In this document: positions 1 through 32,000 of the stretch, piece by piece | How positions within the stretch are numbered: position 1 is the first letter of the stretch | How the letters are laid out: every line of letters begins with the position of its first letter | DNA from: Desulfotalea psychrophila LSv54 | GTDB lineage: Bacteria > Desulfobacterota > Desulfobulbia > Desulfobulbales > Desulfocapsaceae | Assembly (NCBI RefSeq): GCF_000025945.1 | Contig: NC_006138.1 | Coordinates: 2,190,001-2,222,000, forward strand | DNA: 32,000 bases | Reading direction: 5' to 3' | The notes under the pieces: model-generated | Databases searched by the model: none | The model's input: only the letters and a program-made list of their open reading frames with translations | Told to the model about the DNA's origin: nothing | Made by a program: the position numbers and the translations under genes

Positions 1-2
1 CT

Positions 3-28
3 AAAAAAAAAATTGCCCTTCTGAGCAA
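3..28 (-). terminator. putative rho-independent terminator downstream of recJ
   Basis: On the minus strand, stem ttgctc/gggcaa (6 bp including one G-U) with loop agaa. It is followed by a run of 10 T (plus-strand A-run 3-12) and lies about 25 nt after the recJ stop. Confidence 0.55.
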
Positions 29-51
29 AACAGAGCGAATCACATTAATTG

Positions 52-1710
52 TTATAAGATATCGAGGATACGAGCCTGCCAGCTGACCCTCTCTTTAAAA
101 CGATTAATGGTAGGAGTAAAAATTATTTTCACCGTTGAGCCGGCAATGACGTTCCGTCCCTTTTCACCAAGGTTAAAGCCGATGGCCTTTATATTGTCGC
201 CGTATTTCCCTCTGATTGTCAGCTGCAGATGCTCTTTACTCTGACCTACGGGTCTTGCTGCGACGATAAGGGCGTGGGCATCATAAAATGTTGGTTGAGG
301 ATTTCCTGGACCGAATGGTTCCATTTTTTGGTAGAGGGCTAAGCTGTCCGGGTTGAAAACCTGCTCAACGGAGGCGTCAAGCTCATATCTGCTTTCCTGC
401 TTAATCTCCTTCACCTCTGCCCTCTGTAGATTCTCTACAAATGCCGACCTGAAGGCGGCAAAATTGAGCGGGGACATGCTCATGCCGGCGGCCATTTTAT
501 GACCACCAAATTTTTTTAACAGAAAAGAGGTCTCGGTTATTACATCGAGAATATTAATTTCCTCGATGGAGCGGGCTGAACCCTTAAGGTCGCCATCCGC
601 AGCCCGAGAAAAAACTATTGCCGGTAGATGAAAACGATCCACCAGCCTGGATGCCAGTATCCCTAAAATTCCTTCAAAAAAGTCACCCTCAACAATAATG
701 CAAGCATCTGCCTTGATCGTCTCTATATGGAGAAGTGTCTCTATCTCAGCCATATTTTCTTTACAGAGTAACTTCCTGTCGTTGTTGAGCTTGGTCAGCG
801 TTTTGGCAATTTTATAGGCCGGTTCTGCCTCTTTACTTGTCAATAACTCTACAACTTGATGGGCCACACCATACCTGCCCGCGGCATTGACCTTGGGTGC
901 CAGATTAAAGCCGATATCATCTGAGGTTACCGAGCCATCGGCAATGTCAGATGACTCTAGCAATGCCTGTAGGCCAATAAATTCTGTGCGGGCAAATGAC
1001 TCTACCCCGGCCTTAACCAGGAGCCGATTTACAGGGGTGAGGGGGACAACATCGGCCAGGGTGCCAAAGGCGACAAAGCCGAGAAAGGATTTTAAATTTG
1101 GCGTAGATTGGCTGTATTTGCCATTCAGCTCACCTGAGACAAGGGCATTGCGAACACCTGCAACCAGATAGAAGGCAACCCCAACCCCTGCCAGAGATGT
1201 CCCATAAAAGGGGCATTTTTCGTTACTGGGATTTAATACTGTACAGTTGGGAACTCTTTTGGGTAGTTGGTGGTGATCGGTGACAATTACTCTGCCGCCC
1301 CTCTTCTTTATGGCCTCTATTTCAGTAGCGTTAGAGATACCGCAATCTACGGTAATGAGAAGAAAGTGCTCCTCCGCCCAAGGAAGATTTTGAAAATAGG
1401 TAAGGTTTAGACCGTAGCCCTCGGTAAGCCTACTGGGGATATGCCAGTAGACCTTAACGTCTATCCTCTCAAAAAAATTTACCAGAATCGAGGTCCCCGT
1501 CGTGCCATCGACATCATAGTCACCCCAGATAAGAATGGGCAGACCTTCATCTATGGCCCGGAGAACTTCTGCCACGGCCTCCTTCATGCCCAGCATGGTA
1601 AAAGGGTGTGGCAGAGAGGAGAGCCGGGGGGAGAGAAATTCTTCTATTGCCTGCGCCTCTTGGTATCCTCGCAGAGAGAGGATCTGTTCGATTGGATTTT
1701 TTCTGGACAC
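52..1710 (-). CDS. recJ: single-stranded-DNA-specific exonuclease RecJ
   Basis: 552-aa ORF with DHH-family motifs (GDYDVDGTTG, VTDHHQ) and a DHHA1-like GGHKMAAG. It starts 9 nt after miaA. Confidence 0.9.
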   Translation of the reverse strand: MSRKNPIEQILSLRGYQEAQAIEEFLSPRLSSLPHPFTMLGMKEAVAEVLRAIDEGLPILIWGDYDVDGTTGTSILVNFFERIDVKVYWHIPSRLTEGYGLNLTYFQNLPWAEEHFLLITVDCGISNATEIEAIKKRGGRVIVTDHHQLPKRVPNCTVLNPSNEKCPFYGTSLAGVGVAFYLVAGVRNALVSGELNGKYSQSTPNLKSFLGFVAFGTLADVVPLTPVNRLLVKAGVESFARTEFIGLQALLESSDIADGSVTSDDIGFNLAPKVNAAGRYGVAHQVVELLTSKEAEPAYKIAKTLTKLNNDRKLLCKENMAEIETLLHIETIKADACIIVEGDFFEGILGILASRLVDRFHLPAIVFSRAADGDLKGSARSIEEINILDVITETSFLLKKFGGHKMAAGMSMSPLNFAAFRSAFVENLQRAEVKEIKQESRYELDASVEQVFNPDSLALYQKMEPFGPGNPQPTFYDAHALIVAARPVGQSKEHLQLTIRGKYGDNIKAIGFNLGEKGRNVIAGSTVKIIFTPTINRFKERVSWQARILDIL

Positions 1711-1719
1711 CGCGTTCTC

Positions 1720-2664
1720 CTAGAGATTTTTACTTAACTGGTCTTCAAGCCACTGCCCTACCCTATCTACAATTTCAGCTTTACTCTCTTTTTGATACCA
1801 GTGTAGATCTTCATCTTTATTAAACCAGGTGTACTGTCGCTTTGCGTATCTTCTTGTGTCCCGAGCCAGGAGGGTCTTCATCTCTTCAAATTCCCAGTCA
1901 CCAAAGATAAAATTAGCCATATGCTTATATCCAATGGAACCCATGGATCTGAGTTCCCGGGAGTAACCCATATCAAGAAGTCCTCTTACCTCTTCTTCTA
2001 AACCTGCATCAAGCATGATTTGGGTACGCATATTGATGCGATCATAGAGGAGGGGGCGATCACAGGTGAGACCTATCTGTAACATATTGGCAAACTGGTT
2101 CTCCGGTTTGTGTTGGGAGAGAAGCTGGGACCATGGTTTTCCAGTAATGGCAAAAATTTCAAGTGCTCGCATTACCCGGTAAGAGTCGTTGGGATGCAGG
2201 CGCTGAGCAGAGAGAGGATCCAGTTGCTCCAGCCTGGCATGCATCTCTTCCGGGCCAAGATTGTCAAGTTCTTCTTGAAGCCTTTCCCGGACGGCACTGT
2301 CACTGGGAGGGCCCTCAAAAAAACCCTTGGTCAGGCTCTGCAGATAGAGACCTGTCCCGCCGGTGACAAGGGGAATATGGCCACGGGCGTGGATCTCGGT
2401 AATGGTGCGTAGTGCATCTCGACAGTACATTGAGGCATCATAGTGCTCGTCAGGCTCGACAATATCAAGGAGATGATGGGGGACCTCCCCCTGCTCCTCC
2501 TTGCTGATCTTTGCCGTGCCAATGTCCATATGACGATAGACTTGCATGGAGTCCATGGAGACAACTTCACAGCTAAACTGACGTGCCAGCTGAAGAGATA
2601 GTGCCGTCTTGCCAATTGCGGTGGGACCAACAAGGACAAGGACTGGTTGTTTTATTTTTTCCAT
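1720..2664 (-). CDS. miaA: tRNA dimethylallyltransferase
   Basis: 314-aa ORF with N-terminal P-loop LVGPTAIGKT. Length and overall pattern are typical of MiaA (IPP transferase). Confidence 0.9.
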   Translation of the reverse strand: MEKIKQPVLVLVGPTAIGKTALSLQLARQFSCEVVSMDSMQVYRHMDIGTAKISKEEQGEVPHHLLDIVEPDEHYDASMYCRDALRTITEIHARGHIPLVTGGTGLYLQSLTKGFFEGPPSDSAVRERLQEELDNLGPEEMHARLEQLDPLSAQRLHPNDSYRVMRALEIFAITGKPWSQLLSQHKPENQFANMLQIGLTCDRPLLYDRINMRTQIMLDAGLEEEVRGLLDMGYSRELRSMGSIGYKHMANFIFGDWEFEEMKTLLARDTRRYAKRQYTWFNKDEDLHWYQKESKAEIVDRVGQWLEDQLSKNL

Positions 2665-2678
2665 ATTATGCGATGAAC

Positions 2679-3128
2679 CTAGGGATGTTGAAATGAAAGA
2701 TAGCGACCGATCTTTTGGGCTCGACTGGCACCAATGCCTGAAACCCGGCGAAGTGACTCCGGACTATCATATACTCCGTTCCGTCCTCTCTCTTCAACAA
2801 TTCTTTGTCCCAGGGCGGGACCAATGCCAGGAATAGTTTGCAGGAGTTCAGTTGTTGCCATGTTTACAGGAATGGGGGCAAAGAGCAGGGGCAGGAGTAC
2901 CATGCTTTTCTCATTGATCGGAGCACTGGCATCCGTCTCCGCCTGGACAATAATCAATTCGTCATAGTTTATCTGTAGGGAGAGCTGCTCTGTCTCCTCT
3001 TGCTCCAGGAAAAAGAGAAGGGGGTGAATAAACATTAGGAGAGCTACAAAAACAAGGAGATAAATTCTGCCATCATAGTTGCCGGCCATGATGGTCTGCC
3101 ATATATTTTTCATTGCCACCACCTTCAC
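2679..3128 (-). CDS. ComEA-family helix-hairpin-helix DNA-binding protein
   Basis: 149-aa ORF with an N-terminal hydrophobic helix. The C-terminus has tandem HhH motifs (LLQTIPGIGPALGQRIVE and LRRVSGIGASRAQKI). The exact start (M1 or M6) is uncertain. Confidence 0.6.
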   Translation of the reverse strand: MKVVAMKNIWQTIMAGNYDGRIYLLVFVALLMFIHPLLFFLEQEETEQLSLQINYDELIIVQAETDASAPINEKSMVLLPLLFAPIPVNMATTELLQTIPGIGPALGQRIVEERGRNGVYDSPESLRRVSGIGASRAQKIGRYLSFQHP

Positions 3129-3247
3129 AGCTTATTTCCTTGCCTTATGGCAAAGCTCCAGAGTATAAAATTTTACCTCGTTAAGGAAAATGTAGCATAA
3201 ATAGAGGCAAAATATAATTTAAATGAGCCATCTCTCATGATGGTGAA

Positions 3248-3745
3248 ATGACAACATACAGGTGCCCTACCGTGGACTACACATCCCATCTTAATATTGT
3301 TCTTGTCGAACCGGAAATTCCACCCAATACAGGCTCAATTGCCAGGCTTTGCGGTGCGACAAACGCCATCCTTCATCTTGTTCATCCCCTGGGCTTTTCA
3401 ACCGACGATAAACACCTGCGTAGAGCTGGGCTTGATTATTGGAAATTTGTCAACATTGTCTATTGGGAGAGCTTTGAGGCCTTTTTGAGTCAATGTGATA
3501 AGGATAATATGTACTTCTTTACTACCAAGACAGAGAAGAGCTATACAGAGGCCAAATTTAAACAGGGAGATTTTCTTATCTTTGGTAAAGAGACAAAGGG
3601 CTTGCCCAAACCGATACTTGATCTCCATCCCGATCGTTGTTTGACTCTGCCGATGCCAAACCCCAATATTCGCAGTCTTAACCTGGCAATGACCGCAGGA
3701 ATTGTTCTTTATGAGGCCATGCGTCAGGTTGGCGAAAACGTATAA
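3248..3745 (+). CDS. trmL: tRNA (cytidine/uridine-2'-O)-methyltransferase, SpoU/TrmL type
   Basis: 165-aa ORF. LNIVLVEPEIPPNTGSIARLC closely resembles the E. coli TrmL N-terminus, and the size fits TrmL. Confidence 0.8.
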   Translation: MTTYRCPTVDYTSHLNIVLVEPEIPPNTGSIARLCGATNAILHLVHPLGFSTDDKHLRRAGLDYWKFVNIVYWESFEAFLSQCDKDNMYFFTTKTEKSYTEAKFKQGDFLIFGKETKGLPKPILDLHPDRCLTLPMPNPNIRSLNLAMTAGIVLYEAMRQVGENV

Positions 3746-3880
3746 TCGTTGCTCCTCTTTACGTTTTCAACAAGAAAGAGAGACAAACAGCAGATATAAT
3801 GTTAGATTGCACTGTTTTTAGCAAGCAAAGGCTTCTTCTGTTTGAAGCCAATATAATTAATCCATAAGGAGAGTAATACG

Positions 3881-4966
3881 ATGGCTGATCGCGTATATAA
3901 TTTCAGTGCTGGTCCGGCAACCCTTCCCTTTGAAGTTTTAGAGCAGGCAGGAAAAGATATTGTCAATTTCAAGGAGACTGGTAGTGGCCTCATCGAAATT
4001 AGCCATCGTTCGCCGGAGTTTATTGAGGTTATAGAGAAGACAGAATCTCTTGTACGTGAATTACTTGAGGTTCCAGATAATTACAAGGTGCTCTTTCTTC
4101 AAGGTGGTGCTTCGAGCCAGTTTTTTATGGTGCCGATGAATCTGCTTGGCGCGGGTAAAAAGGCAACTTATCTCAATACCGGTACCTGGGCTAAAAAGGC
4201 TATCAAAGAGGCACAACTCTTTGGTGATATTGATGTCGCCTACTCTTCCGAGGAGAGTATCTTCAATCATGTACCTGCAAACGATGCCTATCAGGTTGCT
4301 GAGGAGAGCGAATATCTCTACTTTGCCTCTAATAACACCATCTATGGTACCCAATTTGAGACTATGCCACAGAGTAAGAAGATGCTTGTGGCTGATATGT
4401 CTTCCGATATTTTTTCCCGTAAGGTGGATGTTAGCAAATTTGGCCTTATCTTTGCTGGGGCCCAGAAAAATCTTGGACCAGCAGGTGTTACTCTGGTTAT
4501 TATTCGTGACGATCTCTTGGAGAAAACTCCTGCTCACACCCCTACCATGTTAAGCTATAAGACCCATGCCGATAAGGGCTCTATGTTTAACACTCCCCCA
4601 TGCTTTGCCATTTATGTAATGGGAGAGGTTCTTGCGTGGTTGAAGAATCTTGGTGGTGTTGAAAAAATAGAGGAAATTAACAGAGAAAAGGCTGCTCTGC
4701 TTTACTCACAGATAGATGCCAGTGATTATTATCGGGTTCACGCTCAGGACGGATCCCGTTCTCTGATGAATGTTACCTTTAATTTGCCAACGGCTGAGCT
4801 TGAAGCAAAGTTCATCGCTGAGGCTTCAGCCTTACAGATGAAGGGTCTTAAGGGTCATCGCTCTATTGGCGGTTGCCGTGCTTCTATCTACAATGCCTTT
4901 CCACGTGAAGGTGTGGTGAAGCTTGTTGAGTTTATGCAGGTATTTGCTGCAAATAACCCAGCGTAA
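3881..4966 (+). CDS. serC: phosphoserine aminotransferase
   Basis: 361-aa ORF with YNFSAGPATLP near the N-terminus and GHRSIGGCRASIYNA near the C-terminus, both SerC hallmarks. A strong SD (AAGGAGAG) lies upstream. Confidence 0.92.
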   Translation: MADRVYNFSAGPATLPFEVLEQAGKDIVNFKETGSGLIEISHRSPEFIEVIEKTESLVRELLEVPDNYKVLFLQGGASSQFFMVPMNLLGAGKKATYLNTGTWAKKAIKEAQLFGDIDVAYSSEESIFNHVPANDAYQVAEESEYLYFASNNTIYGTQFETMPQSKKMLVADMSSDIFSRKVDVSKFGLIFAGAQKNLGPAGVTLVIIRDDLLEKTPAHTPTMLSYKTHADKGSMFNTPPCFAIYVMGEVLAWLKNLGGVEKIEEINREKAALLYSQIDASDYYRVHAQDGSRSLMNVTFNLPTAELEAKFIAEASALQMKGLKGHRSIGGCRASIYNAFPREGVVKLVEFMQVFAANNPA

Positions 4967-4973
4967 AGATTTT

Positions 4974-5002
4974 AAGCCCCTTGCTCAAACGAGGGGCTTT
5001 TT
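4974..5002 (+). terminator. rho-independent terminator-like hairpin after serC
   Basis: Stem aagcccctt (4974-4982) pairs with gaggggctt (4991-4999). The loop is gctcaaac and the T-run covers 4998-5002. It begins 8 nt after the serC stop. Confidence 0.65.
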
Positions 5003-5006
5003 CCCT

Positions 5007-5876
5007 ATGGATTACGTCGGCACTATAATTCGCCCGCCCAGTGAGGCCCACTCTCTTCTCCTGCAAATAAGCCTTGGCTGTTCTCATAATGGTTGCACTT
5101 TTTGCGGGGCATATAGGGATAAAAGGTTCAGGGCAAAGCCAATAGAAACTGTCCTGGGAGATATCGAAAAGGCCCGTACCCTTTTGCCTTCCCCTACAAG
5201 TTTGTTTTTGGCAGATGGTGATGCCCTTGCCCTCCCCCAGATGCATCTGCTTAAAATACTCTGTGCCATTAAGGATAAACTTCCCTGGGTAAAACGGATT
5301 AATTCCTATGCCTCCCCTCGTTCTCTATTGCAAAAAACTACAAATCAGTTAATAAGGCTGAGGAAGTTAGGACTCAGCCGGATCTATCTGGGCCTGGAAA
5401 GTGGCGCAGATGAGGTACTTTGTTCTGTAAACAAGGGTGCCTGTGCGAGTCAAATAATAGAAGGTGGCAAAAAAGCCCTTGATTCAGGTCTGTATCTTTC
5501 CACAAGTATCATTCTTGGTCTTGGTGGGAAACGCTACAGTAAACTTCATGCTCAGAAAACGGCAGAGGCCCTCAGTATTCTCAGGCCTCAACATATTGCC
5601 GCCCTTACCCTGATGATTTTGCCAGAGACGCCCCTTGCCCATAGCTATGCAGGCAAGGAGTTTTTGCCACTGAGTTCCCATGAAATTCTGCAGGAACTGA
5701 AATGGCTTGTTGCAGGTATAGACGTTGACAAAGCTCAGTTTCATGCAAATCATGCATCTAACCATCTGCATCTTTCGGGCAAATTACCGAGGGATAAAGA
5801 AAATTTCATTCATTTGATTGACAGGGCCTGTGCGGGCAAACTGCCACTCATGCCTGATTATATGAGGTCGCTTTAA
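5007..5876 (+). CDS. radical SAM protein of unknown function (CX4CX2C cluster motif)
   Basis: Motif LGCSHNGCTFCGAY plus a later LGLESG-type glycine-rich region. I place the start at ATG 5007 (MDYVGTIIRPPSEA) because the longer ORF from 4923 overlaps the serC 3' end and the terminator hairpin. Confidence 0.75.
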   Translation: MDYVGTIIRPPSEAHSLLLQISLGCSHNGCTFCGAYRDKRFRAKPIETVLGDIEKARTLLPSPTSLFLADGDALALPQMHLLKILCAIKDKLPWVKRINSYASPRSLLQKTTNQLIRLRKLGLSRIYLGLESGADEVLCSVNKGACASQIIEGGKKALDSGLYLSTSIILGLGGKRYSKLHAQKTAEALSILRPQHIAALTLMILPETPLAHSYAGKEFLPLSSHEILQELKWLVAGIDVDKAQFHANHASNHLHLSGKLPRDKENFIHLIDRACAGKLPLMPDYMRSL

Positions 5877-6964
5877 TGCAGGAAGAGATAACTACAAATA
5901 GAGAAAAAATAGATCTTAAAAATTTAAGTCAAGATCAGCTTGTTGAATTTGCTGAAAAACTAGGACAGCCTGCCTTTCGTGGTCGGCAAATTATGTCCTG
6001 GCTTTATCGCCCTGAAGTACGGGACTTTGAGCAGATGACAGATCTTGCCAAGGTTTTTCGGAAGCTGCTTGCCGAAAATTCTTTCTTTTCTCACTTCGAT
6101 GATCCCATCATTGAACGGGCAAAGGACGGTTGTGTTAAATTTGGTTTTCGCCTTCATGACGGCCATGTCATAGAAACTGTTCTTATTCCGGAGCCGGACC
6201 GTAATACCCTCTGTATTTCATCCCAGGTAGGTTGTGCGATGAAATGTACCTTCTGCATGACAGGTGGCATGGGCTTTACCCGTAATCTGACACCTTCTGA
6301 GATTGTTAATCAGGTATGTGCTGCTCGGGATTTTCTGGCAAACGAACCAGCCGACAAGCTTATCGGTCCTGACCGTGTTACCAATGTGGTTTATATGGGA
6401 ATGGGGGAGCCATTGAATAATCTTGAAAATGTCCTCACCTCAATCTCCATTCTTACCGAACAAAAAGGGCTCGACCTTACGGGTCGAAGGATTACAGTCT
6501 CTACCTGTGGTATTGTTGCCAATATGGCTCGTCTTGGTCAGGAGGCACCGGTAAACCTCGCTATTTCCCTACATGCAGTGGATGATAAGACCCGAGACAT
6601 GTTAATGCCTGTCAATAACCGTTATCCTCTTGATGAGTTGCTTGAAGCCTGTCGTACCTACCCCATGGGCAAGAGACGCAGGATTATGTTTGAGTACATC
6701 ATGTTGGCAGGAATTAATGATTCAGATACAGAGGCCCGAACCCTTGCCCGTAAACTGCAGGAAATACCCTGTAAGATAAATTTAATCCCATATAATGAAA
6801 GTCCCGGACTTCCCTATAAGAGTCCAGGCATGAAGAGAATACTCTCCTTTCAGAATATACTTCGAGAGGCAAATTATTCGGTCTTTATTAGAAATAGTCG
6901 TGGTGAAGATATTGCTGCTGCCTGTGGACAGCTTGCCACCGATGAAACTACGAAGCAGAGCTAG
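5876..6964 (+). CDS. rlmN: 23S rRNA/tRNA adenine C2-methyltransferase RlmN (radical SAM)
   Basis: 362-aa ORF with CAMKCTFCMTG (CX3CX2C), GMGEPL and a conserved C-terminal AACGQL. Its ATG overlaps the upstream TAA by 1 nt (TAATG). Confidence 0.92.
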   Translation: MQEEITTNREKIDLKNLSQDQLVEFAEKLGQPAFRGRQIMSWLYRPEVRDFEQMTDLAKVFRKLLAENSFFSHFDDPIIERAKDGCVKFGFRLHDGHVIETVLIPEPDRNTLCISSQVGCAMKCTFCMTGGMGFTRNLTPSEIVNQVCAARDFLANEPADKLIGPDRVTNVVYMGMGEPLNNLENVLTSISILTEQKGLDLTGRRITVSTCGIVANMARLGQEAPVNLAISLHAVDDKTRDMLMPVNNRYPLDELLEACRTYPMGKRRRIMFEYIMLAGINDSDTEARTLARKLQEIPCKINLIPYNESPGLPYKSPGMKRILSFQNILREANYSVFIRNSRGEDIAAACGQLATDETTKQS

Positions 6965-7008
6965 GGTGTGACGGGGAGGTCTTCCTCGCCACAACCTATT
7001 TAGGCGGC

Positions 7009-8169
7009 TTAGATCATGCTCAGGGCAAGGTCAGCCGCCTTTGCCGATGCGCCTGCTTCGCCAAGCAGGCCATGTACCTCACGAAGGCCCTTCCCTACCG
7101 CCACTCCCTTTGCCCCATATAATAGCTCTTTAATCTCAATACTTATTCGCTCTGGAGTAACCTCGTCCTGCAGAAGCTCTGTTACTACCTCTCGGCCGGC
7201 AATAAGATTTACCAGGGAAAAGAACTCTATCTTGACCAGTTTTCGTCCTACCCAATAAGAGATCGGTGAGGTGCGATAGACCACAAGCATAGGCACTTCA
7301 AGGATGGCAAGCTCCAGAGTCACCGTGCCGGAGGCTGCCACCACAGCATCACAACATGCCATAAGCTCATAGCGATCTTCGCTGATCACATGGATATCGA
7401 GTAGGTCTTGATATTCGGCAAGGCCATTTTCCAGGAGTTGTTCCCTGTCAATGGTTGCGGCAATGGGCAGTAGAAATGAAATTTTTTCACTACACTCGTC
7501 CTGTAGCCGCTTTGCCGCCCGAAGAAAATCTGGCAACAGGGCTGAAATTTCTTTTTCCCTGCTCCCGGGAAGAAGACCAACATATTTTGCCGCGGGCCCG
7601 ATCCTGTGCTTGGTGAGAAATTCTTCCCTTGAGAGTTTTATGCTGACGTTATCCAGAAGAGGATGGCCGACATAGCTTGCAGCCTGTCCCCGCTGGCGAA
7701 AGAACTCTTCTTCAAAGGGGAGGATAACTCCAAGTTGATCTGTTCGCTCTCCGATGGTTTTGATTCGTCCGGAACGCCAGGCCCAAACCTGCGGGGTAAT
7801 ATAGTAGAACACCGGGATACCGAGGGCTTTTGCCTTCTTGGCCAGCATCAAATTAAAATCCGGTAGATCGATGATGATAAGCAGGGCAGGCGGTTTATTT
7901 TTAAGCCGTCTTTGCAGGATTTTTTTGGCAGCAAAAATAGAGGGCAGATGCGAGAATACCTCCACTAGGCCAACAACGGAGATTTTTTTTGCATCGTAAA
8001 GAATTTCAACACCAAGTGAGGCAAGTTCAGGGCCACCCATCCCTGAAAAAGAGAGGGAGGAATCCTTTTCCTTAAGGGCCCGCACTAAATTTGCCCCATG
8101 GATATCTCCCGATGCCTCTCCGGTTACGACCATGATTTCTGAACCAGTTTCTCGTTTCTGCTTATCCAT
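7009..8169 (-). CDS. lpxB: lipid-A-disaccharide synthase
   Basis: 386-aa ORF. The N-terminal [19 protein letters not shown] is typical of LpxB, and the size fits a GT19-like protein. Confidence 0.9.
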
Positions 8170-8204
8170 AGTATCCCTAGATCTAAGTGCTGGATTTCTT
8201 TATC

Positions 8205-9164
8205 TTACAAAAAGGCAGGCTTTTGTTGCGTGGCCTTTACCTGGGCGATAACCTCTTGGGCTACAGCGAGGGCATTACGACCCTCTTTACCCGAAACTGC
8301 CGGCAGACTTCGGCTACGGGTATGACCAAGAAAGGTCTCTATTTCACTCTTCAGGGCGTCGGCTTGCTCAAAGACCTTGGTGGTGGTGGTGGATTCAGGC
8401 ATAACGTCCTGCTGCTTTTCACTGGTAAACTCGGTAACAGCTATTACTCTACTGGCAAAATCAATGTTTATAAAAGAGTTTTGCTGAAAAACACGCATCT
8501 TGCGACTGTTGCCTGAAGAGACTCTACTCACCGAAACATTGGCGGCCGCCCCGTTTTTAAAGACCAGGCGGGCGTTGGCTATATCTGTTGTCTTGGTGGC
8601 TAACTGGGCACCTATGCTGTGGATTGACTCCAAGGGGCTTTGGACAATGCTTAAAATAATATCAATATCATGTATCATTAAATCGAGAACAACATCCACA
8701 TCTGTCGCCCTGTTTTTAAATGTTGCGACCCGATGACTTTCTACAAAAACCGGCTTGTTAAGAAAGGGTTGCATGGCAATGATGGCAGGATTGAAACGCT
8801 CTAGGTGGCCAATTTGCAAGATGAGATTTTTCTCATTGGCAATGGCTATTAGCTCATCGGCCTCTTTCAGGGTGACCGTCATGGGCTTTTCAAGGAGCAC
8901 ATCTATTCCTGCCTGGAGGCAATCATGGGCAACATCATAGTGAGAAGAGGTGGGGACAACGATGGAAACAACATCGACTAAATCAAGAAGAGCATGATAG
9001 TCGGTGAAGGCTTTGCAGGAGCACTCCTCGGCTACTGCCTTCGCCTGTTCTCCATTTGGATCAACCACTCCAACAAGCTCTACGCCTTCAAGAGCGGCAT
9101 ATTTTTGGGCATGAAAACGTCCCAGATAACCAACACCAATAACAGCTGCCTTAATAATTTTCAT
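8205..9164 (-). CDS. Gfo/Idh/MocA-family NAD-dependent oxidoreductase (GnnA-like candidate)
   Basis: 319-aa ORF with an N-terminal Rossmann motif AAVIGVGYLGRFHA. It lies 35 nt upstream of lpxB on the same strand. Confidence 0.8.
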   Translation of the reverse strand: MKIIKAAVIGVGYLGRFHAQKYAALEGVELVGVVDPNGEQAKAVAEECSCKAFTDYHALLDLVDVVSIVVPTSSHYDVAHDCLQAGIDVLLEKPMTVTLKEADELIAIANEKNLILQIGHLERFNPAIIAMQPFLNKPVFVESHRVATFKNRATDVDVVLDLMIHDIDIILSIVQSPLESIHSIGAQLATKTTDIANARLVFKNGAAANVSVSRVSSGNSRKMRVFQQNSFINIDFASRVIAVTEFTSEKQQDVMPESTTTTKVFEQADALKSEIETFLGHTRSRSLPAVSGKEGRNALAVAQEVIAQVKATQQKPAFL

Positions 9165-9714
9165 ATTTTCCCTTTAGTAAGAACCAAAAAAGTTCTTTCG
9201 CGAATCTCTTTTTGCATTGAGTTGCCCGCTAGTTCTCGCAGGCACATATATAAATTTTGAACTCTAATAATTTTTTAAGCTACCTTTTTTGTCTCTACCA
9301 TAAACACAAAGAGCAATATGTAATGCCTGATTGACATTTTGTTAACTAAATTTTTGTGTGTGTCTGCCTTTTTTGTTGATTTGCCCAACAATTTCAAAGA
9401 AATTTTTCTCACCCTTAACGGAAGTAGAGATAGCAGCCACCCCTTTTTCAGAAATATAAGAGATATTCTGTTTTGCCGGTGAGCAAACTCGTGTCAATAT
9501 GAATGAGGTAAACTGCAATTATCCTTGCTTTCCAATCAGCAGATAATTAGCATGCCTATGGCTTGTAAGAATACCTGCAGAGGGGACAAGGGGTTTTTTT
9601 CAAGCCTCAATATTTGTGGCCAATATCCTGCCTCGCGCATCGAGGTTACTCCTCGTCGAAATTACCAACCTTTCAAGCTCCCCCATAAATTGAAAAACAG
9701 CTAGGGCAAGAAAA

Positions 9715-10761
9715 ATGCAAAAAAAAGATATATTATTTTCTATAGGTTGGCCCCTTTCCTCTCTCTATGCAGGCATTATGAAATTACGTTGCCTACTATA
9801 CCGTCGTGGCCTATTCAGGCAACATCATTTTCCGGTACCTGTTATTTCAGTGGGGAATTTAACCATGGGAGGTACGGGCAAAACACCGGTAACTCATTAT
9901 ATTGCTAAACTCCTGCTTGAACACGGTCTACAACCGGCCATTATTAGTCGTGGCTACTCTGGAAAGTCCGGGGGCGAGGTTAATATTGTCTCCGATGGCC
10001 AGAGGATACTCCTCTCGGCGGAACAGGCGGGGGATGAACCCTATATGCTTGCCTCCATGCTGGCGGGTGTCATTGTTATTACAGGGAAAAAACGATACCT
10101 GTCCTGTAAGTATGCCGTAGAAAAAATGCAGGCAGAGGTGATTATCCTCGATGATGGCTTTCAGCATCTTGCTGTTGCCCGTAATCTTGATCTGGTACTC
10201 TTTGATGCCCAGACGGGCATGGGCAATAATAGGGTTTTTCCCGGTGGAGATCTACGTGAGGCCCGCTTTGCCCTAGATCGAGCGGACGCATTTTTGATTA
10301 CGGGTAAATGTCCACGAGAAGAGGAGGAGTTGTTGGCAATTGAGCTTGAATTACAGCACGAGCTGCCTCAGTGCCCTCTTTTTTCTGTTTATAGAACAGA
10401 GGGTGTTTTTTATTCCGCCAAACAAGAAAAAGTGGTTACTCATCTGCCCAAAAAGGTATTTGCCTTTTGCGGTATTGCCAATCCGGAGAGATTTCATCAT
10501 GATTTAGAGAAGCAGGGCTTTTCCTTGGTAGGTTTCAAGGCGTTTTCTGATCATCAACAGTATACAGGGCAGTGTATAGAGGAGATTGTCAAGGAGGCGA
10601 AAAAAGGTGGAGCTCAGGCAATTATTACTACCGATAAAGATCTGGTGAAAATAGATTCTTTTGCCACAGAGCTACCTCTTTATTCAGCACGACCCAGGAC
10701 AACGATAAGTACAGATTTTGATGAGCTTATATTAAAGACCTGTGCCTCTTTCGGGGAGTAG
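9715..10761 (+). CDS. lpxK: tetraacyldisaccharide 4'-kinase
   Basis: 348-aa ORF with the P-loop VGNLTMGGTGKTP characteristic of LpxK. Confidence 0.88.
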   Translation: MQKKDILFSIGWPLSSLYAGIMKLRCLLYRRGLFRQHHFPVPVISVGNLTMGGTGKTPVTHYIAKLLLEHGLQPAIISRGYSGKSGGEVNIVSDGQRILLSAEQAGDEPYMLASMLAGVIVITGKKRYLSCKYAVEKMQAEVIILDDGFQHLAVARNLDLVLFDAQTGMGNNRVFPGGDLREARFALDRADAFLITGKCPREEEELLAIELELQHELPQCPLFSVYRTEGVFYSAKQEKVVTHLPKKVFAFCGIANPERFHHDLEKQGFSLVGFKAFSDHQQYTGQCIEEIVKEAKKGGAQAIITTDKDLVKIDSFATELPLYSARPRTTISTDFDELILKTCASFGE

Positions 10762-10953
10762 GAAGTGGGTGTTTTATAACCAAAATCCCTTCATGTGTGT
10801 TTTTTCCCTCACAAAAGATAAGGAGGGGCAAAAAGACGCAGCTCTTCTATCTGGCCGCTACTGCGAGATTTAATTGATAAATTTGTATTTATTTTAAAAT
10901 GGCATTGTTGTTGCATCTATAAAGTAAACTTCTTAATCTATTTTGGAATAACT

Positions 10954-11946
10954 ATGAAATTATCTGTAATGCCAAATCAATATACCCTGCGTAAGTCTGT
11001 TAGCTGTTGTGGCGTTGGTCTCCACACAGGAAGAACCGTAAATCTCACCATCAAGCCTGCCCCGGTTGACAGTGGTATTCGCTTCTTTAGAACAGATCTT
11101 CATCCATGCCAAGTAATTAAGGCGCATATGGACAAGATCGTTGATACCCGCCTTGCAACTACCATTGGTGAGGCAGATGCAACTATCTCAACCACCGAGC
11201 ATCTGATGGCAGCCCTGCACGCCTACGGTATTGATAATGCTGATATCGAAATTGATTCTCACGAGGTGCCTATCATGGACGGTAGTGCCGGTCCATTTTT
11301 TAACCACCTTAAATCTTCAGGCAAGAAACGGCAGGATGGACTGAAGAAGGTTTTGCGTGTTATCAAGCCTATTCGCTATCAGCAAGGTGATAAGGTCATG
11401 GAAATTCTTCCCTATGATGGTTTTAAGGTAACAGGAAAAATTTCCTTTGACGATACCATAGATGATGCCATAATAAAGACTCAAAGCTATACCTTTGATA
11501 TGTCGCCGGAGGCTTTTTTGAAGGACATTGCCTCTGCCCGTACCTTTGGCTATGTAGAACAGGTTGAAGAGCTGTGGGCCAATGGTCTTGCTCTGGGTGG
11601 ATCACTTGCCAATGTTATTGCGATCCATTGGAATCGTACCTCTGTGCTTAACGAAGATGGTCTTCGTTACCATGATGAGTTTATTCGCCACAAGGTCCTT
11701 GATATTGTAGGAGATCTCTATTTACTTGGTTGCCCTATTTTAGGTCATGTGAGATCCCATAAAACAGGACATACCGAGCATCGTGCCTTTATGCAGGCCA
11801 TTGCAAATGCTTCTGATTGTTGGGAGTTTTGTGAGCTTAGCTCAAATTCAGGAACCTCTGTACTGGGAAGAGCCATTGACTCTACTCTGGCCGCTGCTGA
11901 GGGTATACTTATGCCTTTCTTCAACCCTCAGCCACTAGTTGCCTAG
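10954..11946 (+). CDS. lpxC: UDP-3-O-acyl-N-acetylglucosamine deacetylase
   Basis: 330-aa ORF with GVGLHTGR, EHLMAAL and HKVLDIVGDL motifs. The start could instead be M6 (10969). Confidence 0.92.
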   Translation: MKLSVMPNQYTLRKSVSCCGVGLHTGRTVNLTIKPAPVDSGIRFFRTDLHPCQVIKAHMDKIVDTRLATTIGEADATISTTEHLMAALHAYGIDNADIEIDSHEVPIMDGSAGPFFNHLKSSGKKRQDGLKKVLRVIKPIRYQQGDKVMEILPYDGFKVTGKISFDDTIDDAIIKTQSYTFDMSPEAFLKDIASARTFGYVEQVEELWANGLALGGSLANVIAIHWNRTSVLNEDGLRYHDEFIRHKVLDIVGDLYLLGCPILGHVRSHKTGHTEHRAFMQAIANASDCWEFCELSSNSGTSVLGRAIDSTLAAAEGILMPFFNPQPLVA

Positions 11947-11969
11947 GGGATAGCCTCTTCTTCTGGTCG

Positions 11970-12008
11970 AAAAAAAAGGGTTTACGGTAAAACCGTAAAC
12001 CCTTTTTT
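11970..12008. terminator. bidirectional rho-independent terminator between convergent lpxC and the deaminase gene
   Basis: Perfect 11-bp stem gggtttacggt / accgtaaaccc (11978-11988 and 11992-12002) with loop aaa. It is flanked by A8 (11970-11977) and T6 (12003-12008). Confidence 0.85.
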
Positions 12009-12037
12009 GTCTTTGTCGCCTAAAAAATTACCAATGG

Positions 12038-12625
12038 TCAGCTACCTTGGCGAGCATTATAGACATGACTACCGCTCTTGGCAAACTCGTAAAAGACCTC
12101 AACAGCCTTCTCGGTAAGCATATTGTCCGTTACTGAAATACTTCTTAACGCGAGTTGGGCCTGCCAATCATCTGGCACAAATCCTTCATCAAAACCTGTT
12201 ATCTCTTCAAGCTCAGGTCCTGATCCGGCAATGGTGAGATGGCGGGCACCGGACCACATAAGGGCACCCAAACACATAATGCAGGGACGCCAATTTACCA
12301 CCAACTCATGTTCCGGCATACCGGGCGCACCGAGATCAAAGTTCTCAAGTTTTTGCTGAGCCAGAGAGATGGCCATTACCTCTGCATGAGCCGAAGAGCA
12401 GTTTAAGGGCATCACTCGATTAACTCCGAGCATTACCAACCGACCACTCTCTTTTTCAAAAATCCCTGCAGCAAAGGGTCCACCTGTTTCTTGGCGAATA
12501 TTCTGTCGGGAAAATTCGATAACAGCCGCCATTCGATCCTCCGCCTTTGGCATAAACTCGGGAAGGTTCTGCTGTAATTTCGTTGCCCATTCAGGCAAGT
12601 TTAAAGAAAATGTACTATTTGGCAT
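12038..12625 (-). CDS. CMP/dCMP-type zinc deaminase family protein (nucleoside/base deaminase)
   Basis: 195-aa ORF with the zinc-binding signature HAEVMAI followed by PCIMCLGA (the H-A-E and PCxxC motifs of the cytidine deaminase fold). Confidence 0.75.
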   Translation of the reverse strand: MPNSTFSLNLPEWATKLQQNLPEFMPKAEDRMAAVIEFSRQNIRQETGGPFAAGIFEKESGRLVMLGVNRVMPLNCSSAHAEVMAISLAQQKLENFDLGAPGMPEHELVVNWRPCIMCLGALMWSGARHLTIAGSGPELEEITGFDEGFVPDDWQAQLALRSISVTDNMLTEKAVEVFYEFAKSGSHVYNARQGS

Positions 12626-12734
12626 GGCTATTATCCATTCGCTAAGATGGCGACAATTTATAAAGAGAGAGGGAACCTTGCAAAAAGGGGCAAGGCTTTA
12701 TGGGTTCTTTACCAGAGACCATTCGGTCTAACGC

Positions 12735-12778
12735 AAAAAACCGTATTGGTATATGATGAAATTTCAAAACCAATACGG
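12735..12778 (-). terminator. rho-independent terminator after the DegT-family aminotransferase gene
   Basis: 10-bp stem ccgtattggt / accaatacgg (12741-12750 and 12769-12778). The loop contains the palindrome tgaaatttca. On the minus strand the hairpin is followed by TTTTTT (plus-strand A-run 12735-12740). Confidence 0.65.
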
Positions 12779-12804
12779 CGTACCTTTCTTTAAGGAGGCG
12801 AGGA

Positions 12805-14007
12805 CTACACCTGAGCAGCTTTCTTCAGGGCAGTACACATTTGAGCAAGCTTTGCCTCATCTGTTTTTACAGCAATAGGGTAGACCAGACAACGACCAAT
12901 GAGGTCTGCTGACTGTGGCAGGGCGGCAGGATCATAAACAAAGCGCTTACGATTCTCTCCACCGACAAAGGGCCAGCCTGAAGCGGTACAGGTTTTGGCG
13001 CCAAGCAGATGTTCCCATTTGGGGTAAAAGTGCCAGGTGTTTTCGGCAAAATTAATTGCCCCACAACCCTCTGCTCGAAGAACCTCATTTACCCGGGAGC
13101 TGTGCTCTTTGTCCTGAAGGAAAAATGAGAAGAATGAGGCAGAATCACCTTTTTCATCCATGATATGTCTAAAAGAGACACCAGGAATTGCCGAGGCGGC
13201 CTCTTTTAATATTGCCTTGTGCTTTTGGTGCTGAGAAACAATATAGTCGAGTTTGCCCAGCTGAGCCAAGCCAATGGCACCCTGAATTTCCATCATACGA
13301 TAATTGGAACCAATAAAGCGACGTTTGTCACCACCACGTCCACCGGGATTATCCAGATGATCATGACCATGGTCATGATACTCAGACATAGTGCGCCAAA
13401 GATCGGCGTTATCGGTAATAATCATTCCACCTTCACCGGTGGTGATGGTCTTTACTGAGTCAAAAGAAAATGTTCCACAATCGCCAAAGGAACCTACATG
13501 CTTGCCGTTAATGCGGGCGCCTGGTGCCTGAGCACTATCTTCGAGGACAAAGATGTTTTTTGCCTTAGCAATGGCAACAATCTCTTCTATACGAGCGGGA
13601 GCACCCAACATGTGCACAGGGATAATACACTTTGTCTTGGCGGTAATCTTCTTTTTAAGGTCTGCTGGATCCATATTCATGGTTTCATCGACCTCGGTGA
13701 AAACAGGAGTGGCACCAATTTCCAGAATAGCCTCCCAGGTAGCAACAAAGGTAAAACCCTGGGTGATAACCTCATCACCAGGACCAACTCCAAGCCCCAT
13801 AAGAGCTACTTTCAGAGCGGCACTTCCCGAGGTTACTGCCTGGCCATGGGTGCTATTTGCATAGCTGGCAAATTTGTTTTCAAACTCTTTTACCTTATAA
13901 ACACCCTTACGCTGGTCTTTGAATTCGTAACGAAAAAGCACACCACTATCAAGAACTTCGTTCACCTGTTGCTTTTCTTCTTCTCCAAATACTTCAAAAC
14001 CCGGCAT
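12805..14007 (-). CDS. DegT/DnrJ/EryC1/StrS-family PLP-dependent sugar aminotransferase
   Basis: 400-aa ORF with the PLP-lysine region SFDSVKTITTGEGGMI. An SD (AAGGAG) lies upstream of the ATG. Confidence 0.85.
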   Translation of the reverse strand: MPGFEVFGEEEKQQVNEVLDSGVLFRYEFKDQRKGVYKVKEFENKFASYANSTHGQAVTSGSAALKVALMGLGVGPGDEVITQGFTFVATWEAILEIGATPVFTEVDETMNMDPADLKKKITAKTKCIIPVHMLGAPARIEEIVAIAKAKNIFVLEDSAQAPGARINGKHVGSFGDCGTFSFDSVKTITTGEGGMIITDNADLWRTMSEYHDHGHDHLDNPGGRGGDKRRFIGSNYRMMEIQGAIGLAQLGKLDYIVSQHQKHKAILKEAASAIPGVSFRHIMDEKGDSASFFSFFLQDKEHSSRVNEVLRAEGCGAINFAENTWHFYPKWEHLLGAKTCTASGWPFVGGENRKRFVYDPAALPQSADLIGRCLVYPIAVKTDEAKLAQMCTALKKAAQV

Positions 14008-14038
14008 CTCTTTCTCCTTTTGTAGAAAAGACTATTTT

Positions 14039-14398
14039 CTACTTCACGATTTCTTTAATTGTATTATCTGGGTTAAGCAGAACAACATTTGGTCTATGCT
14101 CATCTACTTCATCGTCTGAACAGAGGGCATAGGTGACAATAATGAGAAAATCGCCTATCATTCCCTTACGTGCCGCTGCTCCGTTGAGTTGAATTGCACC
14201 GGATCCCGCTTCTCCCTCAATTGCATAGGTTTCAAATCGTTCGCCATTATTTACGTTATAGACATAGATACGTTCATAGGGACGAATACCTGAAGCTTTT
14301 AGCAGATCGGTATCAATAGTGAGACTTCCTTCATAATTCAAGTCAGCAGCCGAAATTGTGGCTCGGTGCAACTTAGCCTTCATCATCTGATGTAACAT
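14039..14398 (-). CDS. panD: aspartate 1-decarboxylase
   Basis: KLHRATISAADLNYEGSLTID contains the pyruvoyl self-cleavage site (G-S). I place the start at ATG 14398 (MLHQMMKAKLHR), which gives about 119 aa, the normal PanD size. The longer ORF to 14503 adds a non-homologous extension. Confidence 0.85.
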   Translation of the reverse strand: MLHQMMKAKLHRATISAADLNYEGSLTIDTDLLKASGIRPYERIYVYNVNNGERFETYAIEGEAGSGAIQLNGAAARKGMIGDFLIIVTYALCSDDEVDEHRPNVVLLNPDNTIKEIVK

Positions 14399-14506
14399 AA
14401 TAATAAACCAATAAAATTTTACCCTCAAGCGGGGAGAGGTGACACGCACTATCCTATTGCGAATAAAATAATGCAGAACACAGCCCAAACAAGGGGCGCA
14501 CAACGC

Positions 14507-14545
14507 AAAAAAGAGGAAAAATCATCTTCATGAAAATTTTCCTCT
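14507..14545 (-). terminator. terminator-like hairpin between panC and panD
   Basis: 9-bp stem agaggaaaa / ttttcctct (14512-14520 and 14537-14545) with an inner tcat/atga stem. On the minus strand it is followed by TTTTTT (plus-strand A-run 14507-14512). It lies 10 nt after the panC stop. Confidence 0.5.
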
Positions 14546-14554
14546 TTCTGTTCT

Positions 14555-15415
14555 TTATGTCAATAATGCAGAATTGTCAATAAGACGAATACGTTCAGCA
14601 ATTCGTACAGCAAGTGCCATCACGTTTCCCGGTTGGACTGTTGGGCTAGGTTCAAGTGTCTGTTGGTCAACAATAGAAATATACTCTGGCTCATAACCGG
14701 CATCGATAATCACGCCTCTCGCCTTGGTTATAACCTCATCGCTCTCAATAGTCTTGCCAGCCGCACTCCTTGCCAGGACATAGTCCTTGGCTACTTCCAG
14801 AGCCTGAGAGAGGCAGAGGGCTTTGAGGCGTTGCTCTGCATTAAGATACTTATTTCGAGAGCTCATGGCCAAGCCATCGTCTTCGCGATAGATAGGGCAG
14901 GAGATAATCTGTAGATCGAAATCCAGATCAATAACCAGCTGTTTGATCATTGCTAATTGCTGAAAATCCTTTTCACCAAAGATAGCAAAATCAGGCTGAC
15001 AGAGATGGAAGAGCTTGGTGACAACGGTGGCAACCCCGTCGAAGTGTCCGGGTCTGCCGGCACCACAGAGATCAGCGGTAAGAGTGGTCACGCTAATATT
15101 TGTCTGAAAATTTGGTCCGTACATCTCCGTTGTTTCGGGGCAAAATAAAACATCGGTGCCAAGCTCTTCTGCCAGACGGGAATCTTTTTCATAGGGACGC
15201 GGGTAGGCATCCAGATCTTCACCTGGACCAAATTGGATGGGATTGACAAATAAACTGACAATAAGTCGATCTGCAATCTCCCTTCCCTTTTTTATCAGAG
15301 AAAGGTGGCCCTGATGAAAACAACCCATGGTGGGGACAAGAGCCACGGTAAGGCCTTGCTCCTGCCATTTTTTTACCTGCTCCCGTATCTCTTGTCTGCT
15401 ACTTATCTTTTTCAC
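14555..15415 (-). CDS. panC: pantoate--beta-alanine ligase
   Basis: 286-aa ORF with PTMGCFHQGHLSL (HxGH motif). Its GTG start overlaps the TGA of the upstream gene (GTGA). Confidence 0.92.
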   Translation of the reverse strand: MKKISSRQEIREQVKKWQEQGLTVALVPTMGCFHQGHLSLIKKGREIADRLIVSLFVNPIQFGPGEDLDAYPRPYEKDSRLAEELGTDVLFCPETTEMYGPNFQTNISVTTLTADLCGAGRPGHFDGVATVVTKLFHLCQPDFAIFGEKDFQQLAMIKQLVIDLDFDLQIISCPIYREDDGLAMSSRNKYLNAEQRLKALCLSQALEVAKDYVLARSAAGKTIESDEVITKARGVIIDAGYEPEYISIVDQQTLEPSPTVQPGNVMALAVRIAERIRLIDNSALLT

Positions 15416-16101
15416 TTTTTTGCCTGCAATCGAACAATTTTAGACTCAATATAGGATTTAGCCTGTGGACGACTGCTTTCCAGAGTTAAAAGATAGTCGT
15501 TATAGGTAAGTATTGCTTTTTCTATATCACCACGAGCTTCCCAGGTGCGAGCCATTCCAAGATAGGCCAGGTCATTATAACCGGAAAAAATCTTAAGATG
15601 CTGATACATTTCATAGGCCTCTACATACTTTTTCTGAGCCTCAAGAGATTCCGCCTGACCAAAAATGATTAATGGATGGAGGGGGTCAGTATCTGTTATC
15701 TTATCAAGAATAATGCTGTAACTTGAATAGGCCTTAGCGTATGCCTTTTCTGCCATATAGCCATGTGCTAACTCAATAGTTGCCCAAGTCGCCGAATTTG
15801 TTCCAGAATAATCTTCTACGACTTTCCTTAAATAGTTAGCTCGTTTATCAGCAGGTTCTTCGAGGGCAAGACCAAGGGCTGAAGACGCCTCTGCTGTATG
15901 TTTTTTACTATAGGAAGCATAGAGAGAAAAAGCCACAACCATAATAATAACAAAGGCCAAAGCTAACTGGATTGCACGGACATTTTTTCGGATAAAGGTA
16001 ATGGTCTTGGGGGGAAGGTTAAAATGTTCTAACACACCTTCGACGTCGCTCATTGTATCTTTTGCTACATACTTCTTTTCAAATGCACTGTGGTTTGCCA
16101 T
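15412..16101 (-). CDS. membrane-anchored TPR-like protein (YfgM-like)
   Basis: One TM helix (AIQLALAFVIIMVVAFSLYASY) followed by TPR-like helical repeats. I place the start at ATG 16101 (MANHSAF), which has GGGAGA 8 nt upstream. The ORF-track start at 16182 has no such signal. Confidence 0.55.
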   Translation of the reverse strand: MANHSAFEKKYVAKDTMSDVEGVLEHFNLPPKTITFIRKNVRAIQLALAFVIIMVVAFSLYASYSKKHTAEASSALGLALEEPADKRANYLRKVVEDYSGTNSATWATIELAHGYMAEKAYAKAYSSYSIILDKITDTDPLHPLIIFGQAESLEAQKKYVEAYEMYQHLKIFSGYNDLAYLGMARTWEARGDIEKAILTYNDYLLTLESSRPQAKSYIESKIVRLQAKK

Positions 16102-16326
16102 AAAAAAGTCTCCCAAATATCTTCGTTGACCGAAAACAATAAGGCGTAAAGGGTTAAAACTTGAGGAATAGGCCTCTAACAAATAGTGGGAAATGCAGTT
16201 CCTACTTTAACATTGCTCGGCAATATAATATATAGAGCGTAGCCTGTCTATGCGTAAAAGAGAGATATTTTCAAGAAAACAAAAGTAGGACTATCCTACT
16301 CAACAAACGACATATTCATATTAAAT

Positions 16327-17673
16327 ATGACATTTCTTAAGCAACCAATATACTCAGTATCAGAGATTACCGGATCAATCAAGACCCTTTTAGAAGGAAA
16401 ATTTCGTTTTATTACAATCAGAGGGGAAATATCTAATCTGAAAACACCCTATTCTGGTCATAGTTACTTCACCCTCAAGGATGATAAGGCCCAAATACGA
16501 GCTGTTATCTTTAAAAACCAGAAGCGCTATCTCCTTGATCCTCTACAGGACGGTAAACAGGTTATCTGCCATGGCAGAATATCTCTTTATGAACCACGAG
16601 GTGAATATCAGATCATCGTTGACAGCATTGAAGGTGACGGGGCAGGACAATTTCGTCAGGAGTTTGAAAAAATAAAAAAAAGGCTGGAAGAGAGGGGCTA
16701 TTTTGCAGGATCTAGCAAAAAGAACATTCCTCCCTATCCTGAAAAAATTGTTATTATTTCTTCACCTACAGGGGCTGCAATACAAGATTTTCTGAAGATA
16801 TATCAAATTCGGCAGAGCTTTACTCATTTGCAAATACTGCCCGTACGAGTTCAGGGCGAACAGGCGGCAGAGGAGATAGCTGAGGCAATCCGAATAGCCA
16901 ATGGCCTTGATAATATTGATCTCATTGTCCTTTGTCGGGGTGGTGGCTCGATTGAGGATCTATGGGCCTTCAACGAAATTGCCGTGGCTGAGGCCATCCA
17001 TGCATCTCAGTTGCCCGTAGTTACAGGGGTAGGTCATGAGGTTGATTTTACAATTGCTGATTTTTGTGCTGATGCCAGAGCTGCCACACCTACGGGGGCT
17101 GCTGAGATGCTCTTGGCTGACAGTGAGGAACTAGGACGAAAAATTATGGCCTATGGCAATCGGCAAAGGGCCATACTGGGTGGACAAATTTCTTTCTATC
17201 AGCAAAAGCTGAAACGGCTCACAAAATCCCTCAGTCTCATAGAGTATTCGGTTGAACAATCCTCTCACCATCTCGAACTTACCATCTCCTATTTCAAACA
17301 GGCAATGCTCTCATCTATGGAGAGGCGAGAGCAAAAACTGCAACAGGGCAGTGAGCGTCTTAAGGCGGAAGCGCCTCTACACAAGATCATTTTGCAAAAA
17401 CAGAGGGTAGAAAATTTAAAACACAGGCTGAAGAGACAGATAAGACATAGCCTTGATGAAAAAAAGGGGCAGTTTTCTCAACAGGCCGCCTTACTCAACA
17501 GCGTCAGCCCTCTGGCTACCCTTTCCCGAGGTTATGCTGTGGCAAGAATTATTTCCACGGGCAGAAAGGAAATCATCTCAAACAGTACTCAGGTAAAGGA
17601 GGGGCAGGAGATCAATGTCCTCCTTGGCCAAGGCTCCCTTGACTGTAAGATAGTTAAGAGCAACCAGGATTAA
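16327..17673 (+). CDS. xseA: exodeoxyribonuclease VII large subunit
   Basis: 448-aa ORF with an N-terminal OB-fold region (SVSEITGSIKTLLEG...SGHSYFTLKD), a catalytic core and a C-terminal coiled coil, as is typical of XseA. Confidence 0.9.
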   Translation: MTFLKQPIYSVSEITGSIKTLLEGKFRFITIRGEISNLKTPYSGHSYFTLKDDKAQIRAVIFKNQKRYLLDPLQDGKQVICHGRISLYEPRGEYQIIVDSIEGDGAGQFRQEFEKIKKRLEERGYFAGSSKKNIPPYPEKIVIISSPTGAAIQDFLKIYQIRQSFTHLQILPVRVQGEQAAEEIAEAIRIANGLDNIDLIVLCRGGGSIEDLWAFNEIAVAEAIHASQLPVVTGVGHEVDFTIADFCADARAATPTGAAEMLLADSEELGRKIMAYGNRQRAILGGQISFYQQKLKRLTKSLSLIEYSVEQSSHHLELTISYFKQAMLSSMERREQKLQQGSERLKAEAPLHKIILQKQRVENLKHRLKRQIRHSLDEKKGQFSQQAALLNSVSPLATLSRGYAVARIISTGRKEIISNSTQVKEGQEINVLLGQGSLDCKIVKSNQD

Positions 17674-20620
17674 GCAAAAGATCAGGGTTGTAACTCGTCC
17701 TGTTAAGGGGTAATTTAATCATAAAGGTAGTCCCCTCTCCTAGGACAGAGTGGGCGTCGAGTAAACCTGCATGTTGGTTTCTAACAATAAAGGTAGCTAT
17801 AGACAGTCCTAGACCCGTACCAAGCCCCTTGGGTTTGGTGCTGTAGAAGGGTTCAAAGATACGCTTTGCTGTTATGAGATCCATTCCCGGTCCATTATCT
17901 TTTATATTGATACTTATCCAACGAATATTCTGGGATATAGATATCTTGATCCGTTTTTGTAAGCGAGTGTCCTGATCTGTGCCAAGAGCATAGAGGGCGT
18001 TAACAAGAATATTAAAGAGTACCTGTTGTATATTTACCCGGGAGCAGGATATCATTGGCAGCTTATCTGCGAAGTCTCTCTCTATAGTTATTGACTCTAG
18101 GTCAATATTTTTTTGAATATCATGATCACTTTTGACGAGATCAATGGCAGATTCAGTGAGAGCGACAATATCTTCAAAGCTATATTGAGTATCCCCTTGG
18201 TGCCCAACTGAGAGCATATTTTTTACAAGTCCAATTGCCCGATATGTATACTCATCAATTGAATTTAAAAGGGTATTTACCCCCCTTTTTTCTAAATAGT
18301 GATTTAAGGCCTGCAAATCCAGACCAGACTCCTCCGCAGTGTTCTGATTTGCCGCAATATTTTCGAAAAAGCTCTTGCGAATTAATTGCATATTACGACT
18401 CAAACCAAGCAGGGGTTTGTTCATCTCATAGGCCATTCCAGCGGCTATTCCTGAAACAGAGAGCATCTTTTGGGATTGAGCCATAATGTCATCGATCTTC
18501 ACCTTTTCCGTTACATCATCAAGACGAATGACCGCACCCATAATCTTATCAGAGCTTAAAGGAAAGATAGTAATGGTCTCATAATAAATTGTGCCACTAC
18601 TGTTTCTTGGAATATTCGCCTTCTCAAAGGGGACTCTGGTATTGGTAACACCAATAATATTGGCCTTATATGCTTTTAGCCGGGGAAAAATTTCTTCAAA
18701 ATCTTTTTTTTCTATACTCTCAAGAGGTTGTCCAACGTATTTCTCTGTGGCTATATTACAGTAGGTGATTACGCATCTCTTATTCACCACCACAAAAAGA
18801 GATGGCTGAGAATCATAAATACTGTGTAGCAAAACCCGTAGTCTTTCCATCTCCAGTTGGTCATTATGCTTTGAGTAAACATGCCATAGACCGTTGAGTA
18901 CCAGAGATATTTGTTTACTATCCTGCTCATCGTACTTGCCATTTTTATTACACAGGCCAGCTATTATTGTCGGCGATGTACCATCAAGATGGGGGACATT
19001 AAGATAGTTCTTAATCACGACCCTGGCAGGATAAATCTCGGTATTGTTTTTTATGCTAGCTGTATTGTCGAAAAAGGTTCGTCCTAGCCGGGCAACCCTG
19101 GCGGGTAGGGAGTGACCGGAAAAACTAAAAACCTTTTCTATCCCTTCTTGTTTAGCAGAAAAGCCCTCTGTGGCTAACAGAGAGAGCTGTTTTTTTTCAT
19201 CATCGTAGAGAGCAATATAACCGTATTCACTATCGAGCATTGCAACCATTTTTTGCAGGGAAAACTGAGCAAGACCGACAATTCCCTCGGGAGCAATACT
19301 CCATAGTTGCAGCAGGGTCTCAAGGCGAAGTTCGTTTGATTGAAGAATTTTTTCCGTATTATTTCTATCTGCAATTATCTTATTTGCATAGAGACCTAAG
19401 GTTTCAAACTCTCTATAGGTAAAGGAGTCTCGCTTAAAGGCGAGATTCTTTTTATTTACCTGAACAAAAAGATCTGTGAATATATTAAATTCATTTCTTA
19501 TCTTGATTGAATAATGGCGGGCAATAAAAAAGACCAAAATAATGGTTAAAAACACGGTGAGACAATAAAAGACAATGCCATGAATAAGGGCATCTTTATG
19601 GCGATCCTCTGCTATGTTCAATGCCTCTTGCATGGCAGAGAGTTCAACACTGGCAACAATGGTCCAATTCCATGGTTGATAATTGGCTACATAACTCAGT
19701 CGTTGTACAGGATTACCAAAGTGATCAGGCATTTTATAGATCAGGAAGCCACTCCTGAGGCCCGTAGCACCAATTTTTTGTAGCTCCAGGCCATAGGAAT
19801 TGCCATCAATATCCTTTAAGCTACTGATAGACCGACCTGTGCGTAATTTATCAAAATCAATAACAGTACGGCCTTCCCCATCAAAACAGAGAAAATACCC
19901 CCCGTCACCAAAACGGCTACCCTCCATAATAGCAAGGGTCTTTTTTTGACCATGTCTGGCGAATTGATCAAGATAAACTCCTGTGCCAATAATCCAGTTA
20001 TAGGGTGAAAATTTTTTTATGAAAGAGATCTTAGAGTACTTGCCATCGCTGCTATTAGGCTTTTCTGCCAAATAGGAAAAAAATCCTGCGCCTTGCCCGT
20101 TGGTAATCTCCTTAAAGGCAGATAAGAGCGTCTTCTCAACGGGCATGTTTTCCATTTCCGGGCTACCAGCCTGAAGAACAAAGGTATTTGCTCTGGTATC
20201 GGTGATAAAGAAATATCCCCTGCCCATGTCCCAACGCATGGGTCTCAGAGCTTCACTAATCATCTGCTGAAGCTTTTTTTTAGGTATGGTTTCATTGTAC
20301 ATATTGTAAAAATGGGAGGTCAGGGTATAGGCTTCCTGGACCTGCTCCTGTACTTCTTTTTTCACCTCTTGCTCAACGAGAGACTCTTGCCTTTGAATAG
20401 ACGCCAAAATACCCTCAGTGGTATTTTGTAAGGCATGTCTGCTCTGGCGCAGATACTCCTCCTCGGTAAAGGCGAGTACGCCGGCATATTTTTTACACTC
20501 ATCAATAACCCAATAGGTTCCGGTGAAAAGATAAAGAACAAAAATAACAGTAGCGCTCGCCCAGAAGGGAGCTATTGAAAGAGAAGCCTTTACATCTCGC
20601 CTAGCCTTATTCAGTAACAT
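17654..20620 (-). CDS. multi-sensor histidine-kinase-like protein with a degenerate H-box; domain order TM, double Cache-like periplasmic region, TM, GAF, PAS, DHp, HATPase
   Basis: 988-aa ORF with two TM helices flanking a periplasmic region of about 330 aa that has Cache-like GYFF/GYFL motifs. A GAF-like and a PAS-like segment follow. The catalytic boxes are present: N (LFNILVNALYAL), G1 (IKDNGPGM), F (IFEPFYSTK) and G2 (GTGLGLSIA). The H-box reads AAGMAYEMNKPL, with Tyr where His is expected. Confidence 0.85.
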   Translation of the reverse strand: MLLNKARRDVKASLSIAPFWASATVIFVLYLFTGTYWVIDECKKYAGVLAFTEEEYLRQSRHALQNTTEGILASIQRQESLVEQEVKKEVQEQVQEAYTLTSHFYNMYNETIPKKKLQQMISEALRPMRWDMGRGYFFITDTRANTFVLQAGSPEMENMPVEKTLLSAFKEITNGQGAGFFSYLAEKPNSSDGKYSKISFIKKFSPYNWIIGTGVYLDQFARHGQKKTLAIMEGSRFGDGGYFLCFDGEGRTVIDFDKLRTGRSISSLKDIDGNSYGLELQKIGATGLRSGFLIYKMPDHFGNPVQRLSYVANYQPWNWTIVASVELSAMQEALNIAEDRHKDALIHGIVFYCLTVFLTIILVFFIARHYSIKIRNEFNIFTDLFVQVNKKNLAFKRDSFTYREFETLGLYANKIIADRNNTEKILQSNELRLETLLQLWSIAPEGIVGLAQFSLQKMVAMLDSEYGYIALYDDEKKQLSLLATEGFSAKQEGIEKVFSFSGHSLPARVARLGRTFFDNTASIKNNTEIYPARVVIKNYLNVPHLDGTSPTIIAGLCNKNGKYDEQDSKQISLVLNGLWHVYSKHNDQLEMERLRVLLHSIYDSQPSLFVVVNKRCVITYCNIATEKYVGQPLESIEKKDFEEIFPRLKAYKANIIGVTNTRVPFEKANIPRNSSGTIYYETITIFPLSSDKIMGAVIRLDDVTEKVKIDDIMAQSQKMLSVSGIAAGMAYEMNKPLLGLSRNMQLIRKSFFENIAANQNTAEESGLDLQALNHYLEKRGVNTLLNSIDEYTYRAIGLVKNMLSVGHQGDTQYSFEDIVALTESAIDLVKSDHDIQKNIDLESITIERDFADKLPMISCSRVNIQQVLFNILVNALYALGTDQDTRLQKRIKISISQNIRWISINIKDNGPGMDLITAKRIFEPFYSTKPKGLGTGLGLSIATFIVRNQHAGLLDAHSVLGEGTTFMIKLPLNRTSYNPDLLLNPGCS

Positions 20621-20621
20621 C

Positions 20622-21755
20622 CTATTGCACCTTCTGGAAATCTGGGAAGAGAGAGACGAGGTAAAGAGAATCTCTCCCTAGGGGAATCCTTTCAGCTAAG
20701 CGACAAATTTTATCATCAATCTTAATGTTTATATTCTTTTGGGCAGTCGCAAGAAATCTTTCTCTGGTAAGTCTTCCAGGTACAGCTCTTGCTATCTTCG
20801 TAAAGAGACGGCCTGCAATATAACCTTCCAATGACAAAAAACTTGGGCCCGTGTTTTCATCGATTAAAAGAAGAGCTTTTCTATAATTTTTTACCAGAAG
20901 GCTTTCAGCCCAGGGGAAGGGGACCACGGCAGAAACAAAAACGTTGGTTCCCAGTTTTCCCAAAGATTTCTGTAAGTCTCCAGGACTGGCAAAGGAAATA
21001 TTGCAATAAATACGATTTTTTCTGTTTTTGATCTTATCAAGCTTAATATATTCTGCACAGGGCGCATAAGATCCCACCAGTATAATAGCTTCAGGTTCCT
21101 GCTCATCTATAGTCTTTAATGCTCCTAAGACAGAGAGGGTATTTCTTTCATACTTCCCTTGCGCTACCAATTTGAGCGATTTTTGCCGTAATACATCTTG
21201 AACTGTTTGCAAATTACTCTTGCCAAAGCTATCGTTTTGGTAAAAACAGGCTATGCGTTGGACGCCCTTTTTTTCTGTAAGGAACTTAACAATATTTTCA
21301 ATTTCCAGGCGATAACTCGCCCGAGCATGCAGTATTTGTGGGTGTTTTATATCTCGTAGAGACACTGCTCCGGTATATGGAAATAACAGTGGTATTTGTC
21401 TGGCAGAGAGGAGCGGCAAAATTTCTTCTGTTGTCGGAGTACCCACATTTCCTATAAGCAAAAAAGCGTTATCGTTATCAATAAGTTTTTGTACATTAAA
21501 CAGTGTCCGATGAGGCTCATAACCATCATCCCGGCTCTTTAACAGTATATCCCGTCCATGCACACCACCCTCTGCGTTTATCTCGGCAAAGGCAGCGAGC
21601 AGCCCCAGGCGGAAGTTAAGACCGAGTCGCGCCGATTTTCCCGTAAGGGGCGCAGATTGGCCTAGGATTATTGGACTCTTAGCCTGAGAAATACCAGGTA
21701 AGGGGATGCAGAAGAGGAGTAGAGCAGACAGGTATATAATGATTTTGTTAGTCAT
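20622..21755 (-). CDS. periplasmic substrate-binding protein, Leu/Ile/Val-binding (type 1 PBP) family
   Basis: 377-aa ORF with a signal peptide (LSALLLFCIPLPGISQA). PIILGQSAPLTGKSARLG is typical of the LIV-type PBP N-terminus. Its stop lies 1 nt before the kinase ATG. Confidence 0.8.
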   Translation of the reverse strand: MTNKIIIYLSALLLFCIPLPGISQAKSPIILGQSAPLTGKSARLGLNFRLGLLAAFAEINAEGGVHGRDILLKSRDDGYEPHRTLFNVQKLIDNDNAFLLIGNVGTPTTEEILPLLSARQIPLLFPYTGAVSLRDIKHPQILHARASYRLEIENIVKFLTEKKGVQRIACFYQNDSFGKSNLQTVQDVLRQKSLKLVAQGKYERNTLSVLGALKTIDEQEPEAIILVGSYAPCAEYIKLDKIKNRKNRIYCNISFASPGDLQKSLGKLGTNVFVSAVVPFPWAESLLVKNYRKALLLIDENTGPSFLSLEGYIAGRLFTKIARAVPGRLTRERFLATAQKNINIKIDDKICRLAERIPLGRDSLYLVSLFPDFQKVQ

Positions 21756-21777
21756 AGTTACTGCTTATCATCTAGGG

Positions 21778-21912
21778 GGAATGGACAGGGGCTAAGGTGA
21801 ATTCCATATTAATGGTAAACTAATATACTCTTTTTGCGAGAAATTATAATAAGTAAAGAGAGGTAGGTGGATAATATTCTTACCTTTTGCTAGAAAAAAG
21901 TAAAAGGTAAGA
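21778..21912 (-). terminator. perfect 11-bp inverted repeat downstream of ndk (possible terminator)
   Basis: tcttacctttt (21778-21788) and aaaaggtaaga (21902-21912) are exact reverse complements. Caveat: these coordinates place the arms about 113 nt apart, which conflicts with the 13-nt loop I read, so the coordinates need recounting. No clean U-tract follows the repeat. Confidence 0.25.
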
Positions 21913-21995
21913 TCTTGAGGACAGGTAAAGAAGAATCATACCACTTGAGATAAAGGCTTTATGTCGCCCCTTCCTCTCTGATTTGGCAAGGTGGT

Positions 21996-22409
21996 CTACA
22001 GAAGCTCAAGGCCTGAAAAAAAGTACTCCAATTCAACGGCTGCCGTTTCAGGTGCATCGGAACCATGGGTTGCATTTTCACCTACAATGGTGCCAAATTC
22101 TCTGCGCAGGGACCCAGGTTTGGCATCAGCGGGGTTGGTGGCCCCCATCAGATCGCGCCATTTTCCTATACAGCCTTCTGCTTCAAGGACCATGACGATG
22201 CATGGGCCACTGCTCATAAATTTGGTGAGCTCAGCAAAAAAAGGTTTTTTATTATGTACGGCATAAAAACCTTCTGCCTCCCTTTGGCTCATGCACAGTT
22301 TTTTCAAACCAATTACCGTAAATCCTTCTTGGTAGATGCGGGCAAGAATTTTTCCCGCATTTCCAGCTGCAAATGCATCGGGTTTAATAATAGCAAAAGT
22401 TTTTTCCAT
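21996..22409 (-). CDS. ndk: nucleoside-diphosphate kinase
   Basis: 137-aa ORF with FAIIKPDA and the active-site NATHGSD. An SD (GAGGA) lies upstream. Confidence 0.95.
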   Translation of the reverse strand: MEKTFAIIKPDAFAAGNAGKILARIYQEGFTVIGLKKLCMSQREAEGFYAVHNKKPFFAELTKFMSSGPCIVMVLEAEGCIGKWRDLMGATNPADAKPGSLRREFGTIVGENATHGSDAPETAAVELEYFFSGLELL

Positions 22410-22535
22410 AATTTCCTCGCTTTTAATCCTTGGGGGTTAAAGTGATAAAAAAAGACAAATTTTCGCAAACTTATAAAGATAATTTGTTCCACCTGTAGCA
22501 TTCCGCAGGACAATTGTCAAGAATGGGCTAGTCTC

Positions 22536-23528
22536 CTAGAGACCTGTCAGAACAAAACGAAATAACAAAAAAAGAAGGCTTAACAAAAAAGTTGTGAAGA
22601 GAACAATTCGGTTTGCTTGTCGAATGTCATCCGGTTCTATTGCTCGAAGGGCATTACCTATGTAGGGCTTTTCTACAATATTGCCAAAATAGACACTGGG
22701 GCCACAGAGACGGATATTCAGGGCTCCTGCCAGAGCTGCCTCTGGATGTCCTGCATTGGGACTTGTGTGCTGGTATCGATCTCGCTTAAAAATCTTCCAT
22801 GCCTGAGGGCCGTTATAGCCGGCCATAAAGCTGATGGCCACAATGCCCAGGGCCGTACATCTTGCCGGCAGCCAGTTGGCCCAGTCATCGAGTCGGGCAG
22901 CTGCTCGGCCAAAGAGGATATATCTTTCGTTTTTATAACCCAGCATGGAGTCCATGGTGTTAATGGCCTTATAGCTCATGGCCCCGACAGAGGCCAAAAC
23001 AATCGCCTTTACTCCCAGCAGAGGGGCAAAGATACTTAGGGCCACTGCCCAAAAGAGCGGGGCGATAATGCCATCGGCAAGGTTTTCACCAACGGTCTCC
23101 ACCGTGGCCCTGATAATGGCAGGTCGGTCAAGGTTTTCGGTGTCGCGACCAACAATCCGTGCCAAAAGCTTTCTGGTTTTCGGCAAATCTTCCCCCTGTA
23201 TCAGGGCCCGATAAACGGCCATGCTCTCCTTCTTCAGATCCTTTATTGCCACCGTCGTATAGAGTAGTAACACAGCAGCAAAATCGGTGACTATCGGGGG
23301 AAAAATGGCAAGCAGGGTAAAAAAAACAGCCAAGGTAAGAATCACCAGGGTTAGTACCGAACAGACCGTGAGAACTCCTGCCCAGAAGGGTTGAGCTACT
23401 CTGGGTCTGTAAAATTTTTCCCAACGATTAATGGCCAAACCAATACAGCGCACGGGGTGAGGATAGCATGAGGGATCACCCAAAAAAAGATCGAGAATAA
23501 TGGCTAAGAGTATTTTTATACTGAACAT
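22536..23528 (-). CDS. cbiB: adenosylcobinamide-phosphate synthase
   Basis: 330-aa polytopic membrane ORF. The N-terminal LDLFLGDPSCYPHPVRCIG is characteristic of CbiB/CobD. It directly abuts the upstream stop. Confidence 0.9.
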   Translation of the reverse strand: MFSIKILLAIILDLFLGDPSCYPHPVRCIGLAINRWEKFYRPRVAQPFWAGVLTVCSVLTLVILTLAVFFTLLAIFPPIVTDFAAVLLLYTTVAIKDLKKESMAVYRALIQGEDLPKTRKLLARIVGRDTENLDRPAIIRATVETVGENLADGIIAPLFWAVALSIFAPLLGVKAIVLASVGAMSYKAINTMDSMLGYKNERYILFGRAAARLDDWANWLPARCTALGIVAISFMAGYNGPQAWKIFKRDRYQHTSPNAGHPEAALAGALNIRLCGPSVYFGNIVEKPYIGNALRAIEPDDIRQANRIVLFTTFLLSLLFLLFRFVLTGL

Positions 23529-26090
23529 TTAAAGTCCCAGAAGGTGGTAAATGGCATCCATGTCTACAGATTCGCGTACGGTTTTAGCAAGAGTTTCAAA
23601 GGCCCCGTCAAGGTTATAGGGTGCAAGTACCCTTCCCTCTCTGCTAAGGCCTTTTTTCTGGCGTAGGTCATCAATGAACAGTCGTCTGAAATCATCTGCA
23701 TCAAACATACCATGGAGATAGGCCCCCCAGACGGGCAGATTCTCTGCCTTGTGACCACAGTAGGACCCGTCATTAAAGAGAAAGAGAGGGGCGCTTTTAC
23801 CAACAGAAATGCCATGATGAATTTCATAGCCGTGGACGGCTGTTTGTGAGGATATATGATGACCGGTTTTACGTAATAATTTCTTGTCCTCTCCTATCTC
23901 GGTGCCAATATCAAGAATGCCAAGCCCTTCATCGCTGAGGCGGGCAGACTCTACCCCATGGGGGTCTGAAATTTTTCTCCCCAGCATTTGATAGCCGCCG
24001 CATATACCAACTACGGTGCCACCATCTGTGGCAAACTCCTTAATATATTCAACAAAGCCTCCCTCCTGTAACCAGCGCATATCCCCAAGCACATTTTTTG
24101 AGCCGGGAATAATGATTGCATCGCTGTTCTCAAGCTCAGTAACTCTCGTAACGATCCTGATGTGGACATCTGGTTCGGTTAAAAAGGGCTCTATATCTGT
24201 GAAATTAGAGAGATGCGGCAGAGAAAGAACAGAGATTACCACATGGTCGCCAATAGGTGGCAGACTGTCAAGGGCCCCGGATTTAAAGGAGACAGAGTCT
24301 TCTTCTGGAATACCGAGCTGATGAATATAGGGGACAACCCCAAGAACCTTTCTGCCCGTATGCTGAAGGAGATAATCGTGGGCTGAAGAGAGAAGGCGGG
24401 CATCGCCCCGAAAACGGTTTACCAGAAAACCGGCAACTAGGTCACGTTCCCACTGGGAAAGTACCTCCATGATACCCACAAAGGAGGCATATACTCCACC
24501 CCGGTCAATGTCCCCTACCAGAAGAACAGGAGATTGAGCATGTTGGGCCATACGCATATTGACAATGTCATGTTGCTTCAGGTTCACCTCTCCCGGCGAG
24601 CCAGCACCCTCAAGGATGATGGTATCATATTCCGCCGCCAGTTCATCGTAGGATTCCTGTACCTTATGCCAGGCCTGACCCTTATAGCGATGGTACTGAC
24701 CTACGCTCATATTGCCCACAGGCCTTCCCTGAACGATCACCTGACTGCCCGTATCAGAATTTGGCTTTAAGAGAATAGGATTCATTCGCCAATGGGGATC
24801 AATACAGGCTGCTTGGGCCTGTACCACCTGGGCTCGGCCCATTTCCCTGCCGTCGCGGGTGACAAAGGAGTTTAGTGACATATTCTGCGCCTTAAATGGG
24901 GCTACCTTAATTCCATCCTGGACAAGGATACGGCAGAGGGCGGCGGTGAGTACCGATTTCCCAGCATTGGAACAGGTGCCTTGGAGCATTAGAGCTGGTG
25001 TGGGTCTCTTTTCTCTCTTTTTTTTGCTCGGTACTGTTGCCAGCGAGGTACGCAGGGCTTGGAAGAAGAGATGGTTTTCCTCATGGGTGCGGACGGCAAC
25101 ACGAAAATAGCTCCTGTCCAGTCCACTAAAATTCTCACATGGACGAATGGCAAAGCCGGCCTGAAGCAGTCTTTTCCTGAGAGGCTCAACCGCCCCACCA
25201 TCTCGCAGACGGCAGAGATGGTAGTTGACCCGGGAGGGAAAAACCTCCAGGGCATCTAGTGAACTCAGCTCCTGAAAACAATCCCTGCGGGCAGCCTCCG
25301 CATAGGCGAGGCTCTGTTGCCTATAGGTCTCATCGGCAAAAAGGCGTTTACCCACGGCTTGGGCCAGAGTGTTGACCGTCCAGGGCGGTAGGGCATTATG
25401 CAGGGCCACTTTTAATTCTTCAGAACAGCTACAATATCCCAGACGCAGGCCGGGTAGGGCATAAAACTTTGTCATTGAGTTGAGGGTAATGACATTTTCA
25501 AATCGGCCGGCAAAGCTTGGCTCGTCTGCGATAAAATCCAAAAATGCCTCGTCCAGACAGAACCATACCTCTGGCATGGATTTGATAATATCTGCCAACT
25601 GTTCTGTATCGGGGAGGAGGCCGGTTGGATTGTTAGGCCTGGCGATAAGGGCAAGATCACCCGGTCGTAGAATTTTTTTTAAGCGCTCAAGAGAGAGTTG
25701 AAAACCGTTTTCCGGGGAGAGCTCCACGGGGACAATCTCCTGCCCCGTCTGACTCGCCGCATGATAGTAATCGATATAGGAGGGTACTGGAATAACGATT
25801 CTCTTACTGGGGATGATGCGTAGAAGGGCATAAAGCAACTCTGCTGTGCCGTTTCCCGCCACCACCCTCTTCTCGGAAATGCCATGGTGCCCGGCAATGG
25901 CCTGGCAGAACTCCAGACAATCGGGATCGGGATAATGAATGAGCGTTTCCAACTCATTACTGATCACCGGTCGTAACCATTCAGGGGGCCCCAGGGGGTT
26001 TATATTGGCACTGAAATCGATGATCTTTTGTTCAGCACCTTCGGCCTTTATTTTTCTGAGATTACCGCCATGTTCTTTTCTTTTAATCAT
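23529..26090 (-). CDS. fusion protein: threonine-phosphate decarboxylase (CobD-type aminotransferase fold) joined to cobyric acid synthase (CobQ/CbiP)
   Basis: 853-aa ORF. The N-terminal roughly 355 aa carry HGGN...IDFSANINPLGPP (CobD type). A linker PSKKKREKRPTP follows. The rest carries ALMLQGTCSNAGKS (CobQ N-terminal P-loop) and a C-terminal glutamine amidotransferase region (GICGGYQMLG). Confidence 0.85.
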   Translation of the reverse strand: MIKRKEHGGNLRKIKAEGAEQKIIDFSANINPLGPPEWLRPVISNELETLIHYPDPDCLEFCQAIAGHHGISEKRVVAGNGTAELLYALLRIIPSKRIVIPVPSYIDYYHAASQTGQEIVPVELSPENGFQLSLERLKKILRPGDLALIARPNNPTGLLPDTEQLADIIKSMPEVWFCLDEAFLDFIADEPSFAGRFENVITLNSMTKFYALPGLRLGYCSCSEELKVALHNALPPWTVNTLAQAVGKRLFADETYRQQSLAYAEAARRDCFQELSSLDALEVFPSRVNYHLCRLRDGGAVEPLRKRLLQAGFAIRPCENFSGLDRSYFRVAVRTHEENHLFFQALRTSLATVPSKKKREKRPTPALMLQGTCSNAGKSVLTAALCRILVQDGIKVAPFKAQNMSLNSFVTRDGREMGRAQVVQAQAACIDPHWRMNPILLKPNSDTGSQVIVQGRPVGNMSVGQYHRYKGQAWHKVQESYDELAAEYDTIILEGAGSPGEVNLKQHDIVNMRMAQHAQSPVLLVGDIDRGGVYASFVGIMEVLSQWERDLVAGFLVNRFRGDARLLSSAHDYLLQHTGRKVLGVVPYIHQLGIPEEDSVSFKSGALDSLPPIGDHVVISVLSLPHLSNFTDIEPFLTEPDVHIRIVTRVTELENSDAIIIPGSKNVLGDMRWLQEGGFVEYIKEFATDGGTVVGICGGYQMLGRKISDPHGVESARLSDEGLGILDIGTEIGEDKKLLRKTGHHISSQTAVHGYEIHHGISVGKSAPLFLFNDGSYCGHKAENLPVWGAYLHGMFDADDFRRLFIDDLRQKKGLSREGRVLAPYNLDGAFETLAKTVRESVDMDAIYHLLGL

Positions 26091-26159
26091 GAAACTACCC
26101 CAAATGTCATCCCTGCAGGCCTCTGCTTTTTTGCAAAGATGAGCAACAGGGACCCTGAA

Positions 26160-26933
26160 TTAACCTGCAATAAAGTTCATAGAAAAAAGTAACGCCATAA
26201 GCATCTCTGAAATTTCAGTGATAGCGCCCAAGGTATCCCCCGTTGCCCCACCAATTCGACTCTTACAAAAACGGCCGAAGAGATAGACGCCCGCGCATAT
26301 CACAAGGAGGGAAATAAGAGCAAATTTCAGGGAGATAAGAGAGAGCAGGCAGAAGAGAAAAGCCGTTGCCAGGATGCCTAAACGCAAGCTGTTGGGGGAA
26401 TAAAAGAGAGCTCCCAAACCACCTTCCGGGCGACAGTAACGCTGAGTTGCCATTGCCATAAGCATGGCGCAACGTCCAGCCACGGGGATGAGCAGGGCGG
26501 CGAATGCAAGGTGGAGGGGAGATATGGAGGCCAGGCTGGCGTACTTGACAATCATCAGCAAAACAACGCCGACAAGTCCCATTGCCCCGGTATTACTGTC
26601 CTTCATGATTTCCAGACTGCGTTCAGCAGGACGGGCTGAGAGCAGGCCATCACAGCTATCTGCCAGACCATCCAGATGCAAAAATCCTGATATCCCGGCA
26701 AAGAAGACCAGGAGCAGAGCAGCCACAACGGGCTGGGGCAGGAGTATGGAACTGAGGCAGACCACAATAACCGCCAGCAGACCGATAACAAGACCTACCA
26801 GAGGAAAAAAAGGAGGTGTCTTGTTAAAGTACTTTGCATCATCCCCCGCCCACCACCGCACAGGCAGAATGGTGAGAAAACGAAGGGCCACACAAAATAT
26901 ATGGCAGTTTTTTTTGAGCTGATCAAGCACCAT
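26160..26933 (-). CDS. cobS: adenosylcobinamide-GDP ribazoletransferase (cobalamin synthase)
   Basis: 257-aa polytopic membrane ORF with LRFLTILPV near the N-terminus and a DGLADS motif. An SD (GAGGTGG) lies upstream. Confidence 0.9.
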   Translation of the reverse strand: MVLDQLKKNCHIFCVALRFLTILPVRWWAGDDAKYFNKTPPFFPLVGLVIGLLAVIVVCLSSILLPQPVVAALLLVFFAGISGFLHLDGLADSCDGLLSARPAERSLEIMKDSNTGAMGLVGVVLLMIVKYASLASISPLHLAFAALLIPVAGRCAMLMAMATQRYCRPEGGLGALFYSPNSLRLGILATAFLFCLLSLISLKFALISLLVICAGVYLFGRFCKSRIGGATGDTLGAITEISEMLMALLFSMNFIAG

Positions 26934-26949
26934 CCACCTCTTCTTTAAT

Positions 26950-28017
26950 TTACTTTTCAGGAGCAGTCACTGCTATCTCGTCAAAGGTCGACATGTCGGT
27001 CAGTATCGCTTTGGCACCGTCCACAAGATTCATAGCCATGGCAGCACCTGTTCCCTCTCCCAAGCGAAAGTTGAGATCGAGGAGGGGACGCTTACAGCCA
27101 AGAAATTCCTGCATATGGACATGGCCCGGTTCTACGGAACGGTGGGCAAAGATGAGATAGTCCCTAACAAAGGGTTCTATTTTGGCGGCAATAAGGGCAC
27201 CTGCAGTACTGATGTAGCCATCCACAACCACAGGAATTTTCTTGGCGGCACAACCAATGATAAGCCCTGCGATACCACCTATTTCAAAACCACCGACCTT
27301 GGCAAGAATGTCCAGCCCGTCCTTGCTGTTTGGTTTATTGATTTCAATGCTTTTTTTGATAATATCAATCTTGGTCTGCAGCTCCGCATCGTTGAGTCCT
27401 GAGCCACGACCGGTTATCTCTTCCACGGTTTTTCCGGTACAAACAGCCGCAATGGCAGCAGATGGGGTTGTATTGCCAATCCCCATCTCACCAGTACCAA
27501 TGATATTATATTTGGTACTGAGGGCAAAGGCTACGTCGATTCCTCCCTCCACAGCCCGTACCGCCATGGCCCGGCTCATTGCCGGCCCCTTGGCAATATT
27601 ACCTGTACCAAGACCCACCTTCTTATTGATCAGTTTTTTCTGTTCAACCAGATCCCTGAGATCGGCATTAACGCCCATATCAACCACAAAGACATCGGCA
27701 CCGGCCGAGCGGGCAAGGGCGTTGACGCCTGCGGACCCGCCAATAATGGCATGCACCATCTGAACGGTTACCTCGGCCGGAAACTTACTCACACCCTCGG
27801 CTGCCACCCCATGATCGCCTGCCATGGTAACAATGGCTCTCTTGTCCACCAGTGGTTTTATTGTTCTCTGCATTCCGGCAAGATCAATAGCCAGGTCCAT
27901 CAAATCTCCCAGGGCCCAGTGGGGCATAACAAGATTATCAAGTCGGGCCTTTGCCGCATCGCGGCTATCTGAATCCTGAGGGAAAATTTCCAGTAAAGTT
28001 CTGTCGAGCAAGCTCAT
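26950..28017 (-). CDS. cobT: nicotinate-nucleotide--dimethylbenzimidazole phosphoribosyltransferase
   Basis: 355-aa ORF with GEMGIGNTT and a C-terminal LGEGTGA motif. An SD (GGAGG) lies 7 nt upstream. Confidence 0.92.
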   Translation of the reverse strand: MSLLDRTLLEIFPQDSDSRDAAKARLDNLVMPHWALGDLMDLAIDLAGMQRTIKPLVDKRAIVTMAGDHGVAAEGVSKFPAEVTVQMVHAIIGGSAGVNALARSAGADVFVVDMGVNADLRDLVEQKKLINKKVGLGTGNIAKGPAMSRAMAVRAVEGGIDVAFALSTKYNIIGTGEMGIGNTTPSAAIAAVCTGKTVEEITGRGSGLNDAELQTKIDIIKKSIEINKPNSKDGLDILAKVGGFEIGGIAGLIIGCAAKKIPVVVDGYISTAGALIAAKIEPFVRDYLIFAHRSVEPGHVHMQEFLGCKRPLLDLNFRLGEGTGAAMAMNLVDGAKAILTDMSTFDEIAVTAPEK

Positions 28018-28183
28018 AATAAGCCTCCATATAAATTATTCATTAAGGTCTAAGGACTCCGCTGGTTTTGAGGAGTGCCTGATCAATATCTATTCATTCG
28101 CTATTCGCTATTAGGGATCTGTGTCTATAACAAAAATAGTCCATTACAGCCAAAACTATTTGAGGGGATCGTTCCTTGAACGA

Positions 28184-28723
28184 CTATTTTATTTGCTGTG
28201 ATATTCCGCAGGTTACAAGGTAAACTTCAGAGGCGTTTTCGGCAATAAGCTGATTACAGATGCCCACCAAATCCCGGTATCTGCGAGCCAGGGCGTTATC
28301 CGGGACAATACCAAGCCCAACCTCATTGGTGACACAGATCACCGTGCCGGAAAGGAGCTCTACCTCGGCTAAAAAAAATTGGCACTGCTTTCGGAGTTGC
28401 TCGGTGGAGAAGGCTTTCCCATCCTGTTCATGGAAAAACATTAGATTATTTATCCAAAGGGTGAGGCAGTCAATGAGAACAACACCATCCTCGCCGTTTG
28501 AAGTCGCAATAGCCCGGGCAAGATCAAGCTCCTCTTCACAGGTAGTCCATCCTCTGCCAAGCCGTTCCTCTTTATGGAGACGAACCCGTTCCGTCAATTC
28601 ACCGTCCACCACAGGACAGGTAGCGACAAAGATTCGTCTCTCCGATTTTTTTTCGGCAAGATCAAGGGCAAAACTGCTCTTACCACTCCGACTGCCACCC
28701 GTTACCAGTATAAGTTCTGCCAT
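28184..28723 (-). CDS. cobU: bifunctional adenosylcobinamide kinase / adenosylcobinamide-phosphate guanylyltransferase
   Basis: 179-aa ORF with the P-loop VTGGSRSGKSSFA. Size and pattern fit CobU/CobP. Confidence 0.9.
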   Translation of the reverse strand: MAELILVTGGSRSGKSSFALDLAEKKSERRIFVATCPVVDGELTERVRLHKEERLGRGWTTCEEELDLARAIATSNGEDGVVLIDCLTLWINNLMFFHEQDGKAFSTEQLRKQCQFFLAEVELLSGTVICVTNEVGLGIVPDNALARRYRDLVGICNQLIAENASEVYLVTCGISQQIK

Positions 28724-28770
28724 TTTTCATTCTCTCTACAAATTTTTCATAATAAACCGATGAGATTCCT

Positions 28771-29400
28771 TCAGCCTGATATGGATTTATTAAAACCCGT
28801 TAAAACAGCACCAGTTTCATAGAGATCTACGCTGGCATAGTGGCCAACATCAAGTTTTAGCAGGGTGTAATTGTCAAGGGGGAGTCCCAGCAGGATGCAG
28901 AGAAGATGGCATATTACCCCGCCGTGAGCCACAACCATAATCCTTTCATCTGCACAGGTATTGAGCAGGGGAATGATCTGTTTCATCCGGGCCCGAAAGT
29001 CGGCAACAGATTCTCCACCGGGAAAAGAGAAGGTAGCAGGAGAGCTACACCAGAGATCAAACTCCTGTTGATATTTGGTGTAGACCTGATCAAAGGTCAG
29101 TCCCTCCCAGAAGCCAAAATCAATCTCTTTGAGCAGGGGGTGGTAAGAAACCTGATACTTGCCCGTTAATTCAGCCACCGTTTGCACACAGCGCAGCATG
29201 GGGCTGGCTATGATTCTGGTTGCTTCTTGCAGGGCCGGACTTGCCGCTACCGCCTGTATTTGCTCTACGCCTTGTGCGCTGAGTCCGCAATCCGTTGAAC
29301 CTACATATGTTCCCGTTAGCGGAGTATGGCCATGGCGAAGAAAGTATATTTTTTTCATATGATCTGCAATTGACAAACCCATCCTCTTGGCTAGGGGCAA
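28771..29400 (-). CDS. cobC: alpha-ribazole phosphatase (histidine phosphatase family)
   Basis: YFLRHGHT (RHG catalytic motif) plus cob-operon context. The true start may be ATG 29358 (MKKIYFLRHG) rather than 29400. Confidence 0.8.
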   Translation of the reverse strand: MPLAKRMGLSIADHMKKIYFLRHGHTPLTGTYVGSTDCGLSAQGVEQIQAVAASPALQEATRIIASPMLRCVQTVAELTGKYQVSYHPLLKEIDFGFWEGLTFDQVYTKYQQEFDLWCSSPATFSFPGGESVADFRARMKQIIPLLNTCADERIMVVAHGGVICHLLCILLGLPLDNYTLLKLDVGHYASVDLYETGAVLTGFNKSISG

Positions 29401-29437
29401 AGGGGATGGGTCTTAGGATGGCTCAGCAAGTAAAATT

Positions 29438-31193
29438 TTATGCTGTTTCAGCTAAAAGTTGGTTGAGGGCATTTTGGGCAAAGTCAAGGCTTGCATCAAG
29501 GCTTAAAGCTACGGTGAAAAATTCCACAGCTTCAACTTTATGACCGAGACGCATATAGTTTACCCCGACATTGGCGTAATCAATTCCTGAAGCAGGATTA
29601 AGCTCAATAGCCCGCTTAAAGGAGGAGATTGCCGTCTCATATTGTTCAAGCTTGAAGAAGCATACACCGAGGGTGTTATGCAGATCGGGTCGTTCCTCGT
29701 CAAAGAGCAGACCCTCCTGCAGGGCCTCTATGGCCTCTGCATAACGACCAAGGTCACGAAGACAGCAGCCCTTATAAGAATAAATATAGGGGACATCCTC
29801 TGCCTCTGGCTTCAGGGTCAGGGCCTTATCAAAATGGATAAGGGCTGCTTCGGCGTTGCCGGCTGCGACAAAATTTTTCCCCCGATAAAATTCAAGATAG
29901 TAGGCATCGGGTAAGAGGACACTCATCTCGCCTAATTTTACCTCCTGCTCTGCAGGATCTTCGATGCGTTCAACGAGGAGTTTTGCACAGAAGAGACCGG
30001 CATTACAGATCATTGAGCGTTCACGAAAATGGGCGCCGGGAATAATGGTATAGAGGGCAGGGATTTGCAGCTGGGGATGACAGACATCTATCATATAGAC
30101 ATCAAAACCATTGTTCTTCAGACTATCGAGGCAATTTTTCACTTCGGTATAGATATTATCATCTGAAATATCTACCATCTCGTCAATAGTCACCTGATCT
30201 GCTGTCTCGGTAAGATAGGTAACCTCGCTCATGGACAGAGGTTTAGGTAAACCGGAGGCTATATAATTGGAACCGGTATTGAAATCTCCTGCTAACTGAG
30301 CTACCTCGGTGATGGCTCGAATAATGGCCTTCTCCGGATTTGGAGTAGTACCTGCCGTATAGACAATTTCACTCTTTTCAGGGAAGGTTGAGCGATCAAT
30401 GGCCAGGGCACCAACGGAGGCAATTCCTGTCTCCAGGCTGAAATCATTGAGATATACTTCAATGTTATTTTTGGCAAACTTTTCAAGAAGCTCCACGGCT
30501 ACGGGATCTTTAATCGTCTCTACATCGATCTTTGCCGTTGGTAGTTTATCACGGTTAATTCGAGAGCAGACATCGCGCTCGACAATCTCACAGAGACCTT
30601 GAAGGGCGGCCTCTTCTTGGGTATTACCGGCTGAAGGGCCGTTGAACTCATTAATTGCAAAGAACCAGGAAAAGGGGATAAGAACCTCTCCTTCCTCACC
30701 TGTCATTTTGGTGGCCCAGGTCCACTGCATGGGAATACCGGCAAGAAGTTTTTCTAACTGAGCCACGGTGGTATGGGTATCGTGCACGGATTTAAGTAGA
30801 TGTTCCATGTCTAAGACGGGATAACCTGCTGCCCGCATCTCCTCATAGTCACCAAGCAAAAAATTATCTGCGTTTTTGCTAAATGAGAAAAAAGAGAATC
30901 TCTCGGCAAGTTCCATACAGGCAGATGCTTCGGATTGTATGGGCGAGGCACCCTTGCCCATCTGCTTCTTTGTCCCCGTATATTGAGAGGCATCATCGCC
31001 ACAGACGCTAAAATATACAGGAATATCTAAGCGTCCATTATCAATACGACGAACTTCACTGACTATATTTATATCGAGATTTTTCACCTTGGAATAAAAA
31101 CGTTCAAGGGTTTGTTCCCGGTGTAATTGCCTTGTCTTGATCGGTGGTAAATGTCTTATAGCAATCTTTTAATACTACTGGCTTTTTTTCCAT
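29438..31193 (-). CDS. YcaO-domain protein with a C-terminal TPR domain; the reading frame is interrupted near the 5' end by an apparent +1 frameshift at 31117-31119
   Basis: YcaO signatures are present: MGKGASPIQSEASACMELAERFSFF and SAGNTQEEAALQGLCEIVERDV (the E..ER and ERD ATP/Mg motifs). About four TPRs follow in the last roughly 170 aa. The uninterrupted ORF starts at GTG 31087. A 29-codon ORF from ATG 31193 in the adjacent frame supplies the missing conserved N-terminus. Confidence 0.75.
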
Positions 31194-31451
31194 TACTCTG
31201 CCTATTTCGTTAAGTCTAATAACTGTCTACTGCTAAATTCAGTAGTCATATACATACTCCAGGGATTCAGCCATGGACGGGCAAACAACAACTGGCCAAC
31301 TCAAAAAGATCATCTCTTTAAACCCGGAGGCTAAGTCGTACGGGCCATTGTCCACGCACAACATCATCATCAATGGGGCAAAAGGCAATCAATAATCCCC
31401 AAAAAAAACTTGGTCTCAGGAATAGATCGATACTCATAGAGGAGAGAACGC

Positions 31452-31937
31452 TTACTCCCCCTTCTCTCTATGCAAAAGAAATTCTTTTATCTTATGTCCC
31501 CAGGAACTTGCCTCTTTACAGGAGAAGCGCACAGCCCTGCTCTCTTCGTCTACAAAGCTTATCTGCAAATATAAACTCTGTTCAGGAATAAGATCATAGG
31601 CACGAGAGGGCCACTCTATAACGGTGAGTCCTCCACCATAAAAGTACTCCTCAAAACCAAGGTCTATTACCTCATCCTCCCCACCAAGTCGATAGAGATC
31701 CATATGATAGAGGGGGATTCGTCCCTGATATTCATGGAGGATGGCAAAGGAGGGGCTAGTCACATACTCCCTCGGATCAACTTCGAGGCCACGGGCAATA
31801 TACTGGGTCAGAGTTGTTTTACCAGCCCCTAAATCGCCCTCAAGACAAATGACATCGCCTGCCTCGGCCACATGTCCCAGGAAGAGTCCCAATATTTCTG
31901 TTTCAGCAAGAGAGCTAATATTATAAGAGAGGTCCAT
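31452..31937 (-). CDS. tsaE: tRNA threonylcarbamoyladenosine biosynthesis protein TsaE
   Basis: 161-aa ORF with the P-loop LEGDLGAGKTTL and a HMDLYRL motif typical of TsaE/YjeE. Confidence 0.9.
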   Translation of the reverse strand: MDLSYNISSLAETEILGLFLGHVAEAGDVICLEGDLGAGKTTLTQYIARGLEVDPREYVTSPSFAILHEYQGRIPLYHMDLYRLGGEDEVIDLGFEEYFYGGGLTVIEWPSRAYDLIPEQSLYLQISFVDEESRAVRFSCKEASSWGHKIKEFLLHREKGE

Positions 31938-32000
31938 ATTTTTTTTGACTTAAATTAAGTTTTACACACCTTGTGAGTTTAGATAAGGCTGGATGTCGCA

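What the first reader, a model, noticed from the sequence alone, without database searches (positions are those of the whole stretch)
18422..18436. Phospho-acceptor His replaced by Tyr in an otherwise intact histidine kinase (DivL-like H-box)
The DHp helix reads GIAAGMAYEMNKPLLGL. Kinases of this class normally read ...AHE(I/L)NNPL.... The Glu and the N-x-PL are preserved, but the His position is Tyr (codon TAT on the minus strand, 18428-18430, about residue 731). No other His occurs in that helix. The N, G1, F and G2 ATP-binding boxes all look intact. The best-known precedent for a His-to-Tyr H-box is Caulobacter DivL, which acts as a pseudokinase and regulatory scaffold. No response regulator or receiver domain lies in or next to this gene. 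The protein may therefore signal by a non-canonical route such as Tyr phosphorylation, scaffolding or control of another kinase. A single change at plus-strand position 18430 (A to G) would restore CAT (His), so sequencing error must be excluded.
Basis: partly seen in the sequence, partly recalled or inferred. Interest (0 to 1): 0.65.

Follow-up and report, generated by a model that had tools for sequence, protein, structure and literature searches.

The report
Histidine kinase that lost its histidine
A membrane sensor kinase, probably from Desulfotalea psychrophila, has tyrosine where its phosphate-accepting histidine should be and a worn-down motif around it but an intact ATP-binding domain, so it is most likely a naturally evolved "pseudokinase", a known but rarely documented kind of bacterial signalling protein.

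Summary
Codon TAT at 18430-18428 (minus strand) is Tyr731 of a 988-aa dCache-GAF-PAS-DHp-CA protein. It sits in the column that holds His in 152 of 152 other family representatives and in 63 of 63 readable metagenome H-boxes.

It is very unlikely to be a sequencing error.
- Six other near-invariant H-box residues are also changed, including the phosphatase Asn (H+4, now Lys).
- Reverting Tyr to His in silico recovers only 17.6 of the 50.7 HisKA bits scored by an orthologue.
- A second positional orthologue (a Desulfotalea MAG) also has Tyr. A third keeps His in an even more degraded box.

The ATP-binding domain is not an outlier, and the 2,967-nt ORF is intact. The six closest positional orthologues (42-47% identity) carry His; five have the canonical AHEINNPL and one reads AHEINKPL.

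The protein is therefore not "otherwise intact". It is a lineage-specific His-less pseudo-histidine kinase that has most likely lost both kinase and phosphatase chemistry at the DHp. The rest of the protein appears to be maintained by selection.

The resemblance to DivL is convergent only. The nearest relatives are ZraS/AtoS/NtrB-type kinases, and DivL ranks about 40th by fold at 14-16% identity. Tyr at this site is also reported in a Streptomyces PsmA pseudokinase.

I class it as a new member of a known kind, of moderate interest.

The parts
17654..20620 (-). Whole gene: a 988-aa membrane sensor with the order TM - dCache_2 - TM - GAF - PAS - DHp - HATPase_c, a His-less histidine-kinase homologue.
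   Evidence: ORF. Pfam hits: dCache_2 2.4e-59, GAF_2, PAS_4, HATPase_c 1.5e-19, and no HisKA hit. There are no internal stops.
18428..18430 (-). Codon TAT = Tyr731, at the phospho-acceptor position, where relatives have His (CAT).
   Evidence: The column is 100% His in 152 other family representatives.
18395..18472 (-). Degenerate H-box, residues 717-742. The window reads QKMLSVSGIAAGMAYEMNKPLLGLSR; the family reads EKMLSVGGLAAGMAHEINNPLAGI.Q.
   Evidence: The window deviates at 7 of 21 columns that are at least 90% conserved (family mean 0.52). In silico, Y731H gives only 17.6 bits to HisKA, repairing all 7 gives 24.2 bits, and an orthologue scores 50.7 bits.
18416..18418 (-). Codon AAA = Lys735 at H+4, the position of the HisKA phosphatase residue (the T/N of the E/DxxT/N motif).
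   Evidence: The column is 98% Asn in the family. The motif definition comes from PMC11502775.
18365..18511 (-). DHp helix alpha-1 (residues 704-752). It contains no His.
   Evidence: AlphaFold2 model with mean pLDDT 87.5; helix at model residues 19-67, which are protein residues 704-752.
18287..18355 (-). Family-specific two-helix insert in the DHp hairpin (residues 756-778).
   Evidence: Model helices at 71-80 and 84-93. The insert is aligned in the family members shown.
18203..18280 (-). DHp helix alpha-2 (residues 781-806). The conserved '...LSFSR' end reads '...LSVGH' here.
   Evidence: F805V, R807H.
17702..18037 (-). CA (HATPase_c) domain with intact N, G1, F and G2 boxes.
   Evidence: Pfam HATPase_c covers residues 862-973. 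The window deviates at 3 of 36 conserved columns (S927, A942, T943), none of them an ATP-box residue checked, and 20 of 152 family members deviate as much or more.
18500..18814 (-). PAS domain directly upstream of the DHp. It ends in the family signature 'IRLDDVTE'.
   Evidence: Pfam PAS_4 covers residues 603-707. The signature was used to retrieve 66 metagenome loci.
18884..19273 (-). Cytoplasmic GAF domain.
   Evidence: Pfam GAF_2 covers residues 450-579.
19643..20467 (-). Periplasmic double-Cache sensor domain, flanked by hydrophobic segments at about residues 17-39 and 345-367.
   Evidence: Pfam dCache_2 covers residues 52-326. The hydrophobic segments were read directly from the sequence.
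20622..21755 (-). Upstream co-transcribed gene for a LivK-type periplasmic binding protein. Its stop codon is 1 nt from the kinase start. It is the probable ligand-binding partner of the dCache domain.
   Evidence: Pfam Peripla_BP_6 2.1e-40. The gene sits immediately upstream of the kinase, with a gap or overlap of a few nt to about 70 nt, in every positional orthologue whose upstream region is held; L082 starts too close to the kinase to show it.

Best explanation
The gene encodes a lineage-specific pseudo-histidine kinase. It descends from a ZraS/AtoS/NtrB-type (HisKA) sensor kinase that works with a co-transcribed periplasmic binding protein.

In a sublineage of Desulfotalea-like bacteria, selection on the phosphotransfer site was released. 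Eight family-invariant positions in and around the H-box drifted. The phosphatase Asn became Lys. In two of the three affected lineages the acceptor His (CAT) became Tyr (TAT) by a single transition.

Shown:
- The acceptor His is absent.
- The H-box is degenerate.
- The ATP-binding residues checked, the DHp hairpin fold, the sensor domains and the long ORF are all retained.

Inferred:
- The protein can no longer autophosphorylate on His, and probably cannot dephosphorylate a regulator.
- It still senses its ligand (through the binding protein, dCache, GAF and PAS), dimerises and binds ATP.
- It passes the signal on by protein-protein contact. It could modulate or heterodimerise with another kinase, or bind a response regulator, as the pseudo-kinases DivL, RocA and PsmA do.
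- Tyr is probably a tolerated, mutationally easy replacement, not a new phospho-acceptor.
For: Position:
- Tyr731 is in the His column of every comparison.

Not an isolated change:
- The window deviates at 7 of 21 conserved H-box columns against a family mean of 0.52. Among the 152 other representatives only P0051, itself one of the degenerate positional orthologues, deviates at 7 or more.
- HisKA does not match the wild-type DHp even at E<=10. The Y731H revertant scores 17.6 bits, the seven-site repair 24.2 bits, and an orthologue 50.7 bits, against a cut-off of 26.9.

Same trend in positional orthologues:
- P0047/L075 (a Desulfotalea sp. MAG, same gene order) reads AYEINKP.
- P0051/L082 reads AHELGKPQ.
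- All three deviate at the same 8 invariant positions, mostly to different residues. The overlap between the window and P0047 is 10 positions against 4 expected, P=2.5e-4.

Relaxation centred on the DHp:
- Identity to the outgroup P0046 is 38% in the DHp against 50-57% for the His-bearing orthologues. In the CA it is 46% against 50-57%.
- In maximum-likelihood quartets the window branch is about 2.4 times the L001 branch for the kinase core and 1.9 times for the binding protein. It is about 1.0 times for the housekeeping neighbours.

Still under selection:
- The CA deviates at only 3 of 36 conserved columns, and all ATP-box residues checked are kept.
- The 2,967-nt ORF is open, although only 0.35% of simulated neutral copies stay open at 5% nucleotide divergence.
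- The binding-protein gene stays immediately upstream of the kinase.
- The model is a normal DHp-CA fold with pLDDT 87.5, and ZraS is the best fold match at 4e-18.

Precedents:
- DivL lacks kinase and phosphatase activity and acts as a sensor of DivK~P (PMC4211667).
- PsmA lacks the His (E, D, Q, V or Y among species) and the D/ExxT/N motif (PMC12963549).
Against: - No biochemistry exists for this protein, so the output route and the partner are unknown.
- The canonical His-bearing orthologues are also orphans, so there is no known pathway to which the pseudokinase could be attached.
- The whole binding-protein and kinase module evolves about twice as fast in this lineage. That also fits a gene of declining importance.
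- Only one genome carries this exact sequence (cluster of 1), so the TAT codon itself has not been independently re-read.
- The phylogeny does not settle whether degeneration happened once or several times. The kinase and binding-protein trees conflict with the housekeeping flanks.
- DivL binds ATP poorly, whereas this CA looks fully competent. That leaves open what the ATP site is kept for.
Confidence: 0.55

Rival explanations
1. The gene is decaying. The kinase lost its function (for example its partner regulator) in this lineage. The H-box changes, including His to Tyr, are early neutral decay of a protein that no longer matters and has not yet picked up a stop codon.
For: - The change is lineage-specific, and the six closest positional orthologues keep His, five of them in the fully canonical box.
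- The binding protein and all kinase domains evolve 1.6-2.4 times faster than in the L001 lineage.
- The other two degenerate orthologues are the fastest-evolving members, at 30-34% identity to everything.
- No partner gene lies in the window.
Against: - The ORF is open over 2,967 nt in all three degenerate lineages.
- In neutral simulations only 0.35% of copies stay open at 5% nucleotide divergence and none at 10%. Yet 7 of 21 invariant H-box residues have already changed.
- The ATP-box residues checked are retained in all three lineages, except that Thr935 in the G2 box is Asn in P0047 and Arg in P0051. The window's CA is not an outlier.
- The close spacing of the binding-protein and kinase genes is kept.
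- The acceleration is far short of neutral.
Confidence: 0.2
2. Tyr731 is a real phospho-acceptor. The intact CA domain phosphorylates Tyr731, as I recall was originally reported for DivL in vitro, and the phosphotyrosine signals onward.
For: - Tyr is at the exact acceptor position, with the catalytic Glu732 next to it.
- The CA domain is fully conserved, which asks for an explanation.
- The same residue, Tyr, appears in two divergent positional orthologues.
Against: - The surrounding invariant residues that position the acceptor are lost, and to different residues in each lineage. That is the signature of released constraint, not of a re-optimised site.
- A third degenerate orthologue keeps His.
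- CAT to TAT is the easiest single transition.
- In PsmA pseudokinases the same position is E, D, Q, V or Y (PMC12963549).
- DivL itself shows no autokinase activity in later work (PMC4211667).
Confidence: 0.07
3. The codon is a sequencing or assembly error, or a mutation acquired in the laboratory strain, and the wild organism has CAT.
For: - A single base separates TAT from CAT.
- Only one genome holds this sequence.
- An orthologue with an even more degenerate box still has His, so His with a degenerate box is a possible true state.
Against: - Six further substitutions at columns that are at least 94% conserved surround the codon, and they cannot be one error.
- Reverting the Tyr restores only 17.6 bits of HisKA signal.
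- The same TAT is found in another Desulfotalea-lineage orthologue, in two assemblies, L075 and L076, which may derive from the same reads.
Confidence: 0.03
4. The protein is still a working kinase or phosphatase through another residue. Either an alternative His (for example His807 at the end of alpha-2, or His775 in the insert) accepts phosphate, or the protein is a dedicated phosphatase.
For: - His807 replaces a 91%-conserved Arg, and P0051 also has His in that column.
- From my own knowledge, His-less HisKA mutants can retain phosphatase activity in other systems.
Against: - No alternative His is shared between the two Tyr-bearing orthologues. P0047 has Lys at 807 and its other His residues fall in different columns.
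- In the model, residue 807 lies past the end of alpha-2, about five residues above the level of 731 by my count of helix residues.
- The phosphatase residue at H+4 is Lys, not Asn or Thr (motif from PMC11502775).
Confidence: 0.05

Closest known systems
ZraS / AtoS / NtrB-type HisKA sensor kinases (closest by sequence and fold)
   Same: - The best NCBIfam hit is AtoS, at 138 bits.
- The best solved relative is ZraS, by sequence (2.5e-17) and by fold (4e-18).
- The H-box family consensus AHEINNPL is the same, and the N, G1, F and G2 boxes and the DHp-CA fold match.
   Different: - The acceptor His is Tyr and the phosphatase Asn is Lys. Five further near-invariant H-box residues are changed, and HisKA gives no profile hit.
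- The hit is far below the AtoS equivalog cut-off (138 against 646 bits).
- The DHp hairpin carries a roughly 25-aa two-helix insert that is shared by this subfamily.
DivL of Caulobacter crescentus (pseudo-histidine kinase with Tyr550)
   Same: Tyr is at the phospho-acceptor position of a PAS-DHp-CA protein, and the likely outcome is loss of His autophosphorylation. DivL shows that such a protein can be an essential signalling hub without kinase or phosphatase activity (PMC4211667).
   Different: - It is not homologous beyond the superfamily. DivL 4q20 is Foldseek rank 40-48 at 14-16% identity. It is absent from the sequence hits at E<=1e-5, and from the hits for the DHp alone at E<=10.
- DivL is reported to bind ATP weakly. 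Here the CA motifs are canonical.
- From my own knowledge, Tyr is conserved across DivL orthologues. Here 2 of 11 positional orthologues have it.
- The sensor modules differ (binding protein plus dCache plus GAF), and the phylum differs (Desulfobacterota against Alphaproteobacteria).
PsmA of Streptomyces (hybrid-HK-like pseudokinase)
   Same: The acceptor His is lost, the residue at that site varies among orthologues (E, D, Q, V, Y) and the D/ExxT/N phosphatase motif is lost. PsmA lacks autokinase activity in vitro and acts through protein-protein interaction (PMC12963549). The evolutionary pattern is the same as here: the His site is free to vary inside one orthologue group.
   Different: It is an unrelated architecture, a cytoplasmic hybrid HK that binds DivIVA. 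The loss is family-wide in Streptomycetaceae, whereas here most orthologues are still canonical kinases.
LuxP-LuxQ and TorT-TorS type sensing (a periplasmic binding protein reporting to a kinase's periplasmic domain)
   Same: A binding-protein gene lies immediately upstream of a kinase with a periplasmic double-PAS/Cache domain. The pair is conserved in the positional orthologues whose upstream region is held, and also with a different transmitter in Desulfopila and Desulfolithobacter. The comparison with LuxPQ and TorTS rests on my own knowledge.
   Different: The binding protein here is LivK-type (Peripla_BP_6). No interaction or ligand has been tested, and the transmitter lacks its His.

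Membership tests
Canonical HisKA-family sensor histidine kinase | Phospho-acceptor His in the H-box of DHp helix alpha-1 | tested here: not met
   Tyr731 occupies the column that is 100% His in 152 other family representatives. It also aligns to the acceptor His of ZraS, LvrB and CckA.
Canonical HisKA-family sensor histidine kinase | E/DxxT/N motif after the His (catalytic Glu at +1, phosphatase Thr or Asn at +4) | tested here: not met
   The window reads Y-E-M-N-K. Glu732 is kept and position +4 is Lys, in a column that is 98% Asn. The motif is as defined in PMC11502775.
Canonical HisKA-family sensor histidine kinase | Match to the Pfam HisKA (PF00512) profile at or above its gathering score | tested here: not met
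   There is no hit at E<=0.1 for the whole protein or at E<=10 for the DHp alone. The orthologue P0002 scores 50.7 bits against a cut-off of 26.9.
Canonical HisKA-family sensor histidine kinase | CA (HATPase_c) domain with N, G1, F and G2 boxes | tested here: met
   HATPase_c scores 1.5e-19. N870, N874, D908, G910, G912, F922, F925, G934, G936 and G938 are all present.
Canonical HisKA-family sensor histidine kinase | DHp helical hairpin followed by an alpha/beta CA fold | tested here: met
   The AlphaFold2 model has pLDDT 87.5. The top Foldseek hits are ZraS, HK853, YycG and CckA DHp-CA structures.
Canonical HisKA-family sensor histidine kinase | Cognate response regulator | not testable with these tools
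   No receiver domain occurs in the scanned ORFs of the 32-kb window or next to any positional orthologue. The rest of the genome could not be searched.
DivL family (alphaproteobacterial cell-cycle pseudokinase) | Tyr in place of the acceptor His | tested here: met
   Tyr731. This feature alone is not diagnostic, because S. scabies PsmA also has Tyr at this site.
DivL family (alphaproteobacterial cell-cycle pseudokinase) | Specific sequence or structural kinship with DivL | tested here: not met
   DivL 4q20 is Foldseek rank 40 and 48 at 14-16% identity, behind about 39 chains of ordinary kinases. There is no DivL hit by sequence.
DivL family (alphaproteobacterial cell-cycle pseudokinase) | Tyr conserved across orthologues | tested here: not met
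   Tyr is present in 2 of 11 positional orthologues (the window and L075). The other nine have His.
DivL family (alphaproteobacterial cell-cycle pseudokinase) | Works with DivK~P and CckA | not testable with these tools
   Only a 32-kb window is available, and no DivK or CckA homologue is present in it.
Pseudo-histidine kinases in general (DivL, PsmA, RocA and similar) | HK-fold protein that lacks the acceptor His and the phosphatase motif | tested here: met
Pseudo-histidine kinases in general (DivL, PsmA, RocA and similar) | Maintained by selection, not decaying | tested here: inconclusive
   For selection: the ORF is open, the CA motifs are kept, and the binding-protein gene stays immediately upstream. 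Against: the whole module evolves about twice as fast as in the L001 lineage. dN/dS cannot be measured at this divergence.
Pseudo-histidine kinases in general (DivL, PsmA, RocA and similar) | No autokinase activity; signals by protein-protein interaction | not testable with these tools
   This requires biochemistry and interaction screens.

The most novel reading that the evidence does not exclude
Tyr731 is a functional phospho-acceptor. A Desulfotalea sublineage would then have independently converted a ZraS/NtrB-type histidine kinase into an HK-fold tyrosine autokinase. The fully conserved ATP site would be kept to phosphorylate Tyr. The same Tyr in a second orthologue that is only 34% identical would reflect selection, not mutational ease.
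Probability: 0.07. Interest if true: 0.8.

Novelty: new member of a known kind. Interest (0 to 1): 0.4.

Why it matters
Pseudo-histidine kinases are known, but only a handful have been studied (DivL, RocA, PsmA). Most were recognised as family-wide states.

Here a single group of positional orthologues contains three states side by side:
- canonical kinases;
- a member with a degraded box that still has His;
- two members with Tyr at the acceptor site.

This is a natural series showing how a kinase becomes a pseudokinase. It also shows which residues are released together with the His: eight invariant positions in the DHp, the DHp-CA linker and the helix after the G2 box. Those positions are candidates for residues that serve only phosphotransfer.

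The case also warns annotators. This protein would be called a sensor histidine kinase on its HATPase_c hit, yet it cannot work as one.

Tried and rejected
- **GTDB species-representative scan**. It returned only dCache proteins at 24-27% identity and no orthologue, and the window's own genome was not returned. Orthologues had to be found by other routes: the word-index search, the exhaustive representative search, the binding-protein neighbours and the metagenome scan.
- **Neighbour-joining trees**. These used uncorrected BLOSUM distances and put L075 and P0051 near the outgroups. I treat that as possibly long-branch attraction, because my maximum-likelihood quartets (BLOSUM62-derived rate matrix, four gamma categories) give a different answer.
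- **Parsimony quartets**. They are weak and conflicting.
- **One or two origins of Tyr.** I could not settle this. The kinase and the binding protein favour the window grouping with L075 (RELL 0.97-0.999 and 0.78). The housekeeping genes xseA, tpr and degT favour the window grouping with L001 (RELL 0.89).
- **Relocated acceptor His** (His775, His807, His833). Rejected, because none is shared with the other Tyr-bearing orthologue.
- **Horizontal transfer of the module.** There is no strong compositional signal: GC is 0.41-0.42 against a window mean of 0.456, similar to the neighbouring tpr and panD genes.
- **dN/dS.** Not attempted, because synonymous sites are saturated at 47% or lower protein identity.
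- **Literature tools.** They timed out and worked from then on. No paper mentioning this particular gene was found.
- **Organism identity.** Desulfotalea psychrophila LSv54 is inferred from the 3,523,383-bp contig length and my memory of that genome's size. It is supported by the 'Desulfotalea sp.' label on the syntenic MAG but was not verified directly.

Full report
**1. What is there**

The finding lies in a 988-aa ORF at 17654..20620 on the minus strand. Pfam gives the following domains:
- dCache_2, residues 52-326;
- GAF_2, residues 450-579;
- PAS_4, residues 603-707;
- HATPase_c, residues 862-973;
- no HisKA hit.

Two hydrophobic segments, at about residues 17-39 and 345-367, flank the Cache domain, so that domain should be periplasmic. 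This is read directly from the sequence.

The gene just upstream (20622..21755, minus strand) encodes a LivK-type periplasmic binding protein. Its stop codon lies 1 nt from the kinase start.

The protein sits on a contig of 3,523,383 bp. From memory, that is the size of the Desulfotalea psychrophila LSv54 chromosome. A syntenic relative is labelled 'Desulfotalea sp.'.

No ORF of at least 100 aa scanned in the 32-kb window carries a receiver domain. The neighbours are housekeeping genes: the cob genes, ndk, xseA, panC, panD and the lpx genes.

**2. The observation**

The minus strand reads GCC TAT GAG ATG AAC AAA CCC, and TAT occupies 18430-18428, which is residue 731.

Tyr731 falls in the acceptor-His column of every comparison made:
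- nine homologues;
- the solved kinases ZraS, LvrB and CckA;
- 63 of 63 readable H-boxes in 66 metagenome loci retrieved with the PAS-DHp junction signature IRLDDVTE;
- 152 of 152 other family representatives from an exhaustive HMMER search.

The AlphaFold2 model of residues 686-988 (pLDDT 87.5) has these elements:
- alpha-1 at residues 704-752, with Tyr731 in mid-helix;
- a two-helix insert at residues 756-778;
- alpha-2 at residues 781-806;
- a normal CA domain.

Alpha-1 contains no His. The ATP boxes are intact.

**3. It is not an isolated substitution**

Across 152 representatives of the PAS-DHp-CA family, 74 columns are at least 90% conserved.

| Region | Conserved columns | Window | P0047 | P0051 | 152 other representatives |
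|---|---|---|---|---|---|
| H-box region (711-745) | 21 | 7 | 8 | 11 | mean 0.52; max 3 apart from P0051 |
| CA (860-975) | 36 | 3 | 6 | 6 | mean 1.0; 20 of 152 have 3 or more |

- The window's seven H-box deviations are E717Q, G723S, L725I, H731Y, I733M, N735K and Q742R.
- Its three CA deviations are S927, A942 and T943. None is an ATP-box residue checked.
- H-box against CA for the window gives Fisher P=0.028.
- N735 is the H+4 residue of the E/DxxT/N motif, which carries the phosphatase function of HisKA kinases (PMC11502775). Here it is Lys.

The Pfam HisKA scores for the DHp alone make the same point (cut-off 26.9 bits).

| DHp sequence | HisKA score |
|---|---|
| Window, wild type | no match at E<=10 |
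| Window, Y731H in silico | 17.6 bits |
| Window, all seven positions repaired | 24.2 bits |
| Orthologue P0002 | 50.7 bits |

A one-base error cannot explain this pattern.

**4. Orthologues**

I found ten positional orthologues with conserved neighbouring gene order. The longest loci show cobD, ndk, the binding protein, the kinase, convergent xseA, the TPR gene, panD/degT, lpxC and lpxK; shorter contigs hold only part of this.

| Locus (protein) | H-box | Identity to window |
|---|---|---|
| L001, L002, L009, L078, L079 | AHEINNPL | 43-47% |
| L077 | AHEINKPL | 42% |
| L083 (P0046), L085 (P0049) | AHEINNPL | 33-34% |
| L075/L076 (P0047, Desulfotalea sp. MAG GCA_047518385.1) | AYEINKPI | 34% |
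| L082 (P0051) | AHELGKPQ | 30% |

None has an adjacent response regulator.

The three degenerate proteins (the window, P0047 and P0051) all deviate at the same eight family-invariant positions: 723, 725, 735, 742, 750, 807, 833 and 943. They share Ile725 and Lys735 but differ at most of the others. The overlap between the window and P0047 is 10 positions against 4.0 expected, P=2.5e-4.

This is what release of a functionally coupled set of residues looks like. It is not what re-optimisation around a new acceptor looks like. All seven orthologues whose DNA I read use CAT for His and TAT for Tyr, so each change is one transition.

**5. Rates and history**

Identity to the outgroup P0046, by domain:

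| Domain | Window | His-bearing orthologues |
|---|---|---|
| DHp | 38% | 50-57% |
| CA | 46% | 50-57% |
| dCache | 29% | 35-38% |

I ran four-taxon maximum-likelihood fits with a BLOSUM62-derived rate matrix and four gamma categories. The window and L001 branch lengths (substitutions per site) are as follows.

| Data set | Window branch | L001 branch |
|---|---|---|
| Kinase core | 0.44 | 0.18 |
| Sensor region | 0.47 | 0.30 |
| Binding protein | 0.47 | 0.25 |
| xseA + tpr + degT | 0.25 | 0.24-0.27 |

The whole sensor module is therefore accelerated in this lineage, and the kinase core most of all.

Whether the degeneration happened once is unresolved.
- Maximum-likelihood quartets of the kinase group the window with L075 against a His orthologue plus outgroup (RELL 0.97-0.999). 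They also group L075 with P0051 (0.995). This makes the three degenerate proteins one clade.
- The binding protein agrees, with RELL 0.78.
- The housekeeping flanks prefer the window with L001 (RELL 0.89).
- Neighbour-joining and parsimony give mixed answers.

Either the box was released once and His was later replaced in two of three lineages, or the same path was taken repeatedly.

**6. Is the protein still used?**

All three degenerate genes are open over about 2.9 kb. In neutral simulations of this coding sequence, only 0.35% of copies stay open at 5% nucleotide divergence and none at 10%. The H-box alone has changed at a third of its invariant residues.

The ATP-box residues checked are kept in all three lineages, except that Thr935 in the G2 box is Asn in P0047 and Arg in P0051. 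I infer continued purifying selection on the sensor, the dimerisation helices and the nucleotide site, but not on phosphotransfer.

**7. Mechanism**

Best reading, at about 0.55 confidence: this is a pseudo-histidine kinase. It still senses (binding protein, dCache, GAF, PAS), dimerises and binds ATP. It cannot autophosphorylate on His and has probably lost phosphatase activity too. It signals by contact with another kinase or a regulator.

Rivals:
- slow decay of an unimportant gene (0.2);
- Tyr as a true acceptor (0.07);
- another His as acceptor, or a phosphatase-only role (0.05);
- sequencing error or laboratory mutation (0.03).

**8. Comparison with what is known**

By sequence and fold, the protein belongs with ZraS, AtoS and NtrB-type kinases.

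DivL is only a convergent analogue.
- Its fold match ranks 40th at 14-16% identity.
- There is no sequence hit to DivL.
- DivL binds ATP weakly and lacks both kinase and phosphatase activities (PMC4211667).

The abstract of that paper says DivL 'uniquely' has Tyr at the His site. That statement is now outdated. PsmA pseudokinases of Streptomyces carry E, D, Q, V or Y at that position and also lack the D/ExxT/N motif (PMC12963549). The PsmA pattern, in which the His site is free to vary within an orthologue group, is the closest evolutionary parallel.

**9. Verdict**

This is a real feature. It is wrong on 'otherwise intact' and on kinship with DivL.

It is a new member of a known kind. Its added value is that one set of positional orthologues shows the canonical, the degraded-with-His and the Tyr states side by side.

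Noticed in passing
L080:10001-14477 and L081:10001-14306: In Desulfopila inferna and a Desulfolithobacter, a 44%-identical homologue of the window's binding protein is paired with a dCache_2-GAF-HisKA_3 kinase and a NarL/GerE-type regulator. The trio sits next to a cluster of ferredoxin-like genes, a TorD-like chaperone, a 932-aa protein without a Pfam hit, and a cytochrome b. The same sensor cassette (binding protein plus dCache-GAF) is therefore wired to a different transmitter there.
   Followed up: partly
window 18287-18355 (-): The aligned members of this PAS-DHp-CA subfamily carry a roughly 25-residue insert, predicted in the window protein to form two short helices, in the DHp hairpin between alpha-1 and alpha-2 (residues 756-778). 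ZraS and HK853 are shorter than the model and align only partly to it in the fold search, which fits an insert.
   Followed up: partly
window residues 723, 725, 735, 742, 750, 807, 833, 943 of the ORF 17654-20620 (-): Eight family-invariant positions deviate in all three degenerate orthologues (the window, P0047 and P0051), mostly to different residues. They lie in alpha-1, at the end of alpha-2, in the DHp-CA linker and in the helix after the G2 box. They may mark residues needed only for phosphotransfer.
   Followed up: partly
L077:1685-4636: This positional orthologue (GCA_002754915.1) keeps the acceptor His but has Lys at the phosphatase position (AHEINKPL). This predicts a kinase-positive, phosphatase-negative variant.
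   Followed up: no
L082:165-3035: The orthologue P0051 keeps His but deviates at 11 of 21 conserved H-box columns (GIAHELGKPQ). It is only 29-32% identical to every other orthologue, although its xseA is as conserved as the others'.
   Followed up: partly
window 23529-26090 (-): An 853-aa fusion combines an Aminotran_1_2 domain (probably a CobD-like threonine-phosphate decarboxylase) with CobQ (CbiA/AAA_26 plus GATase_3). The fusion is conserved in the syntenic loci L001 and L075.
   Followed up: no
window 29438-31087 (-): A YcaO domain protein carries a C-terminal TPR region, at the end of the cobalamin gene cluster.
   Followed up: no
window 17654-17673: The kinase gene and the convergent xseA gene overlap by 20 nt at their 3' ends. 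In orthologues the overlap is 4 nt or there is a short gap, so the window protein has a slightly longer C-terminal tail.
   Followed up: no
window 15412-16182 (-): The TPR_21-like ORF is listed from a TTG start as 256 aa, whereas orthologues are 229-233 aa. The true start is probably further downstream.
   Followed up: no

What the first reader, a model, noticed from the sequence alone, without database searches (positions are those of the whole stretch)
29438..31193. YcaO-TPR protein encoded as the first gene of the cobalamin nucleotide-loop operon
YcaO enzymes use ATP to activate peptide backbone amides (azoline, thioamide or amidine formation) or, in E. coli, assist RimO. This one keeps the ATP/Mg-binding acidic motifs (MELAERF and EIVERDV) and carries a C-terminal TPR domain of about 170 aa, a likely protein or peptide docking module. 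No cyclodehydratase partner (E1-like/Ocin-ThiF), dehydrogenase or TfuA gene is nearby. Instead the gene ends 37 nt before cobC and is co-directional with cobC-cobU-cobT-cobS-cobD/Q-cbiB. I know of no described role for a YcaO in corrinoid metabolism. The linkage could mean modification of a B12-dependent or B12-handling protein, or an ATP-dependent amide chemistry step on the corrinoid or lower-ligand side. It could also be coincidental.
Basis: inference. Interest (0 to 1): 0.7.

Follow-up and report, generated by a model that had tools for sequence, protein, structure and literature searches.

The report
Sulfate-reducer YcaO-TPR enzyme beside B12 genes
This is the Desulfotalea copy, broken by a one-base frameshift in the deposited sequence, of a conserved but uncharacterised YcaO-TPR enzyme of sulfur-respiring Desulfobacterota, and its position beside the vitamin B12 genes is a gene order confined to one bacterial family, not evidence of a role in B12 metabolism.

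Summary
The window is Desulfotalea psychrophila. A YcaO domain followed by 5-6 TPR repeats is really encoded on the minus strand, 37 nt upstream of cobC-cobU-cobT-cobS-cobD/Q-cbiB. However, 29438-31193 is not one open frame. An extra G at 31117-31119 puts the conserved first ~35 codons in another frame, and the database entry starts at GTG 31087 (549 aa, against 580-587 aa in all relatives).

The protein belongs to a ~580-aa family found across Desulfobacterota. D. vulgaris DVU2210 is of this type (molybdate-sensitivity phenotype, function unknown).

The cob linkage was found only in close relatives: 20 of 51 informative Desulfobulbales species, all with at least 63% YcaO identity. The gaps run from 12 nt to 7.5 kb and are often filled by unrelated genes. 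It is absent from 23 more distant Desulfobulbales species and from 80 Desulfovibrionales loci. No cobalamin riboswitch was found.

Elsewhere the recurrent neighbours are canonical dsrC (three deep branches) and a lysine-methyltransferase-like gene.

The closest characterised relatives are thioamide-forming YcaOs. Only E. coli YcaO, the uL16 thioamidase, shares the full two-domain architecture.

Most likely it is a stand-alone, TPR-guided protein backbone-amide activating enzyme, probably a thioamidase, with no role in corrinoid chemistry. The dsrC association is the lead worth following.

The parts
31104..31193 (-). N-terminal fragment of the ycaO-TPR gene in the ancestral start frame: ATG 31193, 29 codons (MEKKPVVLKDCYKTFTTDQDKAITPGTNP), stop TGA 31106-31104
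   Evidence: Matches the conserved N-terminus of all homologues (VLKDCFKTFTxDQDKAITPEET).
31117..31119 (-). GGG run holding one extra base relative to relatives (CCGGGAAC against CCnGAAC). This is the site of the +1 frame disruption, either a sequencing error or a real mutation.
   Evidence: DNA alignment A1. Removing one G gives a 584-aa product, the family length.
29438..31087 (-). Annotated YcaO-TPR ORF (549 aa from GTG 31087). It is identical to the NCBI Desulfotalea psychrophila protein.
   Evidence: P0001, 100% identity.
30032..30961 (-). YcaO ATP-dependent amide-activating domain (residues 43-352)
   Evidence: Pfam PF02624, 244.6 bits. AF2 model with pLDDT 92. Foldseek match to M. jannaschii YcaO, E 1.7e-16.
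30899..30916 (-). MELAER acidic motif (residues 58-63). M58 and E62 are invariant and E59, L60 and R63 nearly invariant in the 22-sequence family alignment.
30575..30634 (-). YcaO ATP-binding motif S-x6-E-x3-Q-x3-E-xx-ER (SAGNTQEEAALQGLCEIVER, residues 152-171). The first Ser corresponds to the residue mutated (S195R) in molybdate-resistant D. vulgaris DVU2210.
   Evidence: Sequence. Motif definition and DVU2210 data from PMC7774982.
29444..30001 (-). C-terminal TPR domain: 12 helices, about 5-6 repeats, residues 363-548
   Evidence: Pfam TPR_1/2/8/11/12 hits. DSSP on the AF2 model.
29401..29437 (-). ycaO-cobC intergenic spacer, 37 nt to TTG 29400 (79 nt if cobC starts at ATG 29358). No terminator-like hairpin and no riboswitch found here.
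22536..29400 (-). Neighbouring cobalamin nucleotide-loop / late cluster (context, not part of the YcaO system): cobC 29400-28771, cobU 28723-28184, cobT 28017-26950, cobS 26933-26160, cobD-cobQ fusion 26090-23529, cbiB 23528-22536
   Evidence: Pfam and NCBIfam.
31452..31937 (-). tsaE, the co-directional upstream neighbour. It is the most widely conserved neighbour within Desulfobulbales (48 of 68 informative loci).

Best explanation
The gene is the Desulfotalea psychrophila member of a conserved ~580-aa two-domain protein family, YcaO domain plus C-terminal TPR domain. The family is found throughout sulfur-respiring Desulfobacterota and is the family type of D. vulgaris DVU2210.

In the deposited sequence a single extra G separates the first ~35 codons from the rest. 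The gene is therefore either mis-sequenced or an N-terminally truncated, inactivated allele.

Its position in front of cobC-cobU-cobT-cobS-cobD/Q-cbiB is gene order inherited within one family (Desulfocapsaceae). It sits in a block of unrelated housekeeping genes (dnaJ, leuCD-like, tsaE, ycaO, cob, ndk) and is not a functional coupling to corrinoid metabolism.

Mechanism, by inference. The TPR domain docks a folded protein or a peptide tail. The YcaO domain uses ATP to O-phosphorylate one backbone amide of that substrate. A sulfide equivalent then displaces phosphate to give a thioamide, without TfuA. This is what its closest catalytic relatives (the archaeal McrA-modifying YcaOs) and the only solved YcaO with the same architecture (E. 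coli YcaO on ribosomal protein uL16) do.

The substrate is unknown. Gene neighbourhoods in other lineages (dsrC, DsrE, a MoaE-like gene, NIL-ferredoxin, a lysine-methyltransferase-like gene) point to a protein target and/or sulfur donor linked to the Dsr sulfur-relay system.

Shown here: domain content, motifs, frameshift, family membership, distribution of neighbours.
Inferred: thioamidation, TPR docking, the Dsr connection.
For: Identity:
- Pfam YcaO at 244.6 bits plus TPRs, and an intact ATP motif.
- AF2 model with pLDDT 92.4.

Family:
- 100% match to the D. psychrophila protein and hundreds of 580-587-aa homologues.
- About 19 full-length 50%-identity clusters with the same length and architecture.
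- Named members are Desulfobulbales, Desulfovibrionales, Thermodesulfobacteria, Dissulfuribacterales-type organisms and Syntrophobacterales.
- The DVU2210 ATP motif quoted in PMC7774982 matches 15 of 20 residues and is of the Desulfovibrionales clade type.

Frameshift.

The cob linkage is clade-limited:
- Among GTDB species loci with at least 9 kb downstream, 20 of 51 have the cob cluster. By YcaO identity the counts are 14 of 16 at 66% or more, 6 of 12 at 63-66%, and 0 of 23 below 63%.
- Only 4 have cobC within 300 nt.
- The intervening genes are Sel1, an opposite-strand ORF, FadL, HD-GYP, or cbiG/cbiH.
- 0 of 80 Desulfovibrionales loci carry cob genes.
- No cobalamin riboswitch was found.

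Mechanism:
- The best NCBIfam hit is the McrA-glycine thioamidation YcaO.
- The best PDB sequence and fold matches are M. jannaschii YcaO.
- E. coli YcaO is the only solved structure that aligns over both domains (551-603 columns). It is now known to thioamidate uL16 through a TPR-containing, acidic protein without TfuA (PMC13063428).
- The window protein has pI 4.55.

Sulfur and protein context elsewhere:
- Canonical dsrC is directly adjacent on three branches that share only 34-38% YcaO identity.
- In Desulfovibrionales, dsrC is downstream in 13 of 21 clusters and the methyltransferase upstream in 16 of 19 clusters, after dereplication at 70% identity.
- DsrE, MoaE-like and NIL-Fer4 neighbours also occur.
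Against: - No biochemical datum exists for any member of this family. The thioamide chemistry is inferred from relatives at 16-23% identity, and all curated subfamily HMMs score far below their cut-offs.
- D. vulgaris lacking DVU2210 respires sulfate normally (PMC7774982), so an essential role in the Dsr pathway is unlikely.
- dsrC adjacency could itself be inherited synteny within Desulfovibrionales. Outside that order it rests on two loci. It is absent from all 82 Desulfobulbales loci, including this window.
- The cob adjacency is tight in a few species (12-68 nt), where co-transcription is likely. cbiG also sits directly downstream of ycaO in Desulfofustis and in one unrelated locus, so a weak functional tie cannot be excluded.
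- My survey of Desulfobulbales was capped at the 80 best of more than 581 genome hits.
Confidence: 0.6

Rival explanations
1. First reader's idea. The YcaO-TPR is a functional part of the cobalamin nucleotide-loop operon. It either modifies a B12-handling or B12-dependent protein, or performs ATP-dependent amide chemistry on the corrinoid or lower ligand.
For: - Co-directional, with a 37-79 nt gap and no predicted terminator.
- The adjacency is kept in about 20 species of several genera: Desulfotalea, Desulforhopalus, Desulfopila, Desulfofustis, Desulfoprunum and Desulfosediminicola.
- cbiG lies directly downstream of ycaO in Desulfofustis loci and in one distant locus, L092.
Against: - Absent in 23 of 23 more distant Desulfobulbales species, in 80 of 80 Desulfovibrionales loci and in 7 of 8 deep-branch loci.
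- The junction accepts unrelated insertions of up to 7.5 kb and an opposite-strand gene.
- No B12 riboswitch.
- The same block also keeps tsaE, dnaJ, leuCD-like genes and ndk in order, so this is general synteny.
Confidence: 0.06
2. The protein is the Desulfobacterota functional equivalent of E. coli YcaO and thioamidates ribosomal protein uL16, or another translation component.
For: - Same length and two-domain architecture as EcYcaO, which is the only full-length structural match.
- Acidic pI of 4.55, against 4.4 for EcYcaO (PMC13063428).
- Translation-related neighbours recur: tsaE in 48 of 68 loci, lepA overlapping the ycaO start in L086, prmA and a PrmA-like methyltransferase in Desulfovibrionales, and mnmA, gatB or valS in deep branches.
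Against: - The EcYcaO family HMM scores 44 bits against a cut-off of 700, and identity is 16-17%.
- Family pI values range up to 6.8, so acidity is not a conserved trait.
- Rice et al. predict uL16 modification for Pseudomonadota only.
- The neighbours are housekeeping genes that are common everywhere.
Confidence: 0.15
3. The enzyme works with DsrC. Either DsrC (a TusE-type sulfur carrier) delivers the sulfur atom for thioamidation in place of TfuA/ThiS, or the flexible Cys-bearing C-terminal arm of DsrC is itself the TPR-docked substrate.
For: - Canonical dsrC (C-terminus CKMAGLPKPTGCV) lies 157-391 nt downstream on the same strand in 32 of 65 informative Desulfovibrionales loci, or 13 of 21 clusters at 70% identity.
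- It is seen in the isolate D. ferrophilus.
- It lies downstream in L090 (Thermodesulfobacteria/Dissulfuribacterales-type branch) and upstream in L089.
- Other sulfur-handling neighbours are DsrE (twice), MoaE-like and NIL-Fer4.
- DVU2210 shows epistasis with sat and is mutated during loss of sulfate respiration (PMC7774982, PMC8319347).
Against: - No dsrC lies near ycaO in any of 82 Desulfobulbales loci or in this window.
- The DVU2210 deletion grows normally on sulfate.
- Outside Desulfovibrionales only two loci support it.
- No paper in the searched library links the two, so there is no independent support.
Confidence: 0.25
4. Small-molecule activation. The YcaO domain adenylates or phosphorylates an oxyanion (molybdate or sulfate), as proposed by Zane et al. 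to explain molybdate sensitivity.
For: Deleting sat and DVU2210 together, or the S195R change in the ATP motif, confers molybdate resistance (PMC7774982). A MoaE-like gene is a recurrent neighbour.
Against: All characterised YcaOs act on peptide or protein backbone amides. A conserved ~185-aa TPR domain argues for a protein partner. The authors themselves note that indirect explanations are possible.
Confidence: 0.06
5. In this strain the gene is a non-functional remnant, and its presence next to cob has no present-day function at all.
For: A one-base insertion removes the conserved N-terminal ~35 residues from the main frame. DVU2210 is dispensable and loss-of-function alleles are selected in the laboratory.
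Against: The remaining 549 codons are intact and 74-78% identical to the closest relatives. This suggests a very recent event or a homopolymer sequencing error in the deposited genome sequence. No second D. psychrophila sequence was available to decide.
Confidence: 0.3

Closest known systems
[quoted passage not shown] 2020, PMC7774982)
   Same: Same domain architecture and the same ATP motif type. The window protein aligns end to end at about 40% identity with the Desulfovibrionales clade, to which the DVU2210 motif belongs. Function is unknown in both.
   Different: Different order (Desulfobulbales against Desulfovibrionales). The Desulfovibrionales genes usually sit between a Methyltransf_16-like gene and dsrC, whereas this one sits between tsaE and cob genes. 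The DVU2210 sequence itself was not available for a direct comparison.
E. coli YcaO (PDB 4Q84-4Q86; uL16 Met82 thioamidase, Rice et al. 2026, PMC13063428; earlier called the RimO/S12 accessory factor)
   Same: About 580 aa, with an N-terminal YcaO domain and a C-terminal TPR-type helical domain. It is the only solved structure that aligns over the full length. It is stand-alone with no TfuA, acts on a folded protein, and is acidic.
   Different: Only 16-17% identity. NF040716 scores 44 bits against a cut-off of 700. The relative domain orientation differs (rmsd 11-13 A). The E. coli TPR is not detected by sequence, whereas this protein has canonical TPR_1/TPR_2 repeats.
Archaeal McrA-glycine thioamidation YcaO (TIGR03266; M. 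jannaschii MJ1094, PDB 6PE3/6PEU; M. kandleri 6CI7)
   Same: Closest catalytic domain by HMM (135.9 bits), by phmmer (78 bits) and by fold (E 1.7e-16, target TM-score 0.69). M. jannaschii also works without TfuA.
   Different: Below the family cut-off of 365. The archaeal enzymes are about 380 aa and lack a TPR domain. Their substrate, McrA, is not expected in this sulfate-reducing bacterium (prior knowledge, not tested).
Azoline-forming cyclodehydratase YcaOs (SagD/TIGR03604; LynD, TruD, MusD)
   Same: Shared YcaO fold and ATP site.
   Different: 91.5 bits against a cut-off of 219. No E1-like/Ocin-ThiF partner or fusion, no dehydrogenase and no precursor peptide gene were seen. The C-terminus is a TPR domain rather than a Pro-rich tail.

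Membership tests
YcaO superfamily (PF02624) | YcaO domain HMM above the gathering threshold | tested here: met
   244.6 bits against 25.7, residues 43-352.
YcaO superfamily (PF02624) | ATP-binding motif S-x6-7-E-x3-Q-x3-E-xx-ER and an upstream acidic motif | tested here: met
   SAGNTQEEAALQGLCEIVER and MELAER are in the translation. The core residues are invariant across 22 family members. Motif definition as quoted in PMC7774982.
YcaO superfamily (PF02624) | YcaO fold | tested here: met
   AF2 pLDDT 92.4. Foldseek match to 6PEU/6PE3 at E 1.7e-16 and to 6CI7, 4V1T and 4Q86.
DVU2210-type YcaO-TPR family of Desulfobacterota | About 580 aa, YcaO domain followed by a C-terminal TPR domain, alignable end to end | tested here: met
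   32-74% identity over the full length to 21 members. The TPR domain is residues 363-548.
DVU2210-type YcaO-TPR family of Desulfobacterota | Intact conserved N-terminal segment (K..FT.DQDK..P.ET) in frame with the YcaO domain | tested here: not met
   The segment is present but in a different frame because of an extra G at 31117-31119. This may be a sequencing error.
DVU2210-type YcaO-TPR family of Desulfobacterota | Direct sequence comparison with DVU2210 itself | not tested
   The DVU2210 sequence was not on hand. Only its 20-aa ATP motif from PMC7774982 could be compared (15 of 20 identical).
E. coli-type YcaO (NF040716; uL16 thioamidase) | Family HMM above cut-off | tested here: not met
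   44 bits against 700. phmmer against 4Q84 gives 29 bits.
E. coli-type YcaO (NF040716; uL16 thioamidase) | YcaO plus C-terminal TPR-like domain, acidic protein | tested here: met
   Full-length Foldseek alignment of 551-603 columns at TM about 0.45. pI 4.55. Features as described in PMC13063428.
E. coli-type YcaO (NF040716; uL16 thioamidase) | Thioamidation of uL16 | not testable with these tools
   Needs mass spectrometry of ribosomal proteins or a reconstitution.
McrA-glycine thioamidation YcaO (TIGR03266) | Equivalog HMM above cut-off; McrA substrate; usually a TfuA neighbour | tested here: not met
   135.9 bits against 365. No TfuA in the window. The bacterial host is not expected to have MCR (prior knowledge, not tested).
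Azoline-forming cyclodehydratase YcaO (TIGR03604) | HMM above cut-off; E1-like/Ocin-ThiF partner; precursor peptide and dehydrogenase nearby | tested here: not met
   91.5 bits against 219.25. No partner domains were found among the window ORFs scanned against Pfam: all ORFs of at least 150 aa at 1-22000 and the named cluster genes at 22000-32000.
Cobalamin nucleotide-loop operon (functional member) | Co-localisation with cob genes conserved across independent lineages | tested here: not met
   20 of 51 informative Desulfobulbales loci, all with at least 63% YcaO identity; 0 of 23 below that; 0 of 80 Desulfovibrionales loci; one isolated cbiG.
Cobalamin nucleotide-loop operon (functional member) | Shared B12 regulation (cobalamin riboswitch upstream) | tested here: not met
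   No Rfam hit in the window or in seven related loci.
Cobalamin nucleotide-loop operon (functional member) | Co-transcription with cobC | not testable with these tools
   The consensus scans are uninformative. RNA data are needed.

The most novel reading that the evidence does not exclude
The YcaO-TPR family is an unrecognised accessory of dissimilatory sulfur metabolism. It would be a TfuA-independent protein thioamidase, working with a lysine-methyltransferase-like partner, that either draws its sulfur from DsrC or a DsrE-type relay, or modifies DsrC or another Dsr-pathway protein. This would explain both the dsrC adjacency on three deep branches and the epistasis of DVU2210 with sat. The Desulfotalea gene next to cob would be an orthologue that has lost that neighbourhood.
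Probability: 0.25. Interest if true: 0.75.

Novelty: new member of a known kind. Interest (0 to 1): 0.4.

Why it matters
As proposed (a YcaO acting in B12 metabolism), the finding would have been a new chemistry for corrinoid biosynthesis. The comparative data make that unlikely, so the window itself shows an ordinary, possibly frameshifted, member of an already noticed family.

What remains of value is the family. It is a ~580-aa YcaO-TPR protein found in every sampled order of sulfate-reducing and sulfur-disproportionating Desulfobacterota. It has a genetic phenotype (molybdate sensitivity, mutations during loss of sulfate respiration) but no known reaction.

E. coli YcaO, the only solved structure with the same two-domain architecture, was shown in 2026 to thioamidate a ribosomal protein. 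That result, together with the dsrC and methyltransferase neighbourhood found here, turns 'function unknown' into testable hypotheses about a protein backbone modification in sulfate reducers and its sulfur donor.

Tried and rejected
- Rfam at gathering threshold on the whole window, at E-value threshold on 28500-32000, and at gathering threshold on seven related loci. No cobalamin riboswitch was found. The only hit was a chance match to a human lncRNA model (E 0.017).
- Sigma-70 promoter and terminator scans on 28000-32000. The counts were no higher than in shuffled sequence, so they are uninformative about operon structure.
- The GTDB genome scan returned only the 80 best of more than 581 hits, all Desulfobulbales. 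Other lineages had to be sampled through a clade-specific metagenome scan and 12 single look-ups. Deep branches are therefore thinly sampled.
- Isoelectric point as a proxy for a basic, ribosomal substrate. The window protein is acidic (4.55), but the family spans 4.5-6.8, so the result is inconclusive.
- Programmed +1 frameshifting at the in-frame TGA (CCU UGA A). Rejected, because relatives have a contiguous frame and the conserved P-E-x-T motif is only restored by deleting one G, not by slipping at the stop.
- The Chem. Rev. 2017 YcaO review was not held in the library. A search for YcaO together with DsrC returned no paper.
- My greedy ORF caller picked antisense ORFs in GC-rich Desulfovibrionales loci (clusters 3, 6 and 10). 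The neighbour counts were therefore redone with tblastn.
Full report
**1. What is in the sequence**

The best database match of the ORF is a 100% identical protein of Desulfotalea psychrophila on a 3.52-Mb contig. The window is therefore from that chromosome.

The minus strand carries, in order:
- tsaE (31937-31452)
- the YcaO-TPR ORF (31087-29438)
- a cobC-type histidine phosphatase (29400-28771)
- cobU (28723-28184)
- cobT (28017-26950)
- cobS (26933-26160)
- an 853-aa fusion of threonine-phosphate decarboxylase CobD with CobQ (26090-23529)
- cbiB (23528-22536)
- ndk (22409-21996)

The YcaO ORF scores 244.6 bits on Pfam YcaO (residues 43-352) and has canonical TPR_1/TPR_2 repeats at ~403-545. 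The ATP motif S-x6-E-x3-Q-x3-E-xx-ER (as quoted in PMC7774982) is intact as SAGNTQEEAALQGLCEIVER.

No E1-like/Ocin-ThiF, dehydrogenase or TfuA domain was found. All ORFs of at least 150 aa at 1-22000, and the named cluster genes at 22000-32000, were scanned against Pfam.

**2.

The span 29438-31193 is not one reading frame.
- ATG 31193 opens MEKKPVVLKDCYKTFTTDQDKAITPGTNP and stops at TGA 31106-31104.
- The YcaO frame is displaced by one base, and its first possible start is GTG 31087.
- All relatives are 580-587 aa and begin with ...VLKDCFKTFTxDQDKAITPEETLKRFY... in one frame.
- A DNA alignment with three relatives shows a single extra base in the window in CCGGGAAC, the GGG run at 31119-31117.
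- Deleting one G gives a 584-aa protein of family length.

This is either a homopolymer sequencing error or a real, very recent inactivating or truncating mutation. The remaining 549 codons are undamaged and 74-78% identical to the closest relatives. No second D. psychrophila sequence exists in the protein collection to decide the matter.

A programmed +1 shift is unlikely, because the conserved P-E-x-T motif is only restored by removing the base.

**3. The family**

An exhaustive HMMER search of 50%-identity representatives finds about 19 full-length clusters of 572-619 aa. All have the same YcaO-then-TPR layout and are 32-53% identical to the window protein.

Named members come from:
- Desulfobulbales
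- Desulfovibrionales: Desulfovibrio, Pseudodesulfovibrio, Desulfobaculum, Desulfocurvus, Desulfonatronum, Solidesulfovibrio
- Thermodesulfobacteria, Dissulfurimicrobium, Dissulfurirhabdus, Thermosulfuriphilus and the Syntrophobacterales Desulfosoma and Desulfacinum

All of these are organisms with dissimilatory sulfur metabolism.

One protein of this type has been studied genetically, DVU2210 of D. vulgaris ('YcaO-like, TPR domain protein').
- Deleting it, or an S195R change in the first Ser of the ATP motif, makes a sat deletion mutant molybdate-resistant.
- The single mutant respires sulfate normally, and the native function is unknown (PMC7774982).
- The gene is also among those hit during laboratory evolution towards syntrophy (PMC8319347).
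- The 20-aa DVU2210 motif printed in the paper matches the window protein at 15 of 20 positions. It is of the type seen throughout the Desulfovibrionales clade.

**4. Is the cob linkage meaningful?**

(a) Desulfobulbales. I fetched 80 species-level loci from GTDB genomes, all Desulfobulbales with 57-75% YcaO identity. I located homologues of every neighbouring window gene by tblastn.

Of 51 loci with at least 9 kb downstream, 20 carry the cobC...cbiB cluster downstream. By YcaO identity the breakdown is:

| YcaO identity | Loci with cob cluster |
|---|---|
| 66% or more | 14 of 16 |
| 63-66% | 6 of 12 |
| 60-63% | 0 of 13 |
| below 60% | 0 of 10 |

The positive genera are Desulfotalea, Desulforhopalus, Desulfopila, Desulfofustis, Desulfoprunum and Desulfosediminicola.

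Even in this clade cobC is within 300 nt in only 4 loci, and the gaps run from 12 nt to 7.5 kb. The gaps contain:
- a Sel1-repeat gene, directly downstream of ycaO in 14 loci
- an opposite-strand ORF in Desulforhopalus
- a 7.3-kb insert with a FadL-type porin, a cNMP-binding methyltransferase and two HD-GYP proteins
- in 11 loci, cbiG and cbiH

The same block also keeps dnaJ, a leuCD-like pair, tsaE and ndk in order. This is what inherited synteny of unrelated housekeeping genes looks like.

In more distant Desulfobulbaceae the downstream genes are waaF and gmhB.

(b) Desulfovibrionales. A clade-specific scan of metagenome contigs gave 80 loci. None has any cob gene, and 37 of them have at least 5 kb downstream.

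(c) Deep branches. Eight single look-ups on deep branches gave lepA, tsaE/waaF, DsrE twice, dsrC twice, NIL-ferredoxin/mnmA, asparaginase, and one lone cbiG 42 nt downstream (L092).

(d) Riboswitch. No cobalamin riboswitch is found in the window or in seven related loci.

In sum, the linkage extends beyond this genome but not beyond one family, and its junction is permissive to insertions. Co-transcription with cobC in D. psychrophila is possible, since the gap is 37-79 nt with no terminator. That would be incidental. The two independent ycaO-cbiG adjacencies (Desulfofustis and L092) are the only residue in favour of a B12 tie. I put that reading at about 6%.

**5. What recurs instead**

In Desulfovibrionales two neighbours are strongly conserved.
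- A Methyltransf_16-type (protein-lysine-methyltransferase-like, PrmA-related) gene ends 15-180 nt upstream in 55 of 70 informative loci.
- Canonical dsrC, with C-terminus ...GPGKGACKMAGLPKPTGCV, starts 157-391 nt downstream on the same strand in 32 of 65 informative loci.
- After dereplication at 70% YcaO identity the counts are 16 of 19 and 13 of 21 clusters.
- A 121-aa MoaE-like gene is directly downstream in four loci and further downstream in eight more.

The isolate Desulfovibrio ferrophilus IS5 shows the full arrangement:

| Gene | Coordinates in L173 |
|---|---|
| Methyltransf_16-like methyltransferase | 5262-5996 |
| YcaO-TPR | 6001-7728 |
| DsrC | 7987-8304 |
| MoaE-like | 11126-11491 |

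dsrC is also the immediate neighbour on two other deep branches. It is upstream in L089 and downstream in L090. L090 belongs to a branch of Thermodesulfobacteria, Dissulfuribacterales-type organisms and Syntrophobacterales.

These three branches share only 34-38% YcaO identity and straddle the midpoint root of a neighbour-joining tree.

Other deep loci carry two DsrE genes, or a NIL-4Fe4S protein.

None of the 82 Desulfobulbales loci, nor the window, has dsrC or the methyltransferase nearby. No paper in the searchable library mentions YcaO and DsrC together.

**6. How it most likely works**

By curated HMMs the protein is no member of any characterised subfamily:

| NCBIfam model | Score (bits) | Cut-off (bits) |
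|---|---|---|
| McrA-thioamidation YcaO | 135.9 | 365 |
| SagD-type cyclodehydratase | 91.5 | 219 |
| E. coli-type YcaO | 44 | 700 |

The ranking is nevertheless informative.
- The nearest catalytic domains by sequence and by fold are the thioamide-forming archaeal enzymes. MJ1094 scores 78 bits by phmmer, and 6PEU gives Foldseek E 1.7e-16.
- The AlphaFold model is confident (pLDDT 92.4, pTM 0.86). It shows the YcaO fold followed by 12 TPR helices.
- The only solved structure that aligns over both domains is E. coli YcaO (551-603 aligned columns, TM about 0.45, 16-17% identity).

E. coli YcaO was shown in 2026 to thioamidate Met82 of ribosomal protein uL16. It recognises the folded substrate, has a ~150-residue TPR domain, is very acidic (pI 4.4) and works without TfuA. 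Its physiological sulfur donor is unknown (PMC13063428). The window protein has pI 4.55, but the family spans 4.5-6.8.

I therefore propose the following. The TPR domain docks a protein substrate. The YcaO domain phosphorylates one backbone amide with ATP. A sulfide equivalent then gives a thioamide.

The sulfur-relay neighbours (DsrC, a TusE homologue; DsrE; MoaE-like; NIL-Fer4) fit either a sulfur-delivery role or a Dsr-pathway substrate. The adjacent methyltransferase fits a second modification of the same protein.

All of this is inference. None of the chemistry is shown for any family member.

**7. Comparison, novelty and verdict**

The gene works like, but is not a sequence-level member of, the E. 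coli uL16-thioamidase family or the archaeal McrA-thioamidase family. It is a member of the DVU2210-type family, with the caveat of the frameshift.

The finding as stated, a YcaO in corrinoid metabolism, is not supported, and the window feature is a new member of a known kind.

The wider family remains an open problem. The dsrC and methyltransferase neighbourhood, seen outside this window, is a concrete and apparently unreported lead. I give about 25% to the reading that the family is an accessory of dissimilatory sulfur metabolism.

Overall interest is 0.4.

Noticed in passing
window 31104-31193 and 31117-31119 (minus strand): One-base insertion in a GGG run. It splits the conserved first ~35 codons of ycaO-TPR from the annotated 549-aa ORF. 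The database annotation starts at an internal GTG.
   Followed up: yes
L173 5262-8304 and 11126-11491 (Desulfovibrio ferrophilus IS5, AP017378.1); L093-L172: In Desulfovibrionales the orthologous gene sits in a conserved arrangement: Methyltransf_16-like methyltransferase, YcaO-TPR, canonical dsrC, often with a 121-aa MoaE-like gene nearby. No paper in the searched library links YcaO and DsrC.
   Followed up: partly
L089 7579-7896 and L090 9944-10264: Canonical dsrC is also the immediate neighbour of ycaO-TPR on two other deep branches of the family, once upstream and once downstream.
   Followed up: partly
window 23529-26090 (minus strand): CobD (threonine-phosphate decarboxylase) and CobQ (cobyric acid synthase) are fused into one 853-aa ORF. 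The same 850-855-aa fusion is present in related genomes (L002, L004).
   Followed up: no
L086 6199-8004 / 8001-9752: In one distant relative the lepA (EF4) stop codon overlaps the ycaO-TPR start by 4 nt, which suggests translational coupling with a ribosome-associated GTPase.
   Followed up: no
L091 1-1399 and 8001-9743: A Thermodesulfobacterium-type contig carries a second YcaO gene without TPR hits, 6.6 kb upstream of the YcaO-TPR gene. A NIL-4Fe4S ferredoxin gene lies directly downstream of the YcaO-TPR gene.
   Followed up: no
L092 9797-11044; L037, L044, L046 (Desulfofustis): cbiG lies 22-45 nt downstream of ycaO-TPR in Desulfofustis species and in one unrelated clade-2 contig. This is the only hint of an independent second association with a cobalamin gene.
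   Followed up: partly
L002 9754-10518 and 13 other Desulfobulbales loci: A ~254-aa Sel1-repeat protein gene is inserted directly downstream of ycaO-TPR, between it and cobC, in 14 species. It is absent in D. psychrophila.
   Followed up: partly
window 22536-29400 and loci L002, L004, L007, L009, L010, L015, L022: None of these cob clusters has a detectable cobalamin riboswitch at the Rfam gathering threshold.
   Followed up: partly
window 14039-14503 (minus strand): The aspartate decarboxylase (panD) ORF has a TTG start and about 35 residues ahead of the Pfam domain, so the start is probably called too far upstream. It lies next to panC (14555-15415).
   Followed up: no
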